A DNA stretch of 64,000 nucleotides from Candidatus Peribacteria bacterium (GTDB lineage: Bacteria > Patescibacteriota > Gracilibacteria > Peribacterales > Peribacteraceae): positions 11,910-75,909 of the forward strand of contig CALREJ010000002.1 in the NCBI GenBank assembly GCA_943355155.1, written 5' to 3'. The stretch's first letter is position 1; every line of letters starts with the position of its first letter. A program made the translations under genes and the position numbers. Shown here in pieces: positions 1 to 64,000 of the stretch. The notes beneath the pieces were generated by a model, which was not told the origin of the DNA, made no database searches, and worked only from the letters and a program-made list of their open reading frames with translations.

Positions 1-130
1 GGATTTGAAATCGGCGAACATCCCCATCGTCTTTTTAGATGAGCGATATACCACTTCCTCATCCTCTGAGTCAGATGGTGATGCACGTGCAGCGTGTGAA
101 CTTTTGCGGATGAGACTGCAGCGTCTTTGA
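1..130 (+). CDS. C-terminal fragment of a YqgF/RuvX-like putative Holliday junction resolvase (5' end outside the window)
   Basis: The frame starting at nt 2 reads DLKSANIPIVFLDERYTTSSSSESDGDARAACELLRMRLQRL, then TGA at 128-130. The IPIVxxDERxTT block is typical of the YqgF C-terminus. The fragment is too short for the ORF track. Confidence 0.45.
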   Translation, partial: DLKSANIPIVFLDERYTTSSSSESDGDARAACELLRMRLQRL

Positions 131-351
131 TCACATCGAAATCATTTCTCTATCGTAAAATGCATGGGTTTTACATTTTAATAGTTGACAAACTGTAAAA
201 TTCATATATTTTAGTACTCCGCTCTTTATGTATGAATAACCTGACCCACGAGACAACAACCGTGGAAACTAGTCCAGACGAACCAATGGAAGAACTTTTA
301 TACCTGTCAATGTTCTGGTAAAACGAGGGTTGTTCTCTTTTCCCCCGCTCT

Positions 352-1455
352 ATGGCCGACACCTCTTCCACTATCACACCTCAGCAGACATCTGCTACCG
401 CTTCTAAACTCGCGGTTAATTTACAGTCTCTTCTCGATGATCTTTTTATGGTTCTTACGGAGAAGGAGGCGATGGTGATCAAGAAACGTTTCGCCCTTGC
501 GGGTCAACAAAAGCAAACCCTCGAAAAAATCGGAAAACATTTCAAAGTGACACGCGAGCGTATTCGTCAGATCGAAGGAATTGCACTCAGCAAACTTCGC
601 CGCACGGTCCGCACGACAAAACTCAATGACGTCAACGAACTTGCAAAGGGAATTTTGCGCATGAGTGGAGGGGTGATGCGCGAGGACGATTTGATCAGTC
701 AGGTTTTGAAGCGCATGCCAAGTGCGACCGATCTCGATGGCGCAGTGCTCCGACTGTCGTACTCGATCGATACAGAAATGAACACGTCCGGCCACAGCGG
801 CACGTTCCTCCCCTTCTGGAGACTGGAATCTCTCGCAATGGAAGATATTTCCACGATCGTCGAAAACGTGGTGAAGATTCTGAAAAAGCGCAGAAGTTGT
901 ATGAAGAAAGATGAAGTTGTCTCTTCTGTCCATGCGCTGAATCTTTTCAAAGACCGCGTCCCAAGCAAAGAACTCATCAGCAGCTGTCTCTCGATCGATG
1001 AAAGACTGCGCGAAATCGATGAAGGATGGGGACTCACCGAGTGGCGTTTTGTCCGCCCACGTTCCATCCGCGACAAAGTGGAGATTGTTCTCAGAAAATC
1101 CGGCACACCTCTTCACTTCATGGAAATAGCCAACCGCATCCGCGAAGCACGTTTCGACCATAAAAATGTCACAGTGCAGGCAGTTCACAATGAACTCATT
1201 CGCTATCCACAGTTTGTGCTCGTCGGCCGCGGTCTCTACGCACTTCGTGAGTGGGGTTACGAGCCGGGCACTGTCGCAGATGTCATTGAATTAATCCTGA
1301 AGGAAAAGGGTCCACTCAGCAAAAAAGAGATCATCATGGAAGTCGGCAAGCAGCGCACGGTGAAGGTCGGCACTATTTCCCTAAACCTCCAGAAGATGCC
1401 GTATTTCGTCCGTGTGGGTCGTGCGGTGTACTCGTTTGATGAGTCGAAGAAGTGA
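352..1455 (+). CDS. Sigma-70 region-4 HTH protein fused to C-terminal HARE-HTH/winged-helix modules (not a complete sigma factor)
   Basis: The N-terminus, LTEKEAMVIKKRFALAGQQKQTLEKIGKHFKVTRERIRQIEGIALSKLRR, is a classic sigma-70 region 4 and no region 2 is visible. The C-terminus carries two wHTH-like modules: LHFMEIANRIRE...VHNELIRYPQFVLVGRGLYALREWGY and VIELILKEKGPLSKKEII...FVRVGRAVYSF. Confidence 0.6.
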   Translation: MADTSSTITPQQTSATASKLAVNLQSLLDDLFMVLTEKEAMVIKKRFALAGQQKQTLEKIGKHFKVTRERIRQIEGIALSKLRRTVRTTKLNDVNELAKGILRMSGGVMREDDLISQVLKRMPSATDLDGAVLRLSYSIDTEMNTSGHSGTFLPFWRLESLAMEDISTIVENVVKILKKRRSCMKKDEVVSSVHALNLFKDRVPSKELISSCLSIDERLREIDEGWGLTEWRFVRPRSIRDKVEIVLRKSGTPLHFMEIANRIREARFDHKNVTVQAVHNELIRYPQFVLVGRGLYALREWGYEPGTVADVIELILKEKGPLSKKEIIMEVGKQRTVKVGTISLNLQKMPYFVRVGRAVYSFDESKK

Positions 1456-1456
1456 G

Positions 1457-1491
1457 AAAAATGTAGAATGTAGAATTTAAAATGAAAAATG
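1457..1491. repeat. Five tandem heptamers (AAAAATG TAGAATG TAGAATT TAAAATG AAAAATG)
   Basis: Read directly from the DNA immediately after the TGA stop at 1453-1455. TAG/TAG/TAA spaced 7 nt apart give stops in all three frames. Confidence 0.8.
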
Positions 1492-1530
1492 TCACCCTGT
1501 GGAGCGCCAGAGCGCGTCTCGAAGGGCGGC
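1491..1530. repeat. Dispersed intergenic repeat, copy A (GTCAcCCTGtGGAGCGCcAGAGCGCGTCTCGAAG)
   Basis: About 32 of 37 positions match 31612-31650 when aligned by eye. Confidence 0.7.
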
Positions 1531-1572
1531 ATTTTTGTTGTGCTTTCCATCAATCATTGTCACAATGAGTTT

Positions 1573-2409
1573 ATGAAATCCTCATTAATACGTACCGGAA
1601 TCGTTGCATCAATCTCATTGTGCTTTTTCCTTACTGCTTGCGGAAAAACTCCGGTCGTAGAATTGCCAACCGGTCTACAAACCCTCTCCGGTTCTCTTTC
1701 TGCAGTCGAGCTTTCCCTCACCCGTCGCGGCACGCATATTCTTCGTCAGCACGGTGATGATCTTTATTATGTTGAAAGCAGTACGGTGAATCTTCGCGAG
1801 TTTGAGGGGATGGATGTGCTTTTGAAGGGAATGCTTCAAAAAAATACGGAAGATACAGATCTCCCCGTTCTGGTTGCAGACAATATTAGATTGATCGAAG
1901 AACCATCGCATGTGTGGACTGTGAATGTGCTCAGCATGAAACTCAGTGCGCCGCTCACGTGGAACGCATCACTTTTCAGCGATGGCATTCGATTTACAGC
2001 GACAGGATCGCCGATTTCTCTTGTGAAGCTTGTGCGTTCGTCGCTGGAACAGCTTCCCTCGGGAACTCCTCTTGTGGTTGGTGGCAAGCAGGCGGTGCGA
2101 CTTGATACGGCATCTGGTCAGGTGATTTATGTGCAGAATGCCAAAGATATCATCGCGATTTCCATCGATTCTTCTTTGAGCGGTGCAAAGGGAAAACAGC
2201 CGGCACAGAGTGTGGTGCGACTCCTTACATCGATTGTGTTTACCAATGCTCCGTCGGGGAGTGGTTCGTATGCATCACAAAGCGGAAGTGCGCCATCTGG
2301 CGGCATGGCGTGTGGCGGGGTTGCAGGAATTTTATGTCCGTCCGGAAGCTTTTGTAACATCACAGATAAGGCTTCGGGAATAGGCGTTTGTATGTTCTTA
2401 CAACCCTAA
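1573..2409 (+). CDS. Putative lipoprotein, function unknown
   Basis: The internal ATG gives [25 protein letters not shown], a signal peptide plus an L-T-A-C lipobox. The C-terminus is Cys-rich. The upstream part of the tracked ORF is repeat DNA. Confidence 0.55.
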
Positions 2410-2469
2410 GAACAGTAGGTGTACTTTCATACACCACCACTTCTTAAAACTCTTCGCAAGTGAAGTTTC

Positions 2470-2497
2470 TTGCATTGAATATTTCCTTGCGTACTAT
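2470..2497 (+). promoter_or_regulatory. Candidate sigma-70-type promoter for recA (TTGCAT-16 nt-TACTAT)
   Basis: Hexamers read at 2470-2475 and 2492-2497. The position makes the tracked GTG start at 2501 unlikely. Confidence 0.35.
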
Positions 2498-2545
2498 CGG
2501 GTGCACATTCGTGTACCTCATTTTTATCTTCTTCCCCTAGCACGT

Positions 2546-3661
2546 ATGATCAAGTCATCTACTTCTTCCGCAACCGCCATTATGGATACCACTTCACAGA
2601 AGGGAAAACAGATTCCTGCAATCGTTCCGGTTAAAAAAACACCCAATTCACCGGATAGTCTGAAACTCGCTGCGATTCAAAATGCACTCGCGCAGATCAA
2701 GAAAGAATACGGTGAAGGGTCGATTATGCAGCTTGGCGATCATGCACCGACCGCCATTGCAAAGTGGCCGTCCGGATCACTCTCACTCGATCTCGCTCTC
2801 GGCGGCGGCATTCCTGTTGGGCGCATTATCGAAGTCTTTGGTCCGGAATCTTCCGGAAAAACGACACTTGCTCTTCATGCCATTGCAGAAGTGCAGAAGA
2901 AAGGAGGACGTGCGGCATTTATCGATGCAGAGCACGCACTCGATCTTACGTATGCAAAGAAAATCGGTGTTGATATCGATTCCCTGCTTGTTTCTCAGCC
3001 CGATGACGGTGAGCAGGCACTTGCCATTACCGAAACACTTGTTCGTTCGGGTGGGATCGATCTCATTGTCATCGACTCCGTTGCAGCGCTGACCCCACGA
3101 GCAGAAATCGAAGGAAATATGGGAGATAGTCACATGGGACTTCAGGCGAGGCTCATGAGTCAGGCTCTTCGCAAGCTCACAGGAATTGTCAGTAAAACAA
3201 ACTGCACCGTTATTTTCATCAATCAGATTCGAATGAAAATCGGTGTGATGTTTGGTAATCCGGAGACTACGACAGGTGGCAATGCGCTCAAGTTCTACGC
3301 ATCACTTCGTCTCGATGTTCGACGTATTGATAAAATTTTAGAGAAAACGGGCGACGGTCCGGAAGGTCAGGAAATTGTCGGAAACAGGACACGTGTTAAA
3401 GTGGTGAAGAATAAAGTTGCACCACCGTTTAGACAGGCTGAATTTGATATTCTTTACGCACGCGGTATCAGTAAAGAGGGCGATATTCTTGATCTTGGAT
3501 TGAAGTTCGGGGTTCTCGAGAAATCCGGTGCGTACCTTCGTCATGGTGAAGAGACCATTGGCCAGGGTCGCGAACAGGCGAGGCAATTCCTTATCCAAAA
3601 CCCGAAAGTGGCACTGCAACTCGAGAAAGAAATTCTTGAAAAGGCTAATCAAGTGTCATAA
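2546..3661 (+). CDS. recA: Recombinase RecA
   Basis: Walker [13 protein letters not shown], plus the conserved blocks [18 protein letters not shown] and [12 protein letters not shown]. It has an N-terminal extension, and the start could be ATG 2546 or ATG 2582. Confidence 0.95.
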
Positions 3662-3813
3662 TTCTTTGCACATCTTTTACACATGTTTTCCACACTGTCC
3701 CGATCATTCCTTATAGCGGAATAGTCGGGCTTTGTGGCAAGTGGGAGTGAGTTGTGACTTTGGGCTCCGGCGTTACAATGACTGGCCGCTCTAAAAATTC
3801 TTTCATTGTCTCT

Positions 3814-5172
3814 ATGGCTACTCCCCCGACTATGTTCGACGCTCCTCCGCATTCTCCCGAAGCGGAAAAAACAGTGCTCGGAGCATTACTGCTCGATCCG
3901 GAGGCAATTGTTAAGGTTTCTGATTTTTTAAAGCCGGAGGATTTTTATGATCCCACCTACCGCGACATTTTCCGCGCAATCTATGAACTGTACGTAGGCC
4001 ACGAACCCATCGATTTCGTGACAGTGTCGAATAAACTTGCAGATAATAAAAATGTGCAGGCGATAGGTGGTACTGCATTTCTTGCAGAAATTGCTGCCGC
4101 AGTTCCAACGTCGTCGCACGTCTATCAATACGGTCAGATTGTGAAGTCAAAGTCTGTGCATAGAAGCATTATTGAGGCAGGACGAAAAATTACGGGACTT
4201 GGATTTGAAGTGGAAAAGACAATTCCTGAATTACTGGACGAAGTTGAAAAGACCGTGTTTCAAATCACTAATACGTTTCTCAAGGAAAAATTTATTCATC
4301 TTCGCGATATTCTCGACGAGAGGTACGAAAAATTTGCTGAATTGCACGCATCTCCAGACGACAACAGCATGAAAGGCGTGCCAACGGGATTTCAGGCTCT
4401 GGATTTGAAAATCTCTGGATTACAGCCTAGCGATCTCGTTATTCTCGCCGCACGTCCGAGCATGGGAAAAACAAGTTTGGCGATGAATATTGCCGTGAAT
4501 GCTGCTATTCGCAGTCACAAAACGGTCGGCATTTTTTCACTGGAAATGAGCAAGGAGCAATTAGTCGATCGCTTGTTTGCGTCGATGCTCGGAGTCGATT
4601 CGTGGAAACTGCAGCGCGGAAAACTCGATGACAGTGATTTCCAGAATATGGGACCCATCATGGATGAACTGAGCAAAGCCAATATTTTTATTGACGATAC
4701 ATCTGCTTCCTCTATGCCGGAGTTTCGCACAAAGGCTCGAAGGTTGCAGATGGAGCACGGACTCGATCTTCTGGTGATCGACTACCTGCAGCTCATGACA
4801 ACGAACAATGCGAGTTTTGCGGGAAATCGCGTTCAAGAAATTTCTGAAATTTCGAGAACCATTAAGCAAATCGCCCGTGAACTCCATGTCCCGATTCTCG
4901 CGTTGTCACAGCTTTCCCGTGCCGTCGAGTCTCGTCCCGATAAAAGCCCGCAACTTTCCGATCTTCGTGAGTCCGGTTCTATCGAGCAGGATGCGGATAT
5001 CGTCATGATGCTTTACCGCGATGATTACTATAACGAAGATTCCGACAGACAGGGAATCTGTGACGTGTTTATACGAAAGCATCGAAATGGTCCGACAGGT
5101 CGTGTTGAATTACTGTTCAAAAAAGAGCAGATGCGTTTTTATGATATTGATAAGACACACGGGAATGGGTGA
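3814..5172 (+). CDS. dnaB: Replicative DNA helicase DnaB
   Basis: PHSPEAEKTVLGALLLDPEA (DnaB N-domain), Walker A AARPSMGKTSLA, DYLQLM, and SQLSRAVESR. The start is ambiguous: 3754 GTG, 3778 or 3814. Confidence 0.9.
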   Translation: MATPPTMFDAPPHSPEAEKTVLGALLLDPEAIVKVSDFLKPEDFYDPTYRDIFRAIYELYVGHEPIDFVTVSNKLADNKNVQAIGGTAFLAEIAAAVPTSSHVYQYGQIVKSKSVHRSIIEAGRKITGLGFEVEKTIPELLDEVEKTVFQITNTFLKEKFIHLRDILDERYEKFAELHASPDDNSMKGVPTGFQALDLKISGLQPSDLVILAARPSMGKTSLAMNIAVNAAIRSHKTVGIFSLEMSKEQLVDRLFASMLGVDSWKLQRGKLDDSDFQNMGPIMDELSKANIFIDDTSASSMPEFRTKARRLQMEHGLDLLVIDYLQLMTTNNASFAGNRVQEISEISRTIKQIARELHVPILALSQLSRAVESRPDKSPQLSDLRESGSIEQDADIVMMLYRDDYYNEDSDRQGICDVFIRKHRNGPTGRVELLFKKEQMRFYDIDKTHGNG

Positions 5173-5291
5173 CGAAGAAGACAACGAGTACGAAGAAAAC
5201 AAAGATAAGTCTTTTCCTTGCAATCCTCGTTTTCCTTGTCTTCTTCGCCTTCCTCGTCTTCCCCAAGTCATGTAATCTTCCCCTGCTTCCT

Positions 5292-6614
5292 ATGACTCCC
5301 CCCGCAGTTTCAGCAGTAGTACGCCCGGAAATTTCTCTACTCGGCATTTTGGGTTATGCACTTGTTGCGTTTGCCGTAGTACTTGTTCTGACACCGTGGT
5401 TTGTGTCTTTTTTACGAAAGAATAATGTGGGAAAGCAACTGCGCGTCGAAACGGTCGATGGCAAAGATCCGACGATTTTTCGTACCTATCACCAGAATAA
5501 ATTTGGCACACCGACGATGGGGGGCGTGCTGATCTGGGGCTCTATTTTTCTCACTGTCTTTTTCTCCCGCATTCTTGCGGCATTGAATCTCGTCGATCAT
5601 TCGCTGTATCAACGTGGGCAAGTGTACCTCCCGCTTTTTGTGCTCTTCACACTCGGTATTCTGGGTGCACTTGATGATTATATGAATATTGTCAGTAGCG
5701 ATGATGCTCGGATGCTGAGTGCAATGCGAAAAATCAAAAAGGCTGTCTTGGCGAGTGCCGTTTTCCTCGTTCCAGTCGGTCTGTACTTTCTTGTCGGTTA
5801 CCTGAAATCTCCTCCCACACAGACAACGATCAGTCTGAATGCGGGTCTCGTTGGTGTGATGGTGTGGTATGCATTTTTTCTGCTTATCATGATTCTTTTT
5901 GTCTTAAGCGGAGCGGTTCTTGAAGATTGGCTGCGTCGGGTACTCTTCGGAAAAAAGAAAACCGGTGGTCTCGGCACACTTCCAAAACTACTCTCACTTC
6001 TCGTGCTTAGCTTCATCGGAGCACTGTGGTTTTACTACAAACTTGATATCAGCTCGATCCATGTTCCTTACTACGGTCAGGTGCATTTGGGTCTGTGGTA
6101 CATTCCCCTCTTTGTCTTCATCGTTGTCGGTACTTCCAACGCCGTGAACTTCACGGACGGTCTCGATGGCCTCGCCGGTGGATTACTTGTCATCGCTTTC
6201 AGCGCATTTGGCGTCCTCGCGTACGTGCAAGGCCTCTTCATTCTCTCAGCCTTCTGCGCAGTGTGTGGCGGAGCCATTGCTGCGTTCCTTTGGCACAACG
6301 TTCCGCCTGCACTTTTCTTTATGGGCGATACCGGGTCATTGGCACTTGGCGGAACACTCGCCGTCATTGCGATGATGATTGATCAGGCTCTGATTCTTCC
6401 ACTCGTCGGTTTCGTCTTCGTTATCGAAATGCTTTCTGTGATCATTCAGCTTACAAGCAAGAAACTCCGAAAAGGCAAAAAGGTCTTCCGCGCTGCACCC
6501 ATTCATCACCACTTCGAAGCACTTGGCTGGGGCGAAAGCAAAGTGACGATGCGTATGTGGATTGTCGGAGGCTTTATGGCGTTGCTTGGAGTTATCGTCG
6601 GACTTGCCGCTTGA
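5292..6614 (+). CDS. mraY: Phospho-N-acetylmuramoyl-pentapeptide transferase MraY, with an internal two-helix insertion
   Basis: Motifs GTPTMGG, LDDY, NAVNFTDGLDGLAGG, FMGDTGSLALGG and APIHHHFE. The start is either GTG 5169 (4-nt overlap with dnaB) or ATG 5292. Confidence 0.9.
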   Translation: MTPPAVSAVVRPEISLLGILGYALVAFAVVLVLTPWFVSFLRKNNVGKQLRVETVDGKDPTIFRTYHQNKFGTPTMGGVLIWGSIFLTVFFSRILAALNLVDHSLYQRGQVYLPLFVLFTLGILGALDDYMNIVSSDDARMLSAMRKIKKAVLASAVFLVPVGLYFLVGYLKSPPTQTTISLNAGLVGVMVWYAFFLLIMILFVLSGAVLEDWLRRVLFGKKKTGGLGTLPKLLSLLVLSFIGALWFYYKLDISSIHVPYYGQVHLGLWYIPLFVFIVVGTSNAVNFTDGLDGLAGGLLVIAFSAFGVLAYVQGLFILSAFCAVCGGAIAAFLWHNVPPALFFMGDTGSLALGGTLAVIAMMIDQALILPLVGFVFVIEMLSVIIQLTSKKLRKGKKVFRAAPIHHHFEALGWGESKVTMRMWIVGGFMALLGVIVGLAA

Positions 6615-6649
6615 TCTTCTTGCGCAACGTTTCAAAGCTATCGTATGAT

Positions 6650-7687
6650 ATGGTCATGCTACGCGTGGCGATCAACGGGTATGGACGCATCGGTCGTCTG
6701 GTACACAGACAATTCATTCAGTTTTTCAAAGATGAGGTGGAGGTAGTGGCCATCAATGCTTCGTCAGATGTCGACATGCGGGCGTATCTTTTGAAATACG
6801 ATTCACTTCATCACAGACTACAGGCAGATGTGTCGATTGACGGGCCGGATTTACTGGTGAATGGGAAAAAAGTGCGTGTTATCAAAGAGCGTGATCCTGC
6901 AAAGTGCCCGTGGAAGGAATTGGGTGTTGATATTGTTGTCGAGTCGACCGGAAATTTTGATACAAAAGAGGAAGTGCAGCCGCATTTGGATGCAGGAGCA
7001 AAAAGAGTGATTGTGACCGCTCCGATGAAGGACGATACTCCGATGTTCGTGAAGGGTGTGAATGATCACACACTGACTGCCGATATGCATATTATTTCCA
7101 ATGCATCGTGTACGACGAACTGTATTGCTCCCGTGATTATGCTGATGGATCAACTGTATGGCATCGAGTATCTGCTCGTAAGTTCCGTGCATGCATTCAC
7201 TGCGACCCAAAATCTTCTTGATAACAAATCGAAAGAGAGCGGAGAATTGCGGAGAGCGCGGGCTGCGACTCTCTCGATTATTCCCACAAAGACAGGAGCA
7301 GTAAAGGCTTGTGCAGCGATTTTTCCCCATCTCAAAGGCAAGATCGACGGCATGGCATTTCGCGTTCCTGTGCCGACGGTGAGTTGTGCGTACATGGCAT
7401 TTACAGTGAAGAAAGACGCGAACGTCGATGAGATTCATGCACATTTTGAACAAGCCGCATCCACTCCTCCTTTTAGTAATATTTTACAAGTGTCTCATGA
7501 TCAGTGTGTGTCTATTGATTTTCAGACAGACCCACATTCCTCGATCATCGATGCCCCTTCGACCAAGGTGGTTGGTGGGCGCGCGGTACAATTACTCAGT
7601 TGGTATGACAATGAATGGGGATACGCGATGCGCGTGTCGGAAATGACTGTCCGTATTGGCGAACTTCTTTCTCCCAAAAATCTATGA
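6650..7687 (+). CDS. gap: Glyceraldehyde-3-phosphate dehydrogenase
   Basis: VAINGYGRIGR Rossmann motif, active-site SNASCTTNC, and C-terminal WYDNEWGY. Confidence 0.92.
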   Translation: MVMLRVAINGYGRIGRLVHRQFIQFFKDEVEVVAINASSDVDMRAYLLKYDSLHHRLQADVSIDGPDLLVNGKKVRVIKERDPAKCPWKELGVDIVVESTGNFDTKEEVQPHLDAGAKRVIVTAPMKDDTPMFVKGVNDHTLTADMHIISNASCTTNCIAPVIMLMDQLYGIEYLLVSSVHAFTATQNLLDNKSKESGELRRARAATLSIIPTKTGAVKACAAIFPHLKGKIDGMAFRVPVPTVSCAYMAFTVKKDANVDEIHAHFEQAASTPPFSNILQVSHDQCVSIDFQTDPHSSIIDAPSTKVVGGRAVQLLSWYDNEWGYAMRVSEMTVRIGELLSPKNL

Positions 7688-8637
7688 ATATTGCAGTAGC
7701 ACAAAATACACCGCGTCAGATTTCTCTTAATTCACATTTGTTTCATCGCGGTAATGCGCCTGATTCGTTGAGACATTTGATTGTAGATATCTCCCGTGCT
7801 GCAAAGTATATTCAAAATGCAATTCGCACGACAGATACAGGACTTGCTGGGTCCAGTAATCAATTTGGGGAAGAGCAGGTGAAGCTCGATGTTCTGAGTG
7901 ATGACATTATTCAGCATCACCTCAGTGAGAGTCGCCTTGTAGCAAGTTATATTTCTGAGGAACAAAGTGAAGTCATTCAGCTCGATTCCCGCGCACCGTA
8001 TTCCGTTGTCTTTGATCCACTCGACGGTTCATCACTTCTCGACGCAAACTTTGCGATTGGTTCTATTTTCGGTATCTATGAAGGAAGTGATGTGATCGGA
8101 AAAAAGCCCGCTGAACAGATTGCGGCACTGTATGTTCTCTATGGACCGCGCACAACACTCACGTATACGACAGGAAGTTCCGTTCATGAATTTTTGCTAA
8201 ATGATGTTGGTGAATTTATTCTGCTTCGTGAGTTTATTGGTGTTGCGGACATTGCGAAAAATTATAGCCCTGGAAATTTGCGTGCGGTACAGGAAAATTC
8301 CGCGTACCGTTCTCTTCTGAATACGTGGCTCGACAGTGATCAGACCCTTCGATATTCCGGTTGTATGACCGCAGATGTGCATCATATTTTTGCGAAAGGT
8401 CAGGGAATTTTCAGCAATGTCGGCGGCAAAAAATATCCCGAAGGAAAACTTCGTTTGGTGTTTGAGTGCGGACCACTCGCATTTCTCATGGAACAGGCGG
8501 GAGGGAGTGCGTCCGATGGCACGATACGCATTCTTGATAAAGTCATAGAGAAGATCGATCAACGAACGCCGGTCATCATTGGTTCTAAAACAGACGTCCA
8601 AAAAGCATGTGAACGACTGCAGAATCCCCTTCTGTAG
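7684..8637 (+). CDS. fbp: Fructose-1,6-bisphosphatase, class I
   Basis: GEEQVKLDVLSDD, FDPLDGSS and GKLRLVFECGPLAFLMEQAGG. The ATG overlaps the gap stop (ATGA at 7684-7687). Confidence 0.9.
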   Translation: MNIAVAQNTPRQISLNSHLFHRGNAPDSLRHLIVDISRAAKYIQNAIRTTDTGLAGSSNQFGEEQVKLDVLSDDIIQHHLSESRLVASYISEEQSEVIQLDSRAPYSVVFDPLDGSSLLDANFAIGSIFGIYEGSDVIGKKPAEQIAALYVLYGPRTTLTYTTGSSVHEFLLNDVGEFILLREFIGVADIAKNYSPGNLRAVQENSAYRSLLNTWLDSDQTLRYSGCMTADVHHIFAKGQGIFSNVGGKKYPEGKLRLVFECGPLAFLMEQAGGSASDGTIRILDKVIEKIDQRTPVIIGSKTDVQKACERLQNPLL

Positions 8638-8644
8638 GATCATT

Positions 8645-8989
8645 TTAATCCCAGAATGGTTCCTTGACTGCCTTCTCAATCACTTCATCAAGTGTCTTAT
8701 TAGATTCTTCTTTTGGAACTTTTCCTTCGAGTTTATAGATCCGTTTCATTGAGCGATAGGTTCCCCACGGATAAAAACGCTGACGCTGCACACGTCTTTT
8801 GCCCTTTTCCTCATCTTTCGCGCCTTCAACCGGATCGTCTGCGGGTACTTCTGCAGCGGGAATAGGCAGTGGTTTTGATTTTCCATTTGGCAGAAACTCG
8901 ACCCGCCCCACGACAATTTTTAATTTCGGATCCACGTAGACCAAATCGTCATCTTTGTAAGCCGGAGGAGTGACATCCGTATCAGTCAT
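8645..8989 (-). CDS. Hypothetical protein (114 aa)
   Basis: The ORF fills a clean gap between flanking genes. I recognise no motif. Confidence 0.45.
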   Translation of the reverse strand: MTDTDVTPPAYKDDDLVYVDPKLKIVVGRVEFLPNGKSKPLPIPAAEVPADDPVEGAKDEEKGKRRVQRQRFYPWGTYRSMKRIYKLEGKVPKEESNKTLDEVIEKAVKEPFWD

Positions 8990-9041
8990 CAGCGATATAC
9001 TACCGCAAAATCAATCCATCTGCAGCCCAAATTCTCTTTTT

Positions 9042-9614
9042 CTATCCTCTAAAATGGTGTTCCTCAGGTGCGTGAGGCGGAGGCGGTGGTGGAGGAGGCG
9101 GAGGTTCGAGCATTGTTTCCGTTCGTTCACTTAAAGGTGCTGAGTCTTCGGGATGATGAAAAGTGTCTTGCTGTGCATTTTGTAGCTCCTCCTGCCATTT
9201 CAAAAAGCAATAAATGGTGGTGACAATACTTCCGATCAGAACAAAATACATGCCAAAGCGGATTTCAACGTGCGCAAATTCGTATGTTACTTTCATGAGG
9301 ACAGACAGCGCGGCAATCGAGAGGATCGTTGTCTGAGCCGCAATACAAAGTCGGGTAATCTCTTTATGTTTCCTGCGGATGAGAACAGGACCGCCGAGCA
9401 TCGGAGAAAACGTGACAGATATCAATGTCAGAAGAAGAAGAAAAATAATCCATCCGATGAAGGAAGTATAAAAACTGAAACCGGAGTATGAATCCAATTC
9501 TCCGCCCGGCCACTCACCCGAAAGCCACGGAAAAAAAACAGAGAGCAGCGCAAAAAGTGCTGCGCCATTGAGTATGCGTTCTTCGAGATCGAGCGACGCA
9601 AATGCCCGTTTCAT
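9042..9614 (-). CDS. Multi-pass membrane protein with a C-terminal Pro10 tract
   Basis: About five hydrophobic helices. The C-terminus reads EPPPPPPPPPPHAPEEHH. The start is taken at MKRAFASLD. Confidence 0.6.
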   Translation of the reverse strand: MKRAFASLDLEERILNGAALFALLSVFFPWLSGEWPGGELDSYSGFSFYTSFIGWIIFLLLLTLISVTFSPMLGGPVLIRRKHKEITRLCIAAQTTILSIAALSVLMKVTYEFAHVEIRFGMYFVLIGSIVTTIYCFLKWQEELQNAQQDTFHHPEDSAPLSERTETMLEPPPPPPPPPPHAPEEHHFRG

Positions 9615-9668
9615 GTGTCGTACCATAGTGAGATGGTACCAGAGCTGCGACCCAAGTACACTCTGTTC

Positions 9669-10739
9669 ATGCATCTGGCGATTGATGTTCGAGAAGCGTG
9701 CAGTTCGACACGTACCGGCAAGGGACAGTGGACGTATGGTTTTGTGTCAGAGCTTTTAAATCGTGAAATTGAGCTCACTCTTTTTTCGAACTCCCCTCTT
9801 CCGGTTGAGTGGCGTGATGTGATCAAAAAAAAATCAGATCAGGTTCATGTGCAGCATATTTCTGCGCGAGGATTTTTGTGGCATTGGAAGGTTTCCTCTG
9901 CGACGATGAAATCATCGGAGATTGATTTTTATGTGAGCACAGTGAGTTTTATCGTCCCGTTTCTGCTTGGGAAAAAGAAATCTGTGATTCCTGTGGTGCA
10001 CGATCTGATTGCATTCAGAAGCGAACCGCACGATCGTAAGGCAACCTTTATTGAGCGTCTCACACTACGTCGCACATTACGATCCGCGCGGAAAATTTGT
10101 ACAGTGAGCAACACGACAAAAAATGATCTCCTTGTTCGATATTCTTTTCTGATGGCTGATGCAATTGTTCCTATTTTTGCAGGGCCCGTTTCGCAATCAG
10201 AAATTCGATCATCACATGGGAAAAATACAATTCTTTCTCTCGGTACTTTGTGTCCGCGGAAAAATCAGTTGCGTATTATTCAGGCGTACAAAAATCTTCC
10301 CGATGAGATTCGGTCAAAGACAGAGCTAATCTTAGTCGGAAAAAGCGGTTGGAATGATGCAGACATTGTTGCGCTGGCTACGTCGACAGAGGGCGTGACA
10401 TGGAAAAAGTACGTGTCTGATGACGAGGTCGATCACTTGATGCACACTGCAACATTCCTTGCGTTTCCCTCTCTGTACGAAGGATTTGGTATGCCGATTC
10501 TTGATGCATTTCGCATAGGCCTTTCGGTTATTACTTCAGACAGAGGAAGCATGAAAGAAATCGCAGAAGGAAGCGCGATTCTCGTCGATCCTGAAAGCAT
10601 TTCCGATCTGAAAAATTCGTTTATGCGCTTACTCGAAGATTCGCATCTCAGGCACGATCTTTCCGAAAAAGGCAAAGTTCGTTCACAGGATTTTACATGG
10701 AAGAAAACGGTGGATCTTTTCCTCGATGGGATTCGTTGA
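9669..10739 (+). CDS. Glycosyltransferase, GT4 (GT-B) family
   Basis: C-terminal EGFGMPILDAF...ITSDRGSMKEIAEGSAILVDP is the typical Glycos_transf_1 E-x7-E region. Confidence 0.8.
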   Translation: MHLAIDVREACSSTRTGKGQWTYGFVSELLNREIELTLFSNSPLPVEWRDVIKKKSDQVHVQHISARGFLWHWKVSSATMKSSEIDFYVSTVSFIVPFLLGKKKSVIPVVHDLIAFRSEPHDRKATFIERLTLRRTLRSARKICTVSNTTKNDLLVRYSFLMADAIVPIFAGPVSQSEIRSSHGKNTILSLGTLCPRKNQLRIIQAYKNLPDEIRSKTELILVGKSGWNDADIVALATSTEGVTWKKYVSDDEVDHLMHTATFLAFPSLYEGFGMPILDAFRIGLSVITSDRGSMKEIAEGSAILVDPESISDLKNSFMRLLEDSHLRHDLSEKGKVRSQDFTWKKTVDLFLDGIR

Positions 10740-10772
10740 CAATTTCTCTTTCTTCAACGAACGTATCTGCAT

Positions 10773-11660
10773 ATGAACAAGTACAAACGCATCGGCCTTA
10801 CAGTGAAGCCGCGACTCACGGAAAAAGACGAAACACTTCAGCACGTTCTTTCGATTCTCAATGAATTGCAACTCGATGTTTTTGTCGACCGAAAAAATGT
10901 TGGTGATATTGCCTGTACCAAAAAATTTCCGGATCTGAAAAGTGCGGATGACATCGATTTACTCCTTGTGATCGGTGGGGACGGAACTATTTTCCGAGCA
11001 CTTCGTGAACTTCAGAGTTTTGCAGTTCCCATCCTTACGGTGAATAAAGGTTCAGTTGGTTTTTTGGCAGAAATCGGATTGCAGGAAGTGGATGCATTGT
11101 TTCCGAAACTTCTGGGGGGTGAGGGTGTCATTGAAGAACGTCGAATTCTTTCTGTCGAAGTTGTGCGAAACGGCGAACATATTTTCCAGTGTTTTGCTCT
11201 CAATGAAGCCGTTATTTCGCAGGGAACTATTTCCCGTCTGCTTGACTTGAAAACGACTGTTGCAGATGAGCCCCTCGCAACGTATCACGCAGATGGACTC
11301 ATCATCGCAACGCCGACGGGATCCACCGCGTATTCACTCGCAGCAGGTGGCCCCGTTGTTCATCCGCAACTGTCCGCACTTATCATCACACCCATCAATC
11401 CGCACAGTTTCAATCAGCGTCCGATTGTGATCCCCGGAACGAGTGTGGTCGATGTGCAGGTGGCAAAGTGCAACGATTCTTTTTTGGAAAGTACAGTTGG
11501 TCTCACGCTCGACGGACAGATTTATCATGAACTCCAAAAAGACGATCACATCATCGCTCGCATTCACGACAAAACCGCAAAATTCATCCGTCGCAAAGAA
11601 GATACGTTTTTTCATACATTGCGGACGAAATTGAAATGGGCGGAGAGGTTGGAGAAGTGA
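10773..11660 (+). CDS. nadK: NAD kinase
   Basis: LVIGGDGTIFRA (GGDGT motif), NEAVI, and GLIIATPTGSTAYSLAAGGP. Confidence 0.9.
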   Translation: MNKYKRIGLTVKPRLTEKDETLQHVLSILNELQLDVFVDRKNVGDIACTKKFPDLKSADDIDLLLVIGGDGTIFRALRELQSFAVPILTVNKGSVGFLAEIGLQEVDALFPKLLGGEGVIEERRILSVEVVRNGEHIFQCFALNEAVISQGTISRLLDLKTTVADEPLATYHADGLIIATPTGSTAYSLAAGGPVVHPQLSALIITPINPHSFNQRPIVIPGTSVVDVQVAKCNDSFLESTVGLTLDGQIYHELQKDDHIIARIHDKTAKFIRRKEDTFFHTLRTKLKWAERLEK

Positions 11661-12260
11661 TTATATTTCTTTTTGTGCACGAACAAGACTAACTATTGCC
11701 TCATTTTTTTTCATAGTTATTTCTGGGAAAGAATCAATTGTCATCGCTCGCCCTTGCAGTGGATTGAGGATTCTAGTTTTCCCATCCTCGTCTGTTTCAG
11801 GAACAGGTTCATAAAAAAGATGGTCTTTCTTTTTTCGAATGCATGTTGGCAATGCCAATAGACCTCTATAAAGATCTTGATGTGTTTCATAATCGGGTAT
11901 GCGCTCAAGTGATAAGAGACAAATGTGCAAAAGTCGTCTTTTTCTAATTACAAGTGATCCAACTGCACCATCTGCAAATTCCAATGTGGGAACTGCACAA
12001 ATTGCAATATCAGCATCAAATAAAAACCCATCGATGTAGCTGTAATCACCTTCATTTGGTAATAATATTTTTTTCTTACTTTTTGGTAATGGCCACGCAA
12101 TTTCTTTACAACTACTCCCCGAACCTTTTTTTTGAAATTCAGAATTCAGTGCCGCAACAAACTTTGATGAAAAACATCGCAATTTTTGATTAATAGTTCT
12201 TCGGTCAGTATCTACCCCAGCTATCTCACGGTGGTATACGTTTATAGATATTTTTTCCAT
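11661..12260 (-). CDS. Hypothetical protein in a visibly AT-rich islet
   Basis: Long ORF with ATG at 12258-12260 (MEKISINVYH...); the tracked start at 12296 is TTG. No motif recognised. Its base composition differs clearly from the flanking nadK and prmC. Confidence 0.55.
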   Translation of the reverse strand: MEKISINVYHREIAGVDTDRRTINQKLRCFSSKFVAALNSEFQKKGSGSSCKEIAWPLPKSKKKILLPNEGDYSYIDGFLFDADIAICAVPTLEFADGAVGSLVIRKRRLLHICLLSLERIPDYETHQDLYRGLLALPTCIRKKKDHLFYEPVPETDEDGKTRILNPLQGRAMTIDSFPEITMKKNEAIVSLVRAQKEI

Positions 12261-12292
12261 GGAGTGTACTTCTATTCTTTTCTTAGAAGGAG

Positions 12293-13075
12293 TCAACTCA
12301 TTTGTAGTTTTTTACACTCCATCACAACCCCGACGCACATGGGATGATTTTTTGCCTGTTTCAAAATTACTTCAATCACATCGCGGCCGTCTATTCCTCC
12401 AAAGAGTGCTTTGTGTGGCTCAAAATCAGCAACATCAGGCATTAATGTTTCGCTGTCCGGAATGTACGGCGGATTGGTGACGATGAGAAAGGGTTGATCG
12501 AAATCTTTTAATGGATCGAGTCCACTCCCCTGCTTGAAAATAATTCGATCCAGCACGTTCCATTTGCGGGCATTTTTTTGTGCAACGAACAGTGCCTCTT
12601 TGCTGATGTCGGTTGCTATGATTGTGAGATCTGGCAGTTCGCATGCTAGTGTCACTGCGAGGCATCCGCTTCCTGTGCCGATGTCCTCAATTACTTTAAC
12701 AGAATCAACATTGCCCCAAATATTTGCAAACGCAATGATGCCATTATCAATCTCTGTGATCCGCGGAACTTTTTCACCTTTGAAAACTTTGAGAGTAATG
12801 GAAACTAATTCTTCTGTGGCAGGACGAGGAATGAGAACTGATGGATCTACAAAAAAATCTCTTCCAAAAAATGCGCGCAGTCCCGTGATGTACGAAACAG
12901 GTTCGTGGGACTTTCGCCTCTGCACGATGAGTTCCCATTCTTTCAATTGTTTCTCTGTGAGCTCGTATTCGGGATGCGCGATGATCCATGTGCGATCTTG
13001 TTTTAGAATATTTCCAAGCAGGATTTCTGCGTCGGACCTGTCAATATCACTTTGGAGTGCTTTTTCTATCTTCAT
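12293..13075 (-). CDS. prmC: Release-factor glutamine N5-methyltransferase PrmC
   Basis: SAM motif IEDIGTGSGCLAV and catalytic VTNPPYIP. The start is taken at MKIEKALQSD. Confidence 0.85.
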   Translation of the reverse strand: MKIEKALQSDIDRSDAEILLGNILKQDRTWIIAHPEYELTEKQLKEWELIVQRRKSHEPVSYITGLRAFFGRDFFVDPSVLIPRPATEELVSITLKVFKGEKVPRITEIDNGIIAFANIWGNVDSVKVIEDIGTGSGCLAVTLACELPDLTIIATDISKEALFVAQKNARKWNVLDRIIFKQGSGLDPLKDFDQPFLIVTNPPYIPDSETLMPDVADFEPHKALFGGIDGRDVIEVILKQAKNHPMCVGVVMECKKLQMS

Positions 13076-13092
13076 ACCGCTACTATGCCACA

Positions 13093-14139
13093 GTGAAGCA
13101 TATTTTGATTGATTGTCGGTTTGGTGACTCTTTATCGGGTCTTGGGCGGTATACACGTGAATTGGTGACACATCTTGTCGCAAAGAATTCCGATATTCAG
13201 TATTCACTTCTTCTTCGAAATTCGCATGCACGCTGGATTCCAGATCACATTGCTGCCGATCAGCGCATTCATGCCGATATTGCACACTATTCTTTTGCCG
13301 AACAAATGAAACTGCCATCCATAATTAAAAAATCCGGAGCGGATCTTTTCTTTTCCCTCCATTTCAATGTTCCCCTCTCGTGTCCGATTCCGTTTGTCGT
13401 CACCATTCACGATCTGATTTTACATCGGTATCCCAATGATGCATCGATATTGAAGCGCCTTGCCTATAAAAAAATAATGCAGCATGCAGTCACGTACGCG
13501 AGATCAATTATCAGTATTTCAGATTTTGTGAAACAGGAATTGCAGGATGCTTATGGAAAAAAAATATCTCAGAAAATAACGGTCATACATGAGGGAGTGG
13601 ATAAGAATTATCGTTCTGTAGATATTCATGAAGTACAGCGAGTCCGACAACAGTACCATTTGCAAAAGCCGTATTTTCTCTACATCGGAAATGTGAAGCA
13701 ACATAAAAATGTGCAGGTGTTGCTCGATGCATTTATTGCGAGTGATAGAAACGATTGTGACTTTGTCCTGATCTCCGGAGGAAAAGAGTGGAGTCGGTTT
13801 GGCGAATTTCCACCCAATATAAAAATCATTCGCGATGTTCCGGACGCCGATATGCCGGCTTTGCTCTCGGGCTCACTTTGCTTTGTTACTGCATCGCTCT
13901 ATGAGGGATTTTGCTTGCCTGTGGCCGAGGCACTTGCATGTGGTACGCCTGTTGTCGCGACAAACGGCAGTGCGATCAGAGAAATTGCAGAGGGCCATGC
14001 AATGCTTGTTGAGCCAGATGTCGAATCATTTATCGGAGCGTTCCGCAATCCCCCATCAAAAGTCGAACCCTATCGCATTGGGTCGTGGGAACAGACTGCG
14101 AGGAAGACAAAAGAAGTCCTGCTTTCTTCTATACAATAA
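13093..14139 (+). CDS. Glycosyltransferase, GT4 (GT-B) family
   Basis: EGFCLPVAEALACGTPVVATNGSAIREIAEG. The likely start is GTG 13093 (VKHILIDCRF), because the ATG at 12988 would overlap prmC. Confidence 0.8.
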   Translation: MKHILIDCRFGDSLSGLGRYTRELVTHLVAKNSDIQYSLLLRNSHARWIPDHIAADQRIHADIAHYSFAEQMKLPSIIKKSGADLFFSLHFNVPLSCPIPFVVTIHDLILHRYPNDASILKRLAYKKIMQHAVTYARSIISISDFVKQELQDAYGKKISQKITVIHEGVDKNYRSVDIHEVQRVRQQYHLQKPYFLYIGNVKQHKNVQVLLDAFIASDRNDCDFVLISGGKEWSRFGEFPPNIKIIRDVPDADMPALLSGSLCFVTASLYEGFCLPVAEALACGTPVVATNGSAIREIAEGHAMLVEPDVESFIGAFRNPPSKVEPYRIGSWEQTARKTKEVLLSSIQ

Positions 14140-14185
14140 AAATCCCCGCACGTTGCGAGGACTTTTTCTATTGTAACAATCTCAC

Positions 14186-15652
14186 TTAACTTTCAATCGA
14201 AACGGTGGTGGATGTTGGAGAAGAAAGAACTGCAGGAGCAGTCACATCCGTAATTTCAACCGTAAATGTTTTTCCGGGTGAGTCTGCTTTGTTTGCGATC
14301 GGGATGACAATCACTTTACTTGCTTCACCGGGGAGGAACGTCAGCGTTCCCGAAGTGTAGGTAAATGCGGTTCCTGCCGCTGCAGTGCCATTCGTCGTTG
14401 CGTAGTTGACGGAAACGGTTCCGACGGTTCCTCCTGTGCGAAGCACAGTCACGCCGACCGTGCCCGCTGACTTGCTCACGGAATAGACATTTTTTACAAA
14501 TTTGAGCGTTCCGGAATCAAACGTGCCGGATTCATCGTCAAAGAGAGTTACCGTTGCGCCCGCAGCACCCAGACTTGCTCCTCCGGTGACGGTGCCGAGA
14601 ATAATATTGAAACTCTTATTTCCAGTGATATTGGAATTTGCGATGACCGGAATCGAAAAAGTTTTGGTCGTCTCGCCCGCATTGAATGTCAGCGTGCCAG
14701 TCACCGTTGTGTAATCCGATCCGGACGTTGCTGTGCCATTGCTTGTTCCGTAGTTTACTCCGACAACACCCGTGCTTCCTCCCGCCCGCGCGACGGTGAT
14801 TACGATCGATCCGGCTTTTTCATTGACCATGTACGTTGCGGCATTCAAACCAAGTGTTCCCGCAGGGTTAGCGGATGAGCTGCTCGAAGCCGTACCTGTC
14901 GACGATGTACTTGATGCCTGCACTGTCTGGTTATCGGTGATCGTCACTGTCGCAACTCCGGGGTTAGCAAGTTTTTGGCTGCCGACCGGATTACTCAGCG
15001 TGATCGTGAAATTCTTGTTGCCTTGTGCGATGGGATTATTGCTGACGCTGATAGAGAACGTTTTGCTTGTTTCGTTCGTCAGGAGCGTCAGAGTGCCTTT
15101 CGTTGTCGTGTAATCAGTTCCATTCACAGCCGTGCCATCTGTCGTTGCGTAGTCGACACTCACCGTTCCCTTCGCTCCTCCCGTTCGTGTGACGCCGATT
15201 TTTACTGACCCTGCACTTTCCGCCACAACGTACTCCTTTTGTGTTAGACGCACCCCGTACGAGCTATACGACATCGTGCTCGAACTGCTGCTCACCGATG
15301 ATGAGCTCGACGAAGAAGCACTGCTGACGGACGAAGTGCTGCTCCTTGAAGAACTTTGCACGACGTTGCCATTTACCACTTCCGTGCGAAATCGATCAAG
15401 CATCACTGCAAGTTGTCCGCGTGTTACGTAGTCATTCGGACCAAATGTCCGGCTGTTATATCCTTTGATCACGCCGAGGCTGTACATGGTGCCAACAGCA
15501 CTGTCATAAAATGAACCGCTTTGCACATCGGAAAAAATCGATGAGCCAAGTATTGTGGACGCAATACCCGTGGTTGCCGCTCCGGCAAATGCACCCACGA
15601 GAAATGCAGCAGAAATAAGTGTACGAGTTGCTCTCTGTTTCAAGAAAGACAT
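14186..15652 (-). CDS. Secreted surface protein: signal peptide + SLH domain + Ser-rich linker + three Calx-beta-like modules
   Basis: The N-terminus has a hydrophobic leader. FSDVQSGSFYDSAVGTMYSLGVIKGY...VTRGQLAVMLDRF is SLH-like. Three modules of about 105 aa repeat GTVSVDYATTDGTAVNGTDYTTTKGTLTL..ETSKTFSI. Confidence 0.8.
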   Translation of the reverse strand: MSFLKQRATRTLISAAFLVGAFAGAATTGIASTILGSSIFSDVQSGSFYDSAVGTMYSLGVIKGYNSRTFGPNDYVTRGQLAVMLDRFRTEVVNGNVVQSSSRSSTSSVSSASSSSSSSVSSSSSTMSYSSYGVRLTQKEYVVAESAGSVKIGVTRTGGAKGTVSVDYATTDGTAVNGTDYTTTKGTLTLLTNETSKTFSISVSNNPIAQGNKNFTITLSNPVGSQKLANPGVATVTITDNQTVQASSTSSTGTASSSSSANPAGTLGLNAATYMVNEKAGSIVITVARAGGSTGVVGVNYGTSNGTATSGSDYTTVTGTLTFNAGETTKTFSIPVIANSNITGNKSFNIILGTVTGGASLGAAGATVTLFDDESGTFDSGTLKFVKNVYSVSKSAGTVGVTVLRTGGTVGTVSVNYATTNGTAAAGTAFTYTSGTLTFLPGEASKVIVIPIANKADSPGKTFTVEITDVTAPAVLSSPTSTTVSIES

Positions 15653-15795
15653 AAAGAAGGGGGAAAGAATTCTTTCACAGTCTGCAAATCATTCCTTCAC
15701 TTAGCAATTCAAATCGAATAGACAGAGTGCTGTTCCGATATTGCTCTAGGCTGTCAATTGTCTTCCGACACCTTTACGCAGAGAATTCACTTCTT

Positions 15796-16086
15796 ATGGA
15801 CTTGGCATCTCATATTCTCACCGGTGTTTTGCAAAAACGCGGACTGCGAGGCCATGCAGAGAGCGCTCTTGTGACACACAGGGCAAAAGAGTGGATCAAG
15901 AAGCATGCTCCGACCGTTGCATCCTCTATCCACGTGCGAACATTCCGCGATGGAGAGTTATTTCTTGAGTGCACCCATGCGATTGCCTTACAGGAGTGCG
16001 CGGGCTTTATGCGCGATTTACAGCATTATATTCAGTCGCAGTGCAGTTTTGTGAAAATTCTTCATATCAAGATACTTCGAGCATAA
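15796..16086 (+). CDS. DUF721/DciA-like small protein (tentative)
   Basis: About 96 aa. The pattern ...ALVTHRAKEWIKKH...VRTFRDGELFLECTHAIALQEC... resembles DUF721 by eye only. Confidence 0.4.
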   Translation: MDLASHILTGVLQKRGLRGHAESALVTHRAKEWIKKHAPTVASSIHVRTFRDGELFLECTHAIALQECAGFMRDLQHYIQSQCSFVKILHIKILRA

Positions 16087-16151
16087 AGGAAGACAAAATC
16101 CACTCTTGCGTTCAAAATGTGTTTTCCCTAGACTCTGTGCCCGTACAGCTT

Positions 16152-16556
16152 ATGCTCGTTCTTCGCCTGCAACGCACCGGCCGTAAAAATCTAGCTTCCT
16201 ACCGCATTGTTGCGGCGGAGAAGGCGCGACCTGTGAAAGCAAAGTTTATCGAAATCCTCGGACACTATCTTCCTGCACAGAAAACTGCGGAATTGAAAGT
16301 AGATACCGAGCGCGCGGCATTCTGGATCAAACAAGGCGCTATCCCCAGTGATACAGTTGCTCGCATTCTTTCGAAACAAGGAATGAAGGGAATGGAAAAA
16401 TATGTATCGAAGTACACAAAGAAGCGTTCGAAGAGTGCTCCTGCAGAGGAACCGGCCGCTCCTGTCGCTGCCGCATCCGCACCGGTAGAAGCTCCGGCGG
16501 CAACAGAGACACCCGCAGTAGAAGCTGCTACTGACAACGGGGAAAAGATGGAGTAA
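16152..16556 (+). CDS. rpsP: 30S ribosomal protein S16 with an Ala/Pro/Glu-rich C-terminal tail
   Basis: MLVLRLQRTGRKNLASYRIVAAEKARPVKAKFIEILGHYLP. Confidence 0.9.
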   Translation: MLVLRLQRTGRKNLASYRIVAAEKARPVKAKFIEILGHYLPAQKTAELKVDTERAAFWIKQGAIPSDTVARILSKQGMKGMEKYVSKYTKKRSKSAPAEEPAAPVAAASAPVEAPAATETPAVEAATDNGEKME

Positions 16557-16567
16557 GCTCGATCGGT

Positions 16568-16843
16568 ATGACAACAGCGACCCCCTCCACAGACACACCA
16601 GGACTTTCGTTTCTTCGCTATGTTCTCGAATCTATCATCGAGGATAAAGATGCGCTGATTATCGAATCCAAGCTTGATGAGCTTGGTATTTTATTGACGG
16701 TGCAGGTGAGCGACAGGGACATGGGGAAGCTTATCGGTAAAGGTGGCCAAACAGTCAAGGCGCTTCGCACGCTTCTTCGTTTGCTTGGTGGTAATCTGCA
16801 ACAGCGAATTAATCTGAAAATTCTGGAACCTCCAGTTTCTTAA
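16568..16843 (+). CDS. KH-domain RNA-binding protein (YlqC/UPF0109-like)
   Basis: GKLIGKGGQTVKALRTLL (GxxG KH motif). It sits in the conserved position after rpsP. Confidence 0.8.
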   Translation: MTTATPSTDTPGLSFLRYVLESIIEDKDALIIESKLDELGILLTVQVSDRDMGKLIGKGGQTVKALRTLLRLLGGNLQQRINLKILEPPVS

Positions 16844-16860
16844 ACCTTCCCCCATACAGC

Positions 16861-17199
16861 ATGCTCAGAGATCTTCTTGAAAACGGAAGTATTATCGACA
16901 TTGTCGCGACCTTTATCGCACTTGCCCTCATCGTCGCCTCCATTCTTTGTCTTGTCTTTATTATTATCGGCGGTATTAGTTTCATTCTCTCCGCCGGCAA
17001 TGAAGAAAAAATCAAGAAAGCCGTTCACACGATCCGCTATGCAATCATCGGACTTATCGTCACCTTCGTAGCGTTCTTCGCAGTGTCTTGGATCAGCAAA
17101 CTTCTCGATATCCCCTTCAACCTCGATTTCACGACGATCGTCAACCTGATGCAGGAGATCTTCCAGTCGCTGGGAAGTACATCGAGTAGTGCGCAGTGA
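16861..17199 (+). CDS. Small two-helix membrane protein, TrbC/VirB2 (T4SS pilin)-like (tentative)
   Basis: Two hydrophobic helices flank SAGNEEKIKKAVHTIRYAI, a layout typical of the small pilin-like proteins common in CPR genomes. Confidence 0.5.
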   Translation: MLRDLLENGSIIDIVATFIALALIVASILCLVFIIIGGISFILSAGNEEKIKKAVHTIRYAIIGLIVTFVAFFAVSWISKLLDIPFNLDFTTIVNLMQEIFQSLGSTSSSAQ

Positions 17200-17224
17200 G
17201 GGAGTTAGGAACTAGCTGTCGCTT

Positions 17225-18103
17225 CTAGTGTTGATTGTTTGCTGCTGATTGAAGCTTTTTAGCTTTCACAACATTGAGAACGAGTTCCAGAATTGTCATG
17301 GGACCAACTCCTCCGGGAACGGGGGTGATAGCCTGAGCGATTTCTAAAATTTCGTCATAGCCTGAAACATCTCCAACAAGCCTACCCTCATGTCTTGTAA
17401 TTCCTGCATCGATAACGATAGCTCCTGGTTTCACCATATCAGGAGTCACGATGCCATGCTTTCCGACTGCACTGAAAATAAGATCTGCATATCGTTGTGA
17501 AAAGTCTTTGATAATATTAGGTGGCGTATCAATGTGACAAATAAAAGGAGACACTCCTTGTTGAATGAGCATTGCGCCAAGAGGTTTTCCCACAACCTTC
17601 CCCTGTCCGATCATAATCGCAATTTTTCCTCTTAAGTCGGTTCCGTATTCTTTAAGCAAACGAATCATCCCTGCAGGTGTTGCAGGTGTAAGGTGGTCAA
17701 GCGTCGATGAATGCATGGTAAGACCTAAATTATCACTGCTTAGCCCATCCACATCTTTCAGCGGATGAACGGCGTCCAAAATTTCTGTTTCAATTTTTTT
17801 TAAATGCTCCGGTAGTGGAAGTTGGATAATAAAGCCAGTGACATCGGAATCTTCATTGAGTTCCCTTATCGCTTTCATTAAATTCTCAAAAGATATGTCG
17901 GTATTAAACTTTAAATGTTTGGCTCTCATGGCGATTTTTTTACATGCTTTCAATTTATTGCCTATGTATACATTGCTTGCGTCATTGTCACCAACCTGCA
18001 CGATAACAAGCTGTGGATTGAGTTTTTCCACCTCACTCTTCAGCAATTCGTCATTTAGGATTCGATCCGACGTTTCTCTGCCGTTGAGAATTGTTGCAGG
18101 CAT
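17225..18103 (-). CDS. folD: Bifunctional methylenetetrahydrofolate dehydrogenase/cyclohydrolase FolD
   Basis: LVIVQVGDNDASNVYIGNK, IIQLPLP, GQGKVVGKPL, and TPVPGGVGPMT. Confidence 0.92.
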   Translation of the reverse strand: MPATILNGRETSDRILNDELLKSEVEKLNPQLVIVQVGDNDASNVYIGNKLKACKKIAMRAKHLKFNTDISFENLMKAIRELNEDSDVTGFIIQLPLPEHLKKIETEILDAVHPLKDVDGLSSDNLGLTMHSSTLDHLTPATPAGMIRLLKEYGTDLRGKIAIMIGQGKVVGKPLGAMLIQQGVSPFICHIDTPPNIIKDFSQRYADLIFSAVGKHGIVTPDMVKPGAIVIDAGITRHEGRLVGDVSGYDEILEIAQAITPVPGGVGPMTILELVLNVVKAKKLQSAANNQH

Positions 18104-18161
18104 GATTTTAAAAAGGATTCAGTCTAGCATTTCGAAAAATTATGTATAATGAAAATAATCC

Positions 18162-18238
18162 GGGCGCCTAGCTCAGTTGGTTAGAGCATCTCGCTTACAC
18201 CGAGAGGGTCAGAGGTTCGAATCCTCTGGCGCCCACCA
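18162..18238 (+). tRNA. tRNA-Val (anticodon TAC), CCA encoded
   Basis: Manual cloverleaf: acceptor GGGCGCC/GGCGCCC, D stem GCTC/GAGC, anticodon stem TCTCG/CGAGA with loop CTTACAC, T arm AGAGG-TTCGAAT-CCTCT. Confidence 0.9.
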
Positions 18239-18375
18239 TTCGACTCGCTCCGCTCGCTCACCCTTCGACTGTGAGCTCAGGGTTGTCGAACAGTGGTCTC
18301 CGCGCTCAGCGCTTCGGCCATTCTTTTCATGCGAGTCGAATGACAGTGAGCGAAGCCGGAGCGTAGTCGAACTGC
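18239..18375. repeat. Structured repeat block (nested TTCGAC / GTCGAA inverted repeats)
   Basis: TTCGACTCGC (18239-18248) pairs with GCGAGTCGAA (18331-18340). Several further TCGAC/GTCGAA and GTGAGCG units lie between and after them. Confidence 0.6.
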
Positions 18376-18491
18376 CCACTTCTCTCTCTATGCCGCTTCC
18401 TCTGAGAAACTTAAAAGCTAGCTCCTAGCTCCTGACGTAATCCTCATCGAACAACCCTTGATCTCCCTCTGCAAATCCCTACACTACCCCC

Positions 18492-18704
18492 ATGAACATT
18501 ATTGTCTCCATTCAGGCGGTTCTGGCGGTGCTGATTATCCTCAGTATTTTGCTTCAGCACAGGGCTTCCGGACTTTCTGCGAGTATGGGCGGGACAGGCG
18601 TGACCTATGTCCAAAGAAGGGGTGCGGAGAAAGTGCTCTATGACGGTGCGGTCGTTATGACCGTTGCTTTTTTTGTACTCACACTTCTCGATTGGTTCAT
18701 CTGA
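18492..18704 (+). CDS. secG: Preprotein translocase subunit SecG
   Basis: 70 aa. MNIIVSIQAVLAVLIILSILLQHRASGLSASMGG is followed by a second TM helix. Confidence 0.8.
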   Translation: MNIIVSIQAVLAVLIILSILLQHRASGLSASMGGTGVTYVQRRGAEKVLYDGAVVMTVAFFVLTLLDWFI

Positions 18705-18728
18705 TTCGTCACTTGTTTCCCTCGCGCC

Positions 18729-20957
18729 ATGCTTGAGCGTCTGGTTGCTATCTACGTGCGATGGGAGAAGTGGGCTCTTGCGGCGTGCGCAGCTTTGTTT
18801 TTGCTGAGCCTCGCAATTTTGCTTTTTCGCTTTTACCGCGCAAATACTGTTCTCGTTCCTGCGACGGGAGGAACGTATATCGAGGGATCTGTCGGTGCGT
18901 TACTACCGCTGAACCCGTGGTTTACGGTGACGAATGATGTGAACAGAGATATTGTCTCGCTGATTTTTTCGGGATTACTCAAATATAATCCCCGCACGAA
19001 AAAAATTGAGGAAGATTTGGCGACGTACACAGTGTCACAAGATGGAAAGACGTACACGGTGAAGTTAAAAAGCGGCATTTTTTGGCAGGATTCCACCAAG
19101 GAATATCCACATCCGGTGACTGCGGATGACATTGTGTTTACGTACAAGACTGTACAAGATCCCGATTTTCCGAATAGCCTCCTCCGACAAAACTTTCGCG
19201 GTGTGACGATTGTCCTCGTTGACTCAAAAACAGTGCAGTTCAAGCTCGATCAGCCCTACAGTTTTTTTCCAAGTAATTTAACGCTCGGCCTGCTTCCCAA
19301 AAAATCCTTTGAGAAAATTCCTGTGAAGCTACTCGATCAGACTCTCGATTTCGGATTCAAACCAGTCGGCGCGGGTCCCTATAAAATTAAAAATATTGTT
19401 GAGACGGAGCTGAGCACCGAGGTGACGCTCGAGCGTTTCAGTCGCACCATTCCACCCGATTACAAACTTGATCGCATTGTGTTTCGTATTTTTCCGGATT
19501 ATCAGACACTGCTCTCCGATCTGCATAATCTCGATGGCATTCGTCTCGTTCCGCATACCGAAACCGGAAAACCTGCGGTTCCAAACAGATTCGCCTCCAA
19601 TAATTACACACTTCCGCAGTACGTTGCGCTTTTTTATAATATGAATCGCTCTGCACTCAGTGATCAAAAATTACGCTTGGGACTGCAACTTGGAACCGAT
19701 AAGCAGAGATTAGTTGAAGCGATCGGTGAATCGGAGATTGTCGATACTCCCCTTCTTGAAATCAATGAATCCGACTGGCGCTATCATTTTGACCCCGCTG
19801 CTGCGCAGGGTGCACTGTTTGAATCGGAATGGTATTTCCCGGAAAAGCTAAAACTTCAGCATCTTCTGGAGCAGCGAGAGGCAAACAAGCAGGGAATTTT
19901 GAAACTCGCTCCCGTACTTTTCCTCGATACGGGTGCCGTGCTCAATATCACGGGTTCGGGGCATGATCTCAGCGGCAAAAATAGAATCAACGGCGTCGCA
20001 CTTCGAAGCAATCCCGCAAGTTCGGGTAGCTGGATCGTCGCGCTTCCGACAGTACGTGGAAGTGGAAGCATTCACATCGGATACAATTTGCTGAAGCTCA
20101 CAGACGAAAAAGGAAAAATTCTCGACTCCTTCTATGTGCAGCGTACAGTGACTGCGGCGGAGTATGATCGAGCGCTGAATGAACAGAAACTTATTGATCG
20201 TTTCCTTGCTTCGAAAGCCGGCACCATCCCACTCGCACAGCGGATCACCGTGAAAGATTTTACAGTGGATCATAGTCGACTGAGGCTACGAACAAAGGAC
20301 GACCCAATTGGCTTTCGCATCAACAGTGCAGGCAAAACTCTCACGCTCACGCTCCTCACCAGCTCTTCTCCTCCGGTGTATCGCAATGTTGCCGAGCAGG
20401 TCAAAAAACAATGGGCGGCACTTGGTGTAAAAGTGATTATTGATATTCCGGCAGCACGCGGTGATTTTGAAAATAGACTCCTCAAGCGCGATTACGATGT
20501 TGTCTTGTTCGGTCAGTCACTGCTCGATAATCTGGATAGTTACCCGTATTGGCATTCAAGTGGTGTACAGAGAGTTACGGGAAACAGAAACGATCTTCGC
20601 CTCGATGCTTACAATCTGTCTCAATACGCATCGTTCGAAGCAGATTCATTCCTTGAAACCGTACGAAGCACAAAGGATGAAAAAGAGCGTACCGATGCAC
20701 TCAAAAAATTAAAGGATGTTCTGAAGCGCGATGTTCCGGCAATTTTCCTCTACTCCCCTGTCTACACATTCGCCCACCGCGAAGATATTCTGGGGATGGA
20801 GCTCGGGCACCTTTCTCTGCACTCAGACAGGTTTTTGTCGCTCGATCATTGGTACGTGAAACAGGATCGTATCTTCCTGCCAAATACGGGATGGCTCAAT
20901 TTTTTCTCATGGCTGTCAAGCCTGTTTTCGAAAGAATCGCCGCCAAAGAGCATCTAA
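18729..20957 (+). CDS. Membrane-anchored ABC-type solute-binding protein, family 5 (peptide/nickel type), enlarged
   Basis: N-terminal TM helix. The GTYIEGSVG...FSGLLKYNP...YTVKLKSGIFWQD blocks are typical of SBP_bac_5. No permease or ATPase genes are adjacent. Confidence 0.75.
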   Translation: MLERLVAIYVRWEKWALAACAALFLLSLAILLFRFYRANTVLVPATGGTYIEGSVGALLPLNPWFTVTNDVNRDIVSLIFSGLLKYNPRTKKIEEDLATYTVSQDGKTYTVKLKSGIFWQDSTKEYPHPVTADDIVFTYKTVQDPDFPNSLLRQNFRGVTIVLVDSKTVQFKLDQPYSFFPSNLTLGLLPKKSFEKIPVKLLDQTLDFGFKPVGAGPYKIKNIVETELSTEVTLERFSRTIPPDYKLDRIVFRIFPDYQTLLSDLHNLDGIRLVPHTETGKPAVPNRFASNNYTLPQYVALFYNMNRSALSDQKLRLGLQLGTDKQRLVEAIGESEIVDTPLLEINESDWRYHFDPAAAQGALFESEWYFPEKLKLQHLLEQREANKQGILKLAPVLFLDTGAVLNITGSGHDLSGKNRINGVALRSNPASSGSWIVALPTVRGSGSIHIGYNLLKLTDEKGKILDSFYVQRTVTAAEYDRALNEQKLIDRFLASKAGTIPLAQRITVKDFTVDHSRLRLRTKDDPIGFRINSAGKTLTLTLLTSSSPPVYRNVAEQVKKQWAALGVKVIIDIPAARGDFENRLLKRDYDVVLFGQSLLDNLDSYPYWHSSGVQRVTGNRNDLRLDAYNLSQYASFEADSFLETVRSTKDEKERTDALKKLKDVLKRDVPAIFLYSPVYTFAHREDILGMELGHLSLHSDRFLSLDHWYVKQDRIFLPNTGWLNFFSWLSSLFSKESPPKSI

Positions 20958-20988
20958 GTGTATGTTATCTCGCTACTGCTTCTGAGCA

Positions 20989-21017
20989 TTGACCCAAGAC
21001 GATTGCTCGCGTAAGAT
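20989..21017 (+). promoter_or_regulatory. Candidate sigma-70-type promoter for rplI (TTGACC-17 nt-TAAGAT)
   Basis: Hexamers read at 20989-20994 and 21012-21017, 21 nt upstream of the ATG. Confidence 0.4.
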
Positions 21018-21038
21018 GCTTTAGCTCACTTTTACATT

Positions 21039-21491
21039 ATGGAAATCCTCCTCCTACAAGACATCAACGGCATCGGAAAGAAGAACGATCTGCTCCTCGT
21101 GGGCGACGGTTATGCCTTGAACTACCTACTGCCACGTCGCGCAGCATTGGTCGCAACTCCCCTCGTTCGCAAGCGTTACGCAGATCTGATCCGCCGCCGT
21201 GCAGAAGAACGTGAGAAGGAAAAGGCGATGCAGACAGGTGCAGCAAAGGCACTCGCCGGCAAATCGATTACGTTCACACGCAAGATCACAAAAACCGGCA
21301 AGCTCTACGCAGCGATCCAAGCAAAGGCAATTATGGAAGAACTGAAGTCACAGCTTTCCTTGGTTGTTACCGAAGACGCAATCCACATGGACGCGCCGAT
21401 CAAGTCGACTGGCACACACACCGTGAAGGTCAAACTGAGCGATGTGATGGTGGCGGTGTCTGTTGTTGTGGAGGCGGAGAAGGCGGCTTAA
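21039..21491 (+). CDS. rplI: 50S ribosomal protein L9
   Basis: MEILLLQDINGIGKKNDLLLVGDGYALNYLLPRRAALVATP. Confidence 0.9.
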   Translation: MEILLLQDINGIGKKNDLLLVGDGYALNYLLPRRAALVATPLVRKRYADLIRRRAEEREKEKAMQTGAAKALAGKSITFTRKITKTGKLYAAIQAKAIMEELKSQLSLVVTEDAIHMDAPIKSTGTHTVKVKLSDVMVAVSVVVEAEKAA

Positions 21492-22108
21492 TCGCAGATG
21501 TGTTGAATTAAGAGTTCAATTGCACGATGGACATCGGCTTTTGGGGTCATTATTTTGCCTTCTTCCAAATTGACTCTGCCCTTGTAGTCATCTGTCCAAG
21601 GAATATGAATGAAAGTATTTCTCATACTTGCTCGATGCTGTGTAAGAATATATTCAATAGTTCGATACAGCAGTGCGTTACAAACAAATCCATCTGCGTC
21701 AGAAGATAGCTCAGTAGGAATTTCATGCGTGTAAAGAACATTCGCTAAAGAAACTCCATCTGACTGTGCTTCTAAAAATTGACGACCATCTAATGACAAC
21801 TTTTCTCCTTCTGGATTTCTCCCTTCAGCATCTGGATATTTGCCACGCATAATGTTTTTTCCCACTGTTTCAATTCTCACACCTTTCACACTGGAAGAAA
21901 GCCCAGTGCTGATAATCGCAGCTGGATAGTGGGTTTCAATCACGCCTTTTAGTGTTTTCTCGAAGGCATCATATGTGCATTCTAAAACTATTCCAATGAT
22001 TTCGTGATCACCTATTTTCTTGCCATTGAATGCTTGAGCAAGATCCTCAGTTGGGTTGAACTGATATGATCCAAATGGCTTAAAGCCAGTGAGGATTACT
22101 TTCGACAT
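21488..22108 (-). CDS. pcp: Pyrrolidone-carboxylate (pyroglutamyl) peptidase I
   Basis: MSKVILTGFKPFG...NPTE at the N-terminus, and DADGFVCNALLY with the catalytic Cys context. Confidence 0.85.
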   Translation of the reverse strand: MSKVILTGFKPFGSYQFNPTEDLAQAFNGKKIGDHEIIGIVLECTYDAFEKTLKGVIETHYPAAIISTGLSSSVKGVRIETVGKNIMRGKYPDAEGRNPEGEKLSLDGRQFLEAQSDGVSLANVLYTHEIPTELSSDADGFVCNALLYRTIEYILTQHRASMRNTFIHIPWTDDYKGRVNLEEGKIMTPKADVHRAIELLIQHICD

Positions 22109-22322
22109 GGTTTATCAGTGTACCGTCACTCTTTATTCAATAAATACTAAATTTTTGGTGGACTAGATCATAGCAATCTTGAACACCTGATCAACGCGCT
22201 GATGCGTTCGCCGCATGTCGTCGAGCAATCCCGCCGCTTCTCCGCGATGCGCTACAAGAAAGACCCGATACACGCTACGCTGTTCTCCGATGCAATCGCC
22301 TACTAACCCATTGGAAGAAGAG

Positions 22323-22460
22323 ATGAAAAAGCCGAAGTATGCGGCTCTGGTGGAGTTTATGAATAAGTTGAAAGACAAGGAGGCACAGAAGAACAAGAAG
22401 CCCGAAAACCGCACACAGATGAGGGCAAAGGACGGTGAGTCGTTCAAGTTCACAGAGTGA
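22323..22460 (+). CDS. Possible small basic protein (45 aa)
   Basis: MKKPKYAALVEFMNKLKDKEAQKNKK..., preceded by GGAAGAAGAG. A competing antisense ORF (22163-22453) cannot be excluded. Confidence 0.25.
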   Translation: MKKPKYAALVEFMNKLKDKEAQKNKKPENRTQMRAKDGESFKFTE

Positions 22461-22533
22461 TGATTAGAATAGCGAGGCGCAATTTGAACATCGACTGTTT
22501 CAAATGAGCAGCAAGCAGATTCAAGGTGTTGTG

Positions 22534-22944
22534 TTACTCTTTTTCGTTCGTCGTTGCAGCATCGTCAGTGGTTTTGAGTCCATGCAAGTACTTTTCGGCG
22601 ACTCCTACTGCGCCACCAGCATCGTGCAGTGCTTGATAAATAGGCGCAGGAAAAACCATTCGCGTCATCAGTTCGTGTCGGGATCGTTGAGCTATCCGTT
22701 CCACTGCCGTAGGCACAAGGGCGATTAGCTTTTCAAGTACATCATTTGTAAGCAGAGTCGCATCATTCACAGTGGCATCTTGCTCCATCAATAAATAGAC
22801 TGTGGATCGCAATGCCCGTGTTGCCAATGGGTCGGTTTCCTTCTTCACCCTGCCATTTGAATCGTAAAGGTACTTTCTCGTATCAAAATCAAACGTAGGT
22901 TCACTTTGCTTCAATTCGCCGATGGTTTTCGCCGTATTTGACAT
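22534..22944 (-). CDS. Hypothetical protein (136 aa), element cargo
   Basis: Clean ORF with no recognisable motif. Confidence 0.5.
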   Translation of the reverse strand: MSNTAKTIGELKQSEPTFDFDTRKYLYDSNGRVKKETDPLATRALRSTVYLLMEQDATVNDATLLTNDVLEKLIALVPTAVERIAQRSRHELMTRMVFPAPIYQALHDAGGAVGVAEKYLHGLKTTDDAATTNEKE

Positions 22945-23020
22945 AATAGAGCTATTATAGCTGATTCACTATCAGGAGTCAACTGAATTATTGAGCAAAT
23001 CATTCTGATATGCTCAGTCT

Positions 23021-23572
23021 ATGACTTCTAAAAAGTGCATACCTGTAAATCAAAGCAGCTCACAATCGGGCGGTGCAAAAACCGAACACGGCAAATCCGT
23101 CGTGCGGCACAATGCCCGTCGACACGGCATCCTCGCCGAGTTGAAGACGAAGTACGAGGGCAATGCCTACGACGGCTACCTGCGCCGTCTGCACGACGAA
23201 TATGACCCGCAGGGTTTTATGGAAGGGGTTCTCGTCGAGCGCATCGCCGTCTGCTGCCTCATGCTCTACCGCGCCGCGAAAGCAGAGAGGGAGTATATGC
23301 TGACCCGCTTGCAGCCGCCGCGCTATGACCGCCTCGACGACATGAACTACGACGACGAGAGTTACAAGCCCGTAATGAAGCACGATGACATCGAGCACCT
23401 CACGACAATCTACCTGCGCTATCAGACGACCATCGAGAACCGCCTCTACAAAGCGATGCACGAACTGGAACGGTTACAGAGGATGCGGAAGGGCGAACAT
23501 GTCCCCAGCCCCGTCGCCGTCGATGTGTCGCATGACGGTGGGTTTGTTTCGCAGAATGGTCACGACGCATGA
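23021..23572 (+). CDS. Hypothetical protein (183 aa), element cargo
   Basis: ORF directly upstream of the recombinase. The N-terminus is basic (HNARRHGILAE). No family assigned. Confidence 0.55.
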   Translation: MTSKKCIPVNQSSSQSGGAKTEHGKSVVRHNARRHGILAELKTKYEGNAYDGYLRRLHDEYDPQGFMEGVLVERIAVCCLMLYRAAKAEREYMLTRLQPPRYDRLDDMNYDDESYKPVMKHDDIEHLTTIYLRYQTTIENRLYKAMHELERLQRMRKGEHVPSPVAVDVSHDGGFVSQNGHDA

Positions 23573-23617
23573 CGTGATCGGACTCGAAAGGACAGTAGCG
23601 GACAGCAGGGTACAATC

Positions 23618-25174
23618 GTGAACATGAACGAACACCCAGACGACATTCGAGCGACGCGCTACGTGATTTACGTTCGCAAATCTACCGACGACCCGCAGAA
23701 GCAGGTACGCTCGATTGACGATCAGATTGCCGAGTGCAAACAGCTTGCGAAGCAAAAAGACCTTCCCATCGTCGGAACCGTCATACAGGACAATCTCTCG
23801 GCAAAGAAACCGAACCGCCGCCCGAAGTTCAAACAGATGATCGAAGCCATCGAACGGGGCGACATCAACGGCATCATCGCGTGGCATCCTGACCGCCTCG
23901 CTCGAAACATGATGGAAGGCGGCCAGATTATCCAGTTGATCGACGACGGCAAGCTCCTCGACTTGAAGTTCGTCTCGTTCCCGTTCACGAACGATGCGAA
24001 CGGCAAGATGATGCTCGGCATCAGCTTCGCGCTCTCGAAGCACTACTCCGACAAGCTCTCGGCTGACGTGCGACGTGGCAACATGAACGCGCTGAAAGAG
24101 GGAAAATCAAGTGGCTCCTATAAGGCGGGGTACATTCGTGATAATGAGACAGGTTTCTACCACCCCGAACCTGTGAATTTTGCCATCATGCAAAAGGCGT
24201 GGCAGATGAGGCTCGACGGTGCACGGGAGAACAAGATTGTTACTGATATGAACGCGGATGGATACAGGCGCATCTTGAAGGGTAAAACAGTGCGACAGCG
24301 TAGGGAACAGCCAATGACCGCTCCGAAACTCAATGTGTACTTCACAGACCCGATCTACTACGGGGTACTGGAACAGCGCGATCAATCCATCGATCTCACC
24401 GAACTCTACGAGTTTGAGACGATGGTGACGAAGGAAGAATGGGACAGAGTGGGACGCATGAAACGAAGTCATGGCAAAGAGAAGGTGAAGTATGATTTTC
24501 CGTTCCGCGACATTGTCTACTGCGCCGAGTGCAAGGAACCCCGTGCCATCGGCGCGTCGAGAGGGAAGGGCAAGAAGCAGCGCAGGAAAATCTACTACCG
24601 TTGCGACACGCCCGACTGCAAGGAGTACGGCAAGAGCGTCCGCGGCCTCGTCGTCACCGAGGCAATTTCCGAACTTGTGCGCAGCATCAACGTCGATCAG
24701 ATCGACAAAGCGGAGTTGGAGAAGGCACTGAATGCCTACGTCGCCGCGTCGCAGAAGGGCATAACCGTGCAACTCAAAGACCTGAAAACGAAGCGTACGA
24801 AGGTCGAAACAGAGTTGAAGGACATGACGAAGCGGAAGATCAAACAGACCTTCACGAAGGACGAACAAGCCGCCTACGAGGAAGAAACCGAGCGGCTACG
24901 GAAACTGATCGGCGGGTACAAGGAGAAAATTGACCCGTTGGAGGCGATGAAGCTCTTTTCGACTGTCGATGTCGAAGGGTTCTTGAACACCCTGAAAACG
25001 GCTTCGCAAGACTACGATGAGGTCACGCACGACGTGAAGGATACGATTGCGAAGATGCTCGTCTTGAACACCTACGTCGCAAAGAGGAAAGTGGCTTCCA
25101 TCAAACTCAAACCTCCCTTCGACGAGATAATTTTACACCCTCTTGTCCAGAATGGTGGAGCTGACGGGATTTGA
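23618..25174 (+). CDS. Large serine recombinase (resolvase catalytic domain + recombinase domain + zinc ribbon + coiled coil)
   Basis: YVIYVRKSTDD...SIDDQ (catalytic Ser region), GIIAWHPDRLARN, the Cys cluster CAECKEP...YYRCDTPDC, and a K/E-rich helical tail. Confidence 0.9.
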   Translation: MNMNEHPDDIRATRYVIYVRKSTDDPQKQVRSIDDQIAECKQLAKQKDLPIVGTVIQDNLSAKKPNRRPKFKQMIEAIERGDINGIIAWHPDRLARNMMEGGQIIQLIDDGKLLDLKFVSFPFTNDANGKMMLGISFALSKHYSDKLSADVRRGNMNALKEGKSSGSYKAGYIRDNETGFYHPEPVNFAIMQKAWQMRLDGARENKIVTDMNADGYRRILKGKTVRQRREQPMTAPKLNVYFTDPIYYGVLEQRDQSIDLTELYEFETMVTKEEWDRVGRMKRSHGKEKVKYDFPFRDIVYCAECKEPRAIGASRGKGKKQRRKIYYRCDTPDCKEYGKSVRGLVVTEAISELVRSINVDQIDKAELEKALNAYVAASQKGITVQLKDLKTKRTKVETELKDMTKRKIKQTFTKDEQAAYEEETERLRKLIGGYKEKIDPLEAMKLFSTVDVEGFLNTLKTASQDYDEVTHDVKDTIAKMLVLNTYVAKRKVASIKLKPPFDEIILHPLVQNGGADGI

Positions 25175-25242
25175 ACCCGCGATGGAGGTAGTGCCTCGGC
25201 GGATTATCAGACCGCTCCCTTCGGCCGCTTGGATACAGCCCC
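25153..25242 (-). tRNA. Class II (long variable arm) tRNA; a manual fold gives the atypical anticodon GAU
   Basis: Sense strand: GGGGCTG TA TCC AAGCGGCCGAA GGG A GCGGT CTGATAA TCCGC C-GAGG-CACTA-CCTC-CATC GCGGG TTCAAAT CCCGT CAGCTCC A CCA. The architecture resembles bacterial tRNA-Ser or tRNA-Tyr. Confidence 0.7.
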
Positions 25243-25373
25243 AACATGCCACCTTCTACGGCTCCCCGATTATGGATGGCTCCACTCTTCAGAAATTTTT
25301 TTCTTTTTGCCTACTGGTATTTTTTCTCAAGAGAAAGCCAGAAATCACGTTCTACAACCCTGTAGAACGCCCC

Positions 25374-27020
25374 CTACTTTTGAACCGCAGCTTTCATAAA
25401 CGCTGCAAACAGCGGATGCGGTCTGTGTGGTCTACTCTGGAATTCAGGATGAAACTGCGACCCAAGCATGAACGGATGATCTTTGATTTCGACGATTTCC
25501 ATGAGTCCGCTGTCGGGATTTTCTCCGGAGAAGATGAGACCATTTTTTTCAAGATCTTTTTTGAAGTCACTGTTGAATTCATAGCGATGTCTGTGACGCT
25601 CAGAGATGAGAGATTGCCCGTAGGCCGCATAGGCTTTTGTTCCTTTTTTCAATGCACACGGATATGCCCCCAGTCGCAATGTGCCGCCTTTTTCCTTCCC
25701 CTTAAATTGTCCGGGCAGAAAATGGACGACGTATTTTTTGGGTGAGAGTTTTTCGTCTTCGTCGAATTCTTCACTGGTAAGCTCTGGGTCCTTGAGCACA
25801 TCACGCGCAAACTCAATCGCGAGGATTTGAGAGCCAAGACACAGTCCCAAGTACGGCACTTTTTTCGTGCGTGCGTAATGCGCAGCGGCAATTTTCCCTT
25901 CGATCCCGCGACTGCCAAAACCGCTGGAGACGACGATCCCTTCGCATTCTTTGAGGCTCTTCCATGTCTCTTCATCTTTCTTCTCAAGCTTCTCCGAATC
26001 AATCCAGACGATCTTCGCATGTCGCTTCTGGAAAATCGCAGCCGTTTTGATTGCCTCGATCTGGCTCAGATACGCATCGTCGAGCCCCGTGTATTTGCCA
26101 ACGAGCGCAATCGATACTTCTTTTTCGGCAAGAGCATGACGTTTGATGCCTTCCTCCCATTCTTTCATATCGGGCTTGAGCGTGCCCAGTTCCAAACTAT
26201 CACCAATAATCTGCGCGATGTTGTATTGCTGCAGACTGAGGGGAACATCGTAGATGCTGTGTAATGTCGGAGCTGGAATGACAGCCTCGCGGGGCACTCC
26301 GCAGAAGCGACTGATTTTATCGAGGAGCTCATCGGGGATTTTATAATCCGCACGTGTAAGAATCATATCGGGTTGCAGTCCGATCCGACGCAGTTCACGA
26401 ACTGAAAGCTGTGTTGGTTTCGTTTTCAATTCTTTGGAACCTTTGAGGTAGGGAAGCAATGTGAGATGCACGTGATAGAGACGGTGTGCGCCAAGATCGA
26501 TGCGTAACTGACGGATCGCTTCGAGGAAAGGCTCCCCTTCGATGTCCCCGACGGTTCCGCCGATCTCCACCATCATCACATCCGCCATACTTTCCTTCGC
26601 CGCTTTCTGAATCACGTTCTTGATCGCATCGGTGATATGCGGCACGACCTGAATCGTCCCTCCGAGGAAATCACCTTTTCTTTCGCGCGCGAGAACATCG
26701 GTGTAAATGCGCCCCGTCGTGACCGTTGAAAGTTTGCTCATTGGTTCATCGATGAAACGCTCATAATGCCCAAGGTCAAGATCTGTCTCGGCTCCGTCGT
26801 CTGTCACAAACACTTCACCATGTTGAAACGGCGACATCGTTCCGGGATCAACGTTCAGATACGGATCGAGTTTTTGGACAAACACCTTGAGCCCACACGC
26901 CTTTAAAATCGCTCCGATCGATGCGGCTGCGATTCCCTTCCCGAGTGAGCTGCAGACTCCTCCCGTTACTATGATGAACTTTGCTTGCTTCCCGATGTCT
27001 TCTTTTTTAGATGGAACCAT
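25374..27020 (-). CDS. pyrG: CTP synthase
   Basis: FIIVTGGVCSSLGKG, GTVGDIEGEPFLEA, and LGLCLGSQ (glutaminase Cys); FHPEF. Confidence 0.95.
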   Translation of the reverse strand: MVPSKKEDIGKQAKFIIVTGGVCSSLGKGIAAASIGAILKACGLKVFVQKLDPYLNVDPGTMSPFQHGEVFVTDDGAETDLDLGHYERFIDEPMSKLSTVTTGRIYTDVLARERKGDFLGGTIQVVPHITDAIKNVIQKAAKESMADVMMVEIGGTVGDIEGEPFLEAIRQLRIDLGAHRLYHVHLTLLPYLKGSKELKTKPTQLSVRELRRIGLQPDMILTRADYKIPDELLDKISRFCGVPREAVIPAPTLHSIYDVPLSLQQYNIAQIIGDSLELGTLKPDMKEWEEGIKRHALAEKEVSIALVGKYTGLDDAYLSQIEAIKTAAIFQKRHAKIVWIDSEKLEKKDEETWKSLKECEGIVVSSGFGSRGIEGKIAAAHYARTKKVPYLGLCLGSQILAIEFARDVLKDPELTSEEFDEDEKLSPKKYVVHFLPGQFKGKEKGGTLRLGAYPCALKKGTKAYAAYGQSLISERHRHRYEFNSDFKKDLEKNGLIFSGENPDSGLMEIVEIKDHPFMLGSQFHPEFQSRPHRPHPLFAAFMKAAVQK

Positions 27021-27116
27021 AGGATAAACTGGGCAAGATTCGGGGAGACGCCCGCCACTGATTCTACGCGAACGAAAAATGTACGCAAGGAAACCTGTTG
27101 CGAAACGTGTAAGATA

Positions 27117-28223
27117 TTACAAATGGTAGTTTCCGCCACTATCAACAATCTGCACCGTGTGCGGATGGCTTTCCTGCAGACTCGCCTGCGTGATACGTAT
27201 AAAGCGCGATTTGCTGTGGAATTCTTTGATGGTTTTGCTACCGAGGTAATAGAACGATGAACGGAGTGATCCTGCTGCCTGATAGAGGAAATCTGTAACA
27301 TTACCCTTAAATGGCACGAGTCCTTCGACGCCCTCTGCAATCAATTTCTTCGCATCTGTGTTCATCGATTGTCCATACCGTTCCGCTCCCCCTTTTTGCA
27401 TCGCGCCGACAGAACCCATCCCACGATACTGTTTGAAACGCTTTCCTTTGATGTCCGTTTCTTCACCCGGTGACTGTGAATATCCGGCGAGCATCGAGCC
27501 AAGCATCACGGCAGATGCGCCGGTTGCGAGTGCCTTTGCCATGTCGCCCATCTGGCGAATACCTCCGTCTGCGACGAATGTAACCTTTCCACCCTTACAT
27601 GCGCGCGCCACTTCCATGAGTGCAGTAATTTGCGGTACACCCATTCCCGTGATCACCCGCGTCGTGCAAATACTTCCGGGTCCGACTCCGACACGCAGGA
27701 TATCCGCTCCCGCTTTGATGAGTGCCTTGGCTCCTTCAAATGTCGCAACATTTCCCGCCATGACGACTGTGCCTTTGTGTACTTTTTTAATCTGCTTCAC
27801 GGCATCGATGATGTACTTGCTATGACCATGACCAGAATCAACGACCAATAGATCAGCTCCTGCAGCAATCAATGCTTTGACTCGATCACTCAGATCCGCA
27901 CCCGCTCCCACCGCAGCGCCCACGAGAAGTTTCTGCTTTTTCACATCCTTCACCATCTGTACCTGTTTTTCGATTTTTAAGTTTCTGTGAATGATTCCAA
28001 GTCCCCCTGCCTCCGCAATTGCAGTTGCCATCACAGACTCTGTCACCGTATCCATCGGAGAAGAAATGATCGGCAGTTTCAATGTAATTTTTGGATGCAA
28101 CATGGTCGTAAGATTTGCTTCCTCACGGGCAAAAGTCGCTTCGTTTGGAAGAAGCAAAACATCATCGAAGGTCAGTCCTTCTGCGACGATTTTTTGGGCC
28201 GATGAGTTTTTGGATGAAGCCAT
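27117..28223 (-). CDS. guaB: IMP dehydrogenase family enzyme lacking the CBS pair
   Basis: LTFDDVLLLP, ISSPMDTVTE, VGVGPGSICTTR, GGIRQMGDMAKAL, and YRGMGS. The CBS insert is absent between ...HRNLKIEKQVQMVKDVKK and LLVGAAVG. Confidence 0.8.
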   Translation of the reverse strand: MASSKNSSAQKIVAEGLTFDDVLLLPNEATFAREEANLTTMLHPKITLKLPIISSPMDTVTESVMATAIAEAGGLGIIHRNLKIEKQVQMVKDVKKQKLLVGAAVGAGADLSDRVKALIAAGADLLVVDSGHGHSKYIIDAVKQIKKVHKGTVVMAGNVATFEGAKALIKAGADILRVGVGPGSICTTRVITGMGVPQITALMEVARACKGGKVTFVADGGIRQMGDMAKALATGASAVMLGSMLAGYSQSPGEETDIKGKRFKQYRGMGSVGAMQKGGAERYGQSMNTDAKKLIAEGVEGLVPFKGNVTDFLYQAAGSLRSSFYYLGSKTIKEFHSKSRFIRITQASLQESHPHTVQIVDSGGNYHL

Positions 28224-28263
28224 AGTACGAGGAAGAAGTGTCACACTGAGCGTAGTCGAAGTG

Positions 28264-29277
28264 TCACAGATAAATATTCCTTCCATGCTCCGTCGGCACG
28301 AAACTTGCTTCGCGTGCCCATGCAGTTGTTTGATCAATTTGATCTTCGGTGAGGATATTATACGTGCGCATCAGCTCGATTTCTTTGCTGAGGTTTGTAC
28401 GAAGCATCGAGGGATTATCTGTGTTCAAGCAAAACTTCACGCCATTATTCCACAGAGTCTGGATCACTTCACGTAGGTGATCGCCATCGCGGATGAATTT
28501 CACGCTGAGGTTACTCGTCGGACAGAGACACATGCAGAGGTTTTTCTTCACGACTTCCGCCATGAGAGCCTTATCTGTGTACGCACGGAATCCATGGTTC
28601 AGACGATCGAGTGGAAGTACTTTGAGCACGTGTGCCATCTCCTCGGCAGTACCATCTTCACCGGTGTGCACGGTGGTCTTCAGTCCATTTGCGCGCGCCT
28701 CTTCGTAGAGATCGGTGTAGTCTTCGTACTTAAATCCTTCAGCAAGAGGTCCTGCGATATCGATCCCCACGACGCCTCGACTGCGATACTTGATTGCTTT
28801 ACGGACAATGATCGCGTTCACATCTTTTGGTAAACGACGATCAAGAAGCATCATGAGTCCTGCCCGCACCATCGGGAACTCCGCGAGTGCACGTTCCATG
28901 CCTCGCAACGCCGCGAGAAGGATTTGATCGAGGTCACGCTCACCGCCGCGGTTTCGAAACATCGGGTTGAAACTTGGTTCAAGTAGCGTGATGTTATTGG
29001 CACGGTACGCCCCCGACACCACTTCATACACCGTCCGCTCCATCGCAACGGGCGAAGACTGAATCAGCTCTGTGAGATGAAACAGTTTATGATAATCCGC
29101 CCACTCCACCGTATCTTTATTGAGTGTGACGAGATCGTAAAATTCCCAGTAATCTTTGGATGGCAATTTGATCCCCTGCTCATGCGCAATACTCCACAAA
29201 ATATGCGGCTCGACCGACTGGCCGAGATGGAAATGTAGCTCAACGAGCTCCTTCGTAGGTCTGTTTTGGGTTACCAT
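28264..29277 (-). CDS. add: Adenosine/adenine deaminase family protein
   Basis: ELHFHLGQS (HxH), TVHTGED, and LNTDNP. Confidence 0.8.
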   Translation of the reverse strand: MVTQNRPTKELVELHFHLGQSVEPHILWSIAHEQGIKLPSKDYWEFYDLVTLNKDTVEWADYHKLFHLTELIQSSPVAMERTVYEVVSGAYRANNITLLEPSFNPMFRNRGGERDLDQILLAALRGMERALAEFPMVRAGLMMLLDRRLPKDVNAIIVRKAIKYRSRGVVGIDIAGPLAEGFKYEDYTDLYEEARANGLKTTVHTGEDGTAEEMAHVLKVLPLDRLNHGFRAYTDKALMAEVVKKNLCMCLCPTSNLSVKFIRDGDHLREVIQTLWNNGVKFCLNTDNPSMLRTNLSKEIELMRTYNILTEDQIDQTTAWAREASFVPTEHGRNIYL

Positions 29278-29320
29278 GTACTATTCTTACCCCAAAGAGG
29301 GGGTGGAGGCAAATGGAAAT

Positions 29321-29348
29321 AAAAAAAGACGTCCCGCACCTGCGGGAC
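29321..29348 (-). terminator. Rho-independent terminator candidate downstream of hppA
   Basis: GTCCCGC-ACCT-GCGGGAC hairpin (29331-29348), followed on the minus strand by a T7 run (A7 at 29321-29327 on the plus strand). Confidence 0.55.
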
Positions 29349-29418
29349 ATCTCTACATATTCACTGTCATTCTCCATCCTCAATTCCCACCACGGCGTAG
29401 CTCGCAAGCGAAGCCGGG

Positions 29419-31506
29419 TCAGTGCCACCATCCCGTCACCCCATACAGCCCCGCCGTCAGCACAGACACGATCGACATCAACTTCACAAGAATATTGAGT
29501 GCCGGTCCCGATGTATCTTTGAAGGGGTCACCCACGGTGTCACCGACGACTGCGGCCTTGTGCGTGTCACTTCCCTTTCCGCCGAGCTTGCCGCTTTCGA
29601 TATATTTCTTTGCGTTGTCCCATGCGCCACCGCTATTGGCCATCGACATGCCAAGCATCATCGAGCTCACGAGTGCACCTGCGAGCATCCCTCCAAGTGC
29701 CTCACGTCCGAGCAGAAGCCCAACGAGAACGGGCGAGACCATGGCAAGAAGGCCGGGGAGCACCATCTGTTTGATCGCGGATGTCGTTGCGATGGCGATG
29801 CATCTTTCGGGGTCGCCCTCTGCCGTACCTTCCATGAGGCCCTTGATCTCGCGGAACTGTCTGCGCACTTCTTCGACCATCGCAATCGCTGCGCGGCCAA
29901 CCGCACGCATCGTGAGTGATGAGAAGAGAAACGGAAGCATCCCGCCGATCAGAAGGCCGATCAGAGTGAATGCATTGCTGACATCGATGCTTTCGAGTCC
30001 CGACTCTTCTTTGAATGCACCAAAGAGTGCCAAGCACATGAACCCCGCCACAGCGATCGCGAAGCCCTTTCCGATCGCAGCTGTTGTGTTTCCTGCGGCA
30101 TCGAGCGCGTCTGTACGCTCGCGGACTTCGTGCGGAAGTTTGCTCATTTCTGCGATGCCTCCTGCGTTATCTGCTACCGGTCCAAACGCATCGATTGCGA
30201 GTGTCATGCCGAGTGTCGAAAGCATTCCGACTGCTCCCGCACCGATTCCGTAAAGTCCCGACTGCACGTAGGCGATGCCGATCGCGAGGACGATCACAAA
30301 AAGCGGCAGTGCCGTCGACATGTAGCCGAGGGCAAGTCCTTCGATGAGTACTGTCCCCGCACCTGTCTTTGCGGAATTCGCGAGCGAACGCACAGGGGCG
30401 TAGGTGTGTGATGTGTAATATTCCGTAAGAATTCCAACGATCACACCCGCCACCAGTCCCGCCGTCACAGACAGAAATACTCCTGTTGCATAGGGAGCCG
30501 GCACCCACATCTGCGTCAGCACCCATGTGCCCGCAAGCATCAGGACAGATGCGATGAGCATGCCGTTTTTGAGCGCACTCTGCACACCGTCTTTATGTTT
30601 CGTACGAACGAAATACGTTGCGATGATCGTTGCGATGACACCGACGGCAGACACGAGAAGTGGATACAGAAGTGCGCGATCCGCATGTTCGATTCCCCAG
30701 TTGACGTGAAGCGACACAAGCATGGTCGCAAGAATCGCACCAATATAGCTTTCAAAAAGATCCGCTCCCATTCCCGCAACATCTCCCACGTTATCACCGA
30801 CATTATCCGCAATCACCGCAGGGTTTCTTGGATCATCTTCCGGGATTCCTGCCTCCACTTTTCCGACAAGGTCAGCCCCGACGTCCGCAGCTTTGGTATA
30901 AATACCTCCACCGACACGTGCGAAGAGCGCGACACACGATGCTCCGAAGCTAAATCCTGTGAGAGACTGAAGCGCTGCGGGCATTCCTACTCCTTGATGG
31001 AGCAGATACAGAAGCACGAGTACAAATCCAATGAGACCAAGTCCAACAACAGCAAGACCCATGGTTGCACCGCTGAGGAATGCGAGTCGCAATGCCTTCA
31101 TCATGCTTGTCCGTGCAGCCTGAGCCGTACGCACATTCGCCATCGTTGCTGCGCGCATACCGATCAATCCCGCAAGTCCGGAACAAAATGCACCGACGAG
31201 AAAGCTGACTGCCGTGTACGGAGCGCCCCATGTGTGATCCCCCGCAGCCGCAATTTTTACATCAAGGAAGAGGTACAAAAGTACAGACACCACGATCATG
31301 AAAGGAATGATCACGGAGTATTCGCGAGTAAGAAACGCCATCGCCCCCGTGCGGATCTGCTTCGCAATGTATTGCATCTTATCTGTCCCATCACTCTCGC
31401 GACCGATGATCACACGAAAGATCGCAGCAAAGACCAGCGCGAGGATACCTGTGTAGACCACAAGATTCAGGTTCGAATACAAAGAAACATGCACGAGCGA
31501 GAACAT
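29419..31506 (-). CDS. hppA: Membrane-bound proton/sodium-translocating pyrophosphatase
   Basis: GDNVGDVAGMGADLFESY, DNAGGIAEM, and GDTVGDPFKDTSGPALNILVKLM. Confidence 0.95.
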   Translation of the reverse strand: MFSLVHVSLYSNLNLVVYTGILALVFAAIFRVIIGRESDGTDKMQYIAKQIRTGAMAFLTREYSVIIPFMIVVSVLLYLFLDVKIAAAGDHTWGAPYTAVSFLVGAFCSGLAGLIGMRAATMANVRTAQAARTSMMKALRLAFLSGATMGLAVVGLGLIGFVLVLLYLLHQGVGMPAALQSLTGFSFGASCVALFARVGGGIYTKAADVGADLVGKVEAGIPEDDPRNPAVIADNVGDNVGDVAGMGADLFESYIGAILATMLVSLHVNWGIEHADRALLYPLLVSAVGVIATIIATYFVRTKHKDGVQSALKNGMLIASVLMLAGTWVLTQMWVPAPYATGVFLSVTAGLVAGVIVGILTEYYTSHTYAPVRSLANSAKTGAGTVLIEGLALGYMSTALPLFVIVLAIGIAYVQSGLYGIGAGAVGMLSTLGMTLAIDAFGPVADNAGGIAEMSKLPHEVRERTDALDAAGNTTAAIGKGFAIAVAGFMCLALFGAFKEESGLESIDVSNAFTLIGLLIGGMLPFLFSSLTMRAVGRAAIAMVEEVRRQFREIKGLMEGTAEGDPERCIAIATTSAIKQMVLPGLLAMVSPVLVGLLLGREALGGMLAGALVSSMMLGMSMANSGGAWDNAKKYIESGKLGGKGSDTHKAAVVGDTVGDPFKDTSGPALNILVKLMSIVSVLTAGLYGVTGWWH

Positions 31507-31611
31507 AAAAAAGAGGGGGACAAACAGAAAAGAATTCGCCGCACATCATGCAGTGATCCTTGAATCTAGGCAAGGGTAAAAGGAAGCGGAAAACAGTCAA
31601 TAGAGACCCGT

Positions 31612-31650
31612 GTGTCATGCTGAGGAGCGCAAGAGCGCGTCTCGAAGCAC
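31612..31650. repeat. Dispersed intergenic repeat, copy B (GTCAtgCTGaGGAGCGCaAGAGCGCGTCTCGAAG)
   Basis: Matches 1491-1530. Confidence 0.7.
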
Positions 31651-31651
31651 A

Positions 31652-32032
31652 TCAGACCTTCGACTTCGCTACCTTCTTCACCGCTTTCCTGATCGTCTTT
31701 GCAGCCTTGTTTGCCTTCGCCACAACTTTCTTCGCACTGCGCTGGACGGGCTTTTCGATCATGCCTTTTAGATCTTTCTGCAGTTTTTTTGCATTGTCCT
31801 GCACGTACGTCTTCGCCTTTTGCATGTTGTCCTGCACCACATCACTCTGCGCAAACTTCTTCATCTCATGTCCGAGTTGCTTTCCATCTTTCTGCAAATG
31901 CTTCGCAAGGATCTTCCCTGCAGCATCCGCATCTTTCGCACCAGACAATTCCTCACGCAGCTTTGCGTTACTGAAAACATACCCAGCAAGCACACCGCCG
32001 AGCGTTCCAAGAAGAAGAGAAAGTTTTTTCAT
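31652..32032 (-). CDS. YtxH-like membrane-anchored helical protein
   Basis: N-terminal helix LLLGTLGGVLAGYVFS, followed by a K/A/Q-rich amphipathic region. Confidence 0.6.
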   Translation of the reverse strand: MKKLSLLLGTLGGVLAGYVFSNAKLREELSGAKDADAAGKILAKHLQKDGKQLGHEMKKFAQSDVVQDNMQKAKTYVQDNAKKLQKDLKGMIEKPVQRSAKKVVAKANKAAKTIRKAVKKVAKSKV

Positions 32033-32226
32033 AAATGTTGATGGGGAAGAACAAAAAGAATTGTATCAATACCGTATGACGAATGCGAGAGGAAAGTCTT
32101 TCAAAACTTTTGCACATCCGCCGCACCCGGGAACGGGTGCTACTCTTTAAAAATGGAGCGGGTGCTGCCGCCACGGGGGGTGGAGGGGTCAGCGGTCGAT
32201 GGGATTGGCGGCGGAGCATTTCTTTG

Positions 32227-32258
32227 GTTCTTTCTTGTTGCCGTTGACAAGAAAGAAC
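32227..32258. repeat. Perfect 12-bp hairpin (GTTCTTTCTTGT-8 nt-ACAAGAAAGAAC)
   Basis: Read directly in the uvrC-ytxH intergenic region. Confidence 0.6.
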
Positions 32259-32280
32259 AAGGAGAAGGAATTTTTTCTAC

Positions 32281-32313
32281 CCCTCACCCTAACCCTCTCC
32301 CTCGGGGAGAGGG
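32281..32313. repeat. CCTCACCC..CCCTCTCC motif copy with a 9-bp hairpin (CCCTCTCCC-TCG-GGGAGAGGG)
   Basis: It lies 2 nt beyond the uvrC stop. Related copies occur at 35562-35582 and, inverted, at 35664-35682. Confidence 0.7.
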
Positions 32314-32315
32314 AA

Positions 32316-34658
32316 TTATAAAATCTCCCTCATCATCCTTAGCTGCTCTTCACTGACAATCTTCAAAAGCACTTCATCACTCTTTGTCCTGATCACATCA
32401 ACCGATCCAAACTCTTTGAGTAATTTCTGCTTCGTCTCTGTCCCAAGTCCGGGAATCCGATCGAGCTGCGACTCCACCGCGTGTTTGAGCGCGCGTTTTT
32501 CACGGTGACGATTTGCGAAGCGATGGGCTTCGTCGCGGATGCGCATGAGGAGGAATTTAGCGGGGCTGTCCTTCGGCAAGACGATCGATACTTTCTGTTC
32601 CGGCAAAAACACTTCCTCTTCTCTCTTTGCGAGTCCGATGACGGGAATCTGTAATTGAAACTCCTTGAGCACAGCTACAACCGTACTGAGCTGACCTTTG
32701 CCACCGTCGATGACGAGGAGATTTGGAAATGCAGTGAGCGACGAATCTATTTTGTTCTGTAGAATGTTATACATCATCACGATGCGCCCTCCCTCAGGAA
32801 AATACGGGTCATTCGCCTTCGCATTTTCTATTTCTTTCTGAAGGATGGCAGGAGGAATTTTGGTATACCGAAATCCGAGTTGTGCATAATATTCCTCAAG
32901 TTGTGGATGAATCGTAATATAAACTTTTCCTTTTTTAGCTTTTGCAAGGAGCTTGCGAATAATGGCGTGACCAAGTTTGTTGCCTCGAACATGTTCACTC
33001 ACCCAAACAGATTGTATTAAATGAATGTTGCCAGAGCGTTTTGCAAGACGTCCAAATCCCAAAATATCTTCACCTTTTCTGGCAACGACAAATTCCTGAT
33101 AAGAAAGCTCGCCTGCGAATGTCTGCTCATTGCTACGAAGAGTGTCTTCGATAAAATTTTTGTCGGCTTTTTTTGCTTTTTCAAATACGACCCCCGAATC
33201 ATTCCACAGTTCCTCATGGCTTTTTAAGTAACGTAGACGTCTCACCAAGACTTCGCGAAGGGATTTATAATCATTCACTTCTCCATCTTTAATTGTACGC
33301 ATTGTGAAGCTGCGATAGTCATCGTTTTTTGGCCTACCATTCACACACACAACCATGCTGCCGACTGTTTCCGTGCCACCGGTATGGGAAATATCGTAAC
33401 ACTCGATCCTCTTCGGAATCGCCGGAAGCTTGAGAGCGGCCATGAGTTCATCGAGAGCATTTTTCACATTCCTCTCCTCCGCTTCCCAACTTGCCTCTGC
33501 TTGCTTCGCTTTTTCTTCGGCGTTTTTTTGTGCGAGGTCGAGAAGTTGTGATTTATTGCCGCGCTCTGGGATCGCGATCGAGACTTTTCGTACGTGTCTT
33601 TCGGAGAGTAGTTCTGCGAGAGCATCGTGACTTTGGAAATCTTCCTGAACTAAAATCGTATCGGGAAGCTCCACCACTCCTTCATAATATTGCGGCAAAA
33701 ATTGTTCGAGCACATCTGCAATGCTTTCCGCCTTTCCCATGAGCGGCAGATGATGTTCACCGATCAGTTTTCCGCCGCGTTTCAGGAGCACCTCGACATG
33801 TGCTTTCCCCGAAAGAAGCGCGATGCCGACTGCATCGGTATTGTCACCGGAGGTATCAGACACAATCTGTTTTTTCTCCATGTCTTCAATAAACTTGAGT
33901 GCGTCACGAATGCGTGAGGCCTTTTCAAATTTGCGTTCTGCTGCGTATTTTGCCATCAATTCCCTCCCCTGCGTGAGCACAGGTTTATAATCCCCACGCA
34001 AAAACTTCATCACCTGATCGACCCGCGATCGGTATTCCTCCTGCGTCATCGTGCCACAACAAAGACCGTTGCACTGACCGATTTGGGAATCGAGACATGG
34101 CTTGAGTTTGCCGGTGTTGAAAATACTTTCCCGTGGCTCGCCGGACTCACCATCAAAAGCTTTATTGAGTGCATCGATCGACTGTCTGCACGCCCTCCAC
34201 CCAAAAAATTCATGGAGCATGTCGAGGATCCGCTTCGTTTCAAAATTACTCAGGTACGGACCAAAATACTTGGCAGAGTTATGCTCAAGCTGGCGTGTGA
34301 TTTCAATTTTTGGATACGCATCCGCAACTGAGATCCGCACGTACACATAATTTTTATCATCCTTCATCAGCACGTTATATTTCGGCCTCATTTCTTTTAT
34401 AAGGTTAGTCTCGAGGATCAGTGCTTCAACTTCGGTGCGTGTGATCGTGACATCGAAATCCGCAAGTTGCCTCAGCATCGATTGCTTCCACGGACCCTGA
34501 CCTTTTTCTGCCGTCGCTGCGACGTAACTCTTGAGTCTATTCTTCAGATTCTTCGCTTTCCCGACGTAAATCACCACTCCCGCTTCATCAAGCCAACGAT
34601 AGACGCCGGGCGCGGTGGGAGCCTTGAGGACACGTTTTCGGAGTGAAGCGAGAGACAT
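32316..34658 (-). CDS. uvrC: Excinuclease ABC subunit UvrC with an inserted GNAT acetyltransferase-like domain
   Basis: GIY-YIG region GVYRWLD...YVGKAKNLKNRLKSY; Cys cluster CLDSQIGQCNGLCCG; UVR region; YDISHTGG; VIDGGKGQL; C-terminal HhH IPGLG. It is 780 aa where about 600 is usual. Confidence 0.9.
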   Translation of the reverse strand: MSLASLRKRVLKAPTAPGVYRWLDEAGVVIYVGKAKNLKNRLKSYVAATAEKGQGPWKQSMLRQLADFDVTITRTEVEALILETNLIKEMRPKYNVLMKDDKNYVYVRISVADAYPKIEITRQLEHNSAKYFGPYLSNFETKRILDMLHEFFGWRACRQSIDALNKAFDGESGEPRESIFNTGKLKPCLDSQIGQCNGLCCGTMTQEEYRSRVDQVMKFLRGDYKPVLTQGRELMAKYAAERKFEKASRIRDALKFIEDMEKKQIVSDTSGDNTDAVGIALLSGKAHVEVLLKRGGKLIGEHHLPLMGKAESIADVLEQFLPQYYEGVVELPDTILVQEDFQSHDALAELLSERHVRKVSIAIPERGNKSQLLDLAQKNAEEKAKQAEASWEAEERNVKNALDELMAALKLPAIPKRIECYDISHTGGTETVGSMVVCVNGRPKNDDYRSFTMRTIKDGEVNDYKSLREVLVRRLRYLKSHEELWNDSGVVFEKAKKADKNFIEDTLRSNEQTFAGELSYQEFVVARKGEDILGFGRLAKRSGNIHLIQSVWVSEHVRGNKLGHAIIRKLLAKAKKGKVYITIHPQLEEYYAQLGFRYTKIPPAILQKEIENAKANDPYFPEGGRIVMMYNILQNKIDSSLTAFPNLLVIDGGKGQLSTVVAVLKEFQLQIPVIGLAKREEEVFLPEQKVSIVLPKDSPAKFLLMRIRDEAHRFANRHREKRALKHAVESQLDRIPGLGTETKQKLLKEFGSVDVIRTKSDEVLLKIVSEEQLRMMREIL

Positions 34659-34673
34659 ACGAACAGAGTATAT

Positions 34674-34741
34674 GGTATGTCGTATGTGGTATGTGGGAAA
34701 AATGAAAAAAACCTACATACGACATACGAAATACGACATAC
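34674..34741. repeat. Inverted arrays of tandem heptamers (3x (G/C)GTATGT ... 4x C(G/T)A(C/A)ATA)
   Basis: It includes a perfect 13-bp inverted repeat, GTATGTCGTATGT (34675-34687) / ACATACGACATAC (34715-34727). Confidence 0.8.
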
Positions 34742-35543
34742 TGTCCGCATCACCCCTATCCTCTCCGCCATCGTCCTCAACTTCAAAAGCCCCCGCGACA
34801 CGGTCACCTGTGTGCAAGCACTCGAAAATCAAACGATTGCGAATCAGATCGAAATTCTCGTTGTCGATAATCACTCGGAGGATGATTCCATCGGCGTCAT
34901 CAGAAACCGTCTGACAGATCTGCCGCATGTTAAAATTATAGAATCAGCCAGAAACACAGGCTACGGACAGGGAAATGGTTTTGGACTTCACTATGCGACG
35001 GGCAATTATATTCTGATTATTAATCCTGATAATGCGCTCCACCCCGATGCTCTGGAACTCATGCTTGAGAAAATGGAACGGGAACAAGACATCGGCATCA
35101 TCTCCCCGAAACTCATTCATGAAGATCACACCGTGCGCCACTCTGCACGTTCGTTCCCGACTTTTTTTGATGTCCTCGTGAAACGACTCGCTCCGCATAC
35201 TACATTCAAATCGCGCATCGACCGGTATTTACAACGAACATATGATCCAGACTGTGAGCGCGATGTGGATTGGGTCGTGGGTGCGTGCATGCTGATCCGC
35301 AGAAGTGCACTCGAAAAAGTGGGCACCTTTGACCCCCGTTTTTTCCTGTTCTTTGAAGATATGGATTTGTGCCGGAGAATGAAAAATGCCGGCTTTCGCA
35401 TCCACTATTTTCCAGCGGCCATCGCTTCGGACAAAAAGCACAGACTCACCGATGGGAGCCTTATTTCTGTATTTTTAAGCCAATCAGGCAGAGCCCACAT
35501 TGCGAGTGCGGTGAAGTATTTTTGGAAGTGGAGGGCTTTTTAG
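34677..35543 (+). CDS. Glycosyltransferase family 2
   Basis: LSAIVLNFKSPRDT...LVVDNHSEDDS...GYGQGNGF...INPD (DxD-type GT-A core). The first 22 or so codons lie within the heptamer arrays, so the start is uncertain. Confidence 0.8.
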   Translation: MSYVVCGKNEKNLHTTYEIRHTVRITPILSAIVLNFKSPRDTVTCVQALENQTIANQIEILVVDNHSEDDSIGVIRNRLTDLPHVKIIESARNTGYGQGNGFGLHYATGNYILIINPDNALHPDALELMLEKMEREQDIGIISPKLIHEDHTVRHSARSFPTFFDVLVKRLAPHTTFKSRIDRYLQRTYDPDCERDVDWVVGACMLIRRSALEKVGTFDPRFFLFFEDMDLCRRMKNAGFRIHYFPAAIASDKKHRLTDGSLISVFLSQSGRAHIASAVKYFWKWRAF

Positions 35544-35573
35544 ATGGAATTTATTTGATTACCTCACCCCCAG

Positions 35574-35620
35574 CCCCTCTCCCTCCCCCCTGATTCCTGA
35601 CGGGAGAGGGGTGTCTTTTT
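35574..35620 (+). terminator. Rho-independent terminator candidate after the GT2 gene
   Basis: CCCCTCTCCC (35574-35583) pairs with GGGAGAGGGG (35602-35611), followed by TGTCTTTTT. Confidence 0.5.
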
Positions 35621-35767
35621 AGATAACTCTCGTCTCCCTCTCCTGGTAGGCGTGCGGGTGGAAGGAGAGGGTTGGGGTGAGGTTCCGTCTTCTCACCATG
35701 ACACGTTTTTTCTATTGCATTCAAGAGTCTTCTCCCTTACTCTACTGCTCCGCAACGCGGATTTACT

Positions 35768-36442
35768 ATGTCAGACATGATCACCCTTGCAGCAACGGCT
35801 CGCTCCAAAGATATGCGCGCAAATGCCCTCCGCAGAAGCGGACAGGTTCCTGCTGTTGTCTACGGAAATGAACAACAAGAGCACTTGCAGCTGGAAGAGG
35901 TTGCCTTGAAAAAGGCGTACACAAAGGCCGGTGAAAGTACGCTTGTGGAGCTCGATCTTGGCTCAAAGAAGCTTCCCGTACTCTTTCACGATGTCGATTA
36001 CGATCCCGTAAGTGACCGCATGATCCACGTCGATTTCTACGCTGTGAACATGAAGAAAGAGGTGGAGGCTGAAGTGCACATTCGTTTCGAAGGTGAATCC
36101 CCTGCTGTCAAAGAAGGCGCTGTTCTCGTGTCTGCTCTTCACGTCGTGACAGTAAAAGCTCTGCCTGCAAACTTGCCACACGACCTAGTACTCGATATCA
36201 GCACGCTCTCTGAAATGGGTGGCACCCTTACTGTTGCAAACCTACTAATTCCAAATGGTGTCACAATTGTGGATGCACCGGAATCTGTGATTGTCGTTGC
36301 TCAGGAACCCCGCGCTGAAGAAGTCGTGGAAGCACCGGTCGCAGCAGTCGAAGGTGCCGTTGCAGCTGATGGTACAGCCGTTCCCGCGGCTGAAGGTGCT
36401 GCTGCTCCTGCTGCCGCAGAAGGAAAGAAGGAGAAGGAATAA
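35768..36442 (+). CDS. rplY: 50S ribosomal protein L25 (Ctc form)
   Basis: ANALRRSGQVPAVVYG...VLFHDVDYDPVSDRMIHVDFYAV, with an Ala-rich C-terminal tail. Confidence 0.85.
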   Translation: MSDMITLAATARSKDMRANALRRSGQVPAVVYGNEQQEHLQLEEVALKKAYTKAGESTLVELDLGSKKLPVLFHDVDYDPVSDRMIHVDFYAVNMKKEVEAEVHIRFEGESPAVKEGAVLVSALHVVTVKALPANLPHDLVLDISTLSEMGGTLTVANLLIPNGVTIVDAPESVIVVAQEPRAEEVVEAPVAAVEGAVAADGTAVPAAEGAAAPAAAEGKKEKE

Positions 36443-36454
36443 TCCGTGGAGCGA

Positions 36455-36489
36455 GTTGTTGGTAGTGAGTCGTGAGTAGATTTTGATGT
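36455..36489. repeat. Tandem heptamers rich in stop triplets (GTTGTTG GTAGTGA GTCGTGA GTAGATT TTGATGT)
   Basis: Read directly, 13 nt after the rplY stop. Confidence 0.65.
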
Positions 36490-36498
36490 GATCACCAA

Positions 36499-36846
36499 CT
36501 ACACCGCCAAAGATCTCGATCGCTGGGCTTTTCCTTTGGAGCTGTTCATTTCTTTATATTTCATCAGCTGCGGCTCCATTTTTTCTACAGCCCGATCAAA
36601 TGCTTCGATCACCGCTTGTTTCCTTGATTCTGCTCGAAATTGCTTCTTCGGGAGCTCCACTGTGATCATCACCTTCACTTCATCCTGCGCTTTTTTGGTA
36701 TCACGACGCTCGGCCTCGACCCGTATCACGGACGCTTCGTCTTTCAAACGACTGCAGTGCGTAGCCAATTTCCCGATTTTTTTGGCCACAATCATCAGTT
36801 CCTTGTCGCTGTAGCGCAGACCTTTCTCAAAATGTTCGATATGCAT
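36499..36846 (-). CDS. hpf: Ribosome hibernation promoting factor (short HPF/RaiA)
   Basis: MHIEHFEKGLRYSDKELMIVAKKIGKL...VKVMITVELPKKQFRAESRKQAVIEAFDRAVEKMEPQL. Confidence 0.8.
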   Translation of the reverse strand: MHIEHFEKGLRYSDKELMIVAKKIGKLATHCSRLKDEASVIRVEAERRDTKKAQDEVKVMITVELPKKQFRAESRKQAVIEAFDRAVEKMEPQLMKYKEMNSSKGKAQRSRSLAV

Positions 36847-36949
36847 GGTGGTATGTGGGGGAAAACTTGATGAGTGTAGCACACCACAGCAAGGCCAGTG
36901 AAAGATACCCAAAGAACCAATAGCACAACTTTTATGATTTCATCATCTC

Positions 36950-36978
36950 TGGCAAAAAAAGTAGTTTTGTGGTATCAT
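36950..36978 (+). promoter_or_regulatory. Candidate promoter for the 37005-43399 operon (TGGCAA-17 nt-TATCAT with upstream TGG)
   Basis: Hexamers read at 36950-36955 and 36973-36978, 26 nt upstream of the ATG at 37005. Confidence 0.35.
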
Positions 36979-37004
36979 AAAGAGAAACCAATACCAAACT
37001 TCCT

Positions 37005-38186
37005 ATGCCTGAGAATCTCGAACAAGTAACAAAGCAACTTCAGCAAATGCGGGAAGGAACGACTGAATTTACTGAGCGCCAAGTTAATAAAGCACAAGAG
37101 GAATTTACGAAAGGAAAAAGATTGGTCTTAGAATCAACCGATAATGCACTCCAAAGTTTTCGACAGGAAATGGTTTTATGGAAAGAGCTCGCAGAAGAAC
37201 AAATTGCAAAAGGAAAAAGTGAATTAGGAAAATTACTACCTACCATTGAGGACATTCAAACAAGATGGGACAGAATGCTTCAGCCCATTAATAATGCGGC
37301 AGAAAGCGCACAAGTAAAAGCAGGAGAAGCAATCGAAAGCTCAGGGTTTGGAAAATTCATTGATACAGTAAGTACATGGGCAAATAAAATATGGGATGGA
37401 CTCAAGCCGCATCTTGCAAAAATTGCAAAACTGCCCGGCCTCAGTTGGATCATCGGACCTGAATACGCAAAAATGCTCGAAGCGTCGGTTTCAAACGACA
37501 TCGAAACGGAAAAATTATTTGAAGAAATCAACAAGCGCGTTAATGCAACAGAAGTTGCATTCGTCGGCAATGTGAATGATAGCTTGAACCTGACCTCATT
37601 CAACGATTCCTTTGAAAAATTAAAAACGGTGAAAGGCACCACGTACACAAAAACCAATCTATTCATCGAACTGAAAGACAATGAAGGGTTGATGGATACT
37701 CTTCCGGTACAAAATGGAAAGAAAATACTGACGATGAAGGAAATCGCAGAGGCAGCTGCAACCTATGCAAAGAAAGCCGTGGCGACCTTGCCGGTAAAGC
37801 CACCAGAGAAAAAGGAGATCAAGCCTGTAACACTGACTGAGAGTGGTGGAAAAATTACTGCCGTGTGCGAAGGGAAAACATTGATAATTAGTTTACAACC
37901 CAATGGTACTCTCGACGTAACTGGCAAGGGAACGTGGCAGATAATTGGAAACAACATGCCTCTCATTATCCATACACTTGGAAAAGGAGATCCTGATCCG
38001 TTGATTGGCAGCGTAAAAAACCCAAAGAAATTACTCAATCCTTTTGCAAAAGATGAACCAGAACTGATTTCCTTTTCACTAACCAAGGAGCAAGTTTTTG
38101 AAGTATTTGAAAAAATAGATAAAGCGGAAAATTACAGATTCAAAGATAAAGAGGGGCATGAAATGGAATTCAAAAAAATCGGCTAA
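37005..38186 (+). CDS. Unknown protein 1 of 4: coiled-coil-like N-terminal half, beta-rich C-terminal half
   Basis: 393-aa ORF. The N-terminus is K/E/Q-rich and helical. There is no signal peptide and no recognisable motif. Confidence 0.75.
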   Translation: MPENLEQVTKQLQQMREGTTEFTERQVNKAQEEFTKGKRLVLESTDNALQSFRQEMVLWKELAEEQIAKGKSELGKLLPTIEDIQTRWDRMLQPINNAAESAQVKAGEAIESSGFGKFIDTVSTWANKIWDGLKPHLAKIAKLPGLSWIIGPEYAKMLEASVSNDIETEKLFEEINKRVNATEVAFVGNVNDSLNLTSFNDSFEKLKTVKGTTYTKTNLFIELKDNEGLMDTLPVQNGKKILTMKEIAEAAATYAKKAVATLPVKPPEKKEIKPVTLTESGGKITAVCEGKTLIISLQPNGTLDVTGKGTWQIIGNNMPLIIHTLGKGDPDPLIGSVKNPKKLLNPFAKDEPELISFSLTKEQVFEVFEKIDKAENYRFKDKEGHEMEFKKIG

Positions 38187-38213
38187 TTTCTCATCAGACA
38201 CACATCAACCTCC

Positions 38214-38660
38214 ATGACCGATCCAAACACAATCACCGAGCCACACTCCTTAGAATCACCCGAGCGTGCAGCGCTGCAGCCGCATGTACGGGAATTTCTT
38301 GAGCTCTCGGAAGCATTGGACCAAGAAATAAAAAAGGATGACGACATTGCGATCAAACAGATTGAAACCAAATTACGTGTGTTTTATGGAACACTCGAAG
38401 CAGAAAAGCAGCAGGACATCATGCATTTTTTGCAACAACAGAATGCTGCAATCCGCATTGAAAATGAACGCGGAACTATTAGCAAAGCTATTCATCAGAC
38501 AATGGATTGGACAGAAAGAGCAGTGCACGAAACCGGTGCAGTCGTAGCTATCGCATCCGCGGGAATCGTACATCTCGGATTATCCTTTGTCGGTGGAGTC
38601 GCTGGTGGCGTAAGAAGCGGTGCGAAAGCAATAAAACGTTCCTGGCTGAACGCAGCATAA
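38214..38660 (+). CDS. Unknown protein 2 of 4: tail-anchored small protein
   Basis: 148 aa. The N-terminus is acidic and helical. A single C-terminal hydrophobic segment reads AVVAIASAGIVHLGLSFVGGVAGGV. Confidence 0.7.
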   Translation: MTDPNTITEPHSLESPERAALQPHVREFLELSEALDQEIKKDDDIAIKQIETKLRVFYGTLEAEKQQDIMHFLQQQNAAIRIENERGTISKAIHQTMDWTERAVHETGAVVAIASAGIVHLGLSFVGGVAGGVRSGAKAIKRSWLNAA

Positions 38661-38670
38661 CGAAAAAACT

Positions 38671-41600
38671 ATGTTCCTCCCCACACACCATCACCGCTCC
38701 CCCACTCCTTCATTCAAAGAAGGACGATTGATATATGAAAATGAAGGAGCTGATGCAGCTGAGCTTTCAAAAAAGCCGGATACACCACCTAGTTCTCCAT
38801 CATCTGAAGCGGAAGAAGTAGCGAGAATGCTTCAAAATACTGATACAAATTTGGATCAGTTGCAAGATGCGATTCAAAGGGGAAGGGTGCAAACAAAAGC
38901 CGATCAGCAGCCATTTTTGGAATCAGTAGCACAGTCGCTGCGGGGGGAGAAAGATCGAAAAAGTATTTCTCAAAAATTAGAGGCTCTTGAAAAAAAGGCA
39001 CATGAAAGAAAAAATTTGGGTGCACTGAAAAGTACGATTGAAATGGTGCGAGGTAAAGTGGATCAGGATTCCCCTGCCGGTGCCGATACGCAAAATCCGG
39101 ATGCAAAAGAACCATCGGCCCCTGAACAAAAAACGCTCCTCACAAAAATCGGCGATACCGCCGAAGTGATTGGAGGAAAGTTGCCGGGAACAGATAACTT
39201 GAGTAGAAACCAAAAGATCGCACTCGGATCCATCGCCACGCTCGGCGTTGGTGTGCTCGCGTGGTACGGAATCAAAAAGTTATTTGGCTGGGGAAAGAAA
39301 TCCTACGAAGAAGGCAAAGAAGCAGCCACGCACTCAAGCGGCGGATTTTTCAAAAAACTGTTGATTGGACTTGGGATTGGGGGGGCGGCGTTCCTTGGTC
39401 TGCACTTTGCTGTGAAACACTATAAAAAGGAGATTGAAAAATCCATTCAAGGGATGATTCCTAATTTTAGTCTTCCTCCAGGAGGCGGAATTCTTCCAGC
39501 TTCTGTAGCACCAATAGTCGATGGCGCTGCGGCAGGTGCAGAGAGAGGATGGGCAGAAGGAAAAGAGATATTCGGCGATGCGTTCAGTGCCATGGTGAAC
39601 CATGAAAACACAGAAAAAGTCCTGTCTGAGAAAAATTCATACAGTTCAGATACAGAATTTGCCGGTGCTCTTCTTTGGGCAGTGGTAAAAGATGGTGGTG
39701 ATTTTATTTGGGATGAAGGTCGTGTTGCACTCGTCGCAGGCGGAAGACTATTCGCTTTGACCGGCAAATTTGGAGAACAGGCATGGGATTACCTCATCGA
39801 TAGAAATATAACACCGGAAACGACGGGTGACTTAGTTGCAACATATATCGCAGGCACCATGGTGTATGCGTCATCACTCGCAGCGCTCAAACTCGTCACG
39901 ATCAATAAATTTGGCAAGAATGCGAACGTCCTGTGGGAAGCTGGTTTGTGGCCATGGTACACAGTCAAAAGAACTGCAAAGAGTGGCTACGCTTTGGTGC
40001 GTGGAGGTGTTGAAATTTTTGATAGTGAAAGCGCGACTCGTCTCACGATCAGTCGAATGGATGCAACATTTAGTAGAAGAACTCGCCTCATTCCCGGTCG
40101 CAAACTACGAGGTGCTACAGCAGATGGATTATTTGTACGTTATGAATTTGCACAGGAGCAAAATAGATTACTTGATAAAGCAAAACTCAATCCAATGATT
40201 AAAAATAATAAAGATGCATTTACTCTCTTTGAAAAAAATACAGATCTAGCAGTGGATGAATTCCATCGCTATTTAAAAGGAATGAAAGAAGCAGATATGC
40301 CCAAAGAATTTTTACAAGCTTTGAAAGATGTAACGTATGAAAAAGATGTTTCAAAGCTAACAAGAGAAGAGGTAAAGAAAGTGCTTATTAAAATGAGTGG
40401 AAAAACGCCAACGACACCATCTGTCGATCCACCAGAGAGCGGTATCGGCGGAAGTAGATCTGCTCAAAATTCCAAACCTGCTGAATCTGATGCAGATGCT
40501 ACGGAAGGAGGAAAGAAACAAAAAAATGTCTTACCCGACGAAGAGCCAAGATTAAAAATCGATCCTGAGGAAAGTACCAGCGGAAAAACGTCATCGACTC
40601 CAACTGAAGAATCCCCCACTGCAAGCAAAACAAAAACATCGACACCAGAATCCGACTCAGCCGCACCAAAGAACGATACATCGGATGCAGACACTGGAGG
40701 TAGAAAAGTGGATATCGAAACAGGAGAAAAGACAATCGAAGTAAAAAATGCAACAAGAAATTCCGAGTCAGTCGATCGTATTTTGAATGACAAGGAAGTT
40801 GCAAAAGCACTGAAAGGCAGTACAAACAGTGCTGAAGCCAGAGCCGCACTACAAGCCGAACTTGGAACGCTCGACGCCGCAGAATTGCACCTGATCGAAA
40901 ATAGTCCGGCAGCAAAGAAGATTTTTGCGGGAGCCGTGAGCAGTGGTTCCGCAGAAATTGCAGAAGCCGGAGCGGCGGCCAAGAGCGCAGCAAAAAGTGC
41001 ACTAAAAGGCCGCATTATCGGTAATGGATTTGGTATGGCTGTAGACGTCTTTGGACTAATTATGACCAAATCCTACTGGGATGAAGCCACACTCAAATTG
41101 AAAGCAACGGACAACCCCGAACTAAAGAAAATTTACGAATCAGACCGCAACTACATCCTAGTCGATGCGGCTGGAAATGCGGCTGGAATTATGATTGGTG
41201 GGTACGCAATGGTCACAACGTACATGTCGACGGGAAGTATTCTCGTATCACTCGGCGCACCGGCAGGAATGATTATGGCACCGATAGGACTCGGTATTGC
41301 GGCAATGCAATACGCCCGCGGCAAGGCAAGTGAATCAGCAGAATATCATGCGACCAACGAGCGCGATTTGACGAAGAAATACTCACCCGGAAAGGTGCTG
41401 GAACACATCAAAAAAACGAGTGGCGGTGATAGTCTCAACTGGGCACAGGATGCATTTTTGCCTGCAGACACAGCACGTCTCGCGAACAACGCATCACGTG
41501 AAGACGGCTACCGTGCGTACTTTGCACAAGTTGCGACGGCACGTGTATCTCCTCTGCCCATTCCTTTGCTCTACAGTGACAGAAGTGAACAGCAGCTTGA

Positions 41601-42798
41601 GGGACTACAGAAGCAGCGTCTTGGCCAATTCATCCTCTATGCTGAAACATATATTTTGAATGCAACAGAAGGAACATGTGATTTGGTATCGGACAGAATC
41701 CTGAAGAATGCCACAACGTACGCAGAAATGCAGATGGAAAAGTACGATGCGTATCTGCAAGATCCTGATGAGACAAAACGCCCGAAGCTACTCGTGTGGA
41801 ACTATGGAAGAGCACAGACCGCAGAATATGTAAGTGCGTGGCGCACTATCAGAAGAGATGTGGCTGATCGCGAATTGGAATCAGTGAAAGATGTGGCTCT
41901 CGTCATGGAGAGTATGCAGCAAGATCCTGATTCGTTCGCTGAACGTTTCCCCAAGGTGCTCCTTGAAAATATACGCCACGAACTGGCCACATGTGATCAA
42001 AAACTCATCACCGCAGATTACAGCCAGTGGTTAAGTCTAGATGCGTGGAAAGCACCCGGCATGGGCAGTGAACTCGATCTACAAAACATCGCACGTGGAC
42101 AAGCGGCACAGGAACTCTGGAACATCCTCGCAACCGTTGCACAAACAAAAACACCGATGACATCAGAATCTGTCCATCGGCAGATTCAGCAGCTGCGGAC
42201 AGTGCTAATGCAAAGTCCTGAAGTATTGGCACACAAAGGAGTGAATACGAAAAATGCACGCTCCTTGCGTGACATCGGCAGCAATCCGACACGACTGAGC
42301 GTTACAGGAATGCTGGATATGATCGATCAGCACCAGTTCAGCAAGCCAACATCGCTCGGCTCAAGTGAACAGGTGGCACTGAATGCAACGAACGTGATGA
42401 ATCACTACGCAACTAATGTACAAAATCACATGCCTGTCGAGCTACGACTGAGGAAAGGCGCAGAAAAGGGATACATGAAGCTTGATGGAACATGGTGGAT
42501 GCGTACAGCCGGCAAGCGCAGATGCACACGGGTTGGAAAGGATGATGAAACGACCGTCGTTTCACTGGAAAAAGGAAATCTCTACCAATTCTATAAACAC
42601 ACCACCATGACGAGACAGTACACGCGCGGCCCTCGGGGAGGTTCTGATCTCATTGAAACGGTGGATAACATTCCTGAAAAACCAGCGGATCTGGAAATTT
42701 TTGTCGAAGCCGAGGAACAATCAACCGTCTCTCCTCTGCCAAAATCAACAAATCCATCGCCGAGCGCACAGGGAAAACCAACCGAACAAGCTGCATAA
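38671..42798 (+). CDS. Unknown protein 3 of 4: 1375-aa multi-pass membrane protein
   Basis: An uninterrupted 4.1 kb ORF with several hydrophobic hairpins, a long S/T/P/E/K-rich linker and a large C-terminal region. No motif recognised. Confidence 0.85.
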   Translation: MFLPTHHHRSPTPSFKEGRLIYENEGADAAELSKKPDTPPSSPSSEAEEVARMLQNTDTNLDQLQDAIQRGRVQTKADQQPFLESVAQSLRGEKDRKSISQKLEALEKKAHERKNLGALKSTIEMVRGKVDQDSPAGADTQNPDAKEPSAPEQKTLLTKIGDTAEVIGGKLPGTDNLSRNQKIALGSIATLGVGVLAWYGIKKLFGWGKKSYEEGKEAATHSSGGFFKKLLIGLGIGGAAFLGLHFAVKHYKKEIEKSIQGMIPNFSLPPGGGILPASVAPIVDGAAAGAERGWAEGKEIFGDAFSAMVNHENTEKVLSEKNSYSSDTEFAGALLWAVVKDGGDFIWDEGRVALVAGGRLFALTGKFGEQAWDYLIDRNITPETTGDLVATYIAGTMVYASSLAALKLVTINKFGKNANVLWEAGLWPWYTVKRTAKSGYALVRGGVEIFDSESATRLTISRMDATFSRRTRLIPGRKLRGATADGLFVRYEFAQEQNRLLDKAKLNPMIKNNKDAFTLFEKNTDLAVDEFHRYLKGMKEADMPKEFLQALKDVTYEKDVSKLTREEVKKVLIKMSGKTPTTPSVDPPESGIGGSRSAQNSKPAESDADATEGGKKQKNVLPDEEPRLKIDPEESTSGKTSSTPTEESPTASKTKTSTPESDSAAPKNDTSDADTGGRKVDIETGEKTIEVKNATRNSESVDRILNDKEVAKALKGSTNSAEARAALQAELGTLDAAELHLIENSPAAKKIFAGAVSSGSAEIAEAGAAAKSAAKSALKGRIIGNGFGMAVDVFGLIMTKSYWDEATLKLKATDNPELKKIYESDRNYILVDAAGNAAGIMIGGYAMVTTYMSTGSILVSLGAPAGMIMAPIGLGIAAMQYARGKASESAEYHATNERDLTKKYSPGKVLEHIKKTSGGDSLNWAQDAFLPADTARLANNASREDGYRAYFAQVATARVSPLPIPLLYSDRSEQQLEGLQKQRLGQFILYAETYILNATEGTCDLVSDRILKNATTYAEMQMEKYDAYLQDPDETKRPKLLVWNYGRAQTAEYVSAWRTIRRDVADRELESVKDVALVMESMQQDPDSFAERFPKVLLENIRHELATCDQKLITADYSQWLSLDAWKAPGMGSELDLQNIARGQAAQELWNILATVAQTKTPMTSESVHRQIQQLRTVLMQSPEVLAHKGVNTKNARSLRDIGSNPTRLSVTGMLDMIDQHQFSKPTSLGSSEQVALNATNVMNHYATNVQNHMPVELRLRKGAEKGYMKLDGTWWMRTAGKRRCTRVGKDDETTVVSLEKGNLYQFYKHTTMTRQYTRGPRGGSDLIETVDNIPEKPADLEIFVEAEEQSTVSPLPKSTNPSPSAQGKPTEQAA

Positions 42799-42802
42799 TC
42801 GT

Positions 42803-43399
42803 ATGACGCACTCCCCTCACAACTCACCGGCACCAAAGAAAAATCTCCGCTCCGCCATCGCGAAGCTGCAGACATTCTTTGGCGTGAAAAAGAAAACAAA
42901 AACACCTTCGCCTGTCGCGGAAAGACACAAGGAAAGAATCATCGAGACACCAAAAGTCGAAGTCTCCGAGAAAAAAGAAGTACCGGCAGTGGAAGAAGTG
43001 AAAGAGGAAATCGACGTCGCGGACGTGATGGAAGAAATTCCGCACACACATCTCCACCTCCTACAATATTTTCCTGCAAAACAAAACCTCCTCAACGGAG
43101 CGCCGATCACTATTACACTGGATAATGCACCTCACATCATCGCCTTCCGTGCAGAATCCATCATCCTTGACAGCATCAGCTACGCACTTCTGCAGAATGA
43201 CGATCCACTCGACGTGCAGAATGTGATGATCAAAGAATCAACACTCACGATGTCACTGGAATCCACCAATCGCCATCACAAAGTACTCTCACTCGCATTC
43301 AGCGATGATACATTGCAGACCGCCCTCAAAGAATTACTCAAGCGCGGCACGACGATCGTACATACAGAAAACACCAGCATTACGATCAGCCGCTTCTAA
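42803..43399 (+). CDS. Unknown protein 4 of 4 (198 aa)
   Basis: ATG lies 4 nt after the stop of the giant ORF. The N-terminus is K/E-rich and the C-terminus beta-rich. Confidence 0.65.
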   Translation: MTHSPHNSPAPKKNLRSAIAKLQTFFGVKKKTKTPSPVAERHKERIIETPKVEVSEKKEVPAVEEVKEEIDVADVMEEIPHTHLHLLQYFPAKQNLLNGAPITITLDNAPHIIAFRAESIILDSISYALLQNDDPLDVQNVMIKESTLTMSLESTNRHHKVLSLAFSDDTLQTALKELLKRGTTIVHTENTSITISRF

Positions 43400-43451
43400 T
43401 GTAAGCTTGTCGCCGAAGGGCTAACTCCTAGATCTTCGTTCCAAACCCACC

Positions 43452-43862
43452 ATGTACCTCCTCGCACAATACCCGTTCCTCATCCCGCTCATGGTGATGG
43501 TGATGTCGGAAATGATGAAGGCGGTGGTGGAGCATTTCAGAACCGGATCATGGCACGCGACACTCTTCCAGCCTGGTGGTATGCCAAGCAGCCACTCTGC
43601 ATTTGTGACGTCTCTACTCATCATCGTCGCACATGTCGAAGGATTGGAATCCCTCGAATTCGCTATCGCCTTTGTCTTCGCCTGTGTCGTCTGGTACGAC
43701 GCCATGAGCCTGCGTCGCAGTGTCGGCCAGCAAGCAGAGGCACTGAATAAGCTGCAGCACTGGCAACATTTCTCTGAACGCGTCGGACATTCATTGAAAG
43801 AAGTGATCGCGGGGATCTGTTTCGGGGCGGTGGTGACGCAAGTGGGGTTTTGGGTGAGTTGA
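43452..43862 (+). CDS. DUF212 (YuiD-like, acid phosphatase/vanadium haloperoxidase-related) membrane protein
   Basis: GGMPSSHSAFVTSL...WYDAMSLRRSVGQQAEALNKL. Confidence 0.7.
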   Translation: MYLLAQYPFLIPLMVMVMSEMMKAVVEHFRTGSWHATLFQPGGMPSSHSAFVTSLLIIVAHVEGLESLEFAIAFVFACVVWYDAMSLRRSVGQQAEALNKLQHWQHFSERVGHSLKEVIAGICFGAVVTQVGFWVS

Positions 43863-43867
43863 AACGA

Positions 43868-43895
43868 GTGAGTAGTTTGTAGTGAGTAGTAAGTA
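43868..43895. repeat. Four tandem heptamers (GTGAGTA GTTTGTA GTGAGTA GTAAGTA)
   Basis: Read directly, 6 nt after the stop at 43860-43862. Dense in TGA/TAG/TAA. Confidence 0.8.
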
Positions 43896-43916
43896 GGGAT
43901 CTGCTACAGTCCGTAC

Positions 43917-45353
43917 ATGGCTCGTCTTGCTGATCAAAAAAAGGACTTTCCCCAGTGGTACCTCGATGTTATCGCGGCGGCGGATTTGGCGGAAAACGCT
44001 GAAGTGCGTGGCTGCATTATTTTCAAACCCTATGGCTATGCACTCTGGGAAGCGATCCAGCAAGAACTCAATCGCCGGATCAAAGCATTAGGCGTCCAAA
44101 ACGTCTATTTCCCCATGTTCATCCCCGAATCAATGATTGCGAAAGAGAAAGATCACGTCGAAGGATTTGCGCCCGAGTGTGCGGTCGTCACGCACGGAGG
44201 CGGAAAAGAACTCGCGGAAAAGTTATACATTCGTCCCACGAGCGAGACTGTCTTCTATTCCGCATTTGCAAAATGGATTCAGAGTTACAGAGATCTGCCG
44301 ATGAAACTGAATCAATGGGCAAACGTTGTCCGGTGGGAAATGCGCACGCGTCCGTTTTTGCGGACACTGGAATTCCTCTGGCAAGAAGGACACACCGCAC
44401 ATGCAACACGCGAAGATGCGGAGAAAATGGTCAATGATGCGCTCAAAATGTACATCGACTTCGATCATGACTTCCTCGCTCTGCCTGTGATGCAAGGAAA
44501 AAAACCTCGGCACGAAACCTTCGCCGGAGCAGAATATACTCTGTCGACAGAGGCACTCGCCCGCGATGGAAAAGCAATCCAAGCCGGAACTTCGCATTAC
44601 ATCGGCAACACGTTTGCCACTGCCTATGGGGTCAAATTCCTCGATGCTGATGGAACGCAGAAGCCGGCATTCACCACGAGCTGGGGGCTTTCCACGCGCA
44701 TCATCGGTACGATGATCGTCGTGCACGGCGACGAGAAAGGCCTGAGAGTTCCGCCTAACGTCGCACCGATTCAGGTGGTGATTGTTCCGATTTATAAGAC
44801 CGATGAAGAGCGCGACGCTGTGATGAAAGCTGTGCACTCTCTGCACACAATGCTCACAGATGGAAACATCCGCAGTCACCTCGACGACCGCGACGAAAAA
44901 TCCCCCGGATTCAAGTTCAACGAATGGGAAGTGAAAGGTGTTCCTGTTCGTATTGAGATCGGACCCAAAGATCTCGCGAAAGATCAACTGACGATTGCGA
45001 GGCGTGATACCGGCGCGAAAGAAGCGATGACACTGAAAGATTGTACGGCAGCATCTGTTCACACTTTGCTTGCGGAGATCCAACAGAATTTGCTCGATCA
45101 AGCGAAGAAACATTTGGAAGAAAACACGCACTGGGTGGAAACCTTCGACAAGCTCAAAGAAATTATCAACAGTGACAACGGCGGAATGGTGTGGGCACCG
45201 TGGGATGGGACACTGGAAACTGCAAACAAAATCAAAGATGAAGTGAAAGCAACGATCCGTCTGCTCGGTGATACTACAGAAGCGAAGGGGAAAATGGATG
45301 TGTGTTCCGGCAAGCCTGCAACGGAGATGGCTCTCTACGCCAAGGCATATTAA
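43917..45353 (+). CDS. proS: Prolyl-tRNA synthetase, archaeal/eukaryotic-like short type
   Basis: FPQWYLDVI...RGCIIFKPYGYALWE, RPTSET, NVVRWEMRTRPFLRTLEFLWQEGHTAH, and C-terminal ...ALYAKAY. Confidence 0.93.
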   Translation: MARLADQKKDFPQWYLDVIAAADLAENAEVRGCIIFKPYGYALWEAIQQELNRRIKALGVQNVYFPMFIPESMIAKEKDHVEGFAPECAVVTHGGGKELAEKLYIRPTSETVFYSAFAKWIQSYRDLPMKLNQWANVVRWEMRTRPFLRTLEFLWQEGHTAHATREDAEKMVNDALKMYIDFDHDFLALPVMQGKKPRHETFAGAEYTLSTEALARDGKAIQAGTSHYIGNTFATAYGVKFLDADGTQKPAFTTSWGLSTRIIGTMIVVHGDEKGLRVPPNVAPIQVVIVPIYKTDEERDAVMKAVHSLHTMLTDGNIRSHLDDRDEKSPGFKFNEWEVKGVPVRIEIGPKDLAKDQLTIARRDTGAKEAMTLKDCTAASVHTLLAEIQQNLLDQAKKHLEENTHWVETFDKLKEIINSDNGGMVWAPWDGTLETANKIKDEVKATIRLLGDTTEAKGKMDVCSGKPATEMALYAKAY

Positions 45354-45406
45354 AACGACGTAAGAACAGTAGAGATTGCACGTCCGTACTGTTATCCTCA
45401 TTTCCC

Positions 45407-46201
45407 ATGACCCACATAATCGAAGCTCACGGCGTCACCAAGAAATTTAAAGATTTCACAGCGGTGAATAACATTTCCTTTACCGTAAACAAAGGTGAAA
45501 TCTTCGCGTTTCTTGGCCCAAACGGTGCAGGGAAAACGACGACCATCAAAATGCTCACAACGCTCCTGCGGCCGACGGAAGGGAAGATCAAACTCGATGG
45601 ACATGACCCTGTGCATGAGCAGAGCGACGCACGCAGATCGTTCGGCATCGTGTTTCAGGATCCGAGCTTGGATGATGAACTTACGGCTCAGGAAAATATG
45701 GAACTCCACGCTGCGCTCTACAGCGTGCCGAAGGACATCCGCAAAACGCGCTTGGAGGAATTGCTCCACTTCGTTGATTTGTGGGATAGGAAAAACAGCT
45801 TGGTGAAGGAATTCAGCGGCGGCATGAAGCGGCGACTGGAAATTGCGCGGAGTCTGCTTCATCATCCGAAAATTCTCTTCCTCGATGAACCAACCATCGG
45901 ACTCGATCCGCAGACCAGAAATCACTTGTGGGATTACGTTGGAAAGTTGAACAAGGAGGAAGGCATCACCGTATTTCTCACGACACATTACATGGAAGAA
46001 GCAGACAAAGTCGCCCACCGCGTCGCGATCATCGATCACGGAAACATCGTCGCAACCGGAACACCGGAGGAATTAAAAAAACAGACCGAAACGAAAACCC
46101 TCGAAGAAGCATTCCTGAAACTCACAGGCAACGCCATCCGCGACGAAGGCGCAAACGCCATGGAAGGCATGCGCCAAGCCAGAAAAATGTGGCGCCGCTA
46201 A
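45407..46201 (+). CDS. ABC transporter ATP-binding protein (ABC-2/DrrA-like exporter)
   Basis: Walker A GPNGAGKTT, signature FSGGMKRRLEIA, Walker B ILFLDEPT. Confidence 0.9.
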   Translation: MTHIIEAHGVTKKFKDFTAVNNISFTVNKGEIFAFLGPNGAGKTTTIKMLTTLLRPTEGKIKLDGHDPVHEQSDARRSFGIVFQDPSLDDELTAQENMELHAALYSVPKDIRKTRLEELLHFVDLWDRKNSLVKEFSGGMKRRLEIARSLLHHPKILFLDEPTIGLDPQTRNHLWDYVGKLNKEEGITVFLTTHYMEEADKVAHRVAIIDHGNIVATGTPEELKKQTETKTLEEAFLKLTGNAIRDEGANAMEGMRQARKMWRR

Positions 46202-46249
46202 TTTTATTTCACGAATAAACAAGTAAACGAATTAACCAATCAACGATAT

Positions 46250-46996
46250 ATGTCTACGATCTACATCCTCTGGCTCAGGCAACTGAAACGCTACTCGCGG
46301 TCGAAAGCCCGTATGATCGGATCACTCGGACAACCGCTCCTCTTCCTCGTCGCGCTCGGCTACGGGTTCGGGCCGATTTACGAGAAAGCCGGTCAGGGAA
46401 ATTACATCGATTTCATCGCACCGGGCGTCATCGCCATGAGCATCCTCTTCACCGCGGTCTTCAGCGGAATCGAAATCATTTGGGACCGGCAGTTTGGATT
46501 TTTGAAGGAAACACTTGTTGCGCCCGTGTCGCGAACGACGATCATGATCGGACGCACATTGGGAGGTGCCACCGTCGCAATGATCCAAGGCATCATCATT
46601 TTCCTCATCACCTTGCTCATCGGCTTTCGACCCGAAAGCCTCGCACTACTTCCTGTCGCCTTCGTCTTCATGGCACTCATTGCGATCATGTTCACGGCGC
46701 TCGGCACGGCAATCGCGTGCGTGCTGGAAGATATGCAGGCTTTTCCGCTCATCATGAATTTCCTCGTTATGCCGCTCTTTTTCCTGAGTGGCGCGATGTT
46801 CCCGCTGAAAGACCTCCCCGGCCCCATCGCCGTCCTCACGCGCCTTGACCCGATGTCCTACGGCGTCGACGGTCTGCGCGGCGCCCTGATTGGGATGATG
46901 GAATTTGGGTACGCAACGGATCTCGCTGTTCTCGTCATCATTTCAGCAATTCTGCTCGCGATCGGATCGTGGCTGTTTTCGAGAATACAGGTTTAG
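46250..46996 (+). CDS. ABC-2 type transporter permease
   Basis: Six hydrophobic helices. It lies immediately downstream of the ATPase gene. Confidence 0.85.
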   Translation: MSTIYILWLRQLKRYSRSKARMIGSLGQPLLFLVALGYGFGPIYEKAGQGNYIDFIAPGVIAMSILFTAVFSGIEIIWDRQFGFLKETLVAPVSRTTIMIGRTLGGATVAMIQGIIIFLITLLIGFRPESLALLPVAFVFMALIAIMFTALGTAIACVLEDMQAFPLIMNFLVMPLFFLSGAMFPLKDLPGPIAVLTRLDPMSYGVDGLRGALIGMMEFGYATDLAVLVIISAILLAIGSWLFSRIQV

Positions 46997-47028
46997 GAAC
47001 TAGGAGCTAGGAGCTAGCTTCTAAAAGG
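46994..47028. repeat. Five tandem heptamers each starting with a stop triplet (TAGGAAC TAGGAGC TAGGAGC TAGCTTC TAAAAGG)
   Basis: The first TAG is the permease stop. 47002-47019 is the exact reverse complement of 18416-18433. Confidence 0.85.
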
Positions 47029-47081
47029 AAATCCCTTTTCATCAATTGATACATACAGAAACAATCTGGTACGGTCTTCGC

Positions 47082-47549
47082 ATGAAAAAAGCTCTTCCTC
47101 TTTTTGGTCTACTCCTCCTTTGCGCCTGTTCCAGTGACCCGAACATGCGGCATGTGACGAGTGCGGGGAATTATTCAAATAAAGACGCACACATGTCGAT
47201 GAGTTTTCCGAAAGGTTGGGAAGTGAAGATCATCGATGAAGTGCCGAACCAATACAAAGTGGAGCGGATGTTTGGAAAAGAAGGTGGCGTGCAGGTGACG
47301 TGGGGACAAAAAGTGGGAGGTGTGTGTATCGAGAACGGCAAGAAAAAGGAAATGGAATCGATGAAAATCAGCGGCCGCGATATGCAGGTCTGTCATACGG
47401 TCAATGATGACGGCACCGAAAACTGGAAGCTGATCAGCTGGGGAGATTTGAAAACAGGAGGAAGTATCGATGCCTATGCCAATAAGCCATCCGCAGAGAA
47501 CCGGCAGATGGTGCTGGATGCGCTTGAGAGTGTGAGGATTAGCCAATAA
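47082..47549 (+). CDS. Putative lipoprotein, function unknown
   Basis: MKKALPLFGLLLLCACSS (signal peptide plus lipobox). Confidence 0.6.
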   Translation: MKKALPLFGLLLLCACSSDPNMRHVTSAGNYSNKDAHMSMSFPKGWEVKIIDEVPNQYKVERMFGKEGGVQVTWGQKVGGVCIENGKKKEMESMKISGRDMQVCHTVNDDGTENWKLISWGDLKTGGSIDAYANKPSAENRQMVLDALESVRISQ

Positions 47550-48327
47550 TCATCCAAAACACTGCAGCCACCATCACCCGATACACTCCAAACACAATAA
47601 ACGTATGTTTTTGAATGTATTTGAGGAGCCACTTGATGGCGACAATCGCGACGAGGAAGGAGACGACAAATCCTACTGCGAGCATACCATACTCACTTGA
47701 GGAAAATGATGATCCACTCTTGAGCAGATCAAGCACGCTTGCCGCGAGCATCGTCGGCACTGCGAGGAGAAAGGAAAAATCAACGATGGTTTTTCGGCTG
47801 ATGCCGAGGGACATGCCTCCGAGGATCGTCGCGGCACTGCGGGAAACCCCCGGCACAATTGCGAGCGATTGAGCGCAACCGATGAGTACAGCTTGTGGGT
47901 AAGAAATGCTTTCCATCGTCGCAGTTGCAGATGATTTTTCTTTGTGAAACATCTCGAAGGCAATCAGGATAAGACCTCCGATGAATAATGCACCGAGGAT
48001 CATCTGTTCATTTTCAAAGAACGACTTCACGGCTTTATGAAGAAGAAAACCGATGATCGCTGTGGGGATGAATGCGACGATCACGCGCTTGAGTGCTTCG
48101 ATATTTTGAAACAGTGTTTTCCAATACAAAACAACCACCGCCAATATTGCGCCCAGTTGAATCACGATCTCAAACGTCACCTGAAATTTAGATTGAGGAA
48201 GCTTGAGGAGATCGGCTGTGAGAATGAGGTGTGCGGTCGATGAGATCGGCAGAAATTCCGTGACCCCTTCGACGATGCCGAAGATGATAGAGTGGAGGAG
48301 GGTCATGAAATGATAATACTCGTTCAA
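47539..48327 (-). CDS. uppP: Undecaprenyl-diphosphate phosphatase
   Basis: GIVEGVTEFLPISSTAHL and PGVSRSAATILGG. Confidence 0.9.
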   Translation of the reverse strand: MNEYYHFMTLLHSIIFGIVEGVTEFLPISSTAHLILTADLLKLPQSKFQVTFEIVIQLGAILAVVVLYWKTLFQNIEALKRVIVAFIPTAIIGFLLHKAVKSFFENEQMILGALFIGGLILIAFEMFHKEKSSATATMESISYPQAVLIGCAQSLAIVPGVSRSAATILGGMSLGISRKTIVDFSFLLAVPTMLAASVLDLLKSGSSFSSSEYGMLAVGFVVSFLVAIVAIKWLLKYIQKHTFIVFGVYRVMVAAVFWMIIG

Positions 48328-48346
48328 AAAAAATGTGTCACATTGT

Positions 48347-48437
48347 GTGTCATCCTGAGTGAAAACGTTTCAATCCTTCGATACATTTTTTGCTCGAGCA
48401 AAAAACACTCAGGATGACACGTTTTTGTATCGAAGGA
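48347..48437. repeat. Interleaved inverted repeats (15-bp pair A/A', 11-bp pair B/B', central 20-nt palindrome)
   Basis: A is GTGTCATCCTGAGTG (48347-48361) and A' is CACTCAGGATGACAC (48406-48420). B is TCCTTCGATAC (48374-48384) and B' is GTATCGAAGGA (48427-48437). The palindrome is TTTTTTGCTCGAGCAAAAAA (48386-48405). Confidence 0.8.
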
Positions 48438-48438
48438 C

Positions 48439-49887
48439 TCACTCCTCCACCGCCCCCGTCCCAATCATCTGAAATGGCCGGTACTTGAAATCTTTCCCGA
48501 TCACAATCCGCACACTTCCGGTTCCCGTCGTATCACTCACTTTTTGTGTGGATACTGTTTGGATATTCAAATAGTTTTTGAAAAAATACGCGAGGGGCTT
48601 GTCTTTCCTCTCTCGGTAGGTGATGTACGAATTTTCAAGAAGCGGCACTTTGGTTTTGGGCACAGGAGGTTTGATTTTCGGGCTTGGCACAGTGACAAAT
48701 CCATAGCGACGTATTTCGTTCAAAAGCCGATAGGCAGCGAGAGATTGATTGGATGCATCCACTGTTTGCACTTCGCTGTCACTGAAGTAGATCTCGGGGT
48801 GATGCAAAAGAAACCAGACGTATGTCCGAATCTGTTTCCAGCCGGTTGGGTCTTTGTCGGTCGTAACGGGAAGCAGAACATTCGCACCTTCGTACTGAGC
48901 ACTGTCCGCTGAATACAAAAATCCGCCCGCTTTCGCATCGGCATTGTCTCCTCCGTAATTGAAATTGATCTGCATCATGAGCACATTTTCCTGCGATAAA
49001 CTCGTGATGAGCTGCGCAAGGCCGAGGAGCTGCACAGTTTTCAGATTCGTCTGCACGTGTTTCGTCACACTCTTATAGAACGAAGTCACAAATCCCAGTT
49101 GCTGAAATCTATTCATCGAACGCACTTTTTCTTCGAGCGCGCGAATAAGTTGCTGCTGACGAACCGAGCGATCGAAATCGGTACCGGAGTGACGGCTGCG
49201 TGCAAATTTCAGAGCTGTCTCGCCATCGAGATGTTGCGGGCCTTTGGTCAGCTTGAAGAGTCCTGTGACCCCCTCTTTGACAGGATAAGAGTAATCGACA
49301 ATATCCTTACTCACCACAACGTCGACCCCCCCGAGCGCGTCAACCGCCTCTACGACTGTCGTAAAATCTACGATCAGTACCCCATGAATCTCAACTTCAA
49401 ACTTGCGACTCATTTCGGCAGCGGTATCGCGAATCGCAATCTGGATAACATCCGCTTCCTCCATTTTTTTGTACTTCGCACGGGTCTGTGCTTTTGCAGA
49501 TGAGTACAGTGTATTGATGCGTCCGTTTCTCAGAGTTTTGTTGCCGGTAAGGTAAAGATCGCGCGGAATGGAAAGCAAAACAATGCTTTGCTTCGCAGAA
49601 TCTATGCTCGCGATCATCATGGTATCTGTTAAATCCGCCGCATCGTGATCTTTGTCACCGACTCCGAGGAGAAGAATATTCGTAAGCCCGCTGCTGTCTC
49701 GCTTGGGCGCAGCGCCCATCACAGAAACCGCCGTGCGAATGGCAAATGTCCGGAGAGTTGAAAAAGAAACAATTGCGATGCTCAGAATGAGCAAAAGAAA
49801 GATCCCCGCACAAAGCACGCCGATCACGCGAAGCACGTACCGCTTTTTTTTCGGAACCGGAGGTGGAGCTTGAGTCGGATACGTCAT
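48439..49887 (-). CDS. LytR-CpsA-Psr (LCP) family cell-envelope phosphotransferase
   Basis: N-terminal TM helix, then NILLLGVGDKDHDAADLTDTMMIASID and LSIPRDLY. Confidence 0.85.
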   Translation of the reverse strand: MTYPTQAPPPVPKKKRYVLRVIGVLCAGIFLLLILSIAIVSFSTLRTFAIRTAVSVMGAAPKRDSSGLTNILLLGVGDKDHDAADLTDTMMIASIDSAKQSIVLLSIPRDLYLTGNKTLRNGRINTLYSSAKAQTRAKYKKMEEADVIQIAIRDTAAEMSRKFEVEIHGVLIVDFTTVVEAVDALGGVDVVVSKDIVDYSYPVKEGVTGLFKLTKGPQHLDGETALKFARSRHSGTDFDRSVRQQQLIRALEEKVRSMNRFQQLGFVTSFYKSVTKHVQTNLKTVQLLGLAQLITSLSQENVLMMQINFNYGGDNADAKAGGFLYSADSAQYEGANVLLPVTTDKDPTGWKQIRTYVWFLLHHPEIYFSDSEVQTVDASNQSLAAYRLLNEIRRYGFVTVPSPKIKPPVPKTKVPLLENSYITYRERKDKPLAYFFKNYLNIQTVSTQKVSDTTGTGSVRIVIGKDFKYRPFQMIGTGAVEE

Positions 49888-49967
49888 AGATCTTCTTGAG
49901 GCAAAAGTGTAGCGGAGTTGCTTCTCAGAGGCTTGTAATTTTTCAAAAATTTGTGTACGAACTGTCT

Positions 49968-51755
49968 ATGACTCTCTCCACATTTTCCCTGAAAAGGATC
50001 CACGCACCTGTCAAAAACTATGCACTGATTGTAGTAGTGCTTGTCGCAAGTTATATCTTTTCCAGACTCACAGCGCCTCTTCTCGGCACATCTGCCGAGC
50101 AAGGACAGATGTCCCTTCTCATCGCTTTTTTTGAAATCGGCATTGTGTGTATCGGTGGATTTCTCGTGTTTGAATTGGCAAAACCGACGGTGATTCCTTC
50201 CTTCGTGCTCGCTATTTTTATCGGGATGATCGAGCGGGAATCGCTCAGTCCGATTATTCAAAACACATCTATCCTCACTATTCTGACGACGCTCGGCGCA
50301 TCATTTATTTTATTCGGCGGCGGTCTCGACACACCGTTCGCACGCTTCAAAAAATTAGTCGGACCCATTCTCTCCATCGCATTTGTGGGGACACTGATCA
50401 CCGCGGCACTCTTTTCTATCATCTTTACGGCATCAGCCGAGTGGTTTCAGTTGTCGATATCCGTGGGGGCCATTGTTCTTTTGGGGGCAGCCCTCTCCTC
50501 CACCGATCCGGCGGCGATCATTCCAAGTTTAAAAAGTCTGGTGTTTCCAAACCCGCGCATCAAAGACATCGCGATCAGTGAAAGTGCCATCAATGACGTG
50601 GTAGGCGCAGTCCTCACGGGAGTCTTTCTGACAATCCTCACCACACAGAATGTCATACCCGCGTCAATTGCGGATATGTACGGACATCTGCTCAATCCGG
50701 AAACCGCCATCGATGTCTTGTATGAACTCCTCGTCGGCTGCGCAGTCGGTTTTTTTGGATTCGTTATTCTCCATTTTTGGAGCAAGTGGAAGGCGCGTCT
50801 CGGGGAAAGCGGCGACGCGGATGCGGCATTATTCCTTGCCATCCCTGTCCTTTGTTTTCTCGTCGCTACCGTTCTCCATGGCAGTGGCTTTCTTGCGGTG
50901 TTCATTGCAGGGCTTCTTTTTCAGTTGGAGCAACATGTCTCGCACGTCGAACACTATTTCGTCCACACGATTGAAGGACTTATGAAGCCGCTGATTTTTT
51001 TGCTGCTCGGAGCGAGTGTCGACGTCCACGCACTCATGCAAGTGATGGTTCCGGGAATTGTGATGGGCATTCTTTTCATGTTCGTCATCCGTCCCATCGC
51101 AGTCTTTCTTTCACTCTCTGTATTTATGAGAGGCAAACATGCTCTGAGTGTACGCGAACTCCTCTTTCTTTCTTTCGTCCGTGAAACAGGCGTGATCCCC
51201 GCTGTGCTCATTATCGGCATGGGTGTTTCCGGTATTCAGGGAATCGAGACGGCATCACTGATCGGACTCTGGGTGATCTTACTCACGCTCATCGTCGAAC
51301 CGCCACTGACCCCCCTCGTCGCACGCATTCTCAAGGTTGCACACAATATGCCCGCATACAAGAAGCAGGACTTCACAGGACCGACGGCTATTCTTTGTTC
51401 GCGTGGACGATCATTTCTTGAGCGCACGGACGCTGTAATCGAGTGGCTCGATCTCCACGGCATGACACGCATGCAGGTCCTGCACTGTCCGGAGGGCAAA
51501 TTTAACGATACCGAATTGAAGCGCATCCGTGCGGAAGCAGATACGCTGTTTGCAGCCATCAACAAAACACGCCTCAAAGAGCACAAAAACCCCATTCAGT
51601 TTTCCTTCCTCGAACGTGAGGGATTGCTGGAAAGCAATATTGAATCCTTGGTGCAAAACGAGCAGATTTCGATCATTTTCGTAGGAACAAAAATGCTCGA
51701 TTACAGACTGGAAGATGTGAAAAATTTGCGCGTGCCGTTTGTATTTTTGTCGTAA
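49968..51755 (+). CDS. Na+/H+ (cation/proton) antiporter, CPA1-like, with a soluble C-terminal domain
   Basis: About 12 hydrophobic helices, LSSTDPAAI, and a C-terminal cytosolic region of about 150 aa. Confidence 0.8.
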   Translation: MTLSTFSLKRIHAPVKNYALIVVVLVASYIFSRLTAPLLGTSAEQGQMSLLIAFFEIGIVCIGGFLVFELAKPTVIPSFVLAIFIGMIERESLSPIIQNTSILTILTTLGASFILFGGGLDTPFARFKKLVGPILSIAFVGTLITAALFSIIFTASAEWFQLSISVGAIVLLGAALSSTDPAAIIPSLKSLVFPNPRIKDIAISESAINDVVGAVLTGVFLTILTTQNVIPASIADMYGHLLNPETAIDVLYELLVGCAVGFFGFVILHFWSKWKARLGESGDADAALFLAIPVLCFLVATVLHGSGFLAVFIAGLLFQLEQHVSHVEHYFVHTIEGLMKPLIFLLLGASVDVHALMQVMVPGIVMGILFMFVIRPIAVFLSLSVFMRGKHALSVRELLFLSFVRETGVIPAVLIIGMGVSGIQGIETASLIGLWVILLTLIVEPPLTPLVARILKVAHNMPAYKKQDFTGPTAILCSRGRSFLERTDAVIEWLDLHGMTRMQVLHCPEGKFNDTELKRIRAEADTLFAAINKTRLKEHKNPIQFSFLEREGLLESNIESLVQNEQISIIFVGTKMLDYRLEDVKNLRVPFVFLS

Positions 51756-51815
51756 GAGTAGGTAAAGATAGAGAAGCACAGAACGTAAAATGCGCAAGAG
51801 ATACCTCCTCTGTGC

Positions 51816-52241
51816 ATGATACAATCCGGTACAGAACGTTCCCCCTTCCCCATGGACTTCATCATACACTTCTTTGACCCACTTCAGGATTTCCATCACG
51901 TGGCGCTTCTGCTGCTGCGCGTCGTGATTGCGGCGATTTTCATCGCACACGGACCGAGAAAGCTGCGCGGAAAATCATGGTTCATGCGTTTCATAGGCGT
52001 CATGGAAACGATCGGCGGCTTGGCACTGATCTTTGGTTTCCTCACACAATTTGCCTCACTGGGACTCAGCATCATCATGTTCGGCGCACTCTACAAAAAA
52101 TTGTTTGAGTGGAACACTCCCTTTGCATCCACCGAAAAAATGGGATGGGAATTTGACCTCTTGATCCTCACTGGATGCTTGTTTCTCATGATCTACACAG
52201 GAGGCACGCTGAGCGTGGACTACGAAATGTTTGGAATCTGA
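51816..52241 (+). CDS. DoxX family membrane protein
   Basis: LLLLRVVIAAIFIAHGPRKL and a four-helix layout. Confidence 0.7.
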   Translation: MIQSGTERSPFPMDFIIHFFDPLQDFHHVALLLLRVVIAAIFIAHGPRKLRGKSWFMRFIGVMETIGGLALIFGFLTQFASLGLSIIMFGALYKKLFEWNTPFASTEKMGWEFDLLILTGCLFLMIYTGGTLSVDYEMFGI

Positions 52242-52257
52242 TTTCCCCCGTTCTGCG

Positions 52258-52515
52258 ATGCCGGTAAAAGAAAAAGAAAATGCCAAGGACGCCACACTTC
52301 AGATTCTCACGGAAATGCGAGATCTGCAGCGCGAGCAAAACGCCATGCTCAAGACTGCGACAGATATGATTTTCCATACGACAAAAGCACAGCGTCGCGA
52401 CAAAGTCATCAAGATTATTTTCTACAGCCTTATCATCGCCTTCAGCATTGTCTCCACCTACTACTTCTACAGTACGATTGGAAATACATTGAGTGGCGTG
52501 GCAGGATTTCAGTAA
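52258..52515 (+). CDS. Small protein with a C-terminal TM helix, unknown function
   Basis: MPVKEKENAKD...KVIKIIFYSLIIAFSIVSTYYFY. Confidence 0.4.
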   Translation: MPVKEKENAKDATLQILTEMRDLQREQNAMLKTATDMIFHTTKAQRRDKVIKIIFYSLIIAFSIVSTYYFYSTIGNTLSGVAGFQ

Positions 52516-52536
52516 GTTTTGATCCTTTCTTTTCCT

Positions 52537-52953
52537 ATGTCCATCATCAAAGAATTTCGTGAGTTTGCCCTAAGGGGCAGCGTCGTCGACCTCGCCGTCG
52601 GTGTGATCATCGGTACGTCGTTTGGGAAAATGATCACGTCACTGGTCAATGATGTCGTGATGCCTCCGATCATAAAACTCGGCAGTGGTGTGAATTTTTC
52701 GGGCCTCTTCATCGACCTCTCGGGAAAGGGATTTACCAACCTCAAGGAAGCGCAAGATGCCGGTGCCGTCACGCTGAATTACGGACTGTTCCTAAACACC
52801 ATCCTCGACTTCATCGTCGTATCTTTCTGTGTATTTATCATTGTAAAAGAAATGAATCGTTTCCGTCGCACTGCTCCTGCTCTCCCTGCGGGTCCTACAG
52901 AAGCAGAACTTCTCACGGAGATTCGGGATTTATTGAAGAAAAAATCTCACTGA
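52537..52953 (+). CDS. mscL: Large-conductance mechanosensitive channel
   Basis: MSIIKEFREFALRGSVVDLAVGVIIGTSFGKMITSLVNDVVMPPI. Confidence 0.92.
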   Translation: MSIIKEFREFALRGSVVDLAVGVIIGTSFGKMITSLVNDVVMPPIIKLGSGVNFSGLFIDLSGKGFTNLKEAQDAGAVTLNYGLFLNTILDFIVVSFCVFIIVKEMNRFRRTAPALPAGPTEAELLTEIRDLLKKKSH

Positions 52954-52955
52954 AT

Positions 52956-53447
52956 CTATTCATCATCACTTTTAACACCAATACCTCTTTCTTTTCTTCT
53001 TTTTGCTTTTCGCTCTTTTATACGCTGCAACTCATCAGGTAAATATACATTCCCACCATGATTACTCCGCCCCGCTCTCACTAACATTCCTTGTGCACAT
53101 AATCTCGCCATTTCTGTTTCTTGAGTAATTCCTGCTTGCACTTCTTCAAATTGCTGCCATCTATGCGCAACAACATATAATGGCTGTGCCTCTCCATTTA
53201 GGTTTGCGGTCTTAACAGCAGCTCTGAATGTATCGGGGGTTTTATATCGTGGTTTTACTATTTCAATCACTCTCTGAAGAGCAGCTGATACATTCGACCT
53301 ATGAACATGTATTTTTTCACCTCTTATCTGATTATCCGGAGTACAAATCAACCTGCAATCACTCATGAAAGGGGCTGTAAGAATTTCCCGTAGTGGATGA
53401 ATCGCCGCACCAACCTCTCCAAATGTCTCAAATTCTTGTAGTTTCAT
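52956..53447 (-). CDS. Hypothetical protein (163 aa), AT-rich, basic C-terminus
   Basis: Clean ORF with no recognisable motif. Confidence 0.5.
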   Translation of the reverse strand: MKLQEFETFGEVGAAIHPLREILTAPFMSDCRLICTPDNQIRGEKIHVHRSNVSAALQRVIEIVKPRYKTPDTFRAAVKTANLNGEAQPLYVVAHRWQQFEEVQAGITQETEMARLCAQGMLVRAGRSNHGGNVYLPDELQRIKERKAKRRKERGIGVKSDDE

Positions 53448-53596
53448 ACTAACATCCTAGTATATTAGTATCATGTGTCAATAAAACGAGTCGAGACAAG
53501 AATTCAAATCCCCTTTCCTTCCCACAAAAAAATCCCTACTATTTTTGCGTTTGCTGCGCTATTCGATAAACCAGCAAGATCACTTCCCAGTACCAC

Positions 53597-54355
53597 ATGT
53601 CCTTCTCTCAAACGCTCATTCTTGGAGCAATCTCCGGACTTACCATTCTCCTTGGCATGCCACTCGCAAGGTTGCGCGCAGTGTCCAAAGGGCATCAATC
53701 TTTTCTGAACGCGCTCGCCATCGGCGTGCTTTTCTTTTTGTTCGTCGATGTCATGGAACATACGTTCGAACCTGTGGAGCATGCACTGGAGGAAGGAAGT
53801 TCTGTTTTCGCACTCTTTCTTTTTGTCCTGATCCTTGGATTTTCCGTAGGTCTCATGAGCCTCGTCTACTACGGACGCAATGCCATGCGAAAAGAACGTG
53901 AAATTTCACCGGAACAATTGGCACTCCTCATCGCCGTCGGCATCGGACTGCATAATTTTTCAGAAGGCCTCGCGATCGGAAATAGCGCCGTGCAGGGTGA
54001 ACTGAAATTGGCGCTTCTCCTGATAGTCGGATTCGGACTCCATAACATCACCGAAGCATTCGGCATCGCCGCTCCCCTCGCCGGTCGCAAAGTCTCGTGG
54101 AAATTCTTGTTTCTGGCTGGGCTAATTGGTGGTGGCCCAAACCTCATCGGCACGCTGATCGGGTACCGGTACAACTCCGAAATTCTCTCCGTCCTCTTCC
54201 TCGCACTCGCTGCCGGCGCCATCGTGTATGTGATCGGCGAACTTCTCGCAATCGGCAGACGCTTTGAAGCGCACGCTTGGAACGGCTGGGGCATCACCAT
54301 TGGCTTCTTTCTGGGACTGACGACGGATTTGGTGTTGGTAGCGGTGGGGGCGTGA
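53597..54355 (+). CDS. ZIP family divalent-metal (zinc) transporter
   Basis: GLHNFSEGLAIG and GLHNITEAFG paired motifs. Confidence 0.85.
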   Translation: MSFSQTLILGAISGLTILLGMPLARLRAVSKGHQSFLNALAIGVLFFLFVDVMEHTFEPVEHALEEGSSVFALFLFVLILGFSVGLMSLVYYGRNAMRKEREISPEQLALLIAVGIGLHNFSEGLAIGNSAVQGELKLALLLIVGFGLHNITEAFGIAAPLAGRKVSWKFLFLAGLIGGGPNLIGTLIGYRYNSEILSVLFLALAAGAIVYVIGELLAIGRRFEAHAWNGWGITIGFFLGLTTDLVLVAVGA

Positions 54356-54444
54356 GACATTGAAAACTATGTCAGTTTGGCTATACTCTCAGCCTTGCCT
54401 CGGCGAAGCTCAAAGAGCGAAGCTGGGTCGATCATTCTTTCCAC

Positions 54445-54519
54445 GGCCTCATCGTCTAACGGTTAGGACACGAGATTCTCATTCTCGTAATCGGGGTTCG
54501 ATTCCCCGTGAGGCTGCCA
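54445..54519 (+). tRNA. tRNA-Glu (anticodon CTC), CCA encoded
   Basis: Manual cloverleaf: GGCCTCA/TGAGGCT, GTCT..GGAC, CGAGA-TTCTCAT-TCTCG, CGGGG-TTCGATT-CCCCG. Confidence 0.85.
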
Positions 54520-54534
54520 CATTTTCTTGAGTTT

Positions 54535-55578
54535 ATGAGCCAATCTGCTGAATACGTTTCACTCACTGAAGTATGGGTTCTCGAGGGCAAGGTTGATGTC
54601 CCAGTGGACTTGAGGCCCGAAGGTAGCTTAAATACCGCAAAAAGGACTGGCTTTATGTTAGATTTCAGCTCAGGAGATGGAGATGGCTTCATCGAAGTAC
54701 GAGCTTTGGATATAGACCGTGCAAATGATTCTGCTTGGTGGTCTAAACATGAGCCTATCATCTTTGATTTTCGATGCAGTATAATAGCTTCTAAGCCCCA
54801 AGAGGCATGGCTTCGCGCAAATGATTTTCTGCAGCAAATGCTTGACCGTATAACTTTTTGGGCAGGCTCACCACTTTCACTCATTTCGATTGATTTTCTT
54901 TACAATGAATCTGAACTTGAGGCTTGTAAGAAAAATATTCTTACTTCGTACAGCTGGCAAACCAATGGTATTTCTACTCGAAGAACAACTCCATTTTTAA
55001 ATCCACATTTAATCCCCACTCTTCGTCCTACCGAAAGAGCAAAGAAATCTCTCCGGTGGTTCCGAAAATCAATGACTTTTGAGCGACCTGAGGATCAATT
55101 TCTAGGATATTTCATCTCACTTGAGTGTATATCTAATGATGTGAAGGAATCAGCCAAGATTACTCCAAAATGTAAGCAATGTGATGCTGAATTAGAATCT
55201 TTCCAATCCAATGTAGAGGGAATTAAACATGTCATTTCTTTGCACAAAGATTTACCCAAAGATCTATTTAATCGTTTACGAAAGATGCGATCTAGCATTG
55301 CCCATGGAAGCAATATTGATACATTGAATCAGGAAATTGGTATTCTTCTTCCTATCCTTCAGAAGCTTGCGGCAGAGGCCATTGTTTTGTCTCTTAAAGC
55401 TGATCCAAACACTGTTCGGATATCGAATACACTTGCTAACGATATGCTAGTTTTTGGCAATACACCCTATTCAGCCGATCAAAATCCACATATGAAATGG
55501 GGATGTTCCATAGAGGTAGCACGTACAAAATATCAACAAAAGCGACCTGACGAAAACGCTTATCAAGCGACTAAATAA
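54535..55578 (+). CDS. HEPN-like (Rx4H) protein, putative defence/abortive-infection RNase (tentative)
   Basis: 347-aa ORF starting 15 nt after the tRNA-Glu. The C-terminal helical region carries LRKMRSSIAHGS (R-x4-H), preceded by YFISLECIS. The DNA is AT-rich. Confidence 0.5.
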   Translation: MSQSAEYVSLTEVWVLEGKVDVPVDLRPEGSLNTAKRTGFMLDFSSGDGDGFIEVRALDIDRANDSAWWSKHEPIIFDFRCSIIASKPQEAWLRANDFLQQMLDRITFWAGSPLSLISIDFLYNESELEACKKNILTSYSWQTNGISTRRTTPFLNPHLIPTLRPTERAKKSLRWFRKSMTFERPEDQFLGYFISLECISNDVKESAKITPKCKQCDAELESFQSNVEGIKHVISLHKDLPKDLFNRLRKMRSSIAHGSNIDTLNQEIGILLPILQKLAAEAIVLSLKADPNTVRISNTLANDMLVFGNTPYSADQNPHMKWGCSIEVARTKYQQKRPDENAYQATK

Positions 55579-55616
55579 ATTTAGGAAGATTAAATTCAAA
55601 AGCTTTCCAAAAAGTT

Positions 55617-56306
55617 CTAATCATCTCTATTAAGAACCACCAATCCACTTTCACCATCATCAGCTCCCCGCATCCCCCGCAAACGCCCCGTCCTCACCAC
55701 TCCTCCCGGTTCATACGTCGCGATGATGACGCCGGTTTTGGAAACTTTTGAATCAACGAGCTTCAGCTCTTGCGGTTGAGTTCCATTGGAAAATAGTCGC
55801 TTGCCTGTTCCAAGGGTGATCGGATAAATCCACAGATGCATCTGATCTATCAAATGGTGTTCCATCAACGTCTGAATGAGATTTCCACTCCCCCACACCC
55901 ACAAATCCGGACCATCCTGTGTTTTCAATTTCTGTAGCTCTGCCACCACGCCTGCCCGACCATCGGGCGGGTCACCCGTCACACAGAAGGAGTTCTGCCA
56001 CGAAGGCTGGAACGATGTGTGCGACACGACGTATTTCTTTGTGCTGTTAAACGGAACCGCGACCTGATTGTCCGTTTTTGCCGTAGGCCAGTACGCGGCA
56101 AAAATATCGTACGTGGTCTTGCCGAGCAGAAGCTCGAACGGACTGCTCATGATGTCGTTCAACTTCGCATCCATCCACTCGTCTGAAGGGAAGGAGAGTT
56201 GCCAACCGCCATACGTGAAACCGTCTGAAGTATCTTCCTTCGATCCGCCCGGCGCCTGCATCACGCCATCGAGGGTAACGAATGTGGTGGTGATGATTTT
56301 TCTCAT
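55617..56306 (-). CDS. Dihydrofolate reductase-like protein (RibD C-terminal domain family)
   Basis: MRKIITTTFVTLDGVMQAPGG...LLLGKTTYDIF...LWVWGSGNLIQTL...LWIYPITLGTGKRLF. Confidence 0.8.
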   Translation of the reverse strand: MRKIITTTFVTLDGVMQAPGGSKEDTSDGFTYGGWQLSFPSDEWMDAKLNDIMSSPFELLLGKTTYDIFAAYWPTAKTDNQVAVPFNSTKKYVVSHTSFQPSWQNSFCVTGDPPDGRAGVVAELQKLKTQDGPDLWVWGSGNLIQTLMEHHLIDQMHLWIYPITLGTGKRLFSNGTQPQELKLVDSKVSKTGVIIATYEPGGVVRTGRLRGMRGADDGESGLVVLNRDD

Positions 56307-56376
56307 AGGAGGTGAGTGTAGCACTTTGTTGATGGATTCTTTTCCGAGCTTTGAGAATATGTGCGAGCTGCCACTT

Positions 56377-57480
56377 TTATTTTTGATTCCAATGCCCATT
56401 CCCCGCATACGTCGCATCGGGATCCGTCACAATCTCATCGCCATCTCTCCCTGCATGAGTGTAGACGACCATAAGAATATTCATTCTTTCTTTGCTTTTC
56501 TCAATTAAGCGCTTTGCAATCATGAAAGCTGCTGCCGATGTCCTTCCGATTGTATTCATCTCGCTTTCACCTTTATTACATTCCTCAAACTCTCTCAACC
56601 AATCACTTTGATGTACATCGGTCACTGTATCATATTGATCGGGATTCAAAAACGGCATGGGAAGCTTACCCGCTCCATCTGCTCCACTTGCTCCAAACAG
56701 AGTAATCTTGCCACTTTTTTCTGCATCTCGGACTCCATGAACACGGAGTTGCGGGAATCTCTTACGAAGTGGCTTTTCAATGCCTTTAATACTGGCTCCA
56801 TTTCCCATAACCAAAACGCTATCGAGCTTCTTTACATCCGGAGGCAGTTGCGCCCTGACTTCTCTCCCCATCGACTCGAACGCCGCAGGAGTGGATAGGT
56901 TTCGGGAATGATTGGGCAGTGCGAGTTTTTTCTCCTTGAGTAACCGTATGTTTGCTCGCGTTTTGATAATCTCTCTCAAAGTTTGCACAACACCTTCGAT
57001 GTATTCCCCATGTCGCCGCGAAATAGTCACTTCATCAACTGTGTCCTGCAGGGCTCTCACTCTCGCAAGTGGCAATTCTTCTGGAATGATAACTTGTGTC
57101 TGGTACCCAAGTATCCTTCCAATCCAACCAAGTGAACCGCCCGCACTCCCACTGGTGGCGTCGAGCAACTTCGTCTCTCCTGGTATGATATCACCTCTCA
57201 ATTCCATCTCGTGCAATAGATGAAGATAACACCGATCGTAGTGACTCTCGCCCGGATTGCCCGATTCCAATTTTGCCCAAATCGTCGATCCACTTTCTAC
57301 ATCTATTCTATGAAGTGGAGTATGTCCGATCATGCCACCCAGTGCGTCATACAACAGTTGACGAGCTTCAGCTGTGAGCGTCGCTGGTTCAGGGAAGCCG
57401 TCGCGTATCTCCTGAGTTCTAGATGCCAAGCGTTGAGCAAAAGCCGATGGTGTGTGCTGTGGAGAGTTTTGCATACCCAC
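56377..57480 (-). CDS. PALP-fold (Trp-synthase beta / cysteine synthase superfamily) protein apparently lacking the PLP lysine
   Basis: GHTPLHRI...WAKLESGNPGESHYDR (Tyr where the canonical ...GS-x-K-DR has Lys), TSGSAGGSLGW, and GNGASIKG. Confidence 0.65.
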   Translation of the reverse strand: MGMQNSPQHTPSAFAQRLASRTQEIRDGFPEPATLTAEARQLLYDALGGMIGHTPLHRIDVESGSTIWAKLESGNPGESHYDRCYLHLLHEMELRGDIIPGETKLLDATSGSAGGSLGWIGRILGYQTQVIIPEELPLARVRALQDTVDEVTISRRHGEYIEGVVQTLREIIKTRANIRLLKEKKLALPNHSRNLSTPAAFESMGREVRAQLPPDVKKLDSVLVMGNGASIKGIEKPLRKRFPQLRVHGVRDAEKSGKITLFGASGADGAGKLPMPFLNPDQYDTVTDVHQSDWLREFEECNKGESEMNTIGRTSAAAFMIAKRLIEKSKERMNILMVVYTHAGRDGDEIVTDPDATYAGNGHWNQK

Positions 57481-57608
57481 ATTTTATGTCATAATAACAT
57501 TTATCCTAATGAAATCACACATTCCCTACATATTGATAACAATTTTTTCATCTATTGTAAGCCAAAAGAACAGATGTTATACTAATATGTAGATCACTAC
57601 CTACATTT

Positions 57609-58388
57609 ATGCTTCCTGAACTGCAACAGCTCGGATTCACTCGGAATGAAGCGAATGTGTACCTTGCTGCACTCAAACTTGGGAAGTGTTCGGTGCAGCA
57701 ACTCGCGACCTCGACGGGGCTGAACCGTGTGACGGTGCATGGTATCGTCGAGAAATTTGAGGGACTGCAAATATTTCTGCGAACGTACGACGGCAAGCGA
57801 CGGAGAGTGACTCCGGTCGATCCATCGCGACTGCAATTTCTGCTGAGGAAAGAAGAGGAACAACTGGGAACAAAAAAGGCGGTGCTGGAAAACATTTTCC
57901 CAGCATTACAGGAGATGTTTGCAAAGAATCAGCGCGGTCTGGAGGTGCTGACGTTTCAAGGTGAAGAAGGCTACAGACGTATTTGCGAAGATGTTTTGCT
58001 CTCGAAAACAGAAATTCTGGAATACGCGAACATCGATCTGCTGACCAAGGCGATCGGTGGCTACATCCAGACCAATTACCTTCCTACCAAACATAAGCTC
58101 GGACTCAAAGCCAAATTTCTGTTCGTCGATACGCCCGGCGCACGCCGCTACATCCAAGACAATTACATGCATCCGCATCGCGCTCCGATGGAAGCAAAGT
58201 TCATCGATCACAAGGTATTCGACATCGATACCTACCTCGTCATCTACGACGAAAAGGTTGCGCTCCTCACGCCGTCGAACATGCATGCGGTGATCATCAA
58301 AGACAAAGCCGTGAGCGACTCGCTGCGACCGTTCTTCTTTTTCCTGTGGGAACGGGCGGGAGAAGCACTCTCGAACAAGAATTTGTAA
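57609..58388 (+). CDS. TrmB family transcriptional regulator
   Basis: LQQLGFTRNEANVYLAALKLGKCSVQQLATSTGLNRVTVHGIVEKF. Confidence 0.8.
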   Translation: MLPELQQLGFTRNEANVYLAALKLGKCSVQQLATSTGLNRVTVHGIVEKFEGLQIFLRTYDGKRRRVTPVDPSRLQFLLRKEEEQLGTKKAVLENIFPALQEMFAKNQRGLEVLTFQGEEGYRRICEDVLLSKTEILEYANIDLLTKAIGGYIQTNYLPTKHKLGLKAKFLFVDTPGARRYIQDNYMHPHRAPMEAKFIDHKVFDIDTYLVIYDEKVALLTPSNMHAVIIKDKAVSDSLRPFFFFLWERAGEALSNKNL

Positions 58389-58433
58389 AAACCCCGAACC
58401 GTGTGATCCGGGGTTTTGTATGAGAAGAAAATG

Positions 58434-59429
58434 TCACGCAGCGATCATGTGTTTGAATCGGTCGTAGAACGCTTGCGGCAGACGGTAGCACTGCTCACCG
58501 TCTACCACGACGACTTCGAGTGCGAAGGGAACGAGTCTTTCTACGTATGCCAACGCCGGATCGAACGCGTCGCCTGAACCAATATGGTTCTTGAAGAGAA
58601 ATTCATAGAAATGACGCGCAAATGCCTGAGTGTCGTCTCCATTTGGGTCAAGCTCAAACTGCACTGTTGTCGTGAGATCGGTATCTGTTGGGCCGCTAGG
58701 CAGAGAGAAAGTCACGAGGCCACCTTCTGATTTCATCAAGATGGATTGCTGTGAACGAGGGGAAAATGCGACAGCCGGACGTGCGTGCAATGTCTCATCA
58801 TACTTTTGATCCTCGGTGCCGACGCGCTCCTCTATCTCTGCAATATTCAGTGCTCCCGCTGCCTGCTCCATACGCTGTGGCGCAGTTATGAGATTTCTTC
58901 TGAGTGTGGCTGCTTGTGCCTCGAGTGCAGCTTTCTTGTTTGCCGCAGTCCCAAGCAATCTTCCAAGCATTCCTTGTGGTTTCGAACCCAGCGCTTCGAT
59001 CTGTTTTTCTATTTCCTGCAAACGAGAAGCAGTGGCCTCTGCCACCATCCCATTGGCTGCATAGGTTTCAAGAGCACCTTGCGATTGCTTCCTCCTGAAT
59101 GTCCGCGCGTCAAATGCTGCTTTGCGAAATTCATCGAGAGCACTCGGCAAATACGTCTCATCATCCGCATATGTCGGATCGGATTCGAGAGCCTCGAGTG
59201 TCGGAGGAAATGCAGTCACGACAGTCGGATCTTCGAGATCCAGAGGAACAAGATCGAGAATTTGCCTGTTACATGCTGCGATCTGCTCCTCAATTGTCCG
59301 AAGTGCTACTTCAAGCCGTGTCCGGCGACGAATAATTTCAAATCCGGAATTTCTGTCAGTTGTCTTTGCCGATGATGTGTTTGGAACTGCGTCCATAGAT
59401 AGATGGTGAAAGAAGTAATCATCTATCAC
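58434..59429 (-). CDS. Hypothetical protein (331 aa)
   Basis: Clean ORF. The central region is helical and Ala/Gln-rich. No motif recognised. Confidence 0.6.
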   Translation of the reverse strand: MIDDYFFHHLSMDAVPNTSSAKTTDRNSGFEIIRRRTRLEVALRTIEEQIAACNRQILDLVPLDLEDPTVVTAFPPTLEALESDPTYADDETYLPSALDEFRKAAFDARTFRRKQSQGALETYAANGMVAEATASRLQEIEKQIEALGSKPQGMLGRLLGTAANKKAALEAQAATLRRNLITAPQRMEQAAGALNIAEIEERVGTEDQKYDETLHARPAVAFSPRSQQSILMKSEGGLVTFSLPSGPTDTDLTTTVQFELDPNGDDTQAFARHFYEFLFKNHIGSGDAFDPALAYVERLVPFALEVVVVDGEQCYRLPQAFYDRFKHMIAA

Positions 59430-59517
59430 GGTATCCTTCGAATACTTCCAAACAACGGCTAAAAGCTGATATAAAACAGATCTTTCGCGAAAAGCATAAT
59501 TAACCTAAAATGTTAGT

Positions 59518-60345
59518 ATGTTCACGCTTGATCCCATAAGTCCCCTCACGAATGCGATTCTGGAATGTGTGTCGTTGTCGCCACGTATCAAAGTGAGTGA
59601 CCTTCATAAAACTCTTCGTGCGCAGAAGATCGATATCACACTCCAACACCTCTACAGAATTATTAATAAAATGGTGAGTGCGCAAATGATGATCAAGGAA
59701 CACGGGAACCTGAGTCTCAATCGACTGTGGATCCGAAACTTGGGACTGTTTGCAGACAGTGCGATCGCAGCACTGGAAAAAAAGGATTCGCCGATGACGC
59801 TACCAAGCAAAGAAGGCCAGCACGTCACTCTCACCGCCGATTCATTGAGTAGTATGCAGGCCGTGTGGTACGACCTGCTCGTGCACTTGCGTGAGCACCT
59901 CGGCAAAGACCAAAACCGCGTCTATAAATACTATTCCCATGCGTGGTGGTTGCTGCTTGATACCAAAAAGACTGCTAGGTTTTATAAAGCCATCGCATCC
60001 CGCGGCATCACGTGTTACTGGCTTCTAGGAAACGACACGTTCCTCGATCGCCTCGCAACAAAAGATTTTCAAAGTATCGTGCATATCAGCACAGCACGCC
60101 GCGCGGTATTCCCAACCGAAGGCTACAACGTAAACGTCTACGGCGACTACGTCCTCGAATGTATTTTCCCATCACACATCGGGAAACACTTAGAACTTCT
60201 CTTCACAAAAATCACATCCACGAAAGACTATGATCCGGTGCTCCTCGAAGACATCTTCACCATGAAAGCAAAATTCTCGATCAAGCTCTGGAAAAATAAG
60301 AAACTTGCCGTGCAGCTGGAGCAAAAGATTCGGCAGTTTTTTTGA
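59518..60345 (+). CDS. Hypothetical protein with a possible N-terminal winged helix (TrmB-like layout)
   Basis: ILECVSLSPRIKVSDLHKTLRAQKIDITLQHLYRIINKMVSAQMM resembles a wHTH. The call is by eye only. Confidence 0.5.
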   Translation: MFTLDPISPLTNAILECVSLSPRIKVSDLHKTLRAQKIDITLQHLYRIINKMVSAQMMIKEHGNLSLNRLWIRNLGLFADSAIAALEKKDSPMTLPSKEGQHVTLTADSLSSMQAVWYDLLVHLREHLGKDQNRVYKYYSHAWWLLLDTKKTARFYKAIASRGITCYWLLGNDTFLDRLATKDFQSIVHISTARRAVFPTEGYNVNVYGDYVLECIFPSHIGKHLELLFTKITSTKDYDPVLLEDIFTMKAKFSIKLWKNKKLAVQLEQKIRQFF

Positions 60346-60414
60346 AACAAGAGATGATGTTTCTATGGTAGAAATATGGGGTTCGATTCGCTGCTGGGCC
60401 TCTTGCTATTCTTT

Positions 60415-60741
60415 TCAGTTCATTGAGCCTCTGTTGATTGTTTGAGTAAACAAGTGTTCGATCGATGATCGAAAGCGTTGATAGACAGATTGTGGTGGAG
60501 TGATAACGAATTGAGTCATTACATTTGCAACAACGCAATGCTCATCAGGATAGACATCGCTGTGTTCATAACCGTCTGAAGTAGGCTGTAAACGGTGAGG
60601 ACGGATGAGAAACAAATCTCTTATTCCAACACGTACAGCTAAACCATTTTTATGTGGAGCAATGACACCGTCACAAAGATCCTGTGATCCTTGTCTTAAT
60701 CGCACAGTCTGCCCTATCAAATGTTCGAAACTCCAAGACAT
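60415..60741 (-). CDS. Hypothetical protein (108 aa)
   Basis: ORF only. Confidence 0.35.
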   Translation of the reverse strand: MSWSFEHLIGQTVRLRQGSQDLCDGVIAPHKNGLAVRVGIRDLFLIRPHRLQPTSDGYEHSDVYPDEHCVVANVMTQFVITPPQSVYQRFRSSIEHLFTQTINRGSMN

Positions 60742-60872
60742 CAGAGATATTATGAATCAATGCTTATATATTGTCAAAAATATATAATTTGCATTCAATC
60801 AAGTTGTGGAGACACAAGAAAATCGCCCATTAACTGAAGAAGATCAGGCAGTTTTTCTAGATCAACACACCC

Positions 60873-61115
60873 TCACGCCGCCACCGTCTTCCACTGACAC
60901 GCCTGCTTACACTTACTGCAGTACTGCTGACCGTATTCATGTTTTTCGCCGTGTTCGCATGCAGCATTGTGACAACTCGACCGCATGTTCAAGCGTGCGG
61001 CAGCCGTGATCACCACCGGAACCTTTTTTCCGCGCATGTGTTTTCCGCAGTACTCTTTACCACGGGTTTGCCCTTTGCATCCCTCCACTTTGCAGACGGT
61101 TTTCATCATGGGCAT
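60873..61115 (-). CDS. Small Cys/His-rich zinc-finger protein
   Basis: CKVEGCKGQTRGKEYCGKH (C-x4-C-x10-C-x2-H) plus a second Cys/His cluster, CHNAACEH...CSKCKQAC. Confidence 0.5.
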   Translation of the reverse strand: MPMMKTVCKVEGCKGQTRGKEYCGKHMRGKKVPVVITAAARLNMRSSCHNAACEHGEKHEYGQQYCSKCKQACQWKTVAA

Positions 61116-61319
61116 AGGAAACGGGGGAAAAGGAACCTAACAATGTCCATTTATACAGGAAAACATCGGCAATATCAATTATGAAGGCATCTTTCCTGTT
61201 TCAAAGAATCTCGCCCATTTGATAGCTATTCGCCTTAAACAGTGTAAGGTTGCGTATAGGAAGGCAGACAGACAGACGTGTTATCCGCTCTCCACATTGT
61301 ATTTTTTTCTACCTTTTTT

Positions 61320-61565
61320 ATGGCTTCAGGCATTATCAAGACAAAGACAGACAAGGGATTTGGTTTTATCAAGGTCGAAGGCTCCGCTGATGTCTTCTTC
61401 CACAACTCGGCATGCAACGGCATGTACGACAGCATGAATGTCGGCGACACCGTCACATTCGATCTCGTTCAGGGCGACAAAGGCCCAAAGGCTGAGAACG
61501 TTGTGGCAGGTGGCGGCGAAGGCGCTGCTTCCATGGATAGCGGCGATATGGATATGGCTGCTTAA
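61320..61565 (+). CDS. Cold-shock domain protein with an acidic/Gly-rich tail
   Basis: GIIKTKTDKGFGFIKVEGSADVFFH (RNP1-like KGFGFI and RNP2-like VFFH). Confidence 0.85.
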   Translation: MASGIIKTKTDKGFGFIKVEGSADVFFHNSACNGMYDSMNVGDTVTFDLVQGDKGPKAENVVAGGGEGAASMDSGDMDMAA

Positions 61566-61586
61566 TACGAAGCGAATCCTAAAGTA

Positions 61587-61623
61587 CCCTGCCCCTGCGA
61601 AAGTGGGGGTGGGGTGTTTTTTT
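61587..61623 (+). terminator. Rho-independent terminator after the cold-shock gene
   Basis: CCCTGCCCC-TGCGAAAGT-GGGGGTGGGG (two G-U pairs), followed by TGTTTTTTT. Confidence 0.6.
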
Positions 61624-61671
61624 AAACATTGAAACTTACAAACTTTACGCAGGCGTGTATGATCGCAAACT

Positions 61672-61896
61672 ATGAATACTCCAAGATCCAATGGCAACGA
61701 GCCCTCAAACAATGGAAAACTCGGCACACTGCCTCGTGGCATAAATCGGAGTGGTGGCACTACACACTTATGTAAACACGAATTTGTAGACTGTACTCAT
61801 TGCACACCTTTTTGGATTGATGCAGGAATGCGTTCATTTACTTGCCAGAAATGTTTTACAGTGCTGAATGAAAGTCCACCTCAGAAAAATCAATAG
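61672..61896 (+). CDS. Possible small zinc-ribbon protein (74 aa)
   Basis: CKHEFVDCTHC ... CQKC. Confidence 0.35.
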   Translation: MNTPRSNGNEPSNNGKLGTLPRGINRSGGTTHLCKHEFVDCTHCTPFWIDAGMRSFTCQKCFTVLNESPPQKNQ

Positions 61897-61905
61897 CATC
61901 GCTGC

Positions 61906-63228
61906 TCAAAACCCCAACCGAAAAGAACTCCCCTTCCCCTGCTCACTCTGCACGGTGATCTTCCATCCTTCGCTGTCGCAGATGTCTTTGCAGATCGCGA
62001 GTCCTAGGCCGGTGCCTTCTTTGTTGCGTGAGCTGTCTGCGCGATAGAAACGTTCGAAGATATGGGGAACGTCTTTCTCGCTGATGCCGATGCCCGTATC
62101 GGAAATGGTAATCGTGTTGCCGATGATGTCGACGATGATGCCGCCTTTCTCTGTGTAACGAATGGCGTTCCGGAGAATATTTCCTACGACTTTTTCGAGG
62201 GCGATGCGATGGGTGCCGATGGTGGCGCTGTGCTTGCCGATCGTGAGTGTGAAGCTGAGACCCTTTTCCTCGGCGAGAGCACGGAACGTCGGCGTGAAGT
62301 CGCGAAGGAAATCGCTCAGTGGGATGATTTCGGGTTTGCCGATTTTCATCCCGCGGGAAAGGACAAGTAATTCCTCAACGAGATTTTCCATGCGATGCAC
62401 AGCACTCTGCATGAAGCGGAGTTTTTCCTGTTGAGCGGTAGTGAGCGCACTTGCATTCACTTCGAGCAGTTCGAGCGAGCTCTTCATCACCATGAGAGGA
62501 GTGCGGAGCTCATGGCTCGCGTCCTGCGTAAATTGCCTCTCGCGTCTGAAGGCGCCGTCGAGACGCTGCAAAAATTCATCAAACGACTTTGCGAGCGAAC
62601 CGATTTCATCTTGCGGATAGTGACTTGCGAGTTTTTCAGACGGCAAATGTGTGGGGTCGATTTCACGAACCTGCCTGATAAAACGACGCAGCGGCCTCAG
62701 TGCTCTCCCCGCAAACATCGCGCTTAAACCCCCTGCAACTGCGAGCGTTCCAAAGAGTGCAAGGAACAGGACGGATGCAAGTGTTTGTTTGTACTGAAGC
62801 AACATTGTCATATCACGACCTATGACAATCACATACGGACCATAGACACCACGATAGAGACGATAATATGTGTTGTTGTACTCAACATCAGAATATCCGG
62901 TGCGACGCGGAATCGCAGGAGCCCGCAGAGAAGAATGCTCGAACACATTGCCACTGCTGTCTGTGATGATGACGAGGAAATCGAGCGACTTCACCGTATC
63001 GATTTTTTCGTACATCTGTTCTTTCCAGTCGGGCACGCCGATATCGTCGATGGTGATGGGGAGCGTGGTTTTGAGAGACGCAAACTGCACGAAAAGCAGT
63101 GTATCGATGTCATCTTCCGCCTTATTCACAAACAGTACAAATACCGATGTTCCCGCAATAACGAGCATCAGAAACACGACGAACGTAAACTGCAGCGCGA
63201 GCCGCCATTTGATGGAAAGACTACGCAT
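61906..63228 (-). CDS. Sensor histidine kinase (two TM helices, HAMP, HisKA, HATPase_c)
   Basis: H-box SHELRTPL, N-box NILRNAIRYT, G-boxes DTGIGI and GTGLGLAI. Confidence 0.9.
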   Translation of the reverse strand: MRSLSIKWRLALQFTFVVFLMLVIAGTSVFVLFVNKAEDDIDTLLFVQFASLKTTLPITIDDIGVPDWKEQMYEKIDTVKSLDFLVIITDSSGNVFEHSSLRAPAIPRRTGYSDVEYNNTYYRLYRGVYGPYVIVIGRDMTMLLQYKQTLASVLFLALFGTLAVAGGLSAMFAGRALRPLRRFIRQVREIDPTHLPSEKLASHYPQDEIGSLAKSFDEFLQRLDGAFRRERQFTQDASHELRTPLMVMKSSLELLEVNASALTTAQQEKLRFMQSAVHRMENLVEELLVLSRGMKIGKPEIIPLSDFLRDFTPTFRALAEEKGLSFTLTIGKHSATIGTHRIALEKVVGNILRNAIRYTEKGGIIVDIIGNTITISDTGIGISEKDVPHIFERFYRADSSRNKEGTGLGLAICKDICDSEGWKITVQSEQGKGSSFRLGF

Positions 63229-63910
63229 CGTCCGGAAGAGCGGTAATGCGGTATCCTGTTCCGTGCACGGTTTTGATCAGCTGCACGGGGAAATCTTTAT
63301 CGACTTTCTCACGCAGCTTTTGCATGTGCGAACGAACGACATCACTCCACAGTTCTGCCGATGCATCCCAAATGTGCGCTTCGATTTCGGCTTTCGAGAC
63401 CACGCGATCTTTGTTCCGCATCAGGAGTTCTAAAATCTGGAATAATTTCTTCGTGAGCTTGATCGATTTCCCACCACGATGTGCCTGTTGTGACTGCAAG
63501 TCGAGGGTCAAATCCCCGACACGAATGATGTGTTCTTCGGGTTGATTGGTGGAATTTCGACGAAGGAGAGATTGGATCCGCGCCATGAGTTCCTTGAGCG
63601 CAAAGGGTTTGATGATGTAATCGTCCGCACCGGTATCGAGCCCAGATACTCGATCATCGACGGTATCCTTTGCAGTAAGCATGATGATCCCAAGTTTGGG
63701 ATATTCCTTCCGCAGCGTTTTACACACAGTGAGTCCGTCCGTTCCGGGGAGCATCCAATCAAGCAATGCAATGTCATACGCATGTGCCCGCGCGAGACGA
63801 AGTCCTTCATCGCCGTCATAGGCCGTATCCACCGCAAAAGAATACTGCCGGAGATACTCCGCAATATTATCCGCAATGCCACGTTCGTCTTCGACAACCA
63901 AGATACGCAT
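63221..63910 (-). CDS. OmpR-family response regulator
   Basis: MRILVVEDE...DIALLDWMLPG...MLTAK receiver domain, with C-terminal wHTH ...LTKKLFQILELLM...IKTVHGTGYRI. It overlaps the kinase start by 8 nt. Confidence 0.9.
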   Translation of the reverse strand: MRILVVEDERGIADNIAEYLRQYSFAVDTAYDGDEGLRLARAHAYDIALLDWMLPGTDGLTVCKTLRKEYPKLGIIMLTAKDTVDDRVSGLDTGADDYIIKPFALKELMARIQSLLRRNSTNQPEEHIIRVGDLTLDLQSQQAHRGGKSIKLTKKLFQILELLMRNKDRVVSKAEIEAHIWDASAELWSDVVRSHMQKLREKVDKDFPVQLIKTVHGTGYRITALPDDA

Positions 63911-64000
63911 TTGATGACCAAGAAGAGAGCGAGAAGTATAGCAGGAATAGAAAGATAGCGTGAATAGTGGAGATGTTTGCCAAGAGAGGGAGCCTTCCAC

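Follow-up and report, generated by a model that had tools for sequence, protein, structure and literature searches.

Among the components of type IV secretion systems (T4SSs) are large polytopic membrane proteins that bear long soluble extensions, such as the RvhB6/VirB6-like paralogues of the Rickettsiales and ConG/TcpH of Gram-positive bacteria. The Inc proteins of the chlamydiae, which are small to mid-size substrates of type III secretion, are inserted into the host vacuole. Operons that encode a chaperone together with a translocator include lcrH-yopB-yopD of the type III secretion system and virE1-virE2. P1 and P40/P90 of Mycoplasma pneumoniae have signal sequences and ectodomains whose structures are in the PDB, while EzrA, TipN and HubP exemplify scaffolds that organise division, shape or polarity.

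Here, we compare these systems with a cluster of four genes in a 64-kb stretch of DNA (the window) from a Candidatus Peribacteria bacterium. In the searches described below, no known family and no solved structure matches the product of the third gene, ORF3, and, as far as the sequence allows one to judge, the cluster may encode a new cell-envelope machine.

The four-gene cluster and its surroundings

The cluster consists of four ORFs on the + strand, ORF1 (37005-38186, 393 aa), ORF2 (38214-38660, 148 aa), ORF3 (38671-42798, 1375 aa) and ORF4 (42803-43399, 198 aa), with intergenic gaps of 27, 10 and 4 nt, exactly the lengths and spacing given in the original prediction; the four genes look like a single transcription unit. 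The ORF4 start adopted here is the ATG at 42803; the mechanical ORF has an earlier start, a TTG at 42653, which overlaps ORF3. In the public gene call, ORF1 (P0006, 379 aa) begins at the second Met (37047), but the residues upstream of this Met are conserved in the alignment of homologues, so the start at 37005 is favoured.

Pfam searches bear out the housekeeping neighbours, namely hpf (Ribosomal_S30AE, 36499-36912), which is divergent from ORF1, and, on the other side, a DUF212 gene (43452-43862) and proS (43917-45353), the product of which is 67-72% identical to Peribacteria ProRS; the L25 gene, also identified by Pfam, lies at 35768-36442. The chromosomal slot is thus hpf / module / DUF212-proS, and the module spans 6.4 kb, the complete genome of a relative in this lineage being about 1.3 Mb. 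A promoter-like site had been noted at 36950-36978. Such a site (CTGGCA-18-TATCAT, with a TG before the -10) is indeed present at 36949-36978 (+) in the divergent intergenic region between hpf and ORF1, but 10 such sites were found in the region versus 8.9 expected from shuffles; since this is the chance level, the site is compatible with a promoter without being evidence for one.

None of the four proteins has a match in Pfam, NCBIfam, PADLOC, PHROGs or the PDB sequences, so the earlier statement that they have no recognisable domains and belong to no named family holds in both profile and sequence searches. A signal peptide was found in the SLH surface protein of the same genome and in none of ORF1-ORF4; for ORF1 and ORF4, this implies a cytoplasmic location unless export is unconventional.

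ORF1, ORF2 and ORF4

ORF1, which contains no hydrophobic segment, is K/E/Q-rich in its N-terminal part and variable in its C-terminal part, with a conserved motif (LFxxINxR...FxGxVNE...FNDA) at the centre. Homologues occupy the equivalent position at four loci of relatives (L001, L003, L004 and L092), and jackhmmer finds another at L009. ORF2 is a small, acidic, helical protein with a Gly-rich motif near the C-terminus, a basic tail and a C-terminal Ala-Ala. Its homologues, encoded directly upstream of the ORF3-family giant in L001, L004 and L092, share the motif, as GGVxGGxxKG, and a basic tail that ends in Ala-Ala; a conserved C-terminal -AA is common to the giants and the small upstream proteins. 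The single C-terminal hydrophobic anchor once attributed to ORF2 is not supported, since the corresponding region of the homologues is not hydrophobic.

ORF4 has a K/E/P-rich N-terminus, no hydrophobic segment and a conserved C-terminal core (FPxxxNL...VTVxGKxHxIAFRxDxIxIDGxKY...LLxGR), and its homologues lie downstream of the giant in L001, L003, L009 and L091. It is a short form of its family, in which longer members (386 aa in L001 and 344 aa in L003) carry the N-terminal helix-plus-hairpin module of the giants. The weak resemblance suggested between the tails of ORF4 and ORF1 is not supported: BLASTP gives E=14, the two families align by hhalign with E=0.1 and a probability of 0.6%, and jackhmmer started from either tail never reached the other.

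Architecture of ORF3

ORF3 is a modular polytopic protein, in which a jackhmmer map distinguishes an N-module (helices and a hydrophobic, Gly-rich hairpin), a variable middle, a disordered linker and a conserved C-module (three hydrophobic helices and, after them, an all-alpha domain of about 330 aa). The N-module, which about 80 family representatives possess and which is also present in mid-size proteins from the same genomic slot, begins with a conserved peptide, MxLPxHxYRS...RLxFE, followed by a helical region (aa 1-181, 38671-39213). The first Gly/Ala-rich hairpin (aa 182-248, 39214-39414) comprises two segments of about 20 aa, at 182-202 and 229-248, with a family mean Kyte-Doolittle hydropathy of 1.15-1.19, separated by a K/R-rich loop with a net charge of +2.9; this positive loop runs counter to a simple N-in topology. 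The middle domain (aa 249-600, 39415-40470) is strongly conserved in the closest homologues, with other inserts taking its place in most members of the wider family; its AlphaFold model, based on five sequences, is all-helical and unreliable (pLDDT 44.5). The S/T/P/E/K-rich low-complexity linker (aa 601-745, 40471-40905), described in the original prediction as disordered, is real in that it does not align among homologues.

The membrane core of the C-module (aa 746-885, 40906-41325) contains, in order, an amphipathic helix, a hydrophobic helix (aa 781-803) with the near-invariant D792, a T813-x-N815-xx-L818-xxx-Y822 motif and a second hydrophobic hairpin (aa 835-885) with a conserved APxG turn (863-APAG-866), after which P871, 92% conserved, starts the next helix. 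The paired hairpins predicted earlier are those at 182-202/229-248 and 835-885, and the segment at 781-803 is an additional one. All these hydrophobic segments are only moderately so (mean KD 0.9-1.2), and in the AlphaFold model the helices of the core correspond to fragment residues 48-73, 77-113 and 126-155. D792, T813-x-N815 and P871 are among the best-conserved columns of the whole family, which fall in this core; the strongest constraint in ORF3 is on the trio of hydrophobic helices and not on a soluble domain. Next comes an all-alpha domain of unmatched fold (aa 886-1225, 41326-42345; pLDDT mostly >90), present in about 95 family representatives. It is followed (aa 1226-1375, 42346-42798) by a beta-rich domain (aa ~1226-1345; strands in fragment residues 517-607) that some members of the family have and by an S/T/P-rich tail ending in ...TEQAA; jackhmmer with the C-terminal tail gave 18 matches, all within the ORF3 family. 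The model of the C-module is confident (pLDDT 83.6, pTM 0.81), and Foldseek returned no match to it in BFVD and none at E<=0.001 in the PDB (best E 0.27, TM<=0.15).

Distribution and gene neighbourhood

A profile search of 1.84 billion representatives placed at least 146 clusters (at 50% identity) in the ORF3 family, 68 of them at E<=1e-30 and nearly all with proteins of 1,000-2,400 aa; the number of homologues at the level of 90% clusters is only 4. None of the viral contigs and phage genomes that were searched contains the family. The named members are all "hypothetical protein" from Peribacteria, Peribacteraceae or Patescibacteria, which agrees with the proposed lineage specificity, except for a partial sequence in the cluster of P0010 that is labelled Candidatus Nanoarchaeia archaeon, a label taken to be due to misbinning. 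The four-gene module is specific to the Peribacterales (Candidate Phyla Radiation, CPR), the order to which ProRS assigns the window, and evolves fast.

The giant recurs with this slot and these partners at nine loci (L001, L003, L004, L005, L009, L088, L089, L091 and L092), and genes of the ORF1, ORF2 or ORF4 families flank it at six of them (L001, L003, L004, L009, L091 and L092). The four genes do, therefore, stay together, their homologues being neighbours in 5-6 independent relatives at only 22-35% identity, and they constitute a real, conserved module. The set is not universal among relatives of the giant: in more distant ones, the giant stays in this slot beside different small partners that are not homologous, or has no partner at all, and partner genes vary between clades; the giants without ORF1/2/4 homologues are a point against a complex. 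Identity is 62-82% for the flanking housekeeping genes versus 22-48% over partial lengths for ORF1-4, which makes this a hypervariable island within conserved synteny. Such divergence could reflect weak constraint on coiled-coil and disordered proteins rather than an arms race. In relatives, AbiE toxin-antitoxin genes, a PD-(D/E)XK nuclease, bAvd and Pfam-less giants of unrelated sequence are also present in the slot.

L007, L024 and L090 have tandem paralogues of the giant. L094, where the chromosomal site differs from the usual slot, has the order PG_binding, DPBB_1, giant, VirD4-like T4CP and ORF2 homologue; 5 kb upstream lies a T4SS_pilin gene. The VirD4-like gene between the giant and the ORF2 homologue is a hint of type IV secretion. 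The support for this link comes from 1 of about 15 loci. In the 64-kb window, there is a gene for a T4SS_pilin protein (16861-17199) and none for VirB4 or VirD4.

Possible functions of the module

The explanation that we favour, to which we give somewhat less than an even chance, is that ORF1-4 form a membrane-embedded envelope or cell-contact complex, a function that we can only infer. ORF3 would sit in the cytoplasmic membrane, with its N-terminal half probably cytoplasmic and its C-terminal alpha and beta domains probably on the outer face, an orientation suggested by the family net charge, which is +2.0 ahead of the third hydrophobic helix and -2.2 beyond the fifth. ORF1, ORF2 and ORF4 would be partner subunits or assembly factors co-evolving with ORF3, the conserved membrane core might serve as a conduit or as an energy- or ion-coupled element, and the variable domains might confer specificity. 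Such a complex would act at the envelope of these tiny, probably symbiotic bacteria when they touch other cells or engage in exchange with them (attachment to a host, or transfer), and the type IV secretion-like genes of the organism may take part.

If, instead, all the soluble parts were cytoplasmic and the hairpins monotopic or hairpin anchors, the giant and its helical partners could organise division, shape or polarity. We consider this unlikely, even though it would fit with the lack of signal peptides in all four proteins and of hydrophobic segments in ORF1 and ORF4, with hydrophobic elements in ORF3 that are hairpins with short turns, with the mostly helical content of the ORF3 models, with the housekeeping context and with the C-terminal Ala-Ala, which resembles the cytoplasmic ClpXP degron. 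Polar or charged residues that are the best conserved and lie in or beside hydrophobic helices would be unusual for a mere anchor; moreover, the charge bias from the third to the fifth helix predicts that the C-terminal domain is opposite the N-terminal half, and genes for core cytoskeletal scaffolds do not normally diverge more than all others in a syntenic block. Rather less probable again is a role in type IV secretion, either as a VirB6/ConG-like polytopic channel subunit or as a translocated effector whose C-terminus is recognised by the VirD4-like coupling protein, in which case ORF2 would be its small acidic chaperone, as VirE1 is for VirE2. The gene order at L094, the T4SS_pilin gene in the window, the -AA shared by giants and small upstream proteins, and the tandem giants all point this way. 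However, neither ORF3 nor 25 long relatives match TrbL/VirB6 or any other T4SS HMM, the T4SS structures of the PDB are not matched by Foldseek, VirB4 and VirD4 are not encoded near the module in the window or at the other loci, and the link depends on one locus of a compact genome, in which genes are often neighbours by chance.

There is only a slim chance, in our opinion, that ORF3 is a secreted pore-forming or translocon-like effector, whose Gly/Ala-rich helical hairpins would lie inside a soluble bundle of helices, with ORF2 keeping the protein in solution, and would insert into the membrane of a target cell. Its moderately hydrophobic hairpins do lie alongside long amphipathic helices, the pTM of 0.81 points to packing of the hydrophobic helices against the alpha domain, the gene directly upstream encodes a small acidic protein, and divergence is fast; against this, Foldseek reveals no likeness to colicins, ClyA/Smh, Vip3 or translocators (SmhB, E=2.3, TM 0.07), no export route is apparent, ORF3 is very large for such a toxin, and a membrane-embedded Asp is among its most conserved residues. 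Equally improbable to us is that no complex exists and that the slot is a hotspot for poorly constrained lineage-specific genes or defence-island cargo in which the giant alone is conserved and functional. Although the varied contents of the slot in relatives and the change of partners with clade would be expected on this basis, the gene order of the ORF1/2/4 families with respect to the giant is preserved at 5-6 loci in spite of the low identity, an ORF2 homologue stays by the giant even at the other chromosomal site in L094, PADLOC has no matches, and viral contigs and phage genomes lack the ORF3 family.

Comparison with known systems

The envelope or cell-contact complex favoured here resembles several of the systems with which we began. 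Like the giants, Inc proteins are lineage-specific, evolve fast, lack a signal peptide and are defined mainly by a bilobed hydrophobic hairpin with helical or coiled-coil flanks; the giants differ in having 1,000-2,400 aa and a further conserved hydrophobic core that contains invariant polar residues, and in coming from a CPR bacterium without evidence of type III secretion. In the lcrH-yopB-yopD and virE1-virE2 operons, too, a small acidic helical protein is encoded directly upstream of a large hydrophobic-hairpin protein, but there is no similarity of sequence or fold, and ORF2 has no TPR signature. The P1 adhesin operon is likewise compact, encodes large lineage-restricted membrane proteins with no homologues elsewhere and belongs to a reduced genome dependent on cell contact, whereas P1 and P40/P90 lack the hairpin architecture and their PDB ectodomains are not matched by Foldseek. 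The giant proteins of the Omnitrophota, which count among the other ultra-small or predatory lineages (bioRxiv 10.64898/2026.06.07.730766), are reportedly also very long, poorly annotated and from uncultivated groundwater lineages, but they represent other families in another phylum, with no homology found.

RvhB6/VirB6-like and ConG/TcpH-type subunits differ in that ORF3 has no TrbL/VirB6 HMM or structural match, no VirB4 nearby and, as its usual site, a housekeeping slot rather than a T4SS cluster. Nevertheless, they share with ORF3 a large polytopic form with long soluble extensions and, with the giants in general, a frequent occurrence as tandem, fast-diverging paralogues, and in L094 the giant lies directly beside a VirD4-like coupling protein and PG-binding proteins.

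The Locus and Its Divergence

The module comprises ORF1 (37005-38186, 393 aa), ORF2 (38214-38660, 148 aa), ORF3 (38671-42798, 1375 aa), and ORF4 (42803-43399, 198 aa), which lie where the original prediction had placed them and are indeed separated by 27, 10, and 4 nt. Pfam likewise confirmed the neighbours, giving a divergent hpf (Ribosomal_S30AE), L25, DUF212, and then ProRS. The ProRS gene downstream of DUF212 is of the archaeal/eukaryal type, and its product is 65-73% identical to the ProRS of MAGs named Candidatus Peribacteria, Peribacterales, or Peribacteraceae, versus about 50% to all other ProRS. The promoter-like site proposed for the operon is present, with a TG extension, at 36949-36978, but shuffled sequence yields such sites equally often, and as support for a promoter of ORF1-ORF4 it is weak evidence. 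No Shine-Dalgarno-like motif was found in the 30 nt before any of the four starts (36975-37004, 38184-38213, 38641-38670, and 42773-42802).

In the loci of two relatives, L001 and L003, the flanking genes (uvrC, GT2, L25, hpf, DUF212, and the ABC transporter genes) encode products 65-82% identical to those of the window, versus 22-48% over partial lengths for ORF1-ORF4. Expressed as bits per residue, the scores are 0.1-0.36 for the four ORFs versus 0.8-1.7 for the flanks. The module is a hypervariable island inside conserved synteny.

Two proposals about the small proteins did not survive comparison with their families. The likeness between the tails of ORF1 and ORF4 had an E value of 14 in BLASTP, gave no cross-detection by jackhmmer, and reached a probability of 0.6% (E=0.1) in hhalign. 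The supposed C-terminal hydrophobic anchor of ORF2 is a stretch that is not conserved as hydrophobic in its family, whose common features are a GGVxGGxxKG motif, a basic tail, and Ala-Ala at the C-terminus. A small beta-domain common to all the accessory proteins, suspected by eye, received no support from jackhmmer.

The remainder of the 64-kb window is ordinary chromosome (DnaB, RecA, GAPDH, CTP synthase, H+-PPase, SecG, MscL, glycosyltransferases, and LytR-CpsA-Psr). Besides a classical signal peptide and an SLH domain, a surface protein encoded at 14186-15652 (-) has three Calx-beta repeats, which constitute the sole DNA repeat family in the window; this protein shows that classical signal peptides and SLH anchoring are in use in the organism. 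In the 780-aa UvrC encoded at 32316-34658 (-), a GNAT acetyltransferase domain (aa ~513-599) is inserted into the C-terminal endonuclease region, which is RNase H-like, and the homologue in L001 is of similar size (785 aa). At 23618-25174 (+), the gene for a 518-aa serine recombinase with a resolvase domain overlaps at its end a tRNA gene (25156-25242, -), a junction that possibly marks one border of an integrated element.

Relation to Known Families

Orphan families are common in CPR genomes. That none of the four proteins belongs to a named family was borne out by searches of Pfam-A, NCBIfam, PADLOC, and PHROGs, which returned only sub-threshold noise: with membership defined as an HMM score at or above the cut-off of the family in question, the best matches (E of at least 0.0037) fell far under the cut-offs. 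Neither ORF1-ORF4 nor the family profiles of ORF1, ORF2, ORF4, and the giant found a match among PDB sequences by phmmer and hmmsearch, the best E values (0.0097-0.05) being confined to short stretches. Twenty-five of the longest ORF3 relatives have no Pfam family in common; their only Pfam match, Decapeptide-repeat (PF25296), occurs in two of them, and seven other giants from the same chromosomal position, the slot between hpf and DUF212-proS, have no Pfam domains.

Two further possibilities were rejected. A prophage, tape-measure, or mobile origin found no PHROG match, and neither the IMG/VR contigs nor the GenBank phages contain the family. A target of a diversity-generating retroelement was not supported either: there are no DNA repeats, tandem or otherwise, in the module region (36-44 kb), and no RT was found among the scanned ORFs of the window. 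Genes for bAvd occur at L087 and L089 only.

The search for ORF1 homologues returned ORF1 as the sole match. When the GTDB representative genomes were scanned for ORF3 peptide patterns, no relative was confirmed; these patterns were too strict, because L009, a locus from GTDB, carries a divergent member. The ORF3 family is not mentioned in the Peribacteria genome paper (PMC4736985), and literature keyword searches turned up no account of it. In all the comparisons of sequence and structure made, ORF1-ORF4 lie outside all described families.

The Giant and Its Predicted Fold

Clustering at 90% identified only four relatives of ORF3 among 5.8 billion proteins. A profile search of 1.84 billion 50%-identity representatives found 146 clusters, of which 124 reach E<=1e-10 and 68 reach E<=1e-30; nearly all the proteins concerned are 1,000-2,400 aa long. 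The named members are annotated as 'hypothetical protein' of Peribacteria, Peribacteraceae, or the Patescibacteria group, with the exception of one partial member of the cluster of protein P0010, which is assigned to a Candidatus Nanoarchaeia archaeon, a label that probably results from misbinning.

The N-module (aa ~1-250) begins with a conserved N-terminal peptide, followed by helices and a Gly/Ala-rich hydrophobic hairpin. This hairpin 1 (aa 182-202 and 229-248, with a K/R-rich loop between) is kept across ~110 aligned sequences. The N-module also occurs alone in proteins of 200-600 aa encoded in the same slot at many Peribacterales loci (L007, L010-L012, L015, L019, L020, L023, L024, and L046) and in long members of the ORF4 family (386 aa in L001, 344 aa in L003). 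In ~35 representatives the middle region (aa 249-600) is well conserved; elsewhere other inserts take its place. Residues 601-745 form a low-complexity S/T/P/E/K linker. In some family members, among them P0017 (L089 7001-12196) and P0009, long PPLP/PPPLP proline-rich repeat linkers are present instead.

The C-module (aa ~746-1225), found in ~95 representatives, contains all the top-conserved columns of the family: G788, D792 (90%), F794, G795, I810, T813 (88%), N815 (96%), L818, Y822, P871 (92%), and D899. These positions map in or around one hydrophobic helix, the polar stretch following it, and the turn of the second hairpin. An optional C-terminal beta domain (aa ~1226-1345) is found in a subset of the family and is followed by an S/T/P-rich tail.

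AlphaFold modelled aa 740-1375 with 60 family members at a pLDDT of 83.6 and a pTM of 0.81 (397 residues at pLDDT>=90), predicting, besides three long helices, an all-alpha domain (~320 residues) and a beta domain (~100 residues). The model of aa 170-620, built with five sequences, had a pLDDT of 44.5 and was left out of the fold search. With the former model, Foldseek found nothing at E<=0.001 either in the PDB (best E 0.27, TM<=0.15) or in BFVD (best E 0.069), so that the predicted fold is new only in relation to solved structures and viral models. The most constrained part of the giant is the hydrophobic helix trio, with its polar invariant residues, together with this confidently folded and structurally unmatched domain. 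Among specific candidates, alpha-helical pore-forming toxins and translocators (colicin, ClyA/Smh, Vip3) were rejected (Vip3Bc1 E=0.8, SmhB E=2.3, TM<=0.12), and an ExbB/MotA-like stator found no Foldseek support.

Partner Genes and the Slot

The idea that the four genes stay together as a unit was upheld in part. Genes of the ORF1, ORF2, and ORF4 families flank giants in six loci. The order at L001 is hpf, ORF1 family (396 aa), ORF2 family (136 aa), giant, ORF4 family (386 aa), and DUF212; at L092, it is hpf, ORF1 family (409 aa), ORF2 family (138 aa), giant (1148 aa), a 289-aa protein, and DUF212. L003 has hpf, ORF1 family (299 aa), a small protein, the giant, a 294-aa protein, ORF4 family (344 aa), and DUF212, and L091 has hpf, proteins of 369 and 73 aa, a giant of 1226 aa, ORF4 family (206 aa), and DUF212. 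Finally, L009 contains hpf, ORF1 family, giant, ORF4 family (199 aa), DUF212, and proS, and L004 contains ORF1 family, ORF2 family, and giant. The L001 giant appears as two genes, of 218 and 892 aa (9402-10058 and 10001-12679), coinciding with a run of N (XXX in translation); this split is a scaffold assembly gap and not a real one.

In more distant relatives, the partners differ. Giants in the same slot are accompanied by proteins of similar size, namely 388/356/78 aa at L088, 392/422/86/65 aa at L089, and 399/~80 aa at L005, none of which has detectable homology to ORF1, ORF2, or ORF4. The giant of L087 has no partners, and those of L002, L090, and L094 lie outside the slot, elsewhere in the genome. 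The module is therefore genuine within a subclade, with 'giant plus small partners' as the wider theme.

The slot itself is variable. In L007, L010, L011, L013, L016, and L024, the 0-10 kb upstream of proS encode different Pfam-less giants of 1,000-1,500 aa, sometimes as a tandem pair, some of which have only the N-module in common with ORF3. Between the giant and DUF212-proS, L087, L088, and L089 variously carry AbiEi/AbiEii toxin-antitoxin genes, a PD-(D/E)XK (Cas4-like) nuclease gene, and bAvd-like genes, which points to a hotspot where variable or defence-type cargo accumulates. Downstream of DUF212, the closest relatives have in place of proS a gene on the opposite strand for a 421-422-aa class II aminoacyl-tRNA synthetase (L001 14351-15619, L091 9895-11163, and L092 10413-11678), only 25% identical to the window ProRS.

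Possible Roles of the Module

The module is conserved and lineage-specific, its partner genes co-occur, and its divergence is extreme. The leading, if tentative, explanation is a putative membrane-inserted complex of the giant with ORF1, ORF2, and ORF4, acting at the envelope in contact with other cells or in exchange with them. The giant would insert in the membrane with its N-terminal half inside and its C-terminal domains outside, an orientation proposed because of the charge bias across helices 3-5 (net charge +2.0 before helix 3, -2.2 after helix 5). The loop of hairpin 1, with a charge of +2.9, fits awkwardly with this topology. A scaffold at the cytoplasmic face of the membrane is an unlikely though not negligible alternative. 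Still harder to favour is the absence of any complex, the genes being cargo of a hotspot; the varying contents of the slot speak for it, the recurrence of ORF1-, ORF2-, and ORF4-type partners beside giants against it. A secreted pore-forming effector with its chaperone seems just as improbable. No polymorphic toxin-immunity domains (Rhs, CdiA, LXG; trafficking or toxin) were found by Pfam, NCBIfam, or PADLOC.

Type IV secretion, with the giant as component or substrate, is rather doubtful. Substrates of type IV secretion use C-terminal signals, and a C-terminal Ala-Ala is also the key determinant of ssrA-type ClpXP recognition. ORF2 ends in NAA (38652-38657) and ORF3 in QAA (42790-42795), both having the Ala-Ala-COOH of an ssrA-like degron. 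The same ending occurs in 30 of 148 giants (among P0001-P0149) and in six of the seven small proteins encoded directly upstream of giants (L001, L003, L004, L005, and L088 among the loci), but in only 8 of ~610 other ORFs of these loci (about 1.3%). This ending may act as a degron or as a signal for secretion or recognition. At L094 (7267-16953; GCA_041661065.1, JBAZVD010000001.1), PG_binding and DPBB_1 proteins, giant P0014, a VirD4-like coupling protein, and an ORF2-family protein are encoded in this order, and 5 kb upstream a T4SS_pilin gene adjoins that of a 764-aa PKD-like proline-rich protein, likewise ending in -AA. Among the loci compared, a VirD4-like gene lies beside a giant only here; no coupling protein was found within the 64-kb window or the other loci compared, and TrbL/VirB6 (PF04610) matched neither ORF3 nor the 25 relatives. 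The window does encode a 112-aa T4SS_pilin protein (PF18895, 32.2 bits versus a cut-off of 26.6) at 16861-17199 (+), adjoining rpsP and the gene for a KhpA-like KH protein, ~20 kb from the module. A bolder proposal, which we regard as quite unlikely, is a new contact/transfer machine restricted to Peribacterales, in which a membrane-embedded new fold (the D792 / T-x-N / APxG hairpin trio plus the unmatched all-alpha domain) would work with a VirD4-like coupling protein and subunits bearing a shared C-terminal Ala-Ala recognition signal, and hypervariable partners and tip domains would set host specificity.

Significance and Comparison with Known Systems

The means by which CPR/Patescibacteria attach to other cells and obtain resources from them are, to our knowledge, poorly understood, and we know of no cultured member of the Peribacteria. 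The module, which occupies ~0.5% of a ~1.3 Mb genome, is a concrete candidate apparatus of the envelope or the host interface: found order-wide and at a fixed locus, it evolves far faster than its neighbours. It holds a confidently modelled domain of ~500 aa without structural relative, adds at least four families that no database has curated (the N- and C-modules of the giant, along with those of ORF1, ORF2, and ORF4), and offers, in its conserved membrane motif, a target for mutagenesis. Were it only a scaffold or weakly constrained filler, its value would be lesser, though the new fold would still stand.

No T3SS genes were seen within the 64-kb window. Inc-type hairpin proteins have a bilobed hydrophobic domain, in which two segments of ~20 aa are joined by a short loop, and such a domain is also present in the hairpin of ORF3 at aa 182-202/229-248.
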